Assembly (NCBI GenBank): GCA_013239625.1
Contig: MU053334.1
Coordinates: forward strand, 507,190-571,189
Direction of reading: 5' to 3'
Source: Lama guanicoe
Lineage: Eukaryota
Length of the DNA stretch: 64,000 nucleotides
How positions within the stretch are numbered: the stretch's first letter is position 1; the number at the start of each line of letters is the position of its first letter. Below, piece after piece: positions 1 through 64,000 of this stretch. A program made the translations under genes and the position numbers. Under the pieces are notes generated by a model. That model was not told the origin of the DNA. It was given only the letters and a program-made list of their open reading frames with translations, and made no database searches.

Positions 1-206
1 GCCCAGGACACCTCTCCGCTGCAGTCGACGTCTTTATTTTAGTAAATCTTTGTTTTGTTCACATGATCAGTGGGTGTCCAGTGCCTGCAGAAAGTGCAGA
101 CAAGCAGGCTGAGCCGGCGGCTGGGCCGTCAGCCCTCCTCTGTAGAGCCCAGGCCTGGGTACGGCCCTGGGGGGCCTGTCCTGACCCCCACTGTGTGCTT
201 CTCCAG

Positions 207-3200
207 GTCATCGTGGTCAAGGCCAGCGGGGAGGTGTTTGTGAACCAGATCTACACCCAGCTGCCCGTCTCCGCAGGTGAGCCCGCCTGCCCTGGTCACC
301 CCTCGAGGGTCTGGCCCCTCGCACCCCGCTGACACCTGGTCCTGTGTCCGCAGCCAACGTCACGCTCTTCAGACCCTCCACTTTCTTCATCATCGCCCAG
401 ACCCAGCTGGGCCTGCAGCTGGACATCCAGCTGGTGCCCCTCATGCAGGTGTACGTGAGGCTGGCGCCCGAGCTCCGGGGGCAGACCTGCGGTAAGAGGG
501 CCACTGCCCTGGCCACCAGAGCCCGCCCTCCGTGGCTGGGGCACACAGGGGCCTCATACTGCCTTCCCGTCCCCAGGCCTGTGTGGGAACTTCAACCAGA
601 ACCAGGCGGACGACTTCCGGACCATCAGCGGCGTGGTGGAGGGCACAGCCGCCGCCTTCGCCAACACCTGGAAGACCCAGGCCGCCTGCCGCAACGTCAA
701 GAACAGCTTCGAGGACCCCTGCTCCCTCAGCGTGGACAACGGTACGTGTGTCCGCAAGCCCCGCTGGCCCGCCTGGGCCAGAGGTCTGGGTGTGGGCTCT
801 GGCTGTCCACCCCAGCCCGAAGGGGGAGGTTAGGTGGTAAACCAGCAGGCCCGCCAACACGCAGCGACCTGGCCAGGTGGGTCTCGGAGGTGCAGGGTGC
901 TGGGGGGTCGGGGAGTGAGGCCCACCCCCCCCGTGCCTGCCACCAGGCTGGGGGCGCTCGGGAAGGAGCCTCAGAGCTGCTCACGCCTGGCCTAGTGCTT
1001 TAGATGGACCACCAGGGACGCGGGGTGAAAGGAAGTCTGCTCACCCGCAGGGAGCGCCCGTCTAACACGACTGTCCAGCCCCGCTGACCGTCCCTCCTCC
1101 TCTGTCCACAGAGAAATACGCTCAGCACTGGTGCTCGCAGCTGACCGACCCCCACGGCCCCTTCGCCCGGTGCCACGCCTCTGTGAACCCCAGCACTTAC
1201 TACTCGGTAATGCCACTCACCTGCCCCCTCCCTGGGCCATGCGGCCACCCTCAGGGTCCCCAGGGCTGTGGCAGCAGGGTCTGGGCTATTTGGTCTCTCT
1301 GGCTCTGTTCCCCCCACCCCCATTCACTCACTCACTCGCTGGCTCACGGCGAGGCTCCTGCAGCCGGCCTGAGGGTCCCCCAGAGAGCGCATAGCCCACC
1401 GGCCCGGGGCGTAAGTGAGAAACCAGTGGCAGCTGCGATGTTCTTGTGTCCGAGGCTGAACATAGAGGGCCGGACCGTTGGGTCACAGAGATGAGGGGCC
1501 CGGGTCCTCCCAGCACCTCTGCCCAGCAGGGGGCTTGGCTCCAAGACGCGCTGTGCGATTTCTGCAGAGGGACGTTCAGGGAGGGGTCCTGGAGAGGCAG
1601 GAGCTCCGGCAGATCAGGGGCTGCTCACCCTTGGGGGGCTGGGCTCCCTGACGTCCCGACCCCCTGACATCCCCGCAGAACTGCATGTTCGACACGTGCA
1701 ACTGTGAGAAGAGTGAGGACTGCATGTGCGCCGCCCTTTCCTCCTACGTGCGGGCCTGCGCCGCCAAGGGCGTGCTGCTGAGCGGCTGGCGGGACGGCGT
1801 GTGCAGTGAGTGCGCGGGGAGCGGGGCGGGCCCTGCAGTGGATGCTCCAGGGGCCCCTGTCCTCACAGTCAAGCTCACAGTCCACGGAGCGCCCAGGCCA
1901 GGGTCCCCAGGACTCCAGCTAGGACCATGGGCCTGGCGGGGACAGGGGAGCCAGGGTCCTGGGCGATGGCCGCTGGCTCTGTCCTGAGTGCTGCCTCTTC
2001 CTGGCATTCTGCAGCAAAGCCCACAGCCACCTGTCCCGAGTCGATGACCTACCACTACCACATCAGCACCTGCCAGCCCACCTGCCGGGCCCGGAGCGAC
2101 GAGGACGTCACCTGCAGCATCAGCTTCGTCCCTGTGGACGGCTGTACCTGCCCCCATGAAACCTTCCTGGACGACACGGGCAAGTGTGTGCCGGCCACCA
2201 GCTGTCCCTGCTACCACGGGGGCTCCATGGTTCCCAACGGGGAGTCGCTGCATGAGAGCGGGGTCATCTGGTAAGAGCCCCTGCCGAGCGGGTGGGGTGG
2301 GCCAGCTGGGGAGGCCCTCTGACCGCCCTCTCCTTGCAGCTCCTGCACCCAGGGCACGCTGGCCTGCATCGGAGGCTACTCCCCGGCTCCAGGTGAGCCC
2401 AGGGGTGCGGGGGAGGGGCTCTTGGTGACCTGCACGTGAAGCTATGGTCCGTGGGGGGTGTGGGGGCTTAGATGCCCCCAAGTCAGCGAGGCTGGTGGGC
2501 ATTGGCCCGCGTCTCTGCCGCGCCTGGTCTGTGCCCTCTGGGCTCCACAAGAGCGCGCACAGCACGGCAGCACACGCACACGCCAGCCCCAGGGCGGCAG
2601 CCACCACCGTCAGGAGACACGCCCCTCAGAGCCAGCCCGGTGGTCCCCTGATGCCCCCTCCCTCCCCAGCCTGTGCCTCCCCCATGATCTACTCGGACTG
2701 CCGCAACGCCACGCCCGGGGCCGCAGGGGCCGGCTGTCAGAAGAGCTGCCACACGCTGGACATGGACTGTGTAAGTGCCCCGATGACCCCACACCTGCTC
2801 GGGCCTCGTGGGCTCCTGTGAAGAGGCCCACCAGGTGGGCCCTAAGAGGACCCTGCCTGAAGCTGCCGGGCCCGCTGTCCCTGTGGCCCCCCCCCGCCCC
2901 CCGCCCCCCCCGGCCCACCGAGTGGAGTCCGCCCCGCACCCCAGTGCGTGCCCGGCTGCGTGTGTCCCAACGGGCTGGTGGCCGACGGCGAAGGCGGCTG
3001 CATCCCTGCGTCCGACTGCCCCTGCGTGCACAACGAAGCCAGCTACCAGGCCGGCCAGACCATCCGGGTGGGCTGCAACACCTGGTACGCCTGGGGGCTC
3101 AGAGCCCAACCTGGGGGGCAGGCCCCTGGAGCCTCAGGGAGGGAGGCTTTGGCCTGATGAGCGCCCCATCCCTCCCCAGCACCTGTAAGAGCAGGATGTG

Positions 3201-6200
3201 GCAGTGCACGGACGAGCCCTGCCTGGCCACCTGCGCCGTGTATGGGGACGGCCACTATCTCACCTTCGATGGGCAGCGCTACAGCTTCAGCGGGGACTGC
3301 GCATACACGCTGGCCCAGGTACGGTGCGCGGTCAGACCCTCCTAGACACCCCCCACCCTGCCCCTGGCCTCGCCCCTGGGACAGCCCTCCTCCCCCCACA
3401 CAGGACCACTGCGGCGGGAACGGCAGTGCTCAGGACGGCTTCCGTGTCGTCACTGAGAACATCCCCTGTGGCACTACGGGGACCACCTGCTCCAAGGCCA
3501 TCAAAGTCTTCCTGGGGGTGAGTGGGGCCCGGGGGGAGCCCCTGGGAAGGCTGTACTCCCAAGACAGGGGCCGTGGGGCCACGAGCCGACTCGGAAGGTG
3601 GCAGGGTCCTCGTCCAGAGCCTCACTGGCCCTGCCCCGCACAGAGCTACGAGCTGAAGCTGAGTGACGGCAAAGCGGAGGTGATCGAGAAGGACCCGGGG
3701 CAGCAGCCGCCCTTCTCCATCCGCCAGATGGGCATCTACCTGGTGGTGGACACGGAGGTCGGCCTGGTGCTGTTGTGGGACAAGAGGACCAGCATCTTCC
3801 TCATACTCAGCCCCGAGTTCAAGGTGGGCCCCCTGGGAGGCCGCCGCCCTCACCCCAGGCCCAGGGTCGGCTGGGAGCAGGGGTGCAGTGGGGGAGAGAC
3901 AGACGGAAAGACAGAGGCAGAGAGGGAGGCAGACAGACAGGGAGGGACAGAGCGGCAGCAGGAGCCGCCACACACTGCCGGCCCCCTGCTCTCACAGCTC
4001 TGGACACCGGAAGTCCAGTCAAGGTGTCCTGGGGCCGCATTCCCTCCCAAGGCTCTGGGGGAGGGTTCCTCCCGCCTCCTCCAGCTCCCGCGGCCCCGGT
4101 CACCCCGTCACCCCAACCTCTGCCTCCGGGTACTGTCTTCACTCTGTCTGTGTCCACATGTCCCCTGTCCTTTAGGGGTGCAGGCACCGGCCCAGCCGCC
4201 CCAGCGCAGGGCGCCCTCCTCTCAGCTCGCTCTCGCCCGCAGAGACGCTCTTCCCTCGCGGGGCCGCGCTCCTGGGTGTCGGGTCAGGACCCGAGCCCGG
4301 CTCGGGGGGACAGCTCGTAGCCCACTTTGCTGTCTCCCCCGTGCGCTCGCCTCCAGAGAGACTTGGGCGCCCGGTGGGGCTGCTCTGGGGGAGCTGTGGG
4401 CCCCGTGGATGGGGGTGAATGGGGTCACAGGGCCCTGAGCCTGAGCCCTCGTCTCTGCATCCACAGGGGAGGGTCTGCGGGCTGTGCGGGAACTTTGATG
4501 ACAACGCCCTCAATGACCTCACCACGCGGAGCCAGTCCGTGGTGGGCGACGTGCTGGAGTTTGGCAACAGCTGGAAGTTCTCCCCGTCCTGCCCGGACGC
4601 CCAGGACCCCGAGGACCCCTGCACGGCCAATCCGTACCGCAAGTCCTGGGCCCAGAAGCAGTGCAGCATCATCAGCGGGGACGCCTTCAGCGCCTGCCAT
4701 GCCCACGTACGTGGGGCGCTCCTCCGGGCCCCTGGGGAGGAAGGGACAGGGTGGGGGCCCAGCGGCTCCTCGCCACCCTCCGGGGCCACCTGTCTGGCCG
4801 GCCACGTGGGACCTGAGCTCCAGGGAAATTGGCCCAGGCCGACACCAAGCCACGCCAGTCCCCGAGAGCCATGGGGAGGGCGGGCCTGGCGCCTGAAGCC
4901 TCTTCTCCGCAGGTGGAGCCGGCCAGGTACTACGAGGCCTGCGTGAGCGACGCCTGCGCCTGTGACTCTGGGGGCGACTGCGAGTGCTTCTGCACGGCCG
5001 TGGCCGCCTACGCCCGGGCCTGCCACGAAGCGGGCGTGTGCGTGTCCTGGCGGACCCCGGACGTCTGCCGTGAGTGCCCACGGACGCGTCCATCAGGGCA
5101 GGACGGGGACACAGGCAGTGACGAGAACTGTGTTGAATGCGGGAGGGGTGGGAGGGCTTGAAGGGGATCCGCCGAGCTCCCCCAACCCTGCGGAGCCGGG
5201 CGGAGGGGGCGGAGCTGGGGGCAGCTCCGGCTGAAGTCCCCCGCCTCAAGGTGCCGCGTCCCTGAGAAGCCCGCTGACCACGCTCCTTGCCGCCCCCTGT
5301 GGCCCGCAGACCCCCGCCCCCGAGGCCACGTCCACAGGCACAGGGGAGGGATGCGTCTTTAGAACGGCTCGTGGTCAAGGATTGGGACACGGGGAGCCCC
5401 CAGGCTGTCCTCCAAGGGCGGCACTCGCGCCTGGCCCTGAGCCCCCTGCCCCCTCCCCGCAGCTCTCTTCTGCGACTACTACAACCCCCAGGGCCAGTGC
5501 GAGTGGCACTACCTTCCCTGCGGCGCCCCCTGCCTGAAGACCTGCCGGAACCCCAGCGGCCAGTGCCTGCACAGCGTGCACGGCCTGGAAGGTGGGCTGC
5601 TGCCCTGCTGGCTGGGAGGGGCGGCCCAGGGGCCCGGGGGGCGGGGTCTGTCCTGGGGGTCCTCTGACCCCCCGTGGTGCCTGTGCAGCTGTAGCCTTGA
5701 GCCCCCCGCAGCGTCGTGGGCGACGTCCAGGGCTGGGGACTGAGTGGAGGTGGGAGGTGGGGGATCAGGTGATGTGCAGTTCGTCTGGCTGGGACTCAGG
5801 CCTCTCTGGCCCACAGGCTGCTACCCCAAGTGCCCACCAGAGGCCCCCATCTTTGACGAGGACCAGATGCAGTGTGTGGCGTCCTGCCCGACCCCACCCC
5901 CACCGCCGCCCTGCCGCGTCCAGGGCAAGTCCTACCGGCCTGGCTCAGCCGTGCCCTCGGATGAGAACTGCCACTCCTGGTGAGTCCTTGGCTGGAGTTG
6001 AGAGGAGCCTGGAGCACGTGGGGGGTTCTCCCGGCCCCCTGCCATTGGGGAAAGGCCCCACCAGCCACCTCCCAGGAGAGCCTCCTCCCTTGAGGGCCGG
6101 GAGGAGCCCTCCAGCCTGGGTTTGCTGTGGACCCCACAGTGGGGTCCACCGAGGAGCTTCCTTGCTGCAGGATGAGGCTGGGGGACCTGTGGGGTGAAGG

Positions 6201-9200
6201 AAGGGGGCAGAGGGGAAGCTGAAACGTGACACCCACCGAGGATCCCCAAGACAGACACCCTTGAGAGGCAGTGGCCGTCAGAAGGCCCGAGGGGCTCTCT
6301 GGCCATGCTGGAACCGGCCTCCTCTGGTCACTGACTGGAGGGTCCCCCTGACGGGGTGTGACCCCACTGGCCTGCCCGCCCCGGCACGGGGCTTGCCCTA
6401 CGCCCCAGACTCGCCTGCTTTCTTCTGTTGCCAGCATTTGCACTGAGAGCGGCGTGCGCTGCACCTATGACTCGGACGGTGAGCAGGGGTGGCACTCCTC
6501 GTCTGGGGTCCCGGGTCCCCGCCTGCCCCCCAGCCCCTGACCGCCAGCTCCCTGCTCCCCTCAGCCTGTGTCTGCACCTACGGCGGCCAGCACTTCCGTC
6601 CCGGGGACGTCATCTACCACACGGCAGACGGCACAGGGGGCTGCATCTCCGCCCGCTGCGGGGCCAACGGCACCATCGAGAGGAGGATCTACGCCTGCAG
6701 CTCTACCTCCCCCACCCCGCAAACCACCTTCTCCTTCTCTACGCCGCTCGGTAAGGTGGACACGCTGGGTACCAGGCAGGGCTGCCCCTCGCCTGGGAGT
6801 GAGGAAGGGGCCGGGACGGCCAGCGGGCGTGTCCCTGGGCCAGCCTCCCCGCAGCCGGGAAGGGCCAGCCTCCTCCAGGCTCCCTGGCAGGACCCACGCC
6901 CTCGGTCGTGCTCTCAGGGCTGAGGCTCCCAGCACGGGGCAGGGGCTGCGAGCAGAGGCTCCCCAGGCTGGCCCCCAGGGCGAGGACCACCTGGGAGCCC
7001 CTGCCCAGGTGCGCTGCCATCCAGTCTTCTTCCGTCACGCACGTGCCAGGCGCCTCGAGGCTTTACCCTCTTCCGGGGCATCTTGGGGCCGTACCAGAGC
7101 TTCCCCAAACGTCGGAGAGCCCCTGTCCCTTTGGCTTTTGGGGCCACACATGCAGATTCTGGGAACAGGCTTCCCTTAGGCGAGCCCAGCTCGCCTCCTG
7201 GCTCAGCTGCGGTGAGCGCCACAGCTGCACGGCCCAGGGCCCCAGGGCCTCCCCCAGCTCCCATCGTGGGCGGAGACACACAGGCAGACAGACGTGGTGA
7301 GGCCTCCAGGCAGCTGACGGAAGAGGCAGGGCGGGGTGGCCTCAAGGACTCGGGGAGCCGTGTCCTGATGCCTGGCCTTTCCGCTGTCTCTTGCCCTCAG
7401 TCCTGAGCCCGACGCCTCCACCTGGCATGAGCCCCAGCCCTGACGAGAGCACGGCACACACCCCGAGCAGCACCCCATCCACCGCCCCGGGCACGTCCCC
7501 GAGAACGCCGCCTTCAGTAACCACCCCCTTGCCCACCCTGGGCTGTGAGCAGCAGTGCCAGTGGTCGCAGTGGCTGGACGTCAGCCGTCCAGGACGGGGC
7601 ACAGACAGCGGGGACTTCGACACACTGGAGAACCTCCGTGCCCACGGGTACCAGGTTTGCCGAGCACCGAGGCAGGTGGAGTGCCGGGCCGAGGGCGCCG
7701 CTGGGGTGCCACTCCAAGTCCTGGGGCAGCACGTGCAGTGCAGCCCACAGGTGGGGCTGACTTGCTACAACAGGGACCAGGCTTCTGGGCTCTGTGAAAA
7801 CTACCAGATCAGGATCCTGTGCTGCTCCCCCGAGGACTGCACAATCAGCAGCACCACCTCTCCTGTCACCTCCAGGACTAGCACCACACCTGCCCCAGGT
7901 TCCACCACACCTGCCCCAGGTTCCACCACACCTGCCCCAGGTTCCACCACACCTGCCCCAGGTACCACCACACCTGCCCCAGGTTCCACCACACCTGCCC
8001 CAGGTACCACCACACCTGCCCCAGGTCCCAATACACCTGTCCCAGGTACCACTACAACTGTAAAAAGAATCCTCTCGACTTCCAGCCCAATGTTAGTTTC
8101 AACAGTTTCAACCACAACCTCTGTGCCGACCACAGCCCCGGGGACCTCCAGTCCCCCTGGCACATCTACGCTCAGCGACAACCTCTGTCTGCGAGAATTA
8201 TGCACTTGGACTGAGTGGATTGATGGCAGCTATCCTGGATCAGAGAGAAACAGTGGAGATTTTGACACTTTTCAGAATCTGAGATCCAAAGGATATAAAT
8301 TCTGTGCAAATCCCAGGAACGTGGAGTGCAGGGCAGAGCGCTTCCCGAACACCCCGCTGCAGGACCTGGGGCAGGACCTGATCTGTGACAAGACGGTGGG
8401 GCTGATATGCCGCAACGAGGACCAGCTGCCCCCAATTTGCTACAACTATGAAATCCGGATCCTATGCTGTGAGGTGGTAAATGTGTGCACGACAAACACC
8501 TCCCCCTCCACCGTGCCCGGGGCCACGCCCTGGACCACACGCGAAACCAGCGCTGCCCGGACCACCGTGCTGCCCTCGCCTTCCACCCTACACAGCAGCA
8601 CCAGCTCCCCACCCGTGTCCCCAGCAAGCAGGGTCATCCCCAGCACACATGAGCCCTCCCCACCTGGGACCAGCACAACCTCTGCTCCGACGACCAGCAC
8701 GACCTCCGCGCGGACCACCGGCCCCCCCTCGGCTCCGACGACCAGCACGACCTCCGAGCGGACCACCGGCCCCCCCTCCGCTCCGACGACCAGCACGACC
8801 TCCGCGCGGACCACCGGCCCCCCCTCGGCTCCGACGACCAGCACGACCTCCGAGCGGACCACCGGCCCCCCCTCCGCTCCGACGACCAGCACGACCTCCG
8901 CGCGGACCACCGGCCCCCCCTCGGCTCCGACGACCAGCACGACCTCCGAGCGGACCACCGGCCCCCCCTCCGCTCCGACGACCAGCACGACCTCCGCGCG
9001 GACCACCGGCCCCCCCTCGGCTCCGACGACCAGCACGACCTCCGAGCGGACCACCGGCCCCCCCTCCGCTCCGACGACCAGCACGACCTCCGCGCGGACC
9101 ACCGGCCCCCCCTCGGCTCCGACGACCAGCACGACCTCCGAGCGGACCACCGGCCCCCCCTCCGCTCCGACGACCAGCACGACCTCCGCGCGGACCACCG

Positions 9201-12200
9201 GCCCCCCCTCGGCTCCGACGACCAGCACGACCTCCGAGCGGACCACCGGCCCCCCCTCCGCTCCGACGACCAGCACGACCTCCGCGCGGACCACCGGCCC
9301 CCCCTCGGCTCCGACGACCAGCACGACCTCCGAGCGGACCACCGGCCCCCCCTCCGCTCCGACGACCAGCACGACCTCCGCGCGGACCACCGGCCCCCCC
9401 TCGGCTCCGACGACCAGCACGACCTCCGAGCGGACCACCGGCCCCCCCTCCGCTCCGACGACCAGCACGACCTCCGCGCGGACCACCGGCCCCCCCTCGG
9501 CTCCGACGACCAGCACGACCTCCGAGCGGACCACCGGCCCCCCCTCCGCTCCGACGACCAGCACGACCTCCGCGCGGACCACCGGCCCCCCCTCGGCTCC
9601 GACGACCAGCACGACCTCCGAGCGGACCACCGGCCCCCCCTCCGCTCCGACGACCAGCACGACCTCCGCGCGGACCACCGGCCCCCCCTCGGCTCCGACG
9701 ACCAGCACGACCTCCGAGCGGACCACCGGCCCCCCCTCCGCTCCGACGACCAGCACGACCTCCGCGCGGACCACCGGCCCCCCCTCGGCTCCGACGACCA
9801 GCACGACCTCCGAGCGGACCACCGGCCCCCCCTCCGCTCCGACGACCAGCACGACCTCCGCGCGGACCACCGGCCCCCCCTCGGCTCCGACGACCAGCAC
9901 GACCTCCGAGCGGACCACCGGCCCCCCCTCCGCTCCGACGACCAGCACGACCTCCGCGCGGACCACCGGCCCCCCCTCGGCTCCGACGACCAGCACGACC
10001 TCCGAGCGGACCACCGGCCCCCCCTCCGCTCCGACGACCAGCACGACCTCCGCGCGGACCACCGGCCCCCCCTCGGCTCCGACGACCAGCACGACCTCCG
10101 AGCGGACCACCGGCCCCCCCTCCGCTCCGACGACCAGCACGACCTCCGCGCGGACCACCGGCCCCCCCTCGGCTCCGACGACCAGCACGACCTCCGAGCG
10201 GACCACCGGCCCCCCCTCCGCTCCGACGACCAGCACGACCTCTGCACGGACCACCGGCCCTCCCTCCGCTCCGACGACCAGCACGACCCCTGTCCCTACA
10301 CCTGGGACTCCCTACTCCACATCCGGGGCCACCACCTGCCTGCCACAGTGCGCGTGGACCAAGTGGTTCGATGTGGACGTCCCATCCCCTGGGCCCGATG
10401 GAGGAGACTCTGAAACCTACAGCAACATCACCAGAAGAGGAGAGAAGATCTGCCACCGACCCGAGCACATCGCCCAACTGGAGTGCCGAGCGGAGAGCCA
10501 CCCGGAAGTCAGCATCGCCGCGCTGGGCCAGGTGGTGCAGTGCAACCCCAAAGTGGGCCTGGTGTGCCGGAACCGGGACCAGAGCAGCCCGTTCACGACG
10601 TGCTTCAACTACCAGATCCGAGTGCTGTGCTGTGAGCCCCCGAAAGGCTGCCCTGTCCCTTCTGTGACCCCCTTTGTGACTTTATCCAAGACTCCTCTGT
10701 CCCCAGAGTCCACCACCACGGTGTCCTCAGTGACACCGCCCAGCTCCACGGAGCCCTCCACCACAACGTGCTACTGCAGCGTGTCCGGCAATTTCTACCC
10801 TGCGGGTACGTGGCTCCTGCCCACGGTGTCTGGTGTGTGCTGACCCTGCTGGCTGCTGTCCTGTTCTCAGAGCTACTGTGTGAGGGGAGGGGGGGAGGGG
10901 TCCCCTGTTCTGTGACCGGGCCTGGGGCTGTGGACAGGGTCAGAAGTAGCTGTCACTGAGGATATGCCCTTCGTATCTGAGTAAAGGCCACCTGCCGGGC
11001 CAGCCACCGAGCTGACCACCAGCCCGAGCCCCTCCTGCTGGGTCCCCTGCTCTGCCTGGACCACCTGTCCCTTTGTCCTGCAGGGTCCATCATTTACCAG
11101 CAGACCGACCTCTCCGGCCACTGCTATTACGCCGTGTGCAGTCTGGACTGCCATGTGGTCAGGCGGACTGACCACACCTGTCCCACCAGCACTCCATCTC
11201 TTGCCCCGACCACCTCCCCACCCCGGTCCTCCCCGTCTACGTCGGTGCCTCCGGAGGGATGCCCAAATGCAGTGCCCCCAAGGACGGTAATCCCACCTTT
11301 CCTGCCGCGCCTGGGCCCAGGGGCGCATGCGGGGACCCCCCGCGTCTTCCCCATTAGGCCGTGGCACCACGTGTGCGTGGAGGTCGGTGCCTCCCGGACC
11401 GAGTCAGGCTGCCCATGGGGAGAGGCCGTTTCTGGTCGCCCAGAACTTCTGGAATGGGATGCCAGGGCGTGGGGTCCAGGGTTCAGACTCTGCTTTCTGA
11501 CAAGGGGGCCAGAGCAGGCAGGGGGTGCTCTGGGCAGGGTCGACAGCCAAGGAGCGGAGTCCGGGTAGTCTGCACGTGGGGAGCAGGTTGCAACTGGGCA
11601 GAGTGGGGAGGGGGCAACCTGCACCCACTCAGAGACCCTCCCTCCAGTGGTGACGCGGAGGGAACAGTCGGTGGGGGGTGCCGGTCCCAGCCCCGGTGTC
11701 CCTGCTGGCCTCTCTCTCCGGGGAGGCCCAGGCCAGCTCTGAGCCCTGAGGGTCGGCGCCGGGTCGGGAGCGAGGCCCTGCAGCTGTCCTTCCTCCGCAG
11801 GAAGGCGAGACCTGGGCCATGCCCAACTGCTCTCAGGCCACCTGCAAGGGCAATGGGGTCATCACTGTGAGGCCGCGCCAGTGCCCAGCGGTGAAGAAGC
11901 TGACCTGCGCCAACGGCTACCCCCCCGTGAGCGTGGCTGACGACGAGGGCTGCTGCTTAAGCCACTACGAGTGCCAATGTGAGCCCGGCGGGCGGGCGGG
12001 CAGAGAAGGGGGCTCCGCTAAGGCGGGACAGGATCTCGGGCCCGGGAAGGACTCCCCAGCATCGGGGCAGAGGTCACGGTGCCCGGCCTCCTCCCGGGGT
12101 GCCCAGCGGAACCCTGCCCGAGCCCAGAGCCCCCGGGGCCGCGCGGGGTGGGTGAAGAGGGAGGGAGTCTGGTCCCGCCCCTCGGGCCGCGCTTGCACCT

Positions 12201-15200
12201 GCGGACAGGGTTCTGTGCGGGTGCTGGCGCGAGTGCTGACTGCAGGGCGGGCCCGCCACTCCCCTGGGCGCAGGGACACACGTGCCCTCTGGGGCCCCGG
12301 GGTGTGGGCTCCGGTCAGGCGGCTCCTCACGCCCGCAGGTGTGTGCAGCGGCTGGGGCGACCCCCACTACATCACCTTCGACGGCACCTACTACACGTTC
12401 CTGGACAACTGTACGTATGTGCTGGTGCAGCAGATCGTGCCGGTGTTCGGGCACTTCCGGGTGCTCATCCAAAACTACTTCTGCGACGCCGAGGACAGGC
12501 TGTCCTGCCCGCAGTCCATCATCGTCGAGTACCGGCAGGACCGCGTCGTGCTGACCCGCAAGCCAGTCCACGGGGTGATGACCAATGAGGTGGGGACCCC
12601 GGGCAGCTTGTGCGTGCCGGGTGGGCAGCAGGCACTGGGCAGCGGCTTACCTCCCGCCTCACCTGTCTAGATCATCTTCAATGAGAAAGTGGTCAGTCCC
12701 GGCTTCCAGAAGGACGGCATCGTTGTCTCCCAGACTGGCATCAAGATGTACGTGACCATCCCTGAGCTCGGCGTCCAGGTCATGTTCAGCGGCCTCATCT
12801 TCTCGGTGGAGGTGCCTTTCAGCAAGTTTGCCAACAACACAGAGGGGCAGTGTGGTGAGTGCCGGGCCCGGCCCCGACCTGGCTCTCTGGGCTCGGGTCC
12901 TCCCTCTGGTCGTTAAATGCAGCTGAGAGTGTCCAGTAGGGGACGAGGGTCAGCCTTGGTGCGTCCCTCCAGGAGCTGCATTCTTGGTGGGGGATGAGGC
13001 TGCCCATGTGGCCCGGGGCCCGCAGGCAATTCTGCTTTCTGGCTGCACAGGGGTCCTGCTACAGGACTCACACCTGAGGCCCACACCTGTCCGTCCTGCC
13101 TGGGAACTGCCCTGGGGGCCGGCTTCCCGGAGGGAGAAGGAAGCACACAGAGGCCAGGGAGCCGGTCCCACGGTAGCCCCTGGAGAGCTGCCTGGGGACA
13201 TCGGGTCCCGACCCCCAGCTCGGGGGCACTGTGCCCCAAGGGAGGGCTTGGGTGTCACTGCTGTCCCCAGCCACCTGGCTGCTGCCTCCACGCCCCAGGC
13301 ACCTGCACCAACAACCAGGAAGACGAGTGTCGACTGCCCGGGGGGGCAGTGGTGGCCTCCTGCTCTGACATGTCCAGCCACTGGAAGGTGACCGTCCCCG
13401 ACCAGCCATCCTGTGACGGGCCTCCCCCGACGCCCATTATACCCAGGACCACGGCCACCCCGTGCCCACCGTCACCAATCTGCCAGCTCATTCTGAGCGA
13501 GTGAGACTCCCGGGCTGGAGCTGGGGCTGGGGTGGGGCTGGCGCTGGGGCAGGGGTTGGGGTGGGCAGGTAGTCCTGCTGATCTCATGCTTCTGGGGTGA
13601 CAGGAAGACGGGGGCCTGCAGGGACTCCTGAGGGAGAGGGACCAGCCTGGGCTCCAAGCAGAGTCGTGCAGCTGGAGCGCCACGCGCAGAGCCCAGCAAG
13701 GCTGGCCGGCAGCACACTGTGGGTCAGGGCACGAGTCCTCACTCGGGCAGCACCCATGTGAGCGGGGCAGGGGGGCGCCCAGCAGAGAATTTGCAGAAAG
13801 CAAAGGCTGTGTACAGCGGGACGCCCTCCCCGCCACACACGGATCACCCCAGGAGCCGGGGACACTCTGCACGTGGTCGACCCGGCGGCTCCCTCCCGTG
13901 GGGCCCTTCGCCAGCGGATGCCGCAGCCTGGCAGCCCCACTGCAGACCTGCCCCACGACCCATGTGTCCCTGTGCCACAGAGTCTTTGAGCTGTGTCACA
14001 CGGTGCTCCCTCCATGGCCGTACTACCAAGGCTGCCTCTTCGACCAGTGCCACATGCCCCGCTCGGATGTGATGTGCTCTAGCCTGGAGCTGTATGCCTC
14101 GCTCTGTGCGTCTCGTGGCGTCTGCGTCGACTGGAGGGGCCAGACCAACCGCACGTGTCGTGAGTGCCTTCCCTGGCCTCAGAGAGCCCCCGTCCCACGG
14201 GCAGTGGCAATCAGCATGTGGCCTGGGACCAGATGTGCTGGCCTCTGGTGGGACTGGGCGGTCAGGGTGGGCTTCCTGGAGGAGCAGGGCTGAGCCCAGA
14301 ACAGGATGCATTTGTTTCCTGGAGAGAGAAGAGGGGGCGCCCAGATCACAGCGCCTGGCGCAGGGGTGGCGGTCGTGGGTTCTGATAGAGAGGGCGGTGC
14401 AGAGCACACAGCCCAGCCAGAGGGGGCCCCGGGTCAGAGCCTCGGGGCTCTGTTGGTGCACTCCAGCCTCAGGCGTGGCTCCCCTCTCCGCGCAGCCTTC
14501 ACCTGTCCTGCTGACAAGGTGTACCAGCCCTGTGGCCCGTCCAGCCCCTCCTACTGCTACACCAACCACAGCACCAACGCTGCGTAAGCGCCCGCCCGCT
14601 TCCTCCAGGACCCCACGTTTCCCCCGGGAGCCCCCAAGCCGCCTCTCCCTGCCCTGGGGGGCCGGCCGTGCTCACCTCCTGCTCCCGCAGGGTCCTTCGG
14701 GAAGAGGCTCCATTCACTGAAGGCTGCTTCTGCCCAGAGGGCAGGTCGCTGTTCAGCAGGAGCTCGGAGGTCTGCGTGCCCGACGACTGCGCCAGTACGT
14801 CCCCGGGGCTGGGAACCCACGACCCCCTCGGGGTCTGTTCTGCTCAGCCAGACTCCAGAGCTTCCCACCATGGCCTGGTCCACCCCAGCCCCTGGTCCCT
14901 GGCCCCCAGCATGAGGTCTGCCCCTGACGGGTTGGGGGCTGTGGCTGCCCAGCCTGACCTCCATCTCTCTCCTTGCAGGTTGTCTGGGGCCCCACGGGGA
15001 GCCTGTGGAGGTGAGCTCAGCACCCTCAGGGGCTGGGGGCTTCTTCTCTGCACCAGAGGCTCAGAGGAGAGGCAGGGAGGTGGGCAGAGCCTTCCCAGCA
15101 AGACCCAGGAGGCTTCCATGTGCGGGTGCCCATAGGCCCCCGTAGGAGAGTGTGGGTGCCGGCCCCAGCCAGGCCGTGCCCCGTCCTCCATGGAGAGCCC

Positions 15201-18200
15201 TCCTGCCCTGTGAAGGTGGGAGTGGCGAGGAGGGAGGCCGGTCGCCCACACAGCTCCCCGGTCCCTGTCTCCCGGCCCCTGTGGGCCCCACGGAGCCCCA
15301 GCGGCCCTCAGCCGCCTGCTCCCTGCTCTTCCTGCCGGCTGCTGCTGCTCCGGGGCAGACGGGTGACCGACAGCTGGGGCCCACACGTCCCTCCCCTTAC
15401 AGCCCGGCCACACTGTTCACATCGACTGCCAGGAGTGCACCTGCGAGGGCAGCTCCCAGACTATGCGCTGCCGGAATCAGGCCTGCCCGCCACCCCCCGC
15501 CTGCCCCGAGCCCGGCTTCACGCCTGAGCCTGCAGACCCGCAGCCCGGGCAGTGTTGTCCCCAGTACCACTGTGGTAAGTCGGGGCGTGTGGGGGTCACA
15601 CACGCACTGGCTCAGGGCTGGCCAGCTTTGCCCTGAGGGTCCCGAGGTCCTGGTGCTGCCTCTCCTCCCTCCCAGTGTGGCCCCATCTGGTGACCTCCCG
15701 AGGGAAGGCTCGGGGGTGTGGGCATACCACGAGGTCAGGGTCTCCTCCGCCCCGGCTGAGAGCCCACCACCTGCCCACTGGGTGGTCAGCGCTCAGCACT
15801 CAGGCTGGGGTGGGCGAACACGGGCAGAGTGGAAGGCAGGCCTCCTGACGCCCCCTCCTGTCCACTCTCTGCAGCCTGCAACACCAGTTACTGCCCCCAG
15901 CCCGTGGGCTGCCCCGAGGGCGCCCGCTCCATCCTGACGCACAAGGAGGGGGCTTGCTGCCCGAGCCAAAGCTGCAGTGAGTGTCCTGGCTCAGGGCCCC
16001 TGGGGTGGCCGTCACCAAGCAGTTGTCCAGGGGCCGGGACGCAGTCCTGACGGGTGGGGGCAGCGGCTGCGCAGGAGGAGGTGGGGGTGGGGTGCTGGGT
16101 GATAAGGGTGGCCCTGCAGGTCTGCTTGTCTCCCCCGAGCAGGCTGGACCGTCTGCAGCGTCAACGGCACTTTGTACCAGGTAAGAACCAGCCGGAGGTC
16201 AAGACCCCCGCGGCATACCGGGAGCGGAGGGCCCTGGGCCGGCCAGCTTCTCCCCGAGGCGGGGTCCCCACCTCCGTTTCCCTGGCCAGATCCTTGAGAG
16301 CTCGTGACCTCCCTGAGGTGCAGCCTTGGGGGTCTGTCCCTGAAGCAGGGAGGAGGCACTACCGAGGGTCGCCCCGGGCGGGGCGAGTCAGCCCGGCGGG
16401 GCCAGGCCTGGAGGCAGGGGTACCAGGCCCACTGCGGCTCGCTCACACTGGTCACCCTGGCTCCCCCAGCCTGGCGCCGTGGTCTCTTCCAACCTGTGCG
16501 AAACCTGTCGGTGTGAGGTACCCGGGGGCCCCCAGCCGGACACGTTCGTGATCAGCTGTGAGACCCAGATCTGCAACACCCAGTGCCCGGCGGTAAGTGC
16601 CCGTGCCCACACCCCCGCCCCGGCAGCGCCCAGCCCGGGCTCAGGCCATACATCTGTGCCTCCCTGCAGGGCTTCGAGTACCAGGTGCAAGGCAGCCAGT
16701 GCTGCGGCTCGTGTGTGCAGGTGGCCTGTGTCGCGAACGTCAGCGACGGCTCTGCCATCCTCGTTCCTGTGAGTAGCAGCCACAGGGCCCAGCCCGAGGG
16801 CTTCAGGGTCTTGGGGTGACTTTGGGGCAGGGCAGGCCGCGGGCTCCAGGGAGGCCAGGACTCGGGGCCAGCCCCACCCTCCAGAGGGCCATGAGCCCAC
16901 AGGACGGTGCGGTGCCGGGTGGGCAGTGTCCTGGTGCACCGGGGCCCTGGAGAGCCGTCAGTGCAAGGCCCACCCAGGGCAGAGGCCAGGGGGACCTCCG
17001 GAGGCCCTGGGGCTGGGTGCTAGCAGACAGACGCTGTGCCCTCCCCTGCTGGAACAAGGGCCCTGGGGATGGCCCCTCACCTGCCGGTCGGCCTCCTTGC
17101 AGCCCGGTGAGTCCTGGTCAGACCCCGACAGCCCCTGCGTGACACACAAGTGTGAGAAGCAGCGGGATGTGCTCGTGGTGACGACCGTAAGGAAGGAGTG
17201 CCCCCCCCTCAGCTGCTCGGTGGTGAGTCCCGGCAGCCTGCCCTGCCCAGCGGGGCTGACAGGGGCCACGGGAGGGCCAGGCCCTGGACGGGACGGGATG
17301 GCCGTGGGTGGCCTGGCGCAGTGGGGCAGGGGTGCCGCCTCCTGCGTGGGGCGCTGCCCACGCCTGTCTGAGCCTGGCCTGTGTCCCGCTCCCCGTTTCC
17401 ACGGGGGCTGCCCCAGCACTGACACACTTTGCCCGCACAGGACAAGGCTAGCTTGAGTGAGGACGGATGCTGCCTCTTATGCAACGCCATCGGTGAGTGG
17501 GCGTGTCTGTGGGGGTGGAAGGCAGGGCACTGATTCCCACCTGCCTGGAGGGAGGCCGAGAGTGCCCGCTGGGGCTGACCCTCTGCCCCGCCTCCCGCGT
17601 CCTGTCCCTCCCCAGGGTCCAGCTGCTCCGTGCACCACAAGCACCAGGTCCTCCAGCAGCAGGGCTGCAGCTCCCCCGAGCCTGTGCGCCTCTCCTATTG
17701 CCAGGGCAAATGTGGGGACACCGCCTCCATGTACGTGAGCCCCTACCTTGGTCCGGCCCAGGAGCTCCTGCAGGCAATGTTGGGGAAGACACAGCCTGTG
17801 CCCCCCCAGGGCTCGGGGCAGGCGGATGAGGTGGTGGTGAAGGGGCAGGAATGGGGGAGCTGTAACTGCCACCCCAGACAGCAGGGTCCTGCGGCTGGGT
17901 GGGGGGCTGGGCTGGGCTGGGGAATCATGCCCTTCTGTTGACTGAGACCCCAGACTAGGGGTCCCTGTTCATGGCTTGTGGGACAAGTGGTTGTTGGGAG
18001 CCTCGGGGGGCTGGGATTGAGCCACGGTGACTGGCACATGGAGCCGCAGCGAAAGGCTGTCCACCTGCCTCCAGAGCAGTGGTAGTGCGGGTGCTGCGGG
18101 GGCCGGGCGGCCCCGTAGGCAGCGCCAGTGCTGAGCCGGCCCTGTCCACAGGTACTCGCTGGAAGCCAGCGGGGCGCCGAACAGCTGCCGGTGCTGTCAG

Positions 18201-18470
18201 GAGCTGCGGGTGTCTCGGAGGAACGTGACGCTGCACTGCGCCGACGGCTCCCGCAGGGCCATCAGCTACGCTGAAGTGGAGGAGTGTGGCTGTGTGGGCC
18301 AGAGGTGCGACTCGCCTGGAGACCTCAGCCACTCGGAGGAGTGGGAGCCTGAGCAGAGCGAGGAGCAGAGCGAGGAGCACAGTGAGGAGCACAGCGAGGA
18401 GCAGAGCGAGGAGGAGGCGTGGCAGAAGCACCGGGGAACAGGGGCCCTGGGTCCCAGGCCTCTCCAGTAG
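207..18470 (+). CDS. MUC5AC: Mucin-5AC, 5'-truncated multi-exon gene (37 exons in window, equivalent to exons 13-49): D2-D'-D3, CysD/PTS central exon, D4, VWC, cystine knot
   Basis: Exons read by hand with AG/GT ends and matching phase: 207-276, 354-491, 577-741, 1112-1206, 1679-1805, 2015-2270, 2340-2392, 2670-2770, 2945-3084 (acceptor uncertain), 3180-3318, 3404-3517, 3644-3823, 4467-4706, 4913-5069, 5463-5591, 5817-5979, 6435-6478, 6565-6750, 7401-10805, 11084-11286, 11801-11978, 12339-12589, 12671-12854, 13299-13500, 13981-14159, 14496-14583, 14691-14794, 14979-15010, 15403-15574, 15875-15976, 16143-16180, 16470-16592, 16670-16768, 17103-17222, 17441-17492, 17616-17730, 18152-18470 (TAG). 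Diagnostic: CysD DVSRPGRGTDSGDFDTLENLRAHGY, TTSTTSA-type repeat, D4 GWGDPH, position upstream of MUC5B. Confidence 0.95.
3985..4300 (-). mobile_element. ERVL-MaLR (MLT1-like) LTR remnant in a MUC5AC intron
   Basis: tctcacagctctgg..aagtcc..tcaaggtgtc..ggctctgggggagg..tcctcccgcctcctccagct..tctgcctcc is the reverse-orientation MLT1 pattern; recognised by eye, boundaries approximate. Confidence 0.65.
7401..10805 (+). CDS. MUC5AC: MUC5AC large central exon (3405 nt): 3 CysD domains plus PTS repeats
   Basis: ORF 7391..10843; acceptor ttgccctcag|TC at 7400/7401, donor GCGG|gtacgt at 10805/10806. CysD at about 7544-7840, 8186-8488 and 10337-10651, each with a WxxW motif (WSQW, WTEW, WTKW). Confidence 0.93.
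7883..8050 (+). repeat. 21-bp coding tandem repeat, 8 units (TTPAPG[S/T])
   Basis: accacacctgccccaggttcc repeated; last two units degenerate (TTPAPGP, NTPVPGT). Confidence 0.95.
8690..10297 (+). repeat. 48-bp coding tandem repeat, 33 full units arranged as a 96-bp dimer (TTSTTS[A/E]RTTGPPSAP)
   Basis: Units start at 8690+48n and alternate gcg..tcg and gag..tcc; 60-nt lines recur exactly every 480 bp. Confidence 0.97.
12356..12367 (+). other. GDPH autocatalytic cleavage motif in the MUC5AC D4 domain
   Basis: ggc gac ccc cac within CSGWGDPHY; the paralogous MUC5B site near 55210 reads GNTH, consistent with the gene assignments. Confidence 0.9.
18351..18410 (+). repeat. 12-bp coding repeat x5 (E[Q/H]SE) in the MUC5AC C-terminal tail
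   Basis: gagcagagcgag / gagcacag(t/c)gag units after the cystine knot. Confidence 0.9.
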
Positions 18471-18887
18471 ACAGCCAGAGCCCTGCCCTCAGGCCCCAGC
18501 GGCCTCCCTCCTGGACACTCAACCAGAGCGTTCTCCGGTGATCCAAGTCTGCGGTGCACTGTCCACCCGTCTCCGCCCTCTCCAGGGTCTGGCCCGCCCC
18601 GGATGTGCAGTGGCCCTGAAGGACCTGCAGCCCCTGCTCATCACCAGCCGGGGCGGGCGGGGGTCCTCTGGCTGGGGTTCCAGCCTGCTCTCCCCAGGCT
18701 TCAGCCTCACATAAGGGCCTGACCCTCGATGGGCACTTGGACCTGGCAGCTGTCTGCGCTGCCGGCCACTGGGAGGCCGAGCCTCACCCCTGCCTCGGCC
18801 CTGGGCCTCGGGAAAGGGCCATGGGCTTTCTAAATACACCAGGAGCATTTTGCAGCTTGTGGACTCGGTGTGATTTTTAAGCTTGTC

Positions 18888-18893
18888 CATAAA
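18888..18893 (+). terminator. Candidate variant poly(A) signal CATAAA for MUC5AC
   Basis: About 420 nt after the stop, in a locally AT-rich patch; no canonical AATAAA seen until 22665. Confidence 0.5.
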
Positions 18894-21800
18894 ACGCAGG
18901 AGCAGGGAGCGGGGCAGATGCGGGCCGGGGCTGCCTGGGGAGGCCTGCTGCCCCGTGTTCCATGCGCTCAGACAGACGGAAGGTGTGCGTGAGGGGGTGA
19001 GGGAGGGGGCCCCATGGGGCGCACCCAGGGACTCAAGACTGGCATCCCTGGCCCGTCAGATGGGAGGGCTCCGTCTTCGCCCTGCAAACTCCAGCTCTCT
19101 CATCACACTGAAGCCGAGCTCAGCGTGCGATGCACGTGTGTGTGTGTGCGCGCACCCTCAGGCCCACGGGAGACCATGCCCTCAGAGGTCCTGTCGCGCG
19201 CCATCTTCCCCTAACCCACCCTGAGAACTGTGTTCCTAGAGCCCAGCCCCCTCTGCCTTGGAGGCCTTGGGGGAGCCCTGGACACCCAGGCCTCAGGCTG
19301 GGCCCAGCCCCACAGCAGCGCTGGGAGGGTCGGCCAGGCTGCCCCGTGCTCTGAGGGCCTGGCCGGGGGATTCCCGCCGGGTGTGGCAGGGTGGCAGACG
19401 GTTCAGGACAGCGTCCAGCACAGGAAAGCTGGTGGCTGTCCCAAGTCCCACAGCCCAAGCATGGGGAGGGGGACCCGTAGACGAGCCAGCAGGGTCTGGG
19501 CCCAGCCAGCTGGCTCCGGCCGTTGCTGGGAGGCCAGCCTGACCTGGAACCTATGGGGCAGGGGGCCCGCAGGCTGGAGAGTGCTGGCCACCGGGGTCGT
19601 CCTGGGGCTCAGGGTCCTGCGGGGCCTCCTATCGCCCCACACATCCCAGTGCCCTTCTCCTGGGCCAGAGGGGGCTTCGAGGATCTGTGGACACTGGGCA
19701 GGGGCTGGAGTGGCCGGGCAGGGGCAGATGCAGGGCCGGGGCGGATGCCTCACCTCCTGTGCTCCTTGACAACGAGAGGGAGACGGGCTGCCGGCCGTCC
19801 TCTTGCTGACCCCTCATCTCACAGAGGGAGGCTGGGGCCTGGGCGGGCAGCTTGCGGGTGCTCAGTGGTGGGGACAGCGGAAGCTGGACTTGCGTCCTTT
19901 GTCTCCTGCCCCAGCTCCTGGAACTAGGTGCCCTCTGAGTCCACCTCACGCTGCCTTGGTTACTCAGACCCAGGCTGAGCTGCGACTGGGGGCCGGTGGG
20001 GTTCGGGACGGTGGCACCAAATTTCCCTCCAGGCCCTGGCTGCAGTCCCTGTGGCCGTCACAAGGTGGCAGCACGGTGGTCCCAGTGTCTCCAGCTGGGA
20101 CCAGGGGCTCAGGAAGAGGAGTTGGGGGCGTAGGGGCCCCGGGAGGCAGCTGATGTCCTCCGAGGCTGGGCGGTCCCACAGGGCCAGCGGGGCCGCGAGG
20201 ACCCCGCACTGGGGTGAGGGCCACCCCTTACAGTCTGTGCAGCGTGCCCACCTGGCCAGCACTGCCCCCCGCCCACTGTCTGCCCCGTCCTGCCGGGCGA
20301 GGCCTGAGCACAATGTCCAGTTGCCCGGCCGCCCGCCCGACCCCGCTGTCTGCTCTGGCCGCTTGGGGAGTGGCACTGACAGCGCGGCCGGTCAGAGACC
20401 AAGTGGGTGCCCAGGGACCCCCGGCCGTGACACCACGACCCCTTGGGCCCAGGGGACCCCGAGTGAGAAGGGAGACATCCTTCTTGGGAGCAGGAAATTC
20501 TTAGCCCTTTGGCTCCGGAATCCTCTGCCCCAGTGACCAGCTGACCCTGCAACCACAGACTGCACCTGAAGCAGCCCACTGTCCACACCCCCAGGGGAGC
20601 GGGTGTCGCAGCAGCCACCACTTCCTCTCCAGGGGGACGGACGGACGCCTCCCCCATGCTCCACGACTGACCCCTCACCCCCCAGGGAGCGCGCGCCCCG
20701 CCCCGCCCGGAACCGAGGCCGGCCAGCAGGAGTAACCGGATAGCGGGCCCTTGCTGCCACCCCAGGCCCGCAGCCCTGGCTGGGTTACGCAAGTCATCAT
20801 TTCCCCGAAAGAGCGGCGAAGCTGGACGTGGCCCACTGAGGCCACCATGGCCCAGCCCACAGGGCGGCTCCTCCAGTCTGTGCTTGAGCCCCCACCCCTC
20901 CTGGATGCTGGGAGGGGAGGGGGAGTGACTTGTCCCTGCTGGGGCCTGTGAGCCAGGGCTGGCCTGGACAGCTTGCGACCGCCTCCTGCAGCTCCCCGCG
21001 GAGTCTGGCCTTGGCAGGGCCGTCCGTTCAGGGGCTGCGTGCGGTGTTCACGGTTCTGGGTTCTGCTCCGGATGGATGGCGAAGGCATGTGCCACCCTTG
21101 TGCTGGGGGTTCCCGGAGATGGGGGATAAGAGGGACAGGGACACAGACAAGGACACCGGGCAGCCTGTGACTTGGGGGTGGGTCGGGACACAGCCACCTC
21201 CTGACCGTGGCCCCCAGCACGCCCAGCCGCCCAGGGACACTTGGAACCCTGGCCCAGATCCACTGGAGAAGGCTGCTTGGTCTGAGGCCAGAGCCAGGTG
21301 TCAGTGGCTGGCCGGGTCCCGGGCACACATGGGCCACAGCTCTGACCTCTTCCGCCACAGACCTGGCCCTTGGCAGTGGGTTGGCTCTTCACAGCTGACC
21401 CAGCGGGTTACGCGGGACACGGAAAGGGCAGGGCGCAGCGGGGAGGGTGTGGTACACAGGCACCTCCGTCCTCAGAGGATGCCGGCACGGTCATGGCCAA
21501 ATCTGCATGGACGGGAGAGGTCCTCAGACGTCCGGACAAAGAAGATCAGAGGGAGCTGCCTGGCCAGTGCAGGAGGGGCCAGGGCTGCACTGGAAGTTGT
21601 GCCACATGGCAGCTCTTGGATCAGAGGAGCCGACGGCCCCGAGGAGAGCCCTGCTTAGGGGCCTGTCCTGTGGGGAGCCGCATGCAAGCCTGGCGCTGGG
21701 GAGGGGAGGGGACAGACCACTGGGAAGAAGAACATGCACGGCCACGGCCACCCCGGGGCAGCAAAGCAGAGGCTGGGCTTGGACAGCCACTCAGAGGCCA

Positions 21801-24800
21801 GCTTGGGAGGGAGGGCGGGATGGAGCCTGGGCAGGCGCCTGGCAGGACCAGGGTCAGAGGTGGGGGACGCGAGAGTGCCCGAGGTGGGTGGAAGAGGGGC
21901 TGGAAGGCCGCTGGGCCGGGCCCACTGGGACCTCGGGTCAGTCAGAACCAAGCCTTGGCTGTGGGTGAGGGGCGCCAGGGGACCGGGCAGCGGTGGCCGA
22001 GGTCCACCTTGTCTGTCAGGTGCCCACTGCTGGGTGAGGGCGGGTAGAGGGGGTGAGGGAAGAGCAGGAGACCAGTGGGGCTCGGCGGGGGAGGGGCTCC
22101 GAGGTACAGGGGACAGGCCAGTCGATGGACCAGGGGTGGGAGGCGGTGATGGGTGGAGAGACAGGACCCCTCCCTCAGGGGGAAGGCCCGGGTAGCTGGG
22201 GGAGGGGCTGGGCCACACTGCGTTTGACCGCTAGACGCCTCGCGGGGATGCTGGGGGGCTGGTGGACGTGTGGTTCAGGGGCTGGGCAGGAGGTTGGGAG
22301 GCGGGCAGGGGTGAGAATGGGAGGAGGCGGAGCTTCGGCTCCTCAGGTGAGGGGACTGTCAAGGCAGTGGGTGCAGATTGAAAAGGAAGGGGGGAAGGTG
22401 GGTCTCCTCCGCCCTGGGCTCCAGGAGACTCAGGCCCTTGGGAGGGAGGACCTCGCCGCCGTGGGAAGACGTGGGAGGCTGGCTCTGTGGCGGGAGGCGG
22501 GGAGGCAGCCCTTCCACAGGGCGCTGGCAACAACCGGGCTCTGATGAGACCGACTCTGGTCTGCTGTTCACCGGCCTGAGGGCAGGACGGCCGACCTGGG
22601 CTCTCTCCCGCTCATAAAACCCACCTTGATGGGCACACCAGGTTTCCATCTCCTTCCAGAACAGAATAAAAATAAAACGTCAGGCTGTTACAGTGTAAAG
22701 CCCGTGTGTGTCCAGAGTTCAGGGGGAAAATGTGTTTATGACTCAGGCTCCCAGAGCCAGGCTGGGACGGACAGTGGGACGTGGGTGGTGCTGGAAGCCG
22801 CGAAACAAAACCAAAGACCGGAAATCAGCCCAGAGCTCGGATGTGCAGGATGAGGCGTGCTTCCAACGGGGAGCACGGGCTCTGTGCGATCAGTGATCAG
22901 CCTGTGACTCAAGGCCGCCGCCTGGCCCAGCGCCCGCCCCAGGGGAACTGGGGCTGAGCAGGGAGCTGTCTGGGCAGGGCAGGCAGGAGGGGCCCCCGGG
23001 CAGGTCCGAGCTGACTCTGCTGGACGTGAACCACCCCTCCTCCAAGACAAATGGCCTGGGTGTCTCCCCCATGGGGTCAGGGACTTGGTGCCCCCCACTG
23101 CCAAGTGGACAGGCCCTGAGGGGTCCTCTTGCACCTACACCAAGGTCAGGGCCACCCTGTCCTGTGACTGCCCCCACCCCCACCCCCATGCAGTGAAGGA
23201 GCAGGTGGGACGCCCTCGGGGCACAGCCTGTCAGCAAATGCTGCTCGTTTGAGGGGACCCAGCGCACTGGAGGCCATGAAGGGCCGGAAATCCCCAGGGG
23301 CATGGGTGTCCCGCCCCTGCCTGGGGCTCCCCCCGGCCCTTCCTGCTCCCTGCAGAGAAGCCAGTCCCAGGAGCACCCCGTGTGCACACAGCAGACTGGG
23401 TGTCTGGACACTGTCCCGCGGGTGAGGGCGGTGGCCTGGGCCTCACGGCCCCTAGACTCAGGCTCGCCTGCCCCAGGCTGCGTCCCCGGGGTGGAGGGGC
23501 GTCAGCCCCGTCTCAGACCCAGCCCCTTCCTGCACGCCCCCCACCCAGCCCTCAGCCTCCAGCCCCGACGGGGCCTCAGCAGGGAGTGGGGCTGGGGCTC
23601 CACCTCTGGGGTGGGGTCTCCGCTTCCTGCTGGCCACATCCTGGACAAGTTTCCTCTCGCCCTTGGCTGATGGCCCCTGAGTGTCCACAGTCCCACGAGG
23701 GGACCGTTCAGTGTCTTGTGGGACCAAGAACCCAGGTCCTGCGAGAGCAGTGGGAGCAGGCCTGCTGCTCCAGGCCACGCCGAGCTCCCAGTGGGCCTGG
23801 GCCTCCCACCCGGGGCTCCCACCTCCCCGCCTCTCCTCCTGGGGCGGCCAGGCTACCTTGGCACCTGCCTCTCCGTAGAAGCGAGCGTACCCGCCCACAG
23901 TGCACCTGGGAGCGTTCCTTACACAGTCCCCGGCCTGATGTGCAGACATGGACACGGTGGGGCCAGGGCACCGGGGACCTGGGAGCGGAGGGCGGGGGCT
24001 GCTCTGCTCTGCACAAGTCCCTCCTCCAGAGGCCAGGCAGCTTCCCCGGCAGGGGCCTGGGGCAGTGGGCAGCAGGAGACAGACTGCGGTCACTGCTGCT
24101 CCCTGGCCGGTCCCACCATCCTGCCGGCCAGGAAGGTGGATCCGGAGTGGCTGCAAGTTCTGAGGGGGCCCCGCCCAGCTCGGCTGCTCCGCAGGGCGGA
24201 TGCGGGCATGGGGCGGGCGAGGGCGAGGCGGCCCCCGTGTTTCCCCCCGCGGGCTGACCCCCACGCGAGTCCGACTCACTAGGCACGCCTCTCCAGGCCT
24301 TTCTTGGCCACCAGGACCCCCGCCGTGCACAACCCCCTCCTGTTACAGTTCAGATTTCAAGTTCACCAATCGCTGGGGTGCCCCCCCTCTGCCAGCTCAC
24401 CTCATCGTCCACATCCCAGACGTTGGGGCGAGGCGGGGGCCCTGGCAGGACAGAAACAAGGTACCCAGGTGTGAGGGCACCCTTGGGCCTCCCCAAGAAA
24501 ATGCCGCAGGGTGAAGTCAGGGACCTCGGAGACGACAGAGCCCGCTGGAGCCCGTGACCCCCCAGAGGGACAGGCCCTGGGGGCGCACCGTGCCCTGCCG
24601 CTCTGCCTCCCCCGCCCTGGGGCCTGCGCTCAGACGGGGGCGGCGTGGCCCAGGATGGTGCTGGGGCGCCGGTCACTGCCAGGCCCTGAGGCCGGTGGGG
24701 GAGGACAGCAAGGGGACCTGGATTTGGCTGCCTGGCCACCTCAGCCTCAGTAGCGGACGCCTCTCTCAGCACTGGCCAAGGTGGGAAGGTGGCCCCGGGC

Positions 24801-26449
24801 CGTGCGGGGCTGCGTCGGGGCCCCTCTGCCAACCCTGCGGTGCTGGGTCAACACCGGGGTTCCTGGAGGAGAGGGAGGGCCCGCTTGCCCATGGACACCT
24901 GGAAATCTCTGCTGGCGACCAGGACACGCCACCTGCTACTGTTTATTCTCCCTCACGCTCTCTAATCCTGAGCAAACGCTGGCCCCGGGGCCTGCCTCTG
25001 ACCTTCACTTCTGTCCACACCTTTTCTGCCCACGCTGGGGCCGCTCGGGGCATGCCTGCCCCTCACCCAGGCTCTGCTCCCCTCAAGGGGGAACCCCATG
25101 ACCCCCCAGGACACTGGCCCCATACTGGCGGGCTGAGGAGAAGGAGGAGGGGGAGGGAGTGGAGAAGGTAGCAGGGAGAGGGGAGGGGAGGCATCTCCTG
25201 CACCTGCCTTGGGACCTGCCAAGTCATTGTGGGCCCCTGCTCGGGCGGCTCTGCCAGACCATAGGGTGGCTATCCCTCCCCACTCCCCCCATTTCTTCCC
25301 TCCTCCCCGCTCTGTCCCCGTTCCCCTTTGCCCTCCCACACCACTCACCACTGTGGCCCTGCCACGCCCAGCTGCACTGGCCCCTATTGGTCTCCCTGCC
25401 CTCCGTTCCCCAGATCACAGCCAGCATGGAGCATTCCGGAGAGCTCTACTTGGATATGGTTTCTAGTCTACGGATAATTCGCAGAAATCGATGAGGAGCT
25501 CCCATCCACCTGTAGCCACGTTCACGCATGTTTGAGTTTTGCTCCCTTTGCTCTGCTGTTTGCTCTTGTGTGCTTGAGCCCTGTCTTCTCTCTGTATCAA
25601 CGTGTTTTTTTTTTTCCCTGCACTACTGGAGCCTAGGAAGCTTGCCCATTTACCCTGAGTACACGGGTGTTCTACAAACAGTGTGGGGACTGACGGTGGT
25701 GCAGACCCGCCCTCTAACCCGGTCCCCGGCCTCTGACCCTGCGCTGTCCTGCTGGTGTCCATCTCCCCCAGCCCGGACTTGACCCAGGACTGCTCATCAG
25801 TCGACTGCAGTCCTCTTGGTCACCTGCAACTTGGAGCCTGTGCCCAGCCTTTCTCTGCACCTCTCGACCATGAACTTTCTGAGGAGTAGGGGCCAGCTGT
25901 GGTGCATAGCACCCCCCAATCTGGGTCTGTCTGCAGCTTCCTTGTCCCGCGGTTGGGGTGCACACATTAGCAGGAGTGAACAGAGTGAAGCTTTGTCCTT
26001 CTCGATGCCTCACACCTGGGGGCACAGGATGTCGAGAGGACCCACAACCAAGATGTTCATGTGGGCTCAGCGTGTGTCTGTCAGGTTCCTCCACTGGGAA
26101 ATCACCATTTAGGGTAAAGGCACAAGCTTCTTAAACACAAGAGGTACAGAAAAAAATAACGCCGATACAGGGAGAGGAGGGGGCAGGTGCAGGAACACGA
26201 GAGCAAGCGGTACAGCAACGGGGGCAGAATTCACATTAACAGGGGTCTTGTGGGAGATGCTCAGGGACCATGTCAGGGTCCCCCACCCCCAGCCTGCCAC
26301 ACTAGTGTCAGCATCCACTGACCCATTTCTAGTCATTTCCACTCTTCTAATGTGCATTCTGCTGTGCAAAGAGCTTTCTCTTCTCTCCCGTTTATGTGCT
26401 TTTCATGTATTCATTTATGTCAGTTTGGCCTCACAGACTTACATTGTCA

Positions 26450-29400
26450 GAATGACTCTGTGGTGGGCCGGGAAGCTCTAAGATTTTGTTTTCCACAGAA
26501 ACACTGAAAAAGACAAGGAGAAAGTGTCTGGACTAACTTTACGAGAGCTCTAGAAGACAGTTAAAAGTCTGCAGCAACCAGGCTAAGGTCCAATCCAGAA
26601 AAAGCCACCTTCAGAAGGGTAGCAAAGTTTCATGGCATTTGTACTCACTCTTCTTGCCCATCCTTAGTGCAGTGGCAGTTTTGGTCTTGAATTGCCAGCC
26701 CAGTTCCATTCTCCTCTCCTACTGCAAACCAGAAGGAGCAGAGAATATCATATTTTCCAATTGCTGTGCACTTCTGCATATACACAAAAGGCTGGTGCAG
26801 GGCGCACGTCTCTGTTTTGTTCAATCTGGAACTTGAATGGTAAAAGGGGAAGTCACAGCTCATAAAAGCTGCAAGACAACTACAGACCCACAGACTCCTG
26901 GGGCAAGAGATGACAGCTAGAGCCATATAATGGACCATTTAAGGTTTGTGGAAGCGGAAGGACTCTTCGGGAAATTAGGCTATCCAAAAGCAGTGGTGCA
27001 TATGCAAGAATTTAGACAGCCACACTCAGGTCCAGCAAGATTTCATCTTGGGTTGGTCCTCAGGCTCAGAGCAAGTCTACCTCAGTGCTGAGGGAGGGAC
27101 AGAGCCAGGCTGTGAAGACTGGAAAAGCCCCTGCTATTCAAGGAAACTCAGCCCAAACACCAGCTGAACACAAGCTAAAGGAGCAGAGAGTCAGTGATCA
27201 CAAACAGCAAGGAATAGTCTTTGGAAAAGTTGTTCGGTAAAGTCTCAAAACAAATGGACCATGACAGCCTTCAACAACAACAGCAACAATAGAAGAGAGG
27301 GACAGAGACAGAAGGAAAAGAATAGCAAACACCAGGAAAGGAGCATCTGATTTCCAGGGCTGCCATATTATAATAGTCAACTCCCCAATTTTCAACACAA
27401 CAACAACAACTCACAAGGCTTACAAAGAAACAAGAAAATACGGCCCATTCAAAGGAGCAAAAGAAATTCACAGAAATCATCAATGAGGAGATCCAGGCAT
27501 CAACCTGTTAGACAAAGACCTTAAAACTACCGTCTTAAGTGTGCTCAAAGACCTAGGGTGAAACGTGGACAAAAGCCAAAGGAAACCAGGGAAATGCTGC
27601 ACATACAAAATGCGAGTATTAACAAAAAGATATAAATTATTTTAAAAAGCACTAGGAATTCTGGAGGTGAAAAGTACGGTGACTGAAGTGGAAAATTCAC
27701 TAGAAGGGATCAATAACAGACTTGATCAGGCAGAAGAAAGGTTGAGTGAACTTGAAGACAGGACAATTGAATTTATCTGGTTTGAAGAGCAGGGAAATGA
27801 AAAAATGAAGAAAAGTGAATAGAGCCTAATGGACTTGCGGGACATCATCAAGCAGGTCAACACATGCATGATAAGAGTCTAAGCAGACAAAAGAAAGGGG
27901 CAAGAGTATTGTGTGAAGAGATAATGGCTGAACACCTCCAGGAGGCTCAACCAGCTCCAGGTAGGATAAACTCAAAGAGCTCCACCTCGACCTACATTAT
28001 AGCCCCTGTCACACATATACAAACATTATTTCAATAATGTGGAAAGACGAAGAAAAATATCAAAAGCACCAAGAGAAAAGAGACTTGCCACAGCAAGGCA
28101 CCCTCAGTAAAGCCATCAGCTGCTTTATCATTGCAAACCTTGGAAGCCATCAAGGTCGTGGACAACAGGTTTGAAATGCTGCAAGGAAAAACAGCCGACC
28201 AAGAATTCTGTCTGGCAAAGCTGTCCTTCAAAACTGAGAGAAAGGTCCAGACGTTTCCAGATAAAGAAAAACTGAGGGAGTTCATCACCACTAAACCTAC
28301 TCTATAAGCAATGCTAGAAGAAGCCCTTCAGGTTGCAATGAAAAGACACTAGACAGTAAGTCAAAGCTCTACAGGAAAAGAAAGAGCTCCGATAAAGCTG
28401 AGTATGTGGGCAAATATAAAAGCCAATATTATTGTAGTCTTTGTAACTTTACTTTTTATTTGCTGTGATTTAAAAGATAAATGCAAAAAAATAACTATGA
28501 GTCTATGTTATTAGCACATAAGACATAGAGATCCAATTTGTTACAATAATAACTTGAGGAGGGTGTGGAGCTATATAGGAGTAGAGTTTTGTATGCAATT
28601 GAAGCTAAGTGAGTATCAATTCAAGTCAGACTGTTATAACTTTAGGGTGATATATGTAATCCCATGATAACCACAAAGAAAAGATCTACATAATATATGC
28701 AAAAGGAGAAAGGAATCGAAATTTATTGCTACAAAAAATCAGTGCAACACAAAAGAAAGCAGTAATGGAGGAAATGAGGAACAAAAAAGGTAGAAGATAT
28801 ACAGAAAACAAATAGCAAGATGGCAGGTCTGAGTCCACCTTTATCAATACTTACTTTAAATGTAAATGGATTTAAACTCTTCATTCAAGAGGCAGAGATG
28901 GGCAGAACCGATTAAAAACAAAACAAAACAGGAATCCAAGTATATGCTGCCCTTAAGAGATTCACTTTAGAACTAAAGACACAGATAGGTTGAAACTGAA
29001 AGGATGGAAAAAGATATTCCACACAAATGGCAACCAAAAGACAGCTAGGGGTGGCTCCACTAATACTAGACAAAATAGACCTTAAGCTTTAAAAAGGTTA
29101 TAAGAGACAAAGAAGGATCTTATTTCTTGCTTTAAAAAAATCAACAAAAATGTAACAATTGTAAAGATACGTGCACCAAGCAATATAGTCTCAAAACACA
29201 CGAGGCAAACGCTGCAGACCTGAAGGAGGGCACGGGTAGTAAAACGTCCACTAGTGAGAGCTGGAGGCCTCAGAACCACGTTTCCAAGAGTGTACAGAAA
29301 AACAAGGTCAAAGGTCAATAATAGAATAGAGAACTTGACAATACTATAAGCCAATCGAACCTAATAGACACACACAGAACACCCCACCGTCGACAGCAGA

Positions 29401-31390
29401 ACACACGGTTCTCAAGTGCACATGGGATACGCTCCAGAGTAAACAATTGCTGTGCTCTAAAACAAGTCTTAGTGCATTTTAAAAGATTAATATCATGCAA
29501 AGTATCTTTTTCCATCCACAAAGGAATAAACCTACAAATCGATAATGGAAGGAAAATGGTAAAATTCACAAATACGTGAAAAGTAAACAACAAACTCAAA
29601 CAATCAGTAAGTCAAAGAAGAAATGGGGAAATCCTTAGAAACGAGTGAAAACAAAAGCATATCACACAATTCTTACGAGATCCAGCAAAGGCAGCACCGA
29701 GACAACACGGCTGTAAAACCTGCATTAAGAAAGTAAAAGATCTCGAATCAGTCATCTCGCTTTACACCTTAAAGAACTAGGAAAAGAAGAGAAAACTAAG
29801 CTCAAAGCTGCAGAAGGGAGGAAACAACAGTGGTTAGATCCGAGATAAATAAAATGGAGAACAGAAAAGCCACAAAGAAAACCAACAAACCTAAGGTTGG
29901 TTCTCTGAAGAGGTCAACAATATTGACAAACCATTAGCTAGACGGACTGAGAAAAAAAGAAAGAAGAATCAAGTTTTAAAATCAGAAATGAAAGGGACGT
30001 TACTATTGATTTTATGGAAATAAGTGATTAAAGGTTTGCTATACCATGGGTGGGCTTGGAGGGTCTTATGCTAAGTGAAATAAGTCAGACAAAGAAAGAC
30101 ACACACTGTGTGATGTACACGGAACCCAAAAGACGACAATCTAGTGAATATAACAACAGTGAAAACCAGGCTCACAGATACAGGACAGAGACTCGTGGTT
30201 GCCAGTGGGGCACACAGGGAATACAGCCAATGTTTTATAATACCCAAAAATGAAGTATAAATTTAAAAAATTGTGGATCACTATGTGGTATACCTGTAAC
30301 TTGTACGATATTGCTCATCGACTGCACTTCAACTTAAAACAATGTAAGAGACAGCACTGTGTATGGTATCACAATGTCACCATCATTACTGGCATTAGTC
30401 ATGTCGTTTTATGACTATGAATGTCTAGCAAGGGCAACAGAACATTCAAAGCTGAAGTCACAGAAAAATAAATAGATACAAATAATACTTGAAAAAATTA
30501 TGATGAAAGGCAATAGTATGAACAGTCGCATGCCAAGAAATTTGATAAGTCAGAAGAAATGGACACAATCTTAGGAACACACAATCGAACCAAACCTACT
30601 CATGAAGAAATAGACAAACTAAACAGGCCTACAGCTCGTGCGGAGATCAAATCGGGAACCAAAACTCCTCAACAGAGAAAAGCCCAGGACCAGAGGAGAA
30701 TTCTTTTAAAACATTTAAAGAAGAATTAACCCAAGCCTTCTCAAACTCCTCCAAAAAGAACTATAGAGGAAGGAATACTTACTAACTCATTGTATGAGGC
30801 CGTAACTGCCCTGACGTCAAAGCCAGACAAAGACACTACAAGAAAAGAAAGCTAGAGACCTTATGAATAGCGATGCAGAAATTCTCAACAAAATACTAGC
30901 AGAAACATCCAGAAGCGCGTTAAAAGGACTCCACACCATGACCAGGCGGGTTTTGTTCCTGGGACGTGAGGATGTTTCACCTGCAAAAATCAACCAATCA
31001 CCACACTAATAGACTGAAGAAAGAAAAAGAAAAACACATCTCAACTGATATACATACAGAATTTGCCGATACCCTCCCACGATAAAGAAGGAAAAAAAAA
31101 CTCAACAAACTAGGAATGGAAGGAAACTCTCTCAATACAGTCGAGGCCGTATGTGAAGGGCCCACAGCCGACAGCACGCTCAAGGGCGAGAGGTGAAAGC
31201 GTCTCCTGTGAGGCCAGGAACGAGACGACGACGCTCACACGAATCCACCACTCCTATTCACCACAGGGCTAGGTCCAGCCAGAGCAATTAGGCAAGAAAA
31301 AGAAATAAAAAGGCACCCAGATTGGAAAATAAAGAAACTATCCATGGTCACAAACGACACAAGCTGATGTGCGGAAGTCGCCAAACGCGC
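26450..31390 (+). mobile_element. Old LINE-1 (L1M-type) remnant: 5' region, decayed ORF1 (~27420-28350), decayed ORF2 (from ~28820)
   Basis: A-rich island; ORF2 endonuclease start LSILTLNVNG at ~28840; RT-like remnants KPDKDTTRKE (30820-30850), DAEILNKILA (~30870-30900), HHDQAGFVPG (~30933-30963); many stops and frameshifts. Confidence 0.9.
30040..30345 (+). mobile_element. Younger L1 3'-end fragment nested in the ORF2 of the old L1
   Basis: cttggagggtcttatgctaagtgaaataagtcagacaaagaaagac...tacctgtaacttgtacgatattg..cacttcaacttaaaa is an L1 3' terminus pattern; ORF2-like sequence resumes at ~30510. Confidence 0.75.
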
Positions 31391-31409
31391 CACCAAACAC
31401 GATTCCAGC

Positions 31410-31695
31410 TTGCTGCGGTGTGTGTGACCGCTTCCCTCCAAAGTGCACAAGCTGGTGCCCAAACCCCCAGGGCTGGTGGTATTAGGAGGTGGGACCTTCT
31501 GGAGGTGCTTAAGGCGTGAGATTGGAGCCCTCGAGAATGGGATTAGCGCCTTGTAAAAGCGATTGCAGAGAGATCCTTGGCCCCTGCTGACTTGGCAACG
31601 GGTCGGTCGCCTGAAACCTGGAAGCGGGATTGCACCAGGACCGACCGTGCTGGCTGAATTTCAGCCTCCAGACTGTGAGAAATAAATTTCTGTTG
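31410..31695 (+). mobile_element. ERVL-MaLR LTR (MLT1A/B-like)
   Basis: ggtattaggaggtggg..ggagccctc..aatgggattagcgccttgtaaaag..cagcctccagactgtgagaaataaatttctgttg. Confidence 0.85.
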
Positions 31696-31785
31696 TGGTA
31701 CTGGTTGCACAACACTGCGAATGTGCTTAATGCCACTTAAAACGGTAAATATTACATCATGCGCATTTTACTACACACACACACA
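31696..31785 (+). mobile_element. L1M 3' terminal fragment
   Basis: tggttgcacaacactgcgaatgtgcttaatgccact...ttttactacac resembles old L1MB/MC 3' ends. Confidence 0.65.
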
Positions 31786-33074
31786 AATCCCCAATGGCTC
31801 CCCTGCTTTAAACACCCCGGGAACCCCCACCTGCCAAACTCAGAGCACATCCAGACCCCTCCCTCATCCGACCTTGCCCGCCTCACGTCCAGCGCCCCCC
31901 CCCACCGCCTTGCCCTGCCCTGGCACTGGCACACCCAGTGCCCTCAGACACCCCAAGGGGCCACGTTCACCGCTGCCCCAGGGCCCTGGCATCTGCCCCC
32001 CCGGGGGGCCGCTCCCTAATGTGCAGAAGGCTGCCTCCCTCCTTCCTCCAGCTGGACGCTCACCCTGCCCCTCACCGAGCTGCCCTTCTCTCCATTCCTT
32101 GGAGAGCTCTTACTGCTCCCCTAGATGACCGGGGGTGCGGGAAAGTCCAAAGGGGACCTATGTTCCCTTGTCCGTGTCTAGTCCCCAAGGCCCAGGGCAG
32201 CACCCCTTGGGGCTCGGCAGAATTTGCTAGAAGGAAGAAAGGAAGGAGGGAAGGAGGGTGAGAGGGAGGGAGGAAACAGGCAAGGGGAGGGTTTGTGTGA
32301 AGATCAGGAGAACGCAGAAGGCCTTGGGGCGGTCTCAGTCTTCACACAGGGCAGGGGCCTTCCTGGTGGAGGGTCTCTGCATCCTTGCGGCCCTGGGGCA
32401 GGGTTAGGGGAGTGGGCACAGCCCTTCTCACAGTGAGGACAGCTCTGGGGCCAGGACGGCCAGGTGGAGTGTGATCCGCCCACCCACCCCCCACGTCTCC
32501 TGGGCATCAGCTGGGGCTGCCCAGACCCCCACCCCAGAAGTGGAGGGTCCCCCTCCCTGCAGATGCTGGTGCCCTGGGGAACAGGAGGCCCGTGTCCCTG
32601 GACAGCCTGGAGGTGGGCCCTGAGCCGGCCTAGAGTCAGCCATGCCTTGGATCCCCAGGGCCGCGCCCTGATCATCCTGGACCCTCCCTGGTGTGTGGTG
32701 CGGAGCTGGGCAAACAGCCAGCACTCGATAAATGCCTGAGGCGTGATGCATTCTGGTGCTCGGCGCCCTGTTATGGTGGAAGGGGGGTGGTGGGGAGGGG
32801 TGCACTAGAAGGGGCGCCTTGGCCTCAGCGGACGACCCCGGGCAGCGCCAACCCCCCAGAGACTCCCGTCAGGCCTGATGAATGGGCCTGCAGTGCCCAG
32901 CTCCGGGCTCTGTGCAGTGGGCGTCTCTATCCGCTGGTGGGATCACGTCCACCTGCGGGCTGAGTGAGGGACAGGGCGTGCTCCAGGCCGGGCTGCTTCC
33001 TGGCACGTCCGTGGGCCCCCCCGAGCCCCGGGAGGCCTGGCCGCGGCCCTCCTTCCCGGCAGCCCTCCGCCCAT

Positions 33075-33140
33075 GCTTCCTCCTCCTTCTGTTCTCAGCT
33101 CTCTCAACTGTGAAGGGGTAAACTCTCTGAGTAAACAGGC
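33075..33140 (+). promoter_or_regulatory. MUC5B upstream enhancer, orthologous to the human rs35705950/FOXA2 element
   Basis: cttctgttctcagcTctctcaactgtgaaggggtaaactc aligns without gaps to the human SNP context as I recall it (cttctgttttcagc[G/T]ccttcaactgtgaagaggtgaactc); forkhead GTAAACA at 33131-33137; ~2.2 kb upstream of the TATA-like box. Confidence 0.8.
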
Positions 33141-34969
33141 TGGGCTCCCCGGGCCACATCCGGGATGTCCCAATCCCGCGACCCTGTCAGGCCCTCACCG
33201 CCAGCTCTGCCCGGGGGACGGCACTCCAGGAGGGAGGGGTGGCGTTGGACCACAGCGGCGGCTGCCCTCTCCCTCACTCCTCCGTGCATTTGTTGAGTGC
33301 CTACTGTGTGCCAGCCGTGAACAGACGGCCCCGCCCCCCCGCCTGGAGAGCCCCTCTGGGTGGGCGGGCAGGATGGACCATACCCCCAAAGTGTGGAGGG
33401 ATAGCAGAGTCCAGGCCGAGGCGCCCAGGCTGCTCTCGTGGCAGGGGGCTCGGGGCTGCGCTGCGTGGGCACTGGGGCTGGCGGGGCCCCTCCGATGGCT
33501 GCGGGGTGAGGATGTGCCAGCCGGGAGGGCGACGGGACACAGCCTGAGAGTCAGGCCTTCGGAGGAGGCGAGAGGAAGCCAGGCCACGAGGGCTCAGGCT
33601 GAGGGGCCGAGATTCCCTGCCTCCTTTCTCCCTTCGGGGGCAGCCTGGCGTCCGAGCCGTGTGTACTCCCCACCCCCAGGAGGGACTGGGCGCCATCACA
33701 TTACAGAGCACCTGCTGTTTGCTTGGAGCGAGGGCAGGGAGGCCAGGTCCAGCTGTAGCCCGAGTACACAGGAGGGCGGGGGCCCCAGGCCCCTAGTGCA
33801 CCCCCCGGGCCTGTCCTGAGAGACCCCCGGCCCTCCCCCAGCGTCCCCTCCACCGGCGCCCTCTGCATCGGGACAACTGGGCTGGCTATGAAAGGGAACT
33901 CTGGAGACGCCAAACGCCCCAGCTTCAGGAGCCATCAGCCTTGGAGGTGACAGGGAGGTCGGGGGAGGAGGAGCCGAGGGCAGCCTGAGCGCGGCCCTGG
34001 GGTCCCAGAAGCGGGCAGGTAGTGGGGTCTGGGCCTGAGCTGGGACGCGGGGCCCAGGCCTGCAGGGACCTGGGCCGGGAGGCGCGGGCCAGCCCGGTGC
34101 AGGCGCGCCTGCTGTGAGGACACCAGGAGCCAGAGGGGAGAGCAGAGCCGCGGGCCCTCAGCCGGGCTGGGCGCGACGCCGGCAAAACACGGCTAAAGCT
34201 TTCACCACAGGTTTCCCTTTGCCCAGAAATTTCACTTTTGTGGACTTGTCTTCAGGGAGACCAAGGCTGGCGGGGGCGGGGGCGGGGCCCTCAGCTGTTA
34301 ATCACACAGCCCTGGAACCCACTCTCCTCCGCGGGCCGGTCAGAGCCCGGCAGCCCGAGCGTCCCGCCGGGTCGCGCCGCCGACAGCGCTCAGGCGCACC
34401 AGGTGCGGGGGGAGGACGCCCAGGAGCGGGCAGACCGGAGGAGGAGGGTGCTCGCCGGGGAGAGGGGCGTGCAGCTGCGGTGCTGCAGGCAGGGCGCTGG
34501 GGGACGAGCCACCAACGAGGGGAACAGTCACCATGTGACCTGAAACCCTACCACCCCAGCTGTGGGGCTGGGCCTCCACGACCCGACCTGGGGCAGGCCC
34601 TGGGGTTCAGAAACCCCGGCCCCGCAGGCGCCCCCCGTCAGCACACCTGGGAGCCCGGGGGGACATCACTGTGCACACACAGTCCCCACACATTCTGTGC
34701 GGCCAGGGCGTCCGTCCCCAGAGCCTTGGTTTCCCCTCGAGCTTGAAGTTGGTGACTCAGGCGCCCAGAGACCTGCAAGGGCACTGCTGGCACGGCCAGA
34801 GCTCCGGGACCCCCGCAAGCCCTCCACAGAAGGCAGCCACACCCCTAGCTGAGCCGGAGCCCCCACTAGCCAGGCACAGCAGGGACCAGCAGCCCCTCCC
34901 GACCCCTCAGGGTCCGAAGCTGCCTCCCCTCCAATCCCTCCTCACAGCCTCAGCCAGGCTCCCTGCAGG

Positions 34970-35379
34970 GGCTGACGTGGGGGCTGAGTGTGAGCCGCGG
35001 GGCCACGGCGAGGGGCACTCCAGAGGCCTGAGGCGGCCCCGCTTGGCAGCGGCTTTGCCTGTGCCACCCTCCCGGCCCCAGTACACCAGTCCATCCACCC
35101 TCTCCCTTCTGCTTCTCAGAGGCTGCTGGGGGCGGGGGTCCTGCGTTTCTGGAGCTCAGAGCCACAAACCCTTCCTCCTCTGGGCTCTTTCATGCCACGG
35201 CCCCTCCCCGAGAGCAAACACACGTGGCTGACGTGGGGAGAGGACTGCGCCCTGCGTGGCCCAGGAGCCGGGCGCAGGGCCAAGGCTTCCTGCTACATAA
35301 GCCCCAGCGCCCTCAGGGGAGCGAGCACCGGGCCCCACTCCCGCCTCGCCGCCCGCCCACCGCCGTGCCAGCCCCTAGG
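34970..35379 (+). promoter_or_regulatory. MUC5B proximal promoter and 5'UTR
   Basis: TATA-like TACATAA 35294-35300 (same motif described for human MUC5B); forkhead GCAAACA 35214-35220; CACGTGGC 35221-35228; TGACGTGG 34973-34980 and 35229-35236; NF-kB-like GGGGCACTCC 35012-35021. Confidence 0.85.
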
Positions 35380-38300
35380 ATGGGCGCCCCGAGTGGGTGC
35401 CGAGCGCCAGTGTGGGCCCTCGCGGCCCTGCTCTTGGTGCAGAAGGCAGGTAAGGTGGAAGCCCCTCACTCCACCTCTGCAGTGGGGGTGGCCTCCACAG
35501 ACCACCCGCCTGAGTTTCTCCTGCCCGTGATGGACGTGGGCCCCCCTTGGGGCCCTGCATCGCATCCCGGACACCCAGCCCCTGGGTGCTCAGCCTGTGC
35601 TGGGAGAAGTTGGGTCCCCTGGGGCAACCGAGGGTCTTGGCCTCGGTTGGGACGGAGCAGGCACTGGGTGAGGAGCCTAGGCTGGGGGTCTCTCTGGTCC
35701 CCGAGAGGCAGCCACAGCAGGGTGGGCAGGGACAGCACAGTCGCCCGGCCAGCCGGGGGCTGCACCTTCTGCTCTAGGCCCTCTGAGGCCGGCCTGGGGG
35801 AACAGCCATCAGGGCGGCTCTGAAACGCCTCCGGAGTAAGGCTGGAATGGGGCAGACAGCGAAGGGCCCCACCCAGGAGCAGGGACCATCTGAACACACT
35901 CTGTTCCTGGGGCCACACCTGCCCCGCGGCCTTTCTCGCCCGCCGTCCCGCTGGCCAGCGGCACCCCGCGGCCCGGGGAAGCACCTTGAGCCCTGACGCT
36001 TACTGTCAACACGCAAGGTGCTGTCCCTGGGCTGCCGCCCACACCCGGGGAGCTGGCCTGCAGCCCGGGCCTTCAGAGGCCACCCACAGTCCGCTCCTGC
36101 AGGCCCTCCAGGCGCCTCACCTGAGCTGAGTTCTGGGCAGGTGGGGCCAGCCTGAGGCTCCCTTTACCTGTGAAAGTGAGGGGATGAAGCGGGAGGGTTG
36201 TCTCCCAAAACCCCTGCCCCAGGCCCCCTTTCTCAGGGGAGTGAGCAGGGCTCGTGGGGGCTTTCCCCTAGCAGCTCCTGGCTGGGGGTCCCTGCACTGA
36301 GGCAGTTCCTGTGGAAACAGGGCCCTTCGGGAGAAGAGACCCTGCCCGCCTGAAACCCCGTGGTTTCTCGACCGTGGGGTGGGGCCGACAGCTGCGGAGC
36401 AGCTGTGCTTCTGGGAACTGCAGGCAAGCAGGGCCCTGGGGAGGGGAGACAAACGCGGCTGGCCCCGTGGTTTCCAAGTGTCGGCGTCCCGGCTGGAAAA
36501 GTCGAAGAGAGCAGAGCCCACTGTGACCGCTACAGAGATGGGCACAGCACCCATCGCCGGCCCCACCAGGGACACGGGCACCTCTGGGGCTTCACCTCCC
36601 GCTCCCCACGAAGCACAGGCTTGGGCTGAGCGTGGAGATACGCCCCCACTGCAGACATGAGGAAAGAATTCTGAGACCATGTGAACGGGGGCACCCCAGG
36701 CTTAGCCTGGTGGAGAGGGGCCTGGAGAGGCGCTCAGGCCTGTCCACTGAGGCAGCGGGACACTGGAGAGGTGCGCCTGGTGGATGAGGCCCTGCCAGGA
36801 GGTGGGGGGCACACAGGTGGCCTCTGGGGACCGTGCCAGCACCAGGGCCTCCAGGCCTCCCGCGTGCCTTGGAGGGTGATTCTAGGCGGAGCTGCTGTGT
36901 CTTGGGTTTCTGCTAAGTCACTCTGGGGATCCTCCCCAACTGTGTGCGTCTTTGTCCCCAACAAAGTGAGCCTTTGTCCTTTTCCGAGGGCCGTGTGGGA
37001 AGGGGTCGAACATTCTCCCTGGGGTGGCCTGGGTCAACGAGACCAACAGTGTTTCCCAATTTCAGTCCCCTGCTCTGAGCCACAGTGAGATGGGGTGTAG
37101 ATGGGGAGGGTGGGGTCAGCTCCCCACGGGACCTGCCATCCCGACAGCAGGGTCCACGTGGCTGCCATCCTGCGGGCCACGGACACCCCTGAGCCACTGA
37201 GGGAGGGGTGGCCAACGTCTGGCTGCTCATGGCCTCCCACTCCCTTTTCCCGCAGAGACCTGGCACAGCCTGGAGCAGAGCGTAGACAGAGCCGAGCCTG
37301 TCGTGTACAGCCCGCGGGTGCACGGGGGTATGGCCCAGGCTGGGGGAGGAAGGGCCCTGGGAGCCGAGCAGGGGTGGGGGGCAGACCCCTTCGCATGTCA
37401 GCTACACAGGGACCACCCCTGGATTCCACGGGAGGGGACAGTGGACGGGGCCAAAGAACACAAAGGCACAGAGCAAAGAGGCTCAAATGCTCACACGCGC
37501 TCACGCACGTGATCACACACGTTCACACCCACACGCTTGTGCTTGTGTTTGCCCATCACTCTCTCTCACATGTGCACACTCACACATTCAGGAACACACT
37601 CATACAGGGCCCCAGTCACACGTATGCACACCACATACACAATCAGGGTAACACGGACCTGGGAAGGGCTGTGTCCAGGGTGGACAGGAAGGGTCCCAGA
37701 GGGGACAGCGTTAGCCCTGGGGCTCCCTGGGCAGGGTCAGGGCTGGCCTGCAGCTCCCTGCGGCACCAGGGTGGCCAGTGAGGAGGACAGGGGTCTGGGG
37801 AAGGGGTGTCCCGGCTGGTCCTTGCCTGGCCACATCCCTGGTGTGACCGGGCCCTCACTCCGCAGCCCAGCGCGTGGCCTTCCTCATACCCATCGCTGTC
37901 TTCCCCACCATGAGCTGTAAGTGGACGCCAGGGCAGGGGTGCTCACAGCCCGGGGGGGTAAAGCTGGCATGGGGGTGGGGCAGCCAGCAGCTGGACGGCT
38001 CTGAGCATGGCTGGGAGCCTTCTCGGTGGGTAGCTCTCCTGGTGGCTGACCCCAGGTGCTGTGGCAGGGGGCAGGGCCGTTGGGGTCTCGGGAAGAATTA
38101 GGAACAGGGGGAGCGAGGAGGGGCGCAGGGGCTCCCCGCCCCCAACCCGGGGGCTTCGTCCCAGGGAAGGCTGCCCTCTCCTGACCCTGCGCTCCCCGCA
38201 GCCCTGAATGCGGCGCACAGTGGGCGGGTGTGCAGCACCTGGGGCGACTCCCACTACAAGACCTTCGACGGCCACCTCTTCCGCTTCCCCGGCCTGTGCA

Positions 38301-41300
38301 ACTACGTCTTCTCCGCGCACTGCGGGGCCGCTTACGAGGACTTCAACATCCAGCTCCGCCGTGGCCTCGTGGGCTCCAGGCCCATCATCACCCACATCGT
38401 CCTCAGGACGCAGGGGCTGGTGCTGGAGATCGCCAACGGCTCTGTCCTCATCGACGGGCGGCGGTGAGCCCAGCTCCGGGGCGCAGAGGGGCCTGGGCTC
38501 CGGGCGGCTCGGGGCGGGGCGGGCGCCAGACCTGAGGGGGGATCGGAACTCTCTGCCCCAGGGAGGAGCTGCCCTACAGCCGCCCCGGCCTCCTGGTGGA
38601 GGGGAGTCACGTGGACGTGAAGATCAGCCTCCGGCTGGGGCTGACCTTCCTGTGGAACAGAGAAGACAGTGCCCTGGTGAGGGTGCCACCCATGCCTTCC
38701 CCTCCCGGCTTGGGGAGCTCCGCAGGGGCGGGGTCGGAGGGGGCTGGGGGCCCTGCCAGGCCAGCAGAGGCTGGAGCTGCCCCTCCCCTGCCCCCAGCTG
38801 GAGCTGGACCCCAAGTATGCCAACAAGACATGTGGCCTGTGCGGGGACTTCAACGGGCTCCCAACCATCAGCGAGTTCCACACCCACAGTGAGTGCGCTG
38901 CACACAGCAGCCCGCCTCGGGCCAGACCGGCCCAGGAGGCCGGGGGGTGCAGGCTGAGGGCCTCGTGCTGGGCAGTGGACAGGGGGCAAGTCGGGGGTGG
39001 CAATACTCAATCCGGCGATGCCCCGGGGCACGGGCAGGGAGCCCCTCGGTGCCCCCTGCATGGACTGCCTCCTCTCTGCAGACACTAGGCTGACCCCGCT
39101 ACAGTTTGGGAACCTGCAGAAGCTGGATGGGCCCACAGAGCAGTGCCAGGACCCCCTGCCCTCCCCGGCTGACAACTGCACTGATGAAGTGAGTGCCTCT
39201 CCAGGGGCCCTGCCTGCCTGACGCCCCTGCAAGCACAGACCATGCCCCACATAGTCCCACCGAGAGTGGGGCACTCAGCAAGCCTGGGGCAGAAGCCTTC
39301 CCGATGAGCGGGGAGGATCCCACCTTAAGAAGTGGACTTGAACTCCAGGATCCCCGAAACCACCAGAACCCACAAGCTTAAATAAGGACGCGGAGCCGGT
39401 CGGGGCGGGGGCTGAAGGCCACTGGCTGAGCACGGAGGACACCTCTGCCTCCCCCTCCTCCGAGCTGCCTCCAAGGGCGAGGTCTGCTCCTTTTCTGGGT
39501 GCTCACACAATGGGCAGGTGTGTCCTGGAGCCCTGGCGGGGTGTGGGGAGTCCAGGGCTGTGGTCACTCCTCAGAGCCAAGCAGAGCTCTGAACCCAGCA
39601 GTGGTGAGTTCATGGTGGTTGAGGAGAAGGATGGGTGGACGGCTGGCTGGCTGGCTGGAGGGACGGGTGGATGGATATATGGATGGACAGAGGGATGGAA
39701 GGGTAGATGGTGGATAGATGGACGGATGAGTCGGTGGATGGATGGAAGGACGGAACCTCAAGGAGAGGAGGGGGCTTCCTGGCCTGGGTAAAGCCTGCAG
39801 GGCTGGGGTCCCCACAACATCCCGCATGGAGGGCAGAGGGTGCCCAGTCTCTGTCTCCCCAGGAGGGCCTCTGCCGCGGGACCCTGCTGGGCCCGGCTTT
39901 CGCTCAGTGCAACAGGCTGCTGGATGTCGAGCTGTACGTGGCCGCCTGCACCCAGGACCTGTGCCGCTGCCCTGCCTGCCCCTGCGCCACCTTTGCCGAG
40001 TACTCCCGCCAGTGCGCCCATGCCGGGGGGCAGCCGCAGAACTGGAGGGGCCCCGACCTCTGCCGTGAGTGTCCCCCTGCACTGGGGGCCAGCCCCGGGC
40101 CCTGCACCCACACTGGGTCTCTGGGGAGAGCGTGAGGGAAGTGACCCTGCGCAGGACACCTGGCTTCTGGCTGGGGGTCCAGGACAGGTGGAGCCACCCT
40201 GGGAGCAAGAGGATGGGCAGTGGGGCAGAGGGGAGTGTGCGAGGCTGCTGCCTTGGAGGGCCCAGAGGGGCACCTGGCCTGGGCACCGCCAGCTTGCTCA
40301 CCCCCAGGACCCAGGTGGGTGCAGGGGGGCTGTCCCTGCAAACACTGGGCCCCGCGCTCTCCTCACCGCCCGCCTCACCCAGAAGACTGCTAGATGGTAC
40401 GAGAGGCGCTCATTTTGGGGACCGTCGGTGACACATGGAATGCAGCAGCAGAGGTGGGCCCGCCACCCACATGGCTTCCTGGGGCTAAGTGCTGCCTCCT
40501 CCCTGCAGCCCAGACGTGCCCCCTGAACATGCAGCACCAGGAGTGCGGCTCGCCCTGCATGGACACCTGCTCCAACCCCGAGCACTCCCAGCATTGCGAG
40601 GACCACTGCGTCGACGGCTGCTTCTGCCCCCCAGGCAGGTTCTCCGGGCTCTCGGGGACTGTCCACAACCTGGGCCTTTGCCCTCATCCCTGGGGCTGCC
40701 TCTGGTCACTGTCTTTCCACCTCCCCACCCCAACCTCAGCTGACTGGCTCGTGTCCCCCCCCACCGCTCCCCAGGCACCGTGCTGGATGATGTCACCCAC
40801 ACAGGCTGCCTGCCCCTGCAGCAGTGCCCCTGCACCCACAGCGGCCACACCTATGCCCCGGGGGACTCCTACACCACCAGCTGCAGCTCCTGGTAGCTCC
40901 CCTGCCGGCCCTGCCTGAGGGGTGGGGATGCCCGGGGTGGGGTTTGCCCCCTCACCACGACCTCTGTCCCGACCTCCCCTACCCAGCACCTGCTCCGGGG
41001 GACTATGGCAGTGCCAGAAACTCCCGTGCCCGGGCACCTGCTCTGTCCAGGGCGGGTCGCACATCTCCACCTACGACGAGAAACTCTATGACATCCATGG
41101 GGACTGCAGCTACGTCCTGACCAAGGTGAGCCCCTCCAGGGACCCTGCGTCCTTGGCCCAGGGAGGGCCCCAGCATGGCCATCAGAGCCGTGAAGCCCCC
41201 TGGGGTCCATTCCGAGAGGGAGGCCCCAGGGCTCACATTCATGGGGGACCGAGGGACTCTCAGGCTCCGAGACGGCTGCCCAGAGGCAACCGCAGGTACC

Positions 41301-44300
41301 AGCGCCAGCTCACCCTGCCTGCCCACACTCGGCCCTCCCTGCCTGGGTTGGGGGCTGGCCGACCCCAGTACATAGGTGGGCTCTGCCTTGTTCAGAAATG
41401 TGCGGACAACACCCTCACGGTGCTGGCTGAGCTGCGGAGATGTGGCCTGACCGACAATGAGAACTGCCTCAAAACGGTGACGCTGAGCATGCACGGAGGG
41501 GACACGGTGAGTGTCCCAGGCTGGGGGGACCGGGGGGGAGACAGGCCCCAGGGGCAGCAGCCATCCCTGGGGTGGGGGAGGCTGGCCCCTGCCCAGTGCT
41601 CCCTCAGTGGGCCGACAGGCTCTTGCCCACGCTGACCACAGCCCCACCTCCTCCCACTAGGCCATCCGGATCCAGGCCAACGGTGCTGTGTTCATGAACT
41701 CCATCTACACCCAGCTGCCTGTGTCAGCGGGTACGTGGCTCCTGCCGCTTGGGGCCAGCCGGGTCCCTCGCTAGTTCCTTGCTAGCTCAGAAGGTTCCAG
41801 AACATCCACTCCCAGGGCTGGTTTCTCACCTGCAAGGTGGGGGTGTCAGGGGCCTCCCCTGGGGCCCTGTGGGGACCCTGTATGGAGCACGCTTGGTGCC
41901 CAGCCTCTCGGGGGCGTCAGTGGTCGTGGCCCCAGGAGCACATGCGAGCTTCCGCATGGCTCCCAGGCCCCGGAGGGGTGGCGGGGGTCCACCGGGCGCC
42001 CTTCAGCAGTGGCCATCCCAGGAGCCCGCTGCTAAGGCCAGGCGGTCAGCGTGGCCGGGCTCTGACTGCGCCCTCCCCCACCCCACCCGCAGCCAACATT
42101 ACCATCTTCAGACCCTCGTCCTTCTTCATCCTGGTGCAGACGGGCCTCGGGCTGCAGGCGCAGGTGCAGCTGGTGCCCCTCATGCAGGTGTTCCTCAGGC
42201 TGGACCCCTCCTACCACGGCCAGATGTGCGGTGAGGCTCAGTGGAGGGTGTGGGAGGAGCAGTGGGGCGGGGCAGGGGGTGGGCAATCGGGCAGGAGAAG
42301 GGGACCCCCGCCCCACACCAGCCGCCACGGAGGGGGCGGTGGGCTGGGAGGATGGAGAGCAGGCTGCCCTCGCTCAGCGGGCTTCGCAGGGCGCTCCCTC
42401 CCCATGCCCCAGGGCTCAGCTGCAGGCACTTCAGCAACTGGTCCTGAGACGGGGCTCGCCCACCTTGCGGTGGTGCCTGTAGGACCTGCGGGGCCGGGGC
42501 ACTCAGGCTGGGCTGGGTGGGCCACTGATGCCCACCCCCCACCTCCCACCCCCAGGCCTGTGTGGGAACTTCAACCAGAACCAGGCGGACGACTTCCGGA
42601 CCATCAGCGGCGTGGTGGAGGGCACAGCCGCCGCCTTCGCCAACACCTGGAAGACCCAGGCCGCCTGCCGCAACGTCAAGAACAGCTTCGAGGACCCCTG
42701 CTCCCTCAGCGTGGACAACGGTACCCTGCCCTGGGGGCCCTTGGGTCTCCATGGGGCCAGGCCTGGGGGTTGCCCTTCTGTGCAGGAGGCTCTGCGCAGC
42801 TGGGGCCGGGGGTGAGCAGGAAGGGCGCAGGGGGCCCGAGGGGCTGTGAGCCCGTCTCGAGGAAGGTGTCCTGCTGCCGGCCAGCCCCAAGCTCCAGTTC
42901 AGTTTCCCGGGCGGAGGGGCCCCCGCAGACCTGTGTGGGCCAAGCAGAGGCTAGGTGGGTGGGCAGGCGCAGAGGGGGACATGTGGGAAGGAAGCCAGTG
43001 ACCCTGAGCTGTGCCTGGTGACAGCCACCCCCCAACCCCCGCAGAGAACTATGCCCGGCACTGGTGCTCCCTGCTGACCAGCCCTGCCGGGGCCTTCTCA
43101 CCCTGCCACGCCATCGTCAACCCTGCGCCCTTCCACTCGGTGAGAGCCCTGGCCCGCCCCCAGAGTGGGGTGGGGTGCTGGGGGCAGCATCTGCCCCTGG
43201 AGCTGCCCCCCAGGCCCCCCTCAGGCTCCTGCTCTCAGGCACCGCCCACACCTCCGTGGCCAGTGGGTCCCACTCTAGGCCTGCTCTGGGGTCTTCGCAT
43301 GGTCCCTGCTGGTGTGTTCCTTGCCTGGGTGACCTGTAACGAAGGACCACAGACTGGGGCTGAAAGCTGGAGCCATCTACCCTGCCCCCTACCCCAGTCC
43401 TGGAGACGAGATTTAAAATCTAGGTCCTGGCAGGATGTCCTAGAGGATCCTTCCTGTCTCTCCAGCTTCTGGGGCCGCGAGGCTGCCTCTCGCCAGCCTC
43501 TGCCGCGTCTTCACGTGGCCTCCGGGTTTGCCTGGGTCCCAATTCTTTCTCACAGGGACACCAGGCCCACCCTAGTGACCCCTCTTGACTTCATCACCCC
43601 TGCAAATGCCCCATTTCCAGCAGGGCCACCGCCACAGGCCCCGGGGTCACGATATGGACACGTCTTTTGGGGTGACAGAACGTCACCCGCTGCAGTTGGC
43701 TAACAGGTCACTTTTCTGGGAGCCAGAGCCCTAAAGCGCACCCGACCCCAGCCCCCAGGGGCTGGGTCCACAGGTGGAGACGCAGGCCCACCTCAGCCCA
43801 TTTTGAGGGTGACACACCCTCCTGTCGGCCCCTCCCCACCCTGGCCACGCCCCACATGCAGCACAGCTCGTGACGGGCCTAGGATTCAAGCTGGACCCCG
43901 TCCTGGTCCTGCAGAGACCCCTCTCCTTGGCCCCATCCTCAGCCCCTCCCGACCCCTCAGAGCAGTGTGTCCCTCCCGTGGCTCCACGTCAAGCTCGGGG
44001 CTGCCCTACGGGAGGCCCCGCCCACCTGCTTGCTGGCCCAGGCCAGGGCACCCAGAAGGATGGACGGGGAGAGAAAGGCCGCTGGGGGGCTGGGCTCCCT
44101 GACGTCCCGACCCCCTGACATCCCCGCAGAACTGCATGTTCGATACGTGCAACTGTGAGAAGAGTGAGGACTGCATGTGCGCTGCTCTGTCCTCCTACGT
44201 GCGGGCCTGCGCCGCCAAGGGCGTGCTGCTGAGCGGCTGGCGGGACGGCGCGTGCAGTAAGTGTGCCCTGAGTGTGCCCAGGCGGGGGCGGGGGTTCTGG

Positions 44301-47300
44301 AGACCCGGGGCAGCACCTCACCTCTGTGTCTGTCCTCAGTGAGAAACTTGTGCCTCCCCTTCTTGTCCAAACAAGAGCCGCGTGCTCTTATGACCCAGGT
44401 TCCAGAGGGGAATCGAGGCCTGGGCCACTCCAGCCCCAGCTTGGACGTGGTAAGGCGAGGCCGATGGGCTGCCCGGCCACTGACCTGCGTGTTGCCCGCC
44501 TGCCCCTAGCCAGGTACGCGAGCAGCTGCCCCAAGTCCCAGAACTACTCCTACGTGGTGGAGAGCTGCCAGCCCACCTGCCGCTCCCTGAGCCAGGTCGA
44601 CGTCACCTGCGACGTGGCCTTCGTGCCTGTGGACGGCTGCACCTGCCCCTCGGGCACCTTCCTGGACGACGCCGGTGCCTGCGTGCCTGCCAAGGACTGT
44701 CCCTGCTACTCCCGCGACTCCGTGGTGGCTCCTGGGGAGGTCCTGCATGACAACGGTGTGGCGTGGTAAGGGCCCCTCCCCATGCCACCTCCTCCCCGAC
44801 ATCATGTCCCCCACCCCGCCGGCTCCACACGGAAACATCTCCGTCTGGGGCCCATGGGTGGGGCACAGTGTATGCCCATGGGGTGAGCCGCACTCACTCT
44901 GGGCCTGGGCTGGGCGCATGCCTGCCCTGGCCCCCCCATCTCCTCCCACTCCCCATCGCTGCCCTCCCCTGTGACAAGGCCCAGGGACTAAGCACGGCGG
45001 AGGCTGGAGTGGGGCCTGGGGGGCAGGGGCAGCTGCCCAGCCCTGTCGTCTCCCTCCCCTCATAGCTTGTGCGCCGACGGCAAGCTGAGCTGCCTGGGGT
45101 ACGAGGAGCAGAGCACAGGTACACCTCCCCATTGGCCTCCCCAAGCGACAGAAGGGCGGGGCTCCCGCGGGTGGCCGGCCCCTCCCACCGAGCCCTCCCT
45201 CCGCAGGGTGTGTGGCCCCCATGGTGTTCCTGGACTGCCGCAACGCCTCTGCCGGCTCGCCCGGGGCCGAGTGTCTCCGCAGCTGTCACTCGCTGGACGT
45301 GGACTGCGTGAGTCGAGGGGAGGGCAATGGGGCTGTGCTGCCCCCAGGCCTAGGCGTCTGCCAGCCCAGGGCGGGCAGCGGCCCCTCCCCTCGGGGTCCC
45401 TGAGCAGCCACGGGAGGGACCGAGCCACTGACGGGCGCCCACCTGTCCACAGTTCAGCTCTCACTGCGTGTCTGGCTGCGTCTGCCCCCCGGGGCTGGTG
45501 TCGGACGGGAGTGGGGGCTGCGTGGCCCAGGAGGACTGCCCCTGCCTGCACAACGAGGTCGTCTACAAGCCTGGGGAGACCATCCGCGTCGACTGCAACA
45601 CCTGGTGGGTGGGGGCTGCAGAAGGGAGGGCGTGGGCAGAGGCTACGGGGCGGCAGCCCCAGCTGGTCTGGGCAGCGCGCCGTGCCTGCGGCTGGGGCTG
45701 GGCAGGAGCTGGGACCTTGATGGCCCCGGGTGGTCGGTTCGTCCTGGGGAAGGTGCTCCCAGAGGGGCTTCAAGACGCCAGGGCCGGTCAAAGCAGCCGC
45801 CAGGACCACAGACCCTGCACCCCGGGCACCAAGGGCTGGGGAAGCCTGGAGTCAGGACCACAACTAGGGAGTGGGGTGCCAGACCCCGAGCGCCGAGCTC
45901 GCAGCCTCATTTACGCCCTTGAGAAGGGGGAGGGGCATCGCCCATGACCCCACTTTATAGAAGAGGGGCTGGGTTCCCGTCCTTGTCACGGGCATGACAG
46001 GGCTCAGCCGTAGCTGCCCGGTGGGTGGGCTCCCTTCCTGGCCCGCTGAGCGGGGCATCGCCTCCCCTCGCCTCGCAGCACGTGCAGAAGCCGCAGGTGG
46101 GAGTGCACCCGCCAGCCCTGCCTGGGTACCTGCGTGGCCTACGGAGACGGCCACTTTATCACCTTCGACGGCGAGCGCTACAGCTTCCAAGGCAGCTGCG
46201 AGTACTTGCTGGCCCAGGTACGGCCCCTCGCCCACCCCGCCGCCGGCACACGCTCTTTGGGGCCGCGACCCACGCCCCCACCTCCTCTCCCGTCCCAGGA
46301 CTACTGTGGGGGCAATGGCACGGCCAACGGGACCTTCCGCATCATCACCGAGAACGTCCCCTGTGGGACCACAGGTGTCACCTGCTCCAAGGCCATCAAG
46401 CTGTTCCTGGAGGTGAGGGGGCCTGGGAGCCTCTCCCTCCCTCTGCAGCTGAGGGCCCCATCCTATTGGAGCCCCAGCACAGGGTCCTCCAGCTGCATCT
46501 GTGTCTTGGGGCCACTGTAACAGAGGACCACAGCTTGGGACTTAAAACTGGAGAAATTCATTCTCTTCCAGCCCTGGGGCCAGAGATCTGAATTCAGTGT
46601 CACTGGACTGAAATCAAAATGTCACAGGGCCAGGTTCCTTCCAGAGGCTCCGGGTGGGGAGGGGTCCTTCCTGCCTTGTCCAGCCTCTGGGGGCTCCAGG
46701 CGGGCGCTCCTGGGCTGTGGCCGCGTCACCCCCGTCTCTGCTCCGTCTTCACACGGCCCCCTCCTCGGTGAACTCTCTTCTCTGACAGGGACACCTGTCA
46801 TGGGATCTGGGCCCTAAATTCAGGGTGCTCCCTCCTCGAGATCCTTCACTTAATCACACGTGCAAAGACCCTTTTTCCAAATCAGGGCACATTTAGGGAT
46901 TCCGGAGTTAGAGCGTGGACATGTCTTTTGGGGAGAACACCGCTCAGCCCACCACACCTGGGGATGCCCACTTCAGCGTTCACAGCAAAGAGAGCAGAGC
47001 TGCTGGCTGGGGGCTGTTGCCCCCTTCCCAAAGGCAACATGGGGGGGCGGGCTGCGGCAGGGCCATGGGGCCGATGTCCCCCTCTGCTTGCCTGTGGCCC
47101 CCGACCTTCCGCACCGCCTCTGCCGGCTCCCAGCCTCTCACCTCAAGTTTGTGGGTGGTGTCAGGAGCCCAGCTCTTTCCTAACACTAGCCCGTGCCTTT
47201 GGCCCCTGAGCACCCTGGGGCCCCCATCCTGGGCATGGGGTGGGGAAGGGGTGCTGGCCACTCAGCTCCCTGCAGCTGCTGCCTCCCCCGTGCCCCTCTG

Positions 47301-50300
47301 CAGAACTATGAGCTGGTCCTCCACGAGGGCACCTACAAGGTGCTGCAGAGGGCGCCAGGTGGGCACCAGCCCTTCAAGATCCGTTACATGGGCCTCTACC
47401 TGGCCATCGAGACCCGCAGCGGCATGATCCTGTCCTGGGACCGGAAGACAAGCGTGTTCATCAGGCTGAACCAGGATTACAAGGTGGGGGGCGGACAGAG
47501 CTCTCACCCCTAGACCTAGGCCTTCGGGGTCCCCCTGGCAGTTGGGTGTCTGCTGAGGGCTGGGGGAGGCCATGCACAGGGCAGGTCCCCAAAGGGGCGT
47601 GTGAAGACCAGACCTACCGGTGGGCGCGAAGCACTCTTGGCTGCCTGGTCTCTGCACTCAGCCGCTCCACGCCAGCTGGGCTGAGGTCTCCAGGGGGGCA
47701 GGTGACTGTGCCTCTGGTGGCCACCCACCTGCCGGCATACCTTCCTGTCCACCTGCCCCCTGCCTGTCCCCCTGCTGACCTGTCTCCCTTCCTGTGCACC
47801 TGCCCACCTCCCTTCCTGCCCATTGCAGGACTGCCTGTGCACCTCATCTTCCTGATAGTTCACTGGGGGAACCAGGTACCCTGCAGTCACCCCTTCTGGG
47901 CCAGGCTCTGTGCTCGGGCCACCTGTATAGCCCCCATGCCCCCATCTCTGCGTCCACAGGGGAGGGTCTGCGGGCTGTGCGGGAACTTTGATGACAACGC
48001 CCTCAACGACCTCACCACGCGGAGCCAGTCCGTGGTGGGCGACGTGCTGGAGTTTGGCAACAGCTGGAAGTTCTCCCCGTCCTGCCCGGACGCCCAGGAC
48101 CCCGAGGACCCCTGCACGGCCAATCCGTACCGCAAGTCCTGGGCCCAGAAGCAGTGCAGCATCATCAGCGGGGACGCCTTCAGCGCCTGCCGTTCTCAGG
48201 TGAAGCAGGAGGGGGAGGGGCCTGGCTGGGGAATGGCGGGGGCTGCCCCCTCCTCTCCTGGCAGGACCTGGGTTTGGCCCTGTTTTTACCCTAACCGTTA
48301 CACATGATCAGCACCTCCCACTAGGCAGGCGCCCATATCCCCAGTCCTGCAGAGAGCCCCCCACTGCTTTCCCTGACCACACTAAGCCATTTCCCCAGAA
48401 ACGGGCTGTGAGCCACACAGTGTCACCAGTGTCACCCCCTCGCCTCCCTTCTTCCCACCTCCCTGATTTACCAGCCCCCAGCACTAATGGAAGCCTCAGG
48501 GGGCCCTCCAGCCCAGCCGGGCCTCATGGGAGCAGAAGACAGTGATGTCCTTGGACACTCTTCCCCAAAGCCCTTCCTGTTACCTAACAAGGACTGCAGT
48601 GCCCACCTGTGAGCAGGGTCTCATGACCTGGGACCCGCATAGGGATGAGGAGGGCGGCTTGGCAGGAAGTCTGCAGCTGACGCTGGTGGTCACGTGAGGC
48701 CCCAGGTGTCCTGCCCTTTGGCTCAGAAAGTCCTTTGTGAACCTGACATAGTGGTCCCTTCCCCAGATGGTGTCATCCATGGTGGCAAACTCAAGACATG
48801 GGTGCCCTGGGCTCTGTCGCCTGGGAGGGACGGGGCGTCCCCTCACCCTGAGGAGACAGCACCTCATTTGTCAGGACAGAGTCACAACAGGGTCACGGGG
48901 AGGGCTGGCTTGCAGTTGCATGAGGCGTCAAACGGGTGAGGGACCAGGGGCAGGTGCCTAGGTGGGCACGTCTCCAGTGGCAGGTGAGGTCGAAGTGCAA
49001 ACAGGGAGCCGGCTGCCCCTGACACGGGGGGTGGCCCTTCTCACCAACCCCCCCCCCACCTGCCACCCCCAGGTCGACTCCACCAGGTACTATGAGGCCT
49101 GTGTGAGCGACGCCTGCGCCTGTGACTCTGGGGGCGACTGTGAGTGCTTCTGCACGGCTGTGGCCGCCTACGCCCGGGCCTGCCACGAAGCGGGCGTGTG
49201 CGTGTCCTGGCGGACCCCGGACATCTGCCGTGAGTCAGGCTCTGTCCGTGGTGGCGGGAGGAGGTGCAGCCACACCTGCTCTGGGGCCTGATGGGCACGT
49301 ATGCACGCACACGGACATCAGACACACATGTGATACACACGTGTGCACGTGTCCCCGTGCGTAGAAATCAGACAGGTCACCCCCAGACGGGATGGCTTAG
49401 TTGGGGACAGTTCTGAGTGCAGAGCTGAGAAATGAAACTGGAATTCGGGGGGTGGGCTCTGGAGCCCACTCGACTCTGGGATGAACCCAGGGATGAGACC
49501 CGGGCAGGCGCCCACGAGCCTCTCCTCCCCACCCAGCCTTGTTCTGTGACTACTACAACCCGCACGGGGAGTGTGAGTGGCACTACGAGCCTTGTGGGGC
49601 CCCCTGCCTGAGGACCTGCCGGAACCCCAGTGGGCAGTGCTCCATGGACCTGCCGGGCCTGGAAGGTGAGGCGCAGGCTGCTCCGGGGAAGCCACACCTT
49701 GCCACCCCAGGACAGAGTACAGGCAAGGGGGAGAGGGGCTCCTGCCTCCCGCATACCCACCTGGAGACCCGCAGGCAGAGGCGGGCTGCCGGCGGGGCAG
49801 CACTGGACACCTGGCCTGAGAAGGCGTCTTCTCCTCGCCCTGTGCCCGCACCAGGCTGCTACCCGAAGTGCCCGCCCAGCAAGCCATTCTTCAACGAGGA
49901 CGAGATGAAGTGCGTGGCCCAGTGCGCCTGCTACGACGAGCATGGAAACCACTACGATGTGGGCATGAGGGTCCCCACTGCGGAGAACTACCAGAGCTGG
50001 TGAGGAAGCTGGGGTGGGGGCGTGGTCTGGGTGGTGTGGGGTCTGGGTGGTGGTGGGGTCTGGGNNNNNNNNNNNNNNNNNNNNNNNNNNNNNNNNNNNN
50101 NNNNNNNNNNNNNNNNNNNNNNNNNNNNNNNNNNNNNNNTCTGGGCGGGGTGGGGCGGGGCCGGGAAGGCAGGGCTACTGGCCTGGTCCCCAATGGCCTT
50201 TTCTTCTCCCAGTGTCTGCACCTTCCGAGGCCTCCAGTGCACACACAGCCTGGCGGGTAAGGAGGGCCCTGTTTGTTTGGGGGCTGGGAGCTGGGGGCTC

Positions 50301-53300
50301 CGAGTGAACCCTGAACCTGTCCATCTCCAGACTGCAAGTGCACCTACCAGAACACGACCTACAACTACGGGGACGTCATCTACAACACGACTGACGGGCT
50401 GGGCGCCTGCTTGATTGCTGTCTGTGGAGACAATGGGACGATCACCCGGGAAGCCGTGAGGTGTCCTGGAACCCCGTCCACGACACCCTTCACCTAGACC
50501 AGCATCACCTCCACCCCCACCCCCATCACNNNNNNNNNNNNNNNNNNNNNNNNNNNNNNNNNNNNNNNNNNNNNNNNNNNNNNNNNNNNNNNNNNNNNNN
50601 NNNNNNNNNNNNNNNNNNNNNNNNNNNNNNNNNNNNNNNNNNNNNNNNNNNNNNNNNNNNNNNNNNNNNNNNNNNNNNNNNNNNNNNNNNNNNNNNNNNN
50701 NNNNNNNNNNNNNNNNNNNNNNNNNNNNNNNNNNNNNNNNNNNNNNNNNNNNNNNNNNNNNNNNNNNNNNNNNNNNNNNNNNNNNNNNNNNNNNNNNNNN
50801 NNNNNNNNNNNNNNNNNNNNNNNNNNNNNNNNNNNNNNNNNNNNNNNNNNNNNNNNNNNNNNNNNNNNNNNNNNNNNNNNNNNNNNNNNNNNNNNNNNNN
50901 NNNNNNNNNNNNNNNNNNNNNNNNNNNNNNNNNNNNNNNNNNNNNNNNNNNNNNNNNNNNNNNNNNNNNNNNNNNNNNNNNNNNNNNNNNNNNNNNNNNN
51001 NNNNNNNNNNNNNNNNNNNNNNNNNNNNNNNNNNNNNNNNNNNNNNNNNNNNNNNNNNNNNNNNNNNNNNNNNNNNNNNNNNNNNNNNNNNNNNNNNNNN
51101 NNNNNNNNNNNNNNNNNNNNNNNNNNNNNNNNNNNNNNNNNNNNNNNNNNNNNNNNNNNNNNNNNNNNNNNNNNNNNNNNNNNNNNNNNNNNNNNNNNNN
51201 NNNNNNNNNNNNNNNNNNNNNNNNNNNNNNNNNNNNNNNNNNNNNNNNNNNNNNNNNNNNNNNNNNNCTCCACCCCCATCAGCTTCACCTCCACACACCC
51301 CCCCACCTCTACCACCACCACCACCATCACTGCCACCCCTACCCCTAGCCACAGTCAGGGCACAACCAGCTGTCAACCCAAGTGTCAGTGGACAGAATGG
51401 TTCGATGTGGACTTCCCAACCTCGGGGATCCCAGGTGGAGACATGGAGACCTATGAAAATATTAGGGCTGCGGGCGGCAAGATGTGCAGGGAGCCAAAGA
51501 AGATCGAGTGCCGGGCGGAGAGATTCCCCGAGGTGAGCCTGGACCAGCTCGGGCAGGTGGTAACCTGCAGCCTGCAGGCCGGGCTAGTCTGCTGGAATGA
51601 CGACCAGACGGCACCGTTCAACACTTGCTTCAACTACAACATCCGCCTGCTCTGCTGTGACGACATCCGGCACTGCCCCAGCACGGCCACCCCTGGCCTC
51701 AGCTCAGCTCCCAGCCCCACCCACAGCAGCACTGCCACCTGGGGCTCCAGACTGACACTGTCACCACCATCAACCTCAGCCACCACCGAGACCCAGACCA
51801 CCTCCCTCAGGACCTCACTCACGACCACCTGGCTGGCTTCAACCCATGCACCCTCCACAGCCCAAAGTCACACCAGCTCGGGCTCCTCCATGGCCACTTC
51901 CACGGCCACAGTGACCGAGACCTCCTCCCTCCTGACCCCCAGCCCCACGCCGACCCCCGGGTCCACAGCCTGTCAGACGGACTGCACCTGGACGGAGTGG
52001 CTGGACCACAGCTACCCGATGCCAGGAGCCTCCGGCGGGGACTTCGAGACCTATGCTAACATCCGGGCGGCCGGTGGGGCCGTCTGCGAGCAGCCTGTGG
52101 CCATCGAGTGTCGGGCCGAGATGCAGCCGGACGTCAGCGTGGAGCAGCTGGGCCAGGTGGTGCAGTGCACACTGCAAGAGGGCCTGGTGTGCCGGAACCA
52201 GGACCAGAGCGGCCAGTTCAAGATGTGCTTCAACTACCAGATCCGTGTGCGCTGTTGTGACTACAGCCATTGTACCGGCCCTACTGTCACCAAGGCCACC
52301 ACGCTGGCCTCCACAGCCTCCACCCCCAGCAGCAGCATAAGCAAGGGGTCATCGACGGCGACTCCACCCTGGACCACGGCCACCTCCCAGACGCACGTCT
52401 CCTCTCCTGCGACCACCGAGAGGGTCTCTACCACCACCACTGAGTCAAGACCTTCCTCCACGGGCACCACCACCACAGTGACCGAGACCTCCTCCCTCCT
52501 GACCCCCAGCCCCACGCCGACCCCCGGGTCCACAGCCTGTCAGACGGACTGCACCTGGACGGAGTGGCTGGACCACAGCTACCCGATGCCAGGAGCCTCC
52601 GGCGGGGACTTCGAGACCTATGCTAACATCCGGGCGGCCGGTGGGGCCGTCTGCGAGCAGCCTGTGGCCATCGAGTGTCGGGCCGAGATGCAGCCGGACG
52701 TCAGCGTGGAGCAGCTGGGCCAGGTGGTGCAGTGCACACTGCAAGAGGGCCTGGTGTGCCGGAACCAGGACCAGAGCGGCCAGTTCAAGATGTGCTTCAA
52801 CTACCAGATCCGTGTGCGCTGTTGTGACTACAGCCATTGTACCGGCCCTACTGTCACCAAGGCCACCACGCTGGCCTCCACAGCCTCCGCCCCCAGCAGC
52901 AGCATAAGCAAGGGGTCATCGACGGCGACTCCACCCTGGACCACGGCCACCTCCCAGACGCACGTCTCCTCTCCTGCGACCACCGAGAGGGTCTCTACCA
53001 CCACCACTGAGTCAAGACCTTCCTCCACGGGGACCACCGAGGGGGTCTTCACCCCCACCACTGAGACCCATCCCTCTTCCACGGGGACCACCCAGAGGGT
53101 CTCCACTCCCACCACTGAGTCCCGTCTCTCCTCCACGGGGACCACTCAGAGGGTCTCCACCCCCACCACTGAGTCCCGTCTCTCCTCCACGGGGACTACC
53201 GAGGGGGTCTCCACCCCCACCACTGAGACCCATCCCTCCTCCACGGTGACCACCGAGAGGGTCTCCACCCCTACCACTGAGTCAAGTCTCTCCTCCACGG

Positions 53301-56300
53301 GGACCACCGAGAGGGTCTCCACACCCACCACTGAGACCCATCCCTCCTCCACGGTGACCACCGAGAGGGTCTCCACCCCCACCACTGAGTCAAGTCTCTC
53401 CTCCACGGGGACCACTGAGAGAATCTCTGCCCCTAGTCCCTCTACCTCTCTGGGGTCCTCCCCCATGACTACCAGGCTAGTCTTGCCCATCATCTCTTCC
53501 ACAGGCCCCTTACTGACCACCCCCCAGTCCCCACGTAGTGCACCCTCCTCGGCCCCATGGACCCCTGGCAGCCTGCCGTCCTCCACAGCGCCCTCTGCCC
53601 ATCCCAGCCCCACCACGTCCTGCCGCTGCAGCGCCTTTGGACAGCTTTTTCTACCAGGTGAGGGGGAAGCCTGCTCCGTCTCGGCCGACCTCCAGCCTGA
53701 ATGCTGGACTCCCAAAGGCGGGTGGTGCTGGCGTGTCCGGGCCCTGGGCCCGTGCCGGGCGTCCTCCTGCCCCTCCCCCCTGCTGACTGGAGCGTCTGCA
53801 TCTTCACAGGGGATGTCATGTACAACAAGACGGACGCAGCGGGTTGCCACTTCTTAGCCATTTGCAACCAGCGCTGTGACATCGACCGCATCCCAGGCAC
53901 TTGCCCCACCTCCTCACTCCCAGAGACCTCAGCCTCTGCTCTCCCATCCTCCTCGCCTCCCGGCTGCGATCTGGCTGTCCCTCCCCGACAGGTGTTGCCT
54001 CTCACCTCCTCCCTGGGCTGCCTGGACCTTTTGTGTGCACGGTGCTGGGGTGCGCATCGGAGGCACAGCCCTGCCCGGGGCTGCTGGTGGCTCCATCAGG
54101 GCGCAGCCCCAGCCCCTCAGTAACCACTCCACGGGTAGCTCTGGCTGGAGCAAGTCACACAGGGCCTGGGCCGGGTCAGCACCGGGGCGGCCAGGATGCT
54201 GTGGGGGACCTGAGGCTGGGGCAGGGGCAGCGAGGGACAGTCCCGCCAGCCCACCGGTGAGCGCTGTACCGTTTTCCCCCCAGGCGAACGAGTCCTGGAT
54301 CCTCGAGAACTGCACGGTGGCCTGGTGCCTGGGCAACAACCGCATCGTTCTGCTGGGGCCAAAGCCCGTGGCCCCCATCACCTGCGTGAATGGGCACCTG
54401 CCGGTGGAAGTGCAGAGCCCGGAGGAGCCCTGTGACTACCACCACGAGTGCGAGTGTGAGAGCCACGTGCTGTTGGGGGGAGGGCCCCGATTTCCAGATG
54501 CGTGCCCCCCCCTCCCCCATCAGGCTTTCCTGTTTGAAGAGGACCTGGGGAGAGTGAGGAGTGGAGACAGGGAGCTCGGAGGCGACCCTATAGTGAGAGG
54601 TCCTCAGCAACCTCCACTGCAGAGTTGCAATCAGGACTCTGGGCGGGGCAGTGCTGCAGGGGCCCCTGGGTGTCAGTGTCCTGGGGTGGCTCAAGCCAAG
54701 GGCCACACACTTCGTGGTTCAAGGCAGCAGAAGGCGATTGTCCCCAGTGCCAGAGCCCAGAAGTCTGAGCTCAAGGTGTCAGCAGGGCCAAGCTCCCTCC
54801 GAGGCTCTAAAGGAGGGTCCTGCCTGCCCTTCCGGCTTCCAGGGCCCCCGGAGGCTCTGGCTTGTGGCCACGTCCCTCGGGTCTCCGTCCCCTTCTTCTC
54901 TCTGTCTCTCTGTCTCTCTGTCTCTCATCAGGATCCCTGTCGTTGGATTTAGGGCCCCCCTCGTAATCCAGACTGACCTCATCTTGAGATCCTTAACTTA
55001 GTTACAGCCGCAAAGAGCTTTTTCCCCAAAAAGGTCATGTTCGCAGGCTCCGGGTGGAGCCGTCTTCGGGGCCCCCATCCAACCTGCTGCCCCTGTTTCA
55101 TAGAGGACGTGACTGAAGCCCAGAGGCTCGAGGGACTCCCCCGTGTCACAGCTGTGGGTGGCACTGGCTGAAGGCCCTTCCGTGCCCCGCAGGCTCCTGC
55201 AGCGGCTGGGGGAACACCCACTATGAGACCTTCGACGGCACCTCCTACTCTTTCCGGGACAAGTGCACCTACGTCCTGGTGCGGGAGATCAGCCCACGCC
55301 ACGGGAACCTCAGCATCCATCTGCACAACCGCTACTGCGGGGTTGCCGCCAGCTGCCCCCGCGCCCTCAGCGTCCACTACGCGTCCATGGAGGTCATCCT
55401 CAGCACCGCCACAGGCGCCGACGGGCAGCAGGAAAGCCTGGTGGGTGCTGGCAGCTGAGCGGGCGCCGCCGGTCCTGACGGGGTTAGGGAAGGCGGGCGG
55501 CAGGCAGAGGCCCGGGGGCCCTGGTGTGTGCAGCACCTTCCCCCGCCCAGAGGGCAGCTCCGAGGGGCCACGGGGGGGGCAAAGGGCACCCTGAGACCTG
55601 GGGCCTGAGCTCAGTGACTCTGGGGCAGGGAAGGCCCCGGGGGTGCTGTGGCCAAGAGCACCCAGGACCCAAACACACCAACTAGGACCCCAGGCCCCAA
55701 GGGGGACATCTGTGATTTGGGGCCTGGATGCCAAGGAGGGAGCCCCAGTGCCCTAGAGGCAAAGCCCCAAAGGCAGGCCTGCTGCCCTTCAGCCCCAGTT
55801 ACGGGTCCCCGGTTATGTCCCTAGATCCTGTTCGACCACACACGGGTGAGCCAGGGCTTCAGCAAGAACGGCGTGGCCGTGACCCAGTCGGGGGCCACCG
55901 AGATGGGCGTCGCCATTCCCACCATTGGAGTGAGCGTCACCTTCAATGGGCGGGTCTTCCAGGTCCGGCTGTCCTACAGCCGCTTCAGCCACAACACTGA
56001 GGGCCAGTGCGGTGAGCAGGGGCACACTGGACACCTGCTGGGCGAGCGAGGGGTGGGCACCACTGCTGCGGGGCACACGCCCACTCCTCCCCGGGCGTCC
56101 TGGCCACCCCTGGCCTTCCCGCCCCCAGGAGCCCCTCCCGCCCCCCGCCGCCTGCCCCAGGCCACAGCTGCCACAGGAAACTTCCATAACGGAGTGGCCG
56201 CCAGGGAGGGTGGGGGGACAAGGAGGGGAAAGCGGGCTCGTCTGCGCCCCGCCCTCCTGCGCCCTGGCAGTGAGCCCCCTGCCCCGCACCCCCAGGCACC

Positions 56301-59300
56301 TGCACCAACAGCCGCGAGGATGACTGCCGCCGGCCGGACGGCACCACGGCCCCCAGCTGCCAGGACATGGCCTGGACCTGGCTGGTCCCCGAGAGCGGAG
56401 AGGAGGGCTGCCTGGCGCCCACTGGCCAGCCCCTGCCCACCACTCCCACCTCCATCCCGTGCCCCGAGGCCCCCACCTGCGAGCTGATTCTTGGCCAGTG
56501 AGTCCTCTGCACGGGCTTGGTGGTCCTGGGGCAGCCCCCTCGCTGAGGCCTCTGCTCCGGCCCCTGACCAGCCCCGCCCGCAGGATCTTCGCCGAGTGCC
56601 ACCGCCTCATCCCACCTGGCCTGTTCTTCAGCACCTGCATCAGCGACAGCTGCGGTGGGGACACCTGCCAGAGCCTGGAGGCCTACGCAGCGCTCTGCCG
56701 CGCCCGGGGCGTGTGTCCCGACTGGCGCAATGCCACCCGCGGGCTGTGCGGTGAGTGGAGCGCTGCTTGCAGCGGGGGCTCTGGCCTCCTCGGCCCACCT
56801 GACATCCATCTGTGTGCCCCCAGACCTCGCCTGCCCGCCCACCAAGGTGTATAAACCGTGTGGCCCAGTGTACCCCCAGTCCTGCGACTTCAGGTGAGCG
56901 TGGCAGAAGGCGGGGATGGTGGGGACAGCGGGCCTCCCAGGCCTGCCTGGAGGGTCTCAGGGAGCCAGGAGAGGACCCACAACAGATCTGGGACCCCCAG
57001 CCTGAATCTCGAGGCACCATTCCCCAACGCTGACCTCCGGCCCCTAACCCCAGGGGCGACCCAGCACTCCACCATGCTCACTGCCCTCCTCCTCAGACTG
57101 CCCTCCTGACCTTGTAGGAGCCAGGGCCCAGCCAGCAGAGGGCTGGTGGAGGGCTGCTTCTGTCCTGACGGCCAGATCCTGTTCAGCCCACACAAGGACA
57201 TCTGTGTGCCCGAGTGCCGTAAGCACCGCCCTGCAGAGGGATAGCGGGGGGACCCCAGGGCGGGCAGATCCTGGCCTGGGTGCTGGGACATCCTGGCCGT
57301 GCTCCCACCCAGTCCAACTTGTGGCACCATGATGTGGCCGTGAGTCCTGCTGAGTCGCCTTGTCCGTGACACCCCTCAAGGTCTCTGGGGGGGTTCTGTC
57401 CCCAGCAGCAAGAAGAGGCCTCGGTTAAGGCCAGGTCTGTGAGGACATGTCCTTGTGGCCTGTGACCTCTGCCAGCTGGGCCCCAACCCCAGCACTCCCA
57501 GTGACCCCCCTTTCTCTCATTCTCTCCCAGCCTGCGTGGGACCAGACAGGTCTCCCAAATTCGTGAGTGTTCTGCCCCCAGCTGCCTGACTCCTGGCTTG
57601 AGCAGAAGGAGGGAGGGAGGGAGGGAGGGAGGGTCCCATCTCAGAGAGGCCAGCTCTGCCCAGGGTGGGGGGCATCCCAGTGTGAGCCGCTTCCCTGTCA
57701 CACGGCCACTCCAGAGGTGGGGAGGCCGAGAGGTGACCCAACGTACTGAGCGCTGGGGCCTGGCCTGCTGCTGGATGCGGCCCAAGAGGCCGGGGCTGCA
57801 GCCGGGAGCCCCAGGGGACCTGACTGATCTGTTCCAGCCTGGAGAGCGATGGGTCAGCAACTGCCAGGACTGCGTGTGTGACGAGGGCTCCGTGTCAGTG
57901 CAGTGTGTCCCGGTGCAGTGCAAGACCTGGGGCCAGGCCGTGGAATGCGGCCGGGCCGGCTTCGTGGCCATCACCAGGCCCCAGGCTGACAACCCGTGCT
58001 GCCCAGAGACTCTCTGCGGTGAGCCCTGCACCTCAGGGGCCAGGGAGACAGCAGAGGAGGGTCTGCAGGGCAGAGGAGGGGCACGGGTCCGAGCCAGACC
58101 GCAGCTGGACTGCTAGGTATAGAGGCCTCTGGGTCCTTCATTTTTCCACCTAAAAATGAGGCTGGCAACTTCTGGTCTGCTCCAGTACCACCCAGGGACT
58201 TGGGGAGGACCAGCGAGGTGACAAAGTGTGGGGGCCCAGAAGGGCCACAGAGAGCTGTCAGCTCCTGCGGGGACTGCCTCTGTCCTTCAACTTGGGAACC
58301 AGGACAGCCAGAGGAGGGCGGGCAGGGGCACCCAGGCAGCCCTGCAACTCTCCCGCAGTCTGCAACGCGAGCAGGTGCCCCCAGAGCCCGCCCCACTGCG
58401 GGCCGGGAGAGGAGCTGGTCCGCACACAGGAGAAGGACGACTGCTGCCCCACGTTCATCTGCCGTGAGTCTCTGGGGCGGGGCTGGGGGGTCGGAGCACT
58501 TCTTCCCTCTGCCCGGGCAGGACCTCAGCCCTCCCTTCCCTTCCAGGGCCTCAGCTGTGTGACTACAACGGCACCGTCTACGGGGTGAGGCTCAGAGGCC
58601 AGGCGGCCACGCCCTCCCACCGCCCGCTGCCGGCCCAGGCCTGTGCTCCGCCAGGGGGCACGTCCCTAAGTCCACGTGAAGAAGAAAGGAACGGCTCTGC
58701 AGGCCTCACCAGACACGGGGACGGGTCCCGGTTCTGGTGCCCCGCCAGTGCCCTCAGTGCCCCCTAACCCTGTCCACTGTAGGTCGGAGCAGCCGTCCCA
58801 TCGCCCACTTCCTGCCAGAAATGCACCTGCCTGCTCAGGGACACCCAGGGTCCGACTGTGCAGTGTGAAGATGTCACCTGCAACAGCACCTGCCCGCAGG
58901 TGAGGCCGCCCCCCTGGGCAGACCCAGGGTCCCCGGGCAGCCCCCAGTCACCAGCACCTGGGCTCCAGGAGAGCTCTCCAGCTCAGCCTTCACCGGGGTC
59001 TGGTTTTTTCCCAAAGGGAGAGAGTGAAGCAGGAGGATGGTGGAGGGGTCCCAGGTGCCGGGCAGCACCTGTAGGCTGCTGCAGGCAGGCTCCAGGAGGG
59101 CAGGGACAGAGGTGCTCGAGGCAGGGGTGAGGCTGGGCAGGGACAGTAGGCGGGCAGCTTCTGCTCCTGTAGCATTTGGCAAGGACACGGCCTCACCGAG
59201 GAAAGGGGCTTTGAGGGAGGCTCAGGGCCCCTGGGGTGTAGGCGGGAGCAGGAGGGCGGAGGAGCTAGGCTGGGGGTGTGGGATGTGACCACCCCTCTGT

Positions 59301-60920
59301 CCCCCAGGGCTTCAAGCACTCGAGGGTAGATGGGCAGTGCTGCGGGGAGTGCGTGCAGACAGCTTGCTTCACACCCGATGGCCAGCTGGTCCAGGTAAGG
59401 GGGGCTCAGTCTCAGGCTCCCCTCTCCCTCCAGAGACCCTCTCCTCCAGCTCCTCTCTGCCCATCAGATAATCCTCAACCTGGCCCCTCCTCTCCCCCTG
59501 ATTTCAGCCCAACGAGACCTGGGTCAACAGCCTCGTGGACAACTGCACGGAGTACCACTGCCAAGCCACGAACGGGCCCCCTTTGCTGACCCCGACACCT
59601 GTCGCTTGCCAGGACGTGTCCACCTGCAGGGTGTGTCGGCCTGGCCTGCTCCCCGCCCTGGAGACCCCGCCCTGGAGGCCACGGGCGCCCTCAGAAGGCC
59701 CCACCCACAGAAAACCGGTTGCTGCTACTCCTGTGAGGAAGTGGGTAAGTTGAGGCCCACCCTCCTGGCCCCCAGTGCCACCCAGTCTCCGTCCACCGAC
59801 CCCTCCAGGAGCTGCCCAGCCCCAGAGCCCCACTCTGAGCGGGGGGGGGGTGAGGTGGGGGGGGTGCGGGTCGGGGTCCTCAGAGACCCGCCTCCACCAC
59901 CTTTCCTCTGCCCAGACTCCTGCCAGGTCCAAGTCGGCGCGATGGTCCTGCAGCACGGGGGCTGCGTCACCCAGGCCGCCGTCACGGTCTCCTTCTGCGA
60001 GGGTTTCTGCCCCGGAGGGTCCAGGTGAGTGGCCGGCGCCCTCTCCGCGTCCCTGCTGCCCCCGGTCCCCACCACCACCACCCACCCCGGGCAACAAGGG
60101 GTCACCAGCCAGTGCCCCACAGGGCCCTGTCCCTGGCCAGATGCCGTGGGCTGGGGCTGGAGGGCCCAGCATCTGCAGGAAGGAGGAAGGGCCACGGCTC
60201 CCCAGAGCACCTCCATCTGCACAAAGCCTGGGGCCTCCCCTGACCCCCCAGAGCCAGGCCCAGGAGAGCTGGGCTGGGCCACGTGGGCCAGGGCACCACG
60301 GCTATGGACCAGAGGGTCAGTGACCACACACGGGACGGCTGGAATCAGGGCCTTCTAGGAACCAGACTGCCAGTGCAGAGCTGCAGGCAGAGCCCCACCC
60401 CCGCACGCCCAGGCTGCAGCCGGATGTCAACGGGCAGGCCAGAGAGCTGAGCGCTCTTGGCCAGAAGGGGCAGGCTGGAGGGCCCGGGGCAGGCTCCCAG
60501 AGGAGGAGTCTGCCAGGGCAGCAAGTGTGAGGAGCTTGTTTGGGGAAGAGAAGGGTCCTGGCTCAGGGAGGCCAGGGCTCAAAGTGACCCAGAGTGCCAC
60601 CCAGGCCAGCACAGAGAAGCCGTGTGTGCTCAGACAGCCACAGTCCACCCTCTCCAGACCCCAGGGAGACCAGGAGCCGGGTGGTCCGGGCGCCCGGGCT
60701 GGCCGGGCCAGGTTCTGAGGGCCACGTCTGCAGGTACTCCATGAGGGCCCAGGCCTCACAGTGCCAGTGCACCTGCTGCCAGGAAACCAGGACTCACCAG
60801 GAGGTGGTGACCATGCAGTGTCCCAACGGGACGGCCATCCAGCACACCTACACCCATGTGGACGAGTGCAGCTGCGTCCCATCCTGTGGGACACAGGACA
60901 GCACCCACACCACCGTCTGA
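35380..60920 (+). CDS. MUC5B: Mucin-5B multi-exon gene (signal peptide, D1-D2-D'-D3, CysD/PTS, D4, VWC, cystine knot), interrupted by two assembly gaps
   Basis: ATG 35380 [23 protein letters not shown]. Exons: 35380-35449, 37256-37327 (tentative), 37866-37916, 38202-38463, 38562-38676, 38798-38888, 39082-39188, 39863-40064, 40509-40634 (GC donor), 40775-40892, 40987-41125, 41396-41506, 41661-41730, 42093-42230, 42556-42720, 43045-43139, 44130-44256, 44510-44765, 45066-45118, 45207-45307, 45453-45604, 46079-46217, 46299-46412, 47304-47483, 47960-48199, 49073-49229, 49537-49665, 49855-49999, 50213-50256, 50331-gap, gap-53657, 53810-53991, 54284-54455, 55193-55440, 55825-56011, 56296-56497, 56584-56750, 56824-56893, 57118-57218, 57531-57562, 57838-58018, 58359-58463, 58547-58584, 58783-58899, 59308-59394, 59508-59630, 59711-59744, 59916-60024, 60734-60920 (TGA). 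One in-frame TAG at 50495 next to the gap. Confidence 0.94.
37490..37645. repeat. Degenerate (CA)-rich simple repeat in a MUC5B intron
   Basis: cacacgcgctcacgcacgtgatcacacacgttcacacccacac... Confidence 0.7.
39630..39752. repeat. Degenerate (GGAT)n simple repeat in a MUC5B intron
   Basis: ggatggatatatggatggacagagggatgg...ggatggatggaagg. Confidence 0.85.
43310..43690 (-). mobile_element. MLT1-like LTR remnant in a MUC5B intron
   Basis: tgtaacgaaggaccacagactggggctgaaa..ccagcttctgg..agggacacc..ctgcaaatgccccatttcca..tcttttgggg. Confidence 0.75.
46495..46960 (-). mobile_element. MLT1-like LTR remnant in a MUC5B intron
   Basis: ctgtaacagaggaccacagcttgggacttaaaa..aaattcattctct..aaatcaaaatgtcacagggcc..taatcacacgtgcaaagaccctttttccaaat..atgtcttttgggg. 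Confidence 0.85.
50065..50139. other. Assembly gap (75 N) in a G-rich intronic repeat
   Basis: N run flanked by gtctggg / ggtggg units. Confidence 0.99.
50530..51267. other. Assembly gap (738 N) covering the MUC5B exon 30/31 junction region
   Basis: N run flanked by C/A-rich Thr/Ser/Pro-coding sequence on both sides. Confidence 0.99.
51268..53657 (+). CDS. MUC5B: Visible part of the MUC5B central exon: 3 CysD domains plus PTS
   Basis: Open frame from 51269 (STPISFTS...[19 protein letters not shown]) to donor CCAG|gtgagg at 53657/53658; CysD at about 51371-51676, 51971-52273 and 52538-52840. Confidence 0.92.
51906..53039 (+). repeat. 567-bp tandem duplication (CysD + PTS linker) x2
   Basis: 51906-52472 vs 52473-53039; one internal mismatch seen (a52322/g52889) before divergence in the last few bases. 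Confidence 0.95.
52979..53428 (+). repeat. 54-bp coding tandem repeat, 8 full units ([11 protein letters not shown][SRL/THP/SSL]SST[G/V])
   Basis: Units start at 52979+54n; partial ninth unit at 53411. Confidence 0.93.
54670..55085 (-). mobile_element. MLT1-like LTR remnant in a MUC5B intron
   Basis: cagaagtctgagctcaaggtgtcagcagggcc..ctccctccgaggctcta..ttggatttagggccc..taatccagactgacctcatcttgagatccttaactta..gcaaagagctttttcccc. Confidence 0.85.
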
Positions 60921-61473
60921 CGCATTCTGCCCCCGCCCCACACGCCCTCCGCACCTGGAGACAGAGCGTGCACCTCCCAACCACCAAGACCTCGGGAGCC
61001 CTGCCCACCTTACACCTGCCCCAGGTGAAACCTGGGCCCTGGAGGGTGACGGCGCAGTGAGGCTGTGCTTGAGAAGGGCCCCAGGCGGGGGCCTTGCCCT
61101 CAGAGCCTCCCCCTGCCTGTTTTGGCCCCCTACCTGGCCACGAGGGCCCGCCTCGGATCCGAAACACAGGCACCCACTCCGCCCAGGCTCCCCCGCTTCC
61201 TGGTGTCAGATGGCTGCCCTGGAGAGCGTTGCACACCCGCCATTCCCACCGCGGGCCTGTGTGCCCCGCTGCCCCTCCGAGCCGGTGGAGCAGACTCCCT
61301 CTGGCTGCCTCCTGCGGCTGACCACAGACAAGCCTGTCCCTGCAAGGCTGGCCGCCCCCAGGGAGCTGCGCCTGGCAGGCTGGCTGCCTGGCCTGTGTCT
61401 GCCCAAGGGGCGGGCCGGGGAGGGGTTGGCACCCCACGGCACCCCCACCCCCACTCATCCCGCTCGTCTTGCA

Positions 61474-61479
61474 AATAAA
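61474..61479 (+). terminator. MUC5B poly(A) signal AATAAA
   Basis: About 550 nt after TGA, followed by a GT/T-rich tract (gtcttggtgtctct). Confidence 0.85.
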
Positions 61480-62494
61480 TGCTGAGCATCTCGCGCACGT
61501 CCTCGTCTTGGTGTCTCTCCCTCTGCTGTGGGCCAGGCTGTCCAGAGCCCCACAGGCCGTACCGCGCCCAGGGCTCTCGCTGGACCTGCCAGGAGGGCAG
61601 GTGTGGCAGGGGGCAGGGAGGCCCCCAGGATCAGTCTTGCAGAGTCAGGGGTCTTCCAGGGGCTCGAAAACACCCTATTATTTCAAACAAGTGAGGTTTA
61701 TAAGGAAGCTGGACAAGCCGTGGGGGGTGGGGCACGGGAAGGCGACGCAGTGGGCGTTGGTGCAGGAAGCAGCTGCCCCGCTGTGCTCGGACCCCGAGGG
61801 AGGAGCCTGGTGTGGGGTGGGGGGAGGGCAGATGGTAAACACAGGAACCAGGACCACCTCTGGCCTCACTGTGCGGTTAGGACCAGAAGGGACCTGTGAC
61901 CAGGGCGGGGCGGCCACCTGGGGAAGCTGAGGCAGCGCTGGCCCCTGCTGGGGCAAGGGGAGGGCCTCCTCACGCCACCGGCACCACATGACCTGCCTCT
62001 GCCTGCCGCGTGGTCCTGCCCACACAAGGGAATGGCAGCCGCAGGATCTACCTTTACGGAGCTCCTGCCCCACCACGGGCTGAGGTGCTCAGCTCCCGGG
62101 GAATGTGGGGGCTGGGGGCCCCGAGAGGAGGGCCTGGGGTCTCTTTAGGGCCATTCCTACGCACCTCACTGAGGTCTGGTCAGGGCAGGCTGGCCTGGGC
62201 CGGAGATGGTCCAGGAGGGTGGACAAGGTTGCAGGTACAATGCAAGTGAGGCTGGCCGCCCGCCTTGGCCACCACGAGGGGCAGCTTCTGTAAGCTGACC
62301 CTGTGTGTCCCAGTCTGGTCCCAGGGGGGCTGTGGCCAGGTCACACCCAGCCTTAGCCTTTGTTAATCTGCGTGCAAAACAACAGCACTTCCTAACCCTC
62401 ACTCACTCTCAGGGCACGGCTGTTTCGATAATGATCCACATGCCTCTTACCAACTAGGCGTGTTTCCACGGCGCCTGGAATGTGAGTGCTCGTG

Positions 62495-62710
62495 TCTCAA
62501 GTACGTGATGTGCCTTCCACGTGCCAGGGCATCATCTAATTTAGTCCTGAGAGCCACCCCATGGCACGTGTGCCGCTATTTCTCCCACTGTACAGGTGGG
62601 GAAGCTGAGGCACGGAGCCACGCAAAGACTCGCGTCCGTAACGTGTGGGCGGGGCTCAAGTCCAGGCAGCCTGGCTCCAGAGCCCACAAGGCCAGCCACA
62701 AGCCTCTACT
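62495..62710. mobile_element. MIR SINE remnant
   Basis: gtgccagg..catctaattt..cccactgtacaggtggggaagctgaggcacggag..ggggctcaagtccaggcagcctggctccagagccc resembles the MIR core. Confidence 0.75.
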
Positions 62711-63663
62711 GCCGCCTTGTGGGGGCCGCAGCAAAAACCAGTACGGTGAACAAAGACAAAGCAATGTCACTTAAACTTCAAATATTTTTTAGAAAGGATT
62801 TCTGGTTTCCAGGCGGGAAAGTGGGCGTGTCTTCTCCCACAGAGACAAAAACTATGACAAAGAAAGAAACTGTGATATGATGGCCCCTGAAAACAAGGCA
62901 GTGGACGACCTGCAAAGCTGACGGGCATCCCGCAGAGGAGACGGCGGGGAAGCCCTGGGGCGGCGTCTGGTCAGCGATCATCGCGATGATCTTCAGAACA
63001 AAGACACGAGCTCTCGGCTGAAAGTTCTCCGGGATCTCTGAGCGAGAGTAGGAATGAACCTGCTCCTGGACCCTCGCGGGGGAGGTTTCAGGGTCTCAAG
63101 GCAAAGAGACGCCTCGGAGCGACCAGGAAGGCCAGGCAGGGACCCACACGGGACCAAGAGTCAGGCTGGGGCGGGCTTCTCGCCGGTACCCTGGCCGCGA
63201 GGAGGCTGCGGCGCAGCATTTTCAAAGTACGAGGGAAGACGACTTTGAACAGCGAATTCCACACCCAGGTAAACGACCATCTAAGAGTGCCAACGAGAAA
63301 GGGGCACTTCCGACATGGAGATCCTGCTGGACTCAGAAAGCTGAGGTCCCACTGACCCTGTGCCAGAGAGCTGCCGAGGGGGTCGGGGCCCACCGAGGAG
63401 AGACGGTGAGCCCTGGGTGGCGCGGCCGGATGACCACAGCTGCAGTGAGCACGGGGTCAGCCACCCGGACACCCCGGGACACGTCGAGAAGACGCCAGCA
63501 GATCTGACGCTGAGGTTCAAGATGTCGATGAGTGTGAGTCTGTGCTCTCCCTCACGGTCAGCGCTCCCTGGTCTTCTTTCAGGAGCCTTCCCTGCCCTGG
63601 GATCAGAGACAGGGTCTTCGGGATTCTTTCCTCCACAGCGCTACGGTTTTGTCTTCTGCCCAG

Positions 63664-64000
63664 TTTTTTTTTTTCTTTTTTCTTTTTTTCTTTTTTTTGC
63701 GGTAAAGCACACATAGAATTTGCCGTCTTTACAGCACAAGTCAGTAACATGCGTGTCCTCACGTTGTTCTGCAACCATCTCTGTGATTCGCCCCATCTCC
63801 TCAAGCTGAAGCCCTGGCCCCTCTGCACACTCTCCCCCAGGCTCCCCTCTCCCCACCCCAGCACTACCTCCTGTCTGTGATTTGGTCGACACCGCAGACC
63901 TCGTGCAAGTTAAATCAACAGCAGTTCTCCTTTTGTGTCTGGTTTATTTCACTGACCATAAGGTTCATCTCAAGGTTCATCCAGGTGGCAGCCTGTATCC
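63664..64000 (-). mobile_element. L1M 3' end with poly(A) tail, minus strand, running off the window
   Basis: Poly-T at 63664-63698 followed by cacgttgttctgcaaccatc..ttttgtgtctggtttatttcactga..tcaaggttcatcca. Confidence 0.85.

Follow-up and report, generated by a model that had tools for sequence, protein, structure and literature searches.

Why should one exon be identical, base for base, in two genes whose neighbouring exons have clearly diverged? The question is raised by a 64,000-nucleotide stretch of a Lama guanicoe contig (the window), in which MUC5AC and MUC5B lie in tandem. A first-pass annotation had reported a 165-nt exon that is 100% identical in the two genes and had explained it by gene conversion. 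Pairwise alignment of the MUC5AC copy (577–741) and the MUC5B copy (42556–42720), both on the + strand and 41,979 bases apart, confirmed that all 165 bases agree. The exact match grows to 175 bases (571–745 and 42550–42724) and takes in the six upstream (CCCCAG) and four downstream (GTAC) intron bases that had been annotated as common to both genes. These ten bases are mostly splice consensus (AG, GT, and a pyrimidine run) and add little weight. The introns diverge immediately outside the exact match, with mismatches at 569–570 and at all bases from 746 to 751. The exon encodes the peptide LCGNFNQNQ...SLSVDN, with no synonymous differences in 54 codons. Both flanking exons are diverged, as had been claimed. 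The upstream exon (354–491, + strand), which clusters by orthology, matches its partner (42093–42230) at 100 of 138 bases (72% DNA identity, 64% protein identity), and the downstream exon (1112–1206, + strand) matches its partner (43045–43139) at 66 of 95 (69% and 58%).

A background was built from all exon pairs between the two genes that could be paired by BLAST (3251 aligned columns), and identity outside the high-identity tracts is 76.1%. When the columns were shuffled 10,000 times, the longest identical run had a mean of 36.5 and a maximum of 88 bases. No shuffle reached 175 bases at this background, so the identity of the exon pair is not a product of chance. Across the 2.05-Gb assembly, the exon occurs at high identity at these two places only; a third copy, about 77 kb upstream, is 74% identical. 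We attribute the identity to non-allelic gene conversion, recurrent and in short tracts, between MUC5AC and MUC5B, which are arranged in tandem on the same strand, and give this reading a probability of about 0.85. The shuffles, the silent sites, and a conflict between gene trees all favour conversion as the cause.

Gene assignments were made by tblastn with database proteins, whose MUC5AC and MUC5B names are those given by their sources. The first gene runs from the start of the window to at least 17 kb and matches mucin-5AC models. The second, with exon 1 at 35380–35454, continues beyond 60.9 kb and matches mucin-5B models; the camel MUC5B match extends over 35380–60917 (+ strand). Its central exon, from about 50 kb, has only CysD matches and is broken by runs of N. 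MUC5AC therefore precedes MUC5B in order on one strand, and per-exon identity of the window genes to Camelus is 96%–100%, in keeping with a camelid that is not itself a Camelus. Trees were constructed from diverged (cold) exons and, separately, from exons in high-identity tracts (hot). In cold-exon trees, the first gene is sister to Camelus 5AC (starred support, 95–99) and the second to Camelus 5B (starred, 100). These control trees place the two genes inside the mucin-5AC and mucin-5B clades, respectively, and the names in the annotation stand.

The identical exon aligns to residues 493–546 of camel MUC5B, in which the second VWD stretch covers residues 357–510 and C8 covers 553–617. Its coding sequence covers the last part of the D2 VWD domain together with the linker that leads to C8-2, and its earlier D2 label is therefore correct. 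Pfam identified VWD, C8, TIL, and Mucin2_WxxW on two orthologues (P0007 and P0013); among the exons of the window itself, it identified C8, the VWD end, and TIL. By these assignments, the hot exons code for the VWD end plus linker and the C8 core, in D2 and D3 alike. The one cold exon tested codes for TIL.

At least four tracts, differing in age, make up a mosaic in the D2–D3 region, and D1 has more. The second tract (1632–1815 and 44083–44266, + strand) is identical at 177 of 184 bases. It includes the C8-2 core exon at 1679–1805 and 47 identical intron bases (1632–1678) upstream of it. The third (4452–4698 and 47945–48191, + strand) lies over the exon at 4467–4706, which encodes the VWD3 end and linker. 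This D3 tract has two mismatches and an exact run of 184 bases (4515–4698 and 48008–48191); its start lies in the intron, 15 bases from the exon, and its end falls 8 bases short of the exon end, those last 8 bases being diverged. The fourth (about 4923–5075 and 49083–49235, + strand) starts 10 bases inside the C8-3 exon (4913–5069), the first 10 bases of which are diverged. Each of its five mismatches is a CpG in MUC5AC and a TpG or CpA in MUC5B. In all species compared, 5AC and 5B differ from each other in the final three codons of the D3 exon and in the four codons that open the next exon.

Tracts in the D1 region have MUC5AC partners upstream of the window and are 93.6%, 90.4%, and 87% identical. 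On the MUC5B side, the first of these (38195–38366, + strand; partner G000:C650:503367-503538) is 93.6% identical over 172 bases and ends mid-exon. The 90.4% tract (40495–40630, + strand; partner G000:C650:505704-505839) starts 14 bases inside an intron. The remaining exon pairs between the two genes are 69%–80% identical.

Conversion is favoured because silent sites have been homogenised as well. Identity at third codon positions is 95.9% in the four hot exons (221 codons) compared with 64.0% in seven cold exons (314 codons). GC content at third positions is 0.94 and 0.92 in the hot exons and 0.91 and 0.89 in the cold exons, values too similar for GC-biased conversion to be informative as a visible signature. 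Conversion is also favoured because tract ends ignore exon borders, spilling into introns or stopping mid-exon. For this reason the neighbouring tracts are unambiguous, unlike that of exon 577–741, which ends at the exon borders without such spill-over. The annotation had described the tract as bounded by where homology exists. This fits exon 577–741 but is only partly right overall, as the ends of its sister tracts reach 15–47 bases into introns (exons Ee and Ek) or fall 8–10 bases inside exons (Ek at its 3′ end and El at its 5′ end). Nor can the D2 exon be called the most recent conversion tract, as had been proposed, because the D3 tract has the longer exact run (184 vs 175 bases); the two cannot be ranked by age. 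The 175 bases set an upper limit on the length of the last event and do not measure it. Earlier conversions had probably left the exon near-identical already, and the last event may have been much shorter than 175 bases, erasing only the final differences.

Cross-species comparisons were all made at the protein level using predicted gene models. One search supplied 120 partial proteins, and another, with the exon region of camel MUC5B against longer proteins, supplied 120 full-length models. Segments matching eleven window exons were cut out, and only those colinear with the exon in question were used. For the first set, the control tree was built without one unnamed row and the hot-exon tree without six rows that had fewer than half of the hot columns filled. 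The second set consists of the 18 species with both paralogues among the 240 proteins, plus the window; proteins without a partner and redundant isoforms were left out.

Phylogenies from hot and cold exons are in conflict. The cold-exon tree of 30 rows has separate 5AC and 5B clades (starred, 100 each), and that of 38 rows has a single label change (starred, 99), a result matched by none of 500 shuffles. The hot-exon tree of the first set (25 rows) has seven label changes, and an AU test of these exons rejected a 5AC clade (delta lnL 173.8, P = 0.0017). With 19 species pairs, the hot-exon tree has 18 label changes and joins 15 of the 19 same-species pairs as sisters (11 of them starred); a 5AC clade was again rejected (delta lnL 503, P = 1.9e-31). 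The pairs that are not sisters are those of Camelus, Orcinus, and two perissodactyls. Trees of single exons have one label change for each cold exon and six to nine for each hot exon. Exon 577–741 alone produced 13 label changes and an AU P value of 0.012, with only two starred branches. This is a weak tree because the exon is short and conserved, with about 91% orthologue identity between different orders. The concatenated trees and AU tests were preferred over single-exon trees because the hot exons in general are short and conserved. In these protein alignments, paralogues group by species in the hot exons and by gene in the cold exons.

Pairwise identities follow the same division. Among the 18 species, median identity between paralogues of the same species is 97%, 96%, 99%, and 96% in the four hot exons, and 7, 4, 6, and 2 of the 18 pairs, respectively, are identical at the protein level; exon 577–741 is the one with 97% and 7 of 18. 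Medians for the cold exons are 58%–70% in six and 81% in the seventh, and in those with medians of 58%–70% no species of the 18 has paralogues with 100% identity. Residues that are specific to one species and present in both of its paralogues were found in exon 577–741 of Mustela, Sorex, Phyllostomus, Lycaon, Dasypus, Balaenoptera, Phocoena, and Sus. At the protein level, the same four exons, which encode the VWD-end/linker and C8 core of D2 and D3, thus evolve in concert in almost all mammals sampled.

The annotation had also proposed that sister species could be used to date the event and find its direction. As for the date, both window copies of exon 577–741 have an R in AACRNV, which is absent at this place from all 240 database proteins, and a D in SVDN, which elsewhere among mammals occurs only in Dasypus 5B. 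Among the 240 proteins from both searches, none has the window's own R and D states together. In Camelus, the 5AC and 5B copies of this exon have neither the R nor the D, and there are four differences between them in 54 residues. Because these states are common to both window copies and are in neither Camelus paralogue, the last homogenisation of the exon postdates the split from Camelus. The mammalian substitution rate is about 2e-9 per site per year. At this rate, zero differences at about 64 near-neutral sites would place the event in the exon at less than about 10 million years ago, a loose bound. Stop-to-stop open reading frames that join the exon to its introns (124 and 110 aa) had no 100% match among the 96–2000-aa proteins of the first search.

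As for direction, no polarising site for the last event was found within exon 577–741. A wider pattern is visible in residues 7–9 of the exon. Among 36 named mammal proteins of the first set, 5AC has S/N-x-Q in seven species (Sus, Equus, Sciurus, Rattus, Cricetulus, Pygathrix, and Sarcophilus), in which 5B has QNQ in nearly all and RNQ or HNQ in two. QNQ is found in the 5AC of the window, Camelus, Bos, Cervus, Ailuropoda, Molossus, and Prolemur. Of the 18 paired species of the second set, 14 likewise have QNQ in 5AC, and Balaenoptera has RNQ. Judged by this motif, the MUC5AC copy of the exon in the window would be of MUC5B type, and the distribution of QNQ suggests that MUC5B has overwritten MUC5AC repeatedly. 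Two amino acid sites in neighbouring tracts agree. At a K>E site in the D3 tract and an R>K site in the C8-2 tract, the derived state is present in Camelus 5B and in both window genes, and Camelus 5AC lacks it. These sites are modest evidence that conversion in the neighbouring tracts of this lineage ran from MUC5B to MUC5AC.

Conversion has to be weighed against the possibility that the identity was produced during assembly, either by merging of near-identical exons (bubble popping or cross-mapped polishing) or by pasting one copy twice. The assembly is a scaffold-level draft (55,231 contigs, 2.05 Gb) in which the assembly process could conceivably have removed a small number of differences between the paralogues, and the window's only N runs (50065–50139 and 50530–51267) are in one of the two genes concerned, MUC5B. 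However, these runs are about 7 kb downstream of the MUC5B copy, and no N lies within 7 kb of either copy. In the whole window there are no gaps or contig ends beside the identical segment, and each copy is continuous with its own unique, unalignable introns. Near-identical paralogous exons were evidently resolved, since the neighbouring tracts keep two to seven differences each. Merging would also need copies that were already about 97% or more alike, which itself requires conversion, and protein-identical copies occur in 7 of 18 other species, many with chromosome-scale contigs. We consider an assembly artefact unlikely.

Two further explanations are much less probable still. Purifying selection at the protein or RNA level might by itself have kept the copies from ever diverging after an ancient duplication, and the conserved cysteine-rich motif and the high identity of orthologues across orders (about 91%) are in keeping with strong constraint. 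Protein constraint cannot, however, fix all 54 third positions, when those of the cold exons are only 64% identical. It likewise leaves unexplained the lineage-specific replacements common to both copies, the similar species-specific replacements elsewhere, the clustering of paralogues by species instead of gene, and the extension of identity into introns in the neighbouring tracts. A template of spliced transcript or cDNA from the paralogue, in place of genomic DNA, would fit the ends of the exon 577–741 tract, which fall within a few bases of both splice sites, but the introns are retained and the adjacent exons (72% and 69%) are unconverted. The sister tracts, moreover, carry 15–47 intron bases, which is impossible from a spliced source. 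We regard both selection alone and a spliced template as highly improbable.

Conversion between the genomic copies could have proceeded as follows. A break in one gene would be repaired using the paralogous exon as template. The introns can no longer be aligned, so pairing would be possible only within islands of homology, each built around one of a few exons. With heteroduplex limited to such an island, the tract would reach the edge of homology and not pass it. Each conversion would renew the identity of the island and keep it a good substrate for the next, and exons that drifted below roughly 75%–80% identity would have dropped out of exchange. Erosion at the edges of the islands might then leave paralogue-specific codons at exon ends and a little residual identity in the introns.

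Tandem paralogues are a textbook setting for gene conversion, and interlocus conversion is known for the fetal globins HBG1/HBG2, RHD/RHCE, and exons of the red and green opsins. MUC5AC/MUC5B resemble these systems in that the genes stand in tandem with a common orientation, the tracts are short (tens to hundreds of bases), homogenised segments alternate with diverged ones, and paralogues cluster species by species inside the tracts. They differ in that the MUC5AC/MUC5B duplication is older than the marsupial–placental split, and in that the same few exons have been exchanging in almost every lineage sampled while the interleaved exons stayed apart. A second comparison is VWF and its pseudogene VWFP1, in which gene conversion affects exons for the D-assembly and A1 regions. 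The domain family is the same (VWD/C8/TIL D assemblies), and short tracts are exchanged between diverged copies. However, VWF and VWFP1 are on different chromosomes, one of them is a pseudogene, and the outcome is disease alleles, whereas MUC5AC and MUC5B are functional neighbours with fixed and recurrent exchange.

Two mucin-related cases were identified in the literature. Interlocus gene conversion between MUC4 and MUC20 is described in humans (PMC13345508). It also concerns a mucin locus, with conversion between duplicated copies detected by phylogenetic and GENECONV-type methods. The passages on it deal with recent whole-gene MUC20 copies in human haplotypes and not with exon-sized exchange between ancient paralogues, and the seven passages of that paper that contain "gene conversion" do not mention MUC5AC/MUC5B. 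Gene conversion is also mentioned for the stickleback spiggin multigene family, which is derived from MUC19 (PMC2180178 and PMC4989455, six occurrences each). The spiggins are likewise tandem genes of the gel-forming mucin type, but are young, lineage-specific fish duplicates, unlike MUC5AC/MUC5B. The terms "conversion," "paralog," and "concerted" have no occurrences in PMC10983947. A full-text literature search yielded no report of conversion or concerted evolution of MUC5AC/MUC5B; older papers on the 11p15 mucin genes were outside its reach and may contain an earlier description.

A single tract of this kind is ordinary. The mosaic of concerted and independent evolution, with the same exon pattern conserved across mammals, would be the more interesting feature of the locus. 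In almost all mammals sampled, the two main airway mucins carry identical or near-identical exons set between exons that have been diverging independently throughout therian history. It is possible, though we think it doubtful, that the mosaic goes beyond passive decay of homology, and that either selection or a feature that starts recombination has held the VWD-end/linker and C8-core modules of D2 and D3 in concert, and kept the intervening exons apart, in essentially every therian lineage since before the marsupial–placental split. If this is due to selection, these modules must match in both mucins, for example as an assembly or packaging interface, and the others must differ. The alternative cause would be a conserved feature that starts recombination in these exons. 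In either case, MUC5AC/MUC5B would be a natural system for studying how duplicates escape, or do not escape, from concerted evolution exon by exon.

The homogenised exons also bear on practical work with these genes. Short reads, probes, primers, and peptide or antibody reagents placed on hot exons cannot separate MUC5AC from MUC5B. A variant called in these exons may mark a difference between the paralogues, or it may be a copy received from the other gene. Mucin gene trees constructed from whole N-terminal regions mix two histories.

Two minor observations were made in other data. Words of window positions 1–6000 were present at 0.89–0.94 in 20 read runs from four organisms, a result uninformative on the exon pair. 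A degenerate pattern of the exon's 3′ end had one match, in a metagenome locus (L007) that was set aside as being from a distant organism and of no use for dating. This locus matches the window over 34 bases at 91% and additionally has a 75% match to the next hot exon.

The intron that separates the D3 VWD-end exon (4467-4706) from the C8-3 exon (4913-5069) is flanked by codons that are paralogue-specific in nearly all of the mammals displayed (4699-4706 and 4913-4922 in MUC5AC; 48192-48199 and 49073-49082 in MUC5B). In MUC5AC, the D3 VWD-end exon ends in C-H-x-H and the C8-3 exon begins with V-E-P-A, whereas the corresponding residues in MUC5B are C-R-S-Q and V-D-S-T. Unlike these codons, the remainder of both exons is homogenised. 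Five differences remain within the C8-3 tract (4933, 4942, 4981, 4999, and 5063; MUC5B partners within 49093-49223), and every one of them is a CpG in MUC5AC and a TpG or CpA in MUC5B. The C8-2 exon (1679-1805) also has five differences, with C in MUC5AC and T in MUC5B at three and the opposite arrangement at two. Post-conversion decay looks one-sided.

The exon 3' of the C8-3 exon (5468-5593 in MUC5AC; 49542-49667 in MUC5B) has a paralogue identity of 79% in the guanaco and in most species compared. Among seven sampled carnivores, six show a higher identity, at 88%–100%, the other being Ursus (74%). Membership of the set of exons evolving in concert therefore varies by lineage.

A third copy of the D2 exon that is identical between the two genes (577-741 and 42556-42720) was identified ~77 kb upstream of the window, at locus L003 of the same assembly (G000:C650:429824-429996), with 74% identity. 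This copy is presumably the D2 exon homologue in the adjacent upstream gel-forming mucin gene, which would be MUC2 in the usual gene order, and the copy gave no sign of participation in the exchange between MUC5AC and MUC5B. Within the same D2 exon, a MUC5AC-like N-terminal fragment from Camelus ferus (P0012) contains an internal duplication of 17 residues. The duplication was not found in Camelus dromedarius MUC5AC (P0145) and therefore probably reflects an error in the assembly or annotation of the C. ferus record.

The beginning of the MUC5B central exon is interrupted by two runs of N, of 75 bases (50065-50139) and 738 bases (50530-51267), and the assembly of this central repeat region is probably incomplete. 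Downstream of these runs, CysD-like repeat units occur within 51506-52827 at a spacing of ~567–600 bases. The units at 51506, 52106, and 52673 each match a single MUC5AC unit (10481-10635) with 72%–82% identity.

Follow-up and report, generated by a model that had tools for sequence, protein, structure and literature searches.

Probable recurrent gene conversion between MUC5AC and MUC5B in exons of the D2 and D3 assemblies of therian mammals

What keeps a few exons of two anciently separated mucin genes almost identical, even at synonymous sites, while their neighbors have diverged? We addressed this question in a 64,000-nt stretch of Lama guanicoe DNA (the window), which contains the 3' part of camelid MUC5AC together with MUC5B in tandem, head-to-tail on the + strand and separated by ~42-43.5 kb. 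The original prediction for this locus held that gene conversion homogenizes the D3 exons of the two genes and that this could allow heteropolymers to form. Exon borders were defined using a spliced model guided by the MUC5AC protein of pig and the MUC5B protein of camel, and the borders given originally agree with it; counted from the MUC5B protein matches, the exon numbers are one lower than the 15, 17, 25, and 26 used there. In a protein tree of columns outside the near-identical exons, the MUC5AC of the window is sister to Camelus MUC5AC (starred support of 99) within the MUC5AC clade and its MUC5B is sister to Camelus MUC5B (starred support of 100) within the MUC5B clade, and the closest solved structures are human Mucin-5B and Mucin-5AC. 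Judged by these sequence relationships, the two genes are orthologous to MUC5AC and MUC5B.

Four near-identical exon pairs in a diverged background

Of 16 homologous exon pairs in the D2-D3 region, four are 94-100% identical with a dS of 0.00-0.19, as opposed to a dS of 0.35-1.15 for the other 12. The first pair (MUC5AC 577-741 and MUC5B 42556-42720; all features described here are on the + strand) codes for the end of VWD2 including an 11-residue motif, is identical at 165/165 positions (dS 0.000), and lies within a tract in which MUC5AC 565-745 is 98.9% identical to MUC5B 42544-42724 by self-BLAST. The second pair (1679-1805 and 44130-44256) codes for part of C8-2, including a stretch that begins with a 17-residue motif, and has five differences (dS 0.164); its tract (1632-1812, 96.7% identical to 44083-44263) takes in the end of the upstream intron, where 1632-1678 is identical between the paralogs at 47/47 nt while the introns are otherwise unalignable. 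The third pair (4467-4706 and 47960-48199; dS 0.040) codes for the end of VWD3 with its CGLCG motif, the VWD3-C8-3 linker, and the start of C8-3; near-identity extends from ~4460 to 4698 (4445-4698 with 98.4% identity by self-BLAST), and the camel MUC5B protein P0002 matches the MUC5B exon at 97.6%. The fourth pair (4913-5069 and 49073-49229; whole-exon dS 0.189), with a tract at 4923-5075, codes for the rest of C8-3, including a 13-residue motif and the equivalent of MUC5AC Cys1132. CGLCG and the 13-residue motif were both found, as anticipated, in the translation of these D3 exons. In D2, homogenization extends over the CGLCG end of VWD2 and part of C8-2; in D3, it extends over the CGLCG end of VWD3 and the whole of C8-3. 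The original description as D3 exons holds for two tracts (end of VWD3, linker, and C8-3) but two of the four lie in D2; similarly, the description as exon-restricted is roughly true, three of the four tracts stopping no more than ~12 nt from exon borders, except that the tract at 1632-1812 includes the 47 intron bases.

The differences between the D3 exons are concentrated at one point. Over the first 232 nt of the third pair there is a single difference (4514, aat/aac), followed by four in the last 8 nt (4699, 4701, 4703, and 4706) that change HAH in MUC5AC to RSQ in MUC5B; in the fourth pair, the first 10 nt (MUC5B 49073-49082) contain five differences, giving VEPA and VDST, respectively, and the following 147 nt contain another five (4933, 4942, 4981, 4999, and 5063). 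The single difference at 4514, the HAH/RSQ change, and the later five differences are as originally reported for the two exons. Together, the 3' end of the third exon (8 nt) and the 5' end of the fourth (10 nt) form a paralog-specific island that spans an intron (4699-4922 in MUC5AC; 48192-48199 and 49073-49082 in MUC5B), reads HAH|VEPA in MUC5AC and RSQ|VDST in MUC5B, and contains 9/15 of the differences of both exons. The introns inside it, of 206 nt in MUC5AC and 873 nt in MUC5B, are unalignable.

The flanking exons provide the background for these values. The preceding VWD3 exon pair (3644-3823 and 47304-47483), which serves as an unconverted control, is strongly diverged as originally described (63.3% identity, dS 0.63, dN 0.47), and the pair coding for the start of TIL3 (5463-5591 and 49537-49665) is 77.5% identical with a dS of 0.80. 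Equivalents of Phe1086 and Cys1132 (numbered against marmoset MUC5AC; residues taken from PMC11933400) are located in the converted D3 stretch, while TIL3 with the equivalent of Cys1174, the second inter-chain cysteine, is outside the tracts; counting from Cys1132, we predict that the Cys1174 equivalent is located in exon 5463-5591. A self-BLAST of the window detected no high-identity segment in the C-terminal parts of the genes, the best 3' matches being 79-83%.

When the 498 differences over 2259 aligned coding nt were permuted in 10,000 rounds (using our own script, which follows the logic of Sawyer's test and is not GENECONV), the longest identical run was 57 nt, compared with observed runs of 184, 173, 63, and 61 nt. 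Four-fold degenerate sites differ at 5/101 positions in the four exons and at 68/156 in the other twelve (Fisher p=7e-13). The pattern of identity is far beyond chance, and four exon-sized segments are homogenized at the DNA level in this camelid. GC-biased conversion was also considered and set aside: GC3 is 0.94 and 0.91 in the converted and 0.89 and 0.90 in the other exons, a slight rise that is uninformative.

Grouping by lineage across mammals

For the comparison across species, we generated protein trees of 31 MUC5 sequences (MUC2 being left out) separately from 530 non-converted and 222 converted columns, so that the cross-species evidence is at the protein level. In the non-converted columns, a single branch with starred support of 100 splits MUC5AC from MUC5B. 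In the converted columns, the gene label changes 13 times in the tree and grouping follows the species or the lineage: starred sister pairs of paralogs occur in the species of the window (97/87), blue whale, horse, bear, squirrel, rhinolophid bats, and phocid seals, and starred clades mix both genes in camelids (100/99) and primates. An AU test on the converted columns rejected a MUC5B clade (lnL difference 267, p=0.00058). These trees give what the original prediction had proposed as support: on these exons, lineage determines how the paralogs group, and outside them, gene does. Moreover, residue states common to both paralogs and private to one lineage number 45 in the 222 converted columns and 9 in 533 others (odds ratio 12, p=2e-16), and lineage-specific residues common to both paralogs were found on these exons in at least eight therian lineages. 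Together, the lineage grouping and the 45 versus 9 shared-private states support the claim of gene conversion that recurs across mammals. The signal is strongest and most general on the VWD3/C8-3 exon, in which the solved human chains of MUC5AC (9gvj) and MUC5B (8oes) both read CPDALAPKDPC...SILHGPTFAAC, as stated originally.

Sauropsids gave no conversion signal in these 222 columns: their paralogs continue to group by gene and differ at 12-27% of the positions. In a tree of 39 rows, the backbone was unresolved among mammalian MUC5AC, mammalian MUC5B, two sauropsid clades, and amphibians. Of note, a marsupial is present in both the MUC5AC and the MUC5B clade; our claim is limited to a duplication that took place before marsupials and placentals separated.

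We considered whether one paralog's exons might have been filled or polished with reads of the other during assembly. The assembly does have N gaps in MUC5B (50065-50139 and 50530-51267) and collapsed repeats near the locus, and the tract length is similar to a read or insert length. However, each tract has 1-5 positions at which the two copies are different, and the copies occupy different introns; the MUC5AC stretch 3600-5300 with its junctions is supported by 0.81-0.95 of sampled words in 20 sequencing runs from 9 studies with 4 organism codes (read support for the MUC5AC copy); the independent models of Camelus dromedarius MUC5AC (P0181) and MUC5B (P0002) have the same camelid-specific residues in both genes; and the pattern recurs in the solved human proteins and in seven further non-camelid mammalian lineages, whose assemblies are independent. 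We therefore regard an assembly artefact as highly improbable.

Still harder to credit is extreme constraint at the nucleotide level, e.g., from splicing enhancers, mRNA structure, or codon usage, in which no exchange takes place. The converted exons are indeed the most conserved at the protein level, with a cross-lineage paralog identity of 0.8-0.9, and their GC3 is very high (0.91-0.94). Nevertheless, both paralogs carry many lineage-specific amino-acid changes that are different between lineages, and because these changes are common to both paralogs, the sequence does change, and does so in step. The inclusion of 47 intron bases in the identity and the divergence of the sauropsid paralogs in the same columns also speak against constraint, and this reading is already contradicted by the AU test and the shared-private residue states.

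Conversion and the question of co-assembly

The explanation that we consider highly probable is recurrent interlocus (non-allelic) gene conversion between MUC5AC and MUC5B in therian mammals, in short tracts of ~150-250 bp. In the lineage of the window, at least one event took place before the split from Camelus and at least one after it. The resulting mosaic could be self-sustaining: pairing would need sufficient similarity, and exons that have once been converted would thus stay convertible while introns and the remaining exons would have drifted beyond the similarity needed for pairing. Exchange may be tolerated by purifying selection because the CGLCG end of VWD and C8 would serve the same purpose in MUC5AC as in MUC5B. 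The explanation requires no special function of the homogenization.

Three observations count against this explanation. The edges of three of the four tracts, near exon borders, are tidier than conversion alone predicts and may reflect selection or a limit of homology. Conserved exons that are free of signal, such as the start of TIL3 and the D1 CGLCG region, are left unaccounted for by the self-sustaining model, as is the persistence of the HAH|VEPA and RSQ|VDST island. The island motif tracks the gene in most mammals examined, the exception being pinnipeds, in which both genes have HAH VDPA.

We also asked whether conversion is real but the homogenized state is retained by selection because both mucins must stay compatible in assembly, which we think improbable. 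Compatibility, as in the original prediction, could involve disulfide links between the D3 assemblies of the two mucins or, alternatively, a common D1-D2-templated filament where one cell makes both. The location of the tracts accords with this idea: they take in C8-3 in its entirety, with equivalents of both the inter-chain Cys1132 and the interface residue Phe1086, as well as D2 modules, the most general and strongest signal is on the VWD3/C8-3 exon, and the tracts end near exon borders. Also, the signal is present in therians and absent in sauropsids, and, according to PMC11933400 (citing Hoang et al. 2022), goblet cells co-express MUC5AC and MUC5B in lung disease. On the other hand, of the covalent interface, the half in TIL3 is unconverted, the self-BLAST gave no high-identity segment in the C-terminal parts, and the residues that co-vary (DAQDPEDP of the VWD3-C8-3 linker is an example) are variable ones. 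Furthermore, PMC11933400 describes the covalent interface as highly conserved even between MUC5AC and MUC2, so that ordinary purifying selection suffices to explain its conservation. A more specific form, in which D2/D3 homogenization in therians is favored because MUC5AC and MUC5B co-assemble (through a D1-D2-templated filament or C8-3 to C8-3 disulfides) and the island marks a part that is kept gene-specific, is likewise improbable. In the airways, each of the two mucins is described as forming its own homotypic polymers. The present results support neither a role of conversion in keeping the interfaces alike nor one in permitting heteropolymers, and the idea of heteropolymers is unnecessary for explaining the homogenization.

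The modules coded by the converted D3 exons, namely the end of VWD3, the connecting loop, and C8-3 with Cys1132, are visible in the MUC5AC D3 covalent dimer (PMC11933400, available in part; 8r1u, 8qsp, and 9gvj) and in the N-terminal structures of MUC5B (8oes and 8oer). The accessible part of PMC11933400 describes homotypic MUC5AC assemblies and is without mention of sequence exchange or mixed dimers, and each of the solved MUC5AC and MUC5B chains has a single mucin name.

Related systems and consequences

Short-tract gene conversion has a parallel within the D-assembly superfamily to which MUC5 belongs, in which VWF is converted by its partial pseudogene VWFP1. That exchange is between chromosomes, has a pseudogene donor, involves other exons, and is known as an origin of disease alleles, not of concerted evolution between two functional genes.

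Human segmental duplications (PMC3790853 and PMC4467073) and modeled tandem paralogs (bioRxiv 10.1101/2025.10.29.685298), as far as the available parts of these sources describe them, likewise have short tracts between nearby paralogs in the same orientation, a mosaic of homogenized and diverged sequence, and paralogs that group by species inside the tracts. The MUC5 genes differ from these systems in that the paralogs are old, with a marsupial in both clades, and the background is near synonymous saturation; also, only four exon-sized islands can still be converted, and it is these that recur among therian lineages. The mucin-like spiggin genes of stickleback (PMC2180178, available in part) are similarly a family of the gel-forming-mucin type with GENECONV tracts of similar length (152 and 138 bp); however, the spiggin copies are young lineage-specific duplicates converted within one genome, whereas exchange in MUC5 is recurrent and between two functionally distinct, anciently separated genes.

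In the literature searched, the scope of which left out subscription papers such as early genomic descriptions of MUC5AC/MUC5B, we found no report of conversion or concerted evolution between MUC5AC and MUC5B. The term gene conversion in PMC13345508 refers to MUC20 and heterotypic in PMC6851316 to the N- and C-termini of MUC5B; the words conversion, paralog, and concerted are absent from PMC11344006, and PMC6195635 contains nothing relevant to MUC5AC-MUC5B conversion. The available part of Lang et al. 2016 (PMC4948705) has a tree with all mammalian Muc5 together and all bird and reptile Muc5 in another group, and conversion is unmentioned in that part.

These exons mislead D-domain trees and Muc5 orthology calls. 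Because they are nearly identical in two disease-relevant genes, they cause trouble for short-read mapping, variant calling, and association signals, and the peptides shared between them cannot distinguish the two mucins in mass spectrometry. Conversion can also carry variants from one gene to the other, including C8-3 variants next to the polymerizing cysteine, and the exons offer a concrete, testable handle on D3 linkage of both airway mucins. Finally, the difference between therians and sauropsids and the persistence of the gene-specific island, both small and as yet unexplained, merit comparative study.

Near-identical tracts between two diverged genes

On the plus strand, protein matches identify two genes: MUC5AC, of which the window has the 3' portion (mid-D2, with a first matched exon at 207, to ~18,300, repeats and C-terminal domains included), and MUC5B, which is complete apart from gaps and extends from a first exon at 35,380 to ~60,917. 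The database proteins nearest to them come from Camelus dromedarius, i.e. MUC5B (P0002) and MUC5AC (P0181), with 98% and 97% identity, respectively, on non-converted columns (the protein alignment columns outside the four exons described below); the source is thus a camelid near the dromedary but distinct from it. Self-comparison of the window, which has a G+C content of 64%, revealed four MUC5AC-MUC5B segments at 96.7-98.9% identity, all plus/plus, i.e. tract 1 (565-745/42544-42724), tract 2 (1632-1812/44083-44263), tract 3 (4445-4698/47938-48191), and tract 4 (4923-5075/49083-49235); the remaining matches between the genes are at 72-83%. Spliced models of 16 homologous exon pairs, guided by splice sites and by two proteins (pig MUC5AC and camel MUC5B), are open over 762 and 753 codons and give exactly the exon borders of the original prediction. 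For the four exon pairs in the tracts (577-741/42556-42720, 1679-1805/44130-44256, 4467-4706/47960-48199, and 4913-5069/49073-49229), per-exon dS (Nei-Gojobori) is 0.000, 0.164, 0.040, and 0.189 (20 differences in 687 nt) versus 0.35-1.15 (478 differences in 1572 nt) for the other twelve, confirming the predicted near-identity, synonymous sites included, of the 4467-4706 and 4913-5069 pairs, which lie in D3. Four-fold sites differ at 5/101 positions in the four exons and 68/156 in the others (p=7e-13), and the two longest stretches without a difference measure 184 and 173 nt, compared to a permuted maximum of 57 nt (498 differences, 10,000 permutations). Because a 44% difference at four-fold sites, as in the other twelve exons, is near the composition limit at GC3 ~0.9, we infer that the exon background represents old, nearly saturated divergence.

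Similarity had been proposed to be restricted to exons. This roughly holds for tracts 1, 3, and 4, which end only a few bases from exon borders, but not to tract 2, which starts 47 nt within the upstream intron; these 47 nt are the same in both genes, and outside them the introns are unalignable. DNA exchange, rather than coding constraint, is the probable cause of the identity. The unequal numbers of differences in tracts 1-4 (0/165, 5/127, 1/232, and 5/147) suggest events of different ages. Near-identical exons could also be an assembly artefact; however, several points argue against this: the two copies are non-identical and lie in different introns, MUC5AC 3600-5300 was found in 20 runs from 9 studies at 0.81-0.95 of sampled words, and independent Camelus models as well as seven further non-camelid mammalian lineages have the same pattern.

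Grouping by lineage in the four exons

From 240 database proteins, 36 were picked by name to pair the two genes within a species or between close relatives and were mapped onto the window MUC5AC exons. Of the 38 rows, seven were left out of the trees, i.e. four duplicate MUC5AC isoforms (second entries of Sciurus, Rattus, Macaca, and Gopherus), two partnerless MUC5AC rows (Sciurus and Rattus), and a marmoset MUC5B that was truncated. Across the 530 non-converted columns retained, a single branch (support 100, starred) separates the 17 MUC5AC from the 14 MUC5B rows. The tree of the 222 converted columns requires 13 changes of gene label, and 0/200 bootstrap trees have a single change. Here, MUC5AC and MUC5B form starred sister pairs in the window species, blue whale, horse, bear, ground squirrel, Rhinolophus, and phocid seals, and gene-mixed starred clades in camelids and also in primates. 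A tree constrained to MUC5B monophyly on these columns is worse by 267 log-likelihood units (AU p=0.00058). The anticipated recurrence, with grouping by species or lineage in the four exons and by gene elsewhere, is supported. Because the window paralogs are sisters (97/87, starred) within the camelid clade (100/99, starred), some conversion predates the split from Camelus and some follows it.

Over eight lineages, residue states common to both paralogs of one lineage and absent from all others number 45 in converted versus 9 in other columns (odds ratio 12, p=2e-16). The solved human proteins agree with the expectation that the human paralogs are alike here but differ from camelids: both have DFATRSRS, DALAPKDP, NPFRKSW, and SILHGPTFAAC at positions at which the two camelid genes carry other letters. 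On the same 222 columns, the Muc5 paralogs of sauropsids (turtles, lizards, and birds) still group by gene, and one paralog clade covers all three groups (support 95, starred); paralog identity is 73-88% in sauropsids and 87-99% in mammalian pairs. Therefore, the mammalian species grouping is no by-product of a short, conserved alignment, and the conversion process looks therian. We note that sauropsid Muc5 forms two clades whose relation to mammalian MUC5AC/MUC5B was left without resolution in a 39-row tree, and that database names (5AC, 5B, MUC5A) are out of step with these clades (e.g. proteins P0020/P0057, P0042/P0102, and P0045/P0069).

In a sliding comparison of within- and between-lineage paralog identity over the N-terminal 1323 residues in seven lineages, the VWD3/C8-3 exon gave the strongest and most general signal (+0.12 to +0.16), the C8-2 exon, first D1 exon, and second C8-3 exon weaker ones, and the VWD2-end exon little signal outside camelids. 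Within-lineage identity is weakly raised (+0.04 to +0.08) in the first D1 exon and TIL1 (71-110 and 321-350 of human MUC5B, P0018); these may be further converted segments, and in MUC5AC they fall outside the window.

Altogether, low dS, long identical runs, identical intron nucleotides, and lineage grouping support the gene conversion originally predicted, and short-tract interlocus gene conversion between the tandem paralogs is the best reading. Interlocus gene conversion is a well-known kind of process; the literature searched, subscription papers aside, contained no report of MUC5AC-MUC5B conversion on these modules across therians.

Modules encoded by the tracts and a gene-specific island

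The modules encoded by tracts 1 and 2 are the end of VWD2 with its CGLCG and a portion of C8-2; tracts 3 and 4 code for the end of VWD3, again with CGLCG, the loop that leads to C8-3, and C8-3 in full. Passages of PMC11933400 describe a covalent MUC5AC D3 dimer that is linked via Cys1132 (C8-3) and Cys1174 (TIL3) and has Phe1086 at its C8-3 contact, and a covalent interface highly conserved between MUC5AC and MUC2. Residue 1086 of marmoset MUC5AC is the last of NPF, and residue 1132 is the cysteine that opens CECFC; by this numbering, the equivalents of Phe1086 and Cys1132 would lie within tracts 3 and 4, and that of Cys1174 in the next, unconverted exon (5463-5591; dS 0.80). If the interface is conserved between MUC5AC and MUC2, its conservation needs no conversion. 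Conversion may have been kept going wherever paralog similarity was still high enough, and exchange would be tolerated because the converted modules are functionally interchangeable. That homogenization serves co-assembly of MUC5AC and MUC5B is a candidate role that we consider improbable.

Between tracts 3 and 4, a gene-specific island flanks the intron on both sides (HAH then VEPA in MUC5AC versus RSQ then VDST in MUC5B) and takes 9/15 differences of exons 4467-4706 and 4913-5069. Its motif goes with the gene in most mammals examined, except pinnipeds, in which both genes have HAH VDPA (MUC5B P0126 and P0128 from seal and walrus; MUC5AC P0151 and P0176 from seal and sea lion). So the island can be overrun: pinniped conversion crossed what most other examined mammals keep distinct. 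In sauropsids, amphibians, and fish, the motif takes intermediate forms, e.g. HSQ VEPN and HSQ VDPS.

Assembly and repeats of the central regions

Central MUC5B contains N gaps (50065-50139 and 50530-51267) and a 572-nt direct duplication (51900-52471/52467-53038, 99.3% identical). With MUC5B spanning only ~25.5 kb here, the assembly probably lacks part of the large central exon of this gene. In MUC5AC, a long C-rich run (2876-2942) lies upstream of exon 2928-3084, where the best splice model reads ...DMDCVIRPAPQCVPGC and the pig equivalent ...DMDCYSSQCVPGC, reflecting either an indel, a sequence error, or another acceptor site. The central region 8679-10292, presumably the MUC5AC PTS repeat and possibly collapsed in the assembly, is a near-perfect tandem array with 99.3-99.7% identity at offsets that are multiples of 96 nt and ~95.6% between copies at the remaining 48-nt offsets; a second, smaller array lies at 7872-8060.

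Follow-up and report, generated by a model that had tools for sequence, protein, structure and literature searches.

A T opposite human rs35705950 in the MUC5B upstream enhancer of a camelid, probably the normal base of its lineage

The guanaco (Lama guanicoe) carries a T opposite the human G/T polymorphism rs35705950 in a region upstream of MUC5B, and we consider it likely that this T is the lineage-normal base of a known MUC5B enhancer, not a disease allele, and that it defines no risk group. The window, that is, the whole stretch of 64,000 nucleotides analyzed here (assembly GCA_013239625.1, contig MU053334.1, positions 507,190 to 571,189), holds the end of one mucin gene and the length of the next, and the region at 33075 to 33125 between them is identified, from its flanks and its position, as the camelid orthologue of the MUC5B “-3 kb” enhancer (Table 1). 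For a T of this kind, a precedent in the ferret has already been published. Fixation of the T, activity of the enhancer, and lack of a disease effect are what we infer, and nothing shows the camelid T to carry risk.

Position 33100 of the window is T. We compared the surrounding block by eye with the human context of rs35705950 printed for a TaqMan assay (PMC10341926), with which a guide sequence in PMC7934873 is concordant, and 40 of the 50 flanking bases are identical in an ungapped alignment (19/25 on the 5′ side and 21/25 on the 3′ side) that sets T33100 opposite the SNP. This is where a sequence-only reading of the same DNA had put it, and the human context that it gave agrees with both printed sources as far as their available passages extend. 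With per-base match probabilities assumed at 0.25 to 0.35, a 40/50 match would arise by chance somewhere on the two strands of the window with a probability of about 7e-11 to 1e-5. Counted from the SNP position, the nearest mismatches lie at -6, +2, +3, +16, and +20, which bears out the earlier remark that two neighboring bases also differ (+2 and +3); carry-over of allele-specific motifs would call for identical neighbors, and those at +2, +3, and -6 are not. As with human rs35705950-T, and as had been claimed, the position lacks a CpG, because C33099 is followed by T33100; the closest CpGs are at -32 and +50. CpG decay as the origin of T33100 was considered and rejected, since deamination of a CpG yields TG or CA, not CT.

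Table 1. Features of the window around the candidate camelid MUC5B enhancer, all on the forward strand
Feature	Position	Strand	Basis
3′ part of upstream gel-forming mucin gene, MUC5AC by position	1..18320	+	Gene order; C-terminal exons to about 18320
STAT-like site, 14 bases identical to the stretch under human primers at the tested STAT site	32997..33010	+	Pattern search and human primers
Pyrimidine tract closed by AG, counterpart of the acceptor annotated for exon 2 of human lncRNA AC061979.1	33070..33098	+	Candidate acceptor, sequence
51-bp orthologue of the human rs35705950 context, MUC5B upstream enhancer core	33075..33125	+	40/50 flanking match
T opposite the human G/T SNP, no CpG at the position	33100..33100	+	Sequence compared with human context
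+2/+3 bases unlike human; with T33100, a short TC dinucleotide run (33100-33105)	33102..33103	+	By eye
GTAAAC half-match to forkhead motif, next base T; human G at +20	33118..33123	+	Sequence
FOXA-type site, full GTAAACA core; human counterpart has C for the core T	33128..33137	+	Pattern search
Palindromic ETS/SPDEF-like site	33157..33167	+	Pattern search; flanks match human ETS mutagenesis primer
TATA-like box of MUC5B; start site inferred about 30 bp downstream	35294..35300	+	Sequence
MUC5B coding region from the ATG through the last exon with a match; AATAAA follows at 61474	35380..60917	+	tblastn with dromedary MUC5B

T33100 lies 2280 bp upstream of the MUC5B ATG, within the MUC5AC-MUC5B interval and at a distance between 2 and 3.5 kb from the gene. 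The TATA-like box from which the start is placed is one of two copies in the window, the other falling within an L1-like stretch, and we take it to be like the human MUC5B TATA box. Farther upstream, the segment from 26400 to 31400 (about 5 kb, A+T-rich, A-skewed, and separated from the enhancer core by about 1.7 kb) is by its look presumably an old LINE-1 relic, with what we take to be a second L1 3′-end-like piece at about 30020 to 30340, and the stretch at 31450 to 31700, judged by eye, presumably represents an old MLT1-type LTR fragment. No Rfam family matches the window between 31500 and 35100. The distance to the inferred start is about 2.2 kb here versus 3.07 kb for the human enhancer, and Table S2 of PMC9781688 puts the corresponding distance of the SNP position in human, macaque, rat, and mouse at 2894 to 3093 bp.

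The position also touches a human promoter lncRNA, AC061979.1, in which rs35705950 is base 2 of exon 2 (Neatu et al. 2022, PMC9781688). The camelid region is like the human one in having a pyrimidine tract with AG and the conserved start of exon 2, and the tract before the AG at 33097 to 33098, with 19 pyrimidines in 20 bases, ranks at the top of the 558 YAG sites between 20500 and 35150; it is unlike it in that the acceptor is known here from sequence alone. According to the available text of PMC9781688, splicing of AC061979.1 was not apparent in an RNA-seq survey, and its conservation outside primates is confined to the 5′ end of exon 2.

By tblastn, the alignment of the dromedary MUC5B protein begins at the ATG at 35380, with a mean identity of 83.3% over 25 N-terminal HSPs, many of which extend into introns; bat, whale, and squirrel entries average 65 to 69% against the same gene. 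Over 12 clean exons, the dromedary identity is 649 of 672 residues (96.6%), a figure biased upward because those exons were handpicked. A protein distance of at least 3% from the dromedary suggests, given usual divergence levels, a South American camelid over Camelus. The best PDB match of the exon at 38198 to 38464 is human MUC5B (E value of 3e-56), followed by MUC5AC (8e-51). A CysD query from the central exon scored higher with the human MUC5AC CysD (106 bits) than with that of MUC5B (73 bits), but we set aside a MUC5AC reading and discount this preference, because the MUC5B sequence matched is just one CysD construct of 100 residues and MUC5B is favored by the N-terminal exon. A query with the central exon returned 16 proteins among 8000 scored candidates, limited to 644 to 2000 residues. 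A horse UniRef entry labeled Mucin 5AC reaches 82% identity with the MUC5B gene (53700-60900) and 37 to 47% with the upstream gene; since MUC5B-labeled entries show the same preference, its label is probably a mislabel. By these matches, the gene starting at 35380 is camelid MUC5B.

The upstream mucin has an open reading frame at 7301 to 10843 that carries CysD and PTS repeats, including an array at 8679 to 10288 of 33.5 copies of a 48-bp (16-aa) unit, 95% identical, in which two unit types alternate regularly. The central exon of MUC5B (about 50.2 to 53.8 kb) is short, and the assembly has probably collapsed it. Two N gaps (50065-50139 and 50530-51267) lie at its start, a near-exact tandem duplication of a CysD and PTS block of about 567 bp lies at 51950 to 53100, and a 54-bp repeat follows at 52978 to 53421. 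Among JGI metagenome contigs, a MUC5B exon query found three loci of 32 to 46% identity, distant VWD relatives, and a degenerate pattern of the shared enhancer core found no match.

Around T33100, three putative factor-binding sites stand in the human order, the STAT-like site 5′ of the SNP position, the FOXA-type site downstream of it, and the ETS-like site 3′. The supplement of Gally et al. (2021; PMC7934873) lists primers from which the human counterparts can be placed, namely the forkhead stretch and the STAT and ETS sites that were tested; for ETS, where only the mutagenesis primer is printed, the human wild-type core is inferred. Each site occurs once in the window, against 0.03 (STAT), 0.01 (FOXA), and 0.07 (ETS) matches expected and with matches in 3, 1, and 7 of 100 shuffles, respectively, for patterns that were picked after both sequences were in view, and the ETS-like site is the weakest of the three. 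The FOXA site just downstream that the sequence-only reading had described is present, as are the two forkhead-like words on which it remarked, but only GTAAACA at 33131 to 33137, one of four copies in the window on both strands, is a full consensus; GTAAAC at 33118 does not make up RYAAAYA because its next base is T. From the SNP position, the FOXA-type site spans +28 to +37 here versus about +37 to +46 in human, a spacing inferred from primer offsets to within 1 bp (PMC7934873 supplement), and therefore about 9 bp appear to be missing here.

There is also a second FOXA-type 10-mer at 32707 to 32716, about 390 bp upstream of the SNP position. The span from -82 to +191, onto which we place the human differentially methylated region by way of an approximate hg19 coordinate, contains 17 CpGs in the camelid, none of them at the SNP position. 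The human region is described with 11 CpGs in a review (PMC6594326).

With the STAT-like, FOXA, and ETS-like sites in the human order, the known enhancer is, as far as its motifs tell, intact here. Like the human -3 kb element, the camelid one belongs to MUC5B, shares the core sequence, and lies in CpG-rich surroundings. It is unlike the human element in its shorter distance to the start, in a T that appears to be its normal base, in the changed +2 and +3 bases, in the closer FOXA site, and in lacking a human 9-bp stretch that includes a second forkhead-like 7-mer. For the human element, enhancer activity, open chromatin, and Pol II loading have been demonstrated in airway cells, and mutations of the STAT and ETS sites lowered its activity (PMC7934873).

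A T in a second nonprimate lineage has been reported. A preprint (bioRxiv 10.1101/2024.06.04.597198) states that ferrets natively carry rs35705950 TT, and a workshop report (PMC10878386) repeats this, citing a 2020 abstract; the passages of the two that make the claim give no data for it, and a term search of the journal version of the preprint found no match for “native,” “allele,” or “risk-conferring.” Like the camelid, the ferret is, by these reports, a nonprimate mammal that normally has T at the orthologous position. The two differ in that one is a mustelid, known here from a report of TT and not from the neighboring bases, and the other is a camelid represented by its DNA, with no expression or fibrosis model attached. 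An alignment of human, primate, pig, sheep, and rodent (rat and mouse) sequences appears in Fig. 3B of PMC9781688, whose legend puts the conserved blocks downstream of the SNP. The available text of Hancock 2018 says nothing on the mouse base at the SNP position, and that of PMC7349241, PMC13702648, PMC11344006, PMC13191303, and PMC6299094 nothing on the base in other species. A literature search, itself weak, yielded among the matches listed no publication on the camelid base or the ancestral state at rs35705950.

To judge how common the T is, we use the share of 105 sampled words from the region that is held by each of 24 sequencing runs. Nine runs, from five studies and under three organism labels, hold all of the words; five more, which add a fourth label, hold shares of 0.97 to 0.98. 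Six runs of RNA type have shares of 0.05 to 0.10 and count as no evidence, three hold none, and one is not indexed. One SNP removes about 3.4 words. With random sampling, position 33100 would escape every sampled word with a probability of about 0.027, and the nine full-holder runs therefore probably all have the T. Eight of the nine are flagged as possible sources of the window DNA, though they are different samples, and the word shares come from contigs, which drop rare or heterozygous alleles. Read from these shares, T33100 looks common or fixed in the lineage.

Two alternatives concern the base itself. We judge it very improbable that T33100 is an error of assembly or a minor allele that this individual happens to carry. 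The window comes from one assembly and has N gaps elsewhere, and 5 of the 14 complete or near-complete holders lack two to three words, equivalent to about one SNP somewhere in the kilobase, the word shares giving a count and not a place; against this, nine different samples under three organism labels hold every sampled word. We give slightly more credence, while still regarding it as improbable, to T33100 not being the strict orthologue of the SNP, with a 1-bp deletion and a 1-bp insertion between the anchors, aided by the TC run. Of the four bases between the anchors, three differ from the human G allele (two from the T allele), and an alignment with two gaps, made by eye, leaves just one mismatch. 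The anchor-to-anchor spacing is nonetheless the same as in human, the 50 flanking bases align without gaps, two compensating indels are the less parsimonious account, and T is also reported in the ferret.

The remaining alternative accepts the base and gives it the effect it has in human carriers: the T would be functionally risk-like and raise camelid MUC5B output, by a lost methylated CpG or by a gained C/EBP or XBP1S response, so that the animals would be natural high expressers. The CpG is truly absent at 33100, the FOXA core is a full consensus, and the same argument has been made for ferrets; for the human T, a preprint reports, in its available text, lower local methylation and higher reporter output after in vitro methylation in human A549 cells, and predicts a C/EBP-beta site. 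Yet the differing +2 and +3 bases would fall inside most motifs that span the SNP, and in A549 reporter assays and CRISPR clones, neither reporter activity nor MUC5B mRNA differed between G and T (PMC7934873, in the passages available). An editorial that describes a greater response of T to XBP1S calls the evidence for the variant's role limited. In the available account of a German necropsy series that had no comparison group, only 4 of 223 South American camelids are listed with pulmonary fibrosis, and one of the four had vitamin D intoxication. This reading as a whole seems to us unlikely. Because the human allele effect is absent in the A549 reporter and CRISPR experiments and present after in vitro methylation, it is context-dependent. 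The sequence-only reading had suggested that this species may carry the risk-like state, and of this, the locus, the position, the CpG loss, and the nearby FOXA site hold; a surprising or functional risk state does not, given the ferret T in print, a T that looks common or fixed, the differences in +2/+3 and FOXA spacing, and the context dependence in humans. In dogs, the available part of a fibrosis GWAS shows no more than a weak signal at MUC5B, and rs35705950 goes unmentioned in it.

Under the preferred reading, a lineage-normal T, the camelid enhancer most likely works as in humans, with FOXA, ETS/SPDEF, and STAT factors binding in a stretch of about 170 bp. The T would leave no CpG to methylate at the position, and any brake given by the human G allele would for that reason be absent. 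The rest of the enhancer would have evolved with T present, including the changed +2/+3 bases, the closer FOXA site with its full consensus, and the 17 other CpGs nearby; as T would then be the background state among other changes, output would be set by the whole element.

Together, ferret and camelid hint that T may be ancestral, on the strength of two lineages, one of them second-hand. We consider it possible, though less likely than not, that T is ancestral in laurasiatherian and perhaps all placental mammals; the human G with its CpG would then have arisen later as a methylation brake, and the IPF risk allele would restore the older state. Were it so, the “native TT” of ferrets would be ordinary, and lineages with T could reveal which neighboring changes buffer the allele. 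If T is widespread in nonprimates, native carriage of the risk allele would be weak ground for choosing a pulmonary fibrosis model, and it would be worth checking which way the base changed at the strongest IPF risk site. The camelid element, with its T, altered +2/+3 bases, and shifted FOXA site, offers a natural variant with which loss of the CpG could be separated from gain of a binding site.
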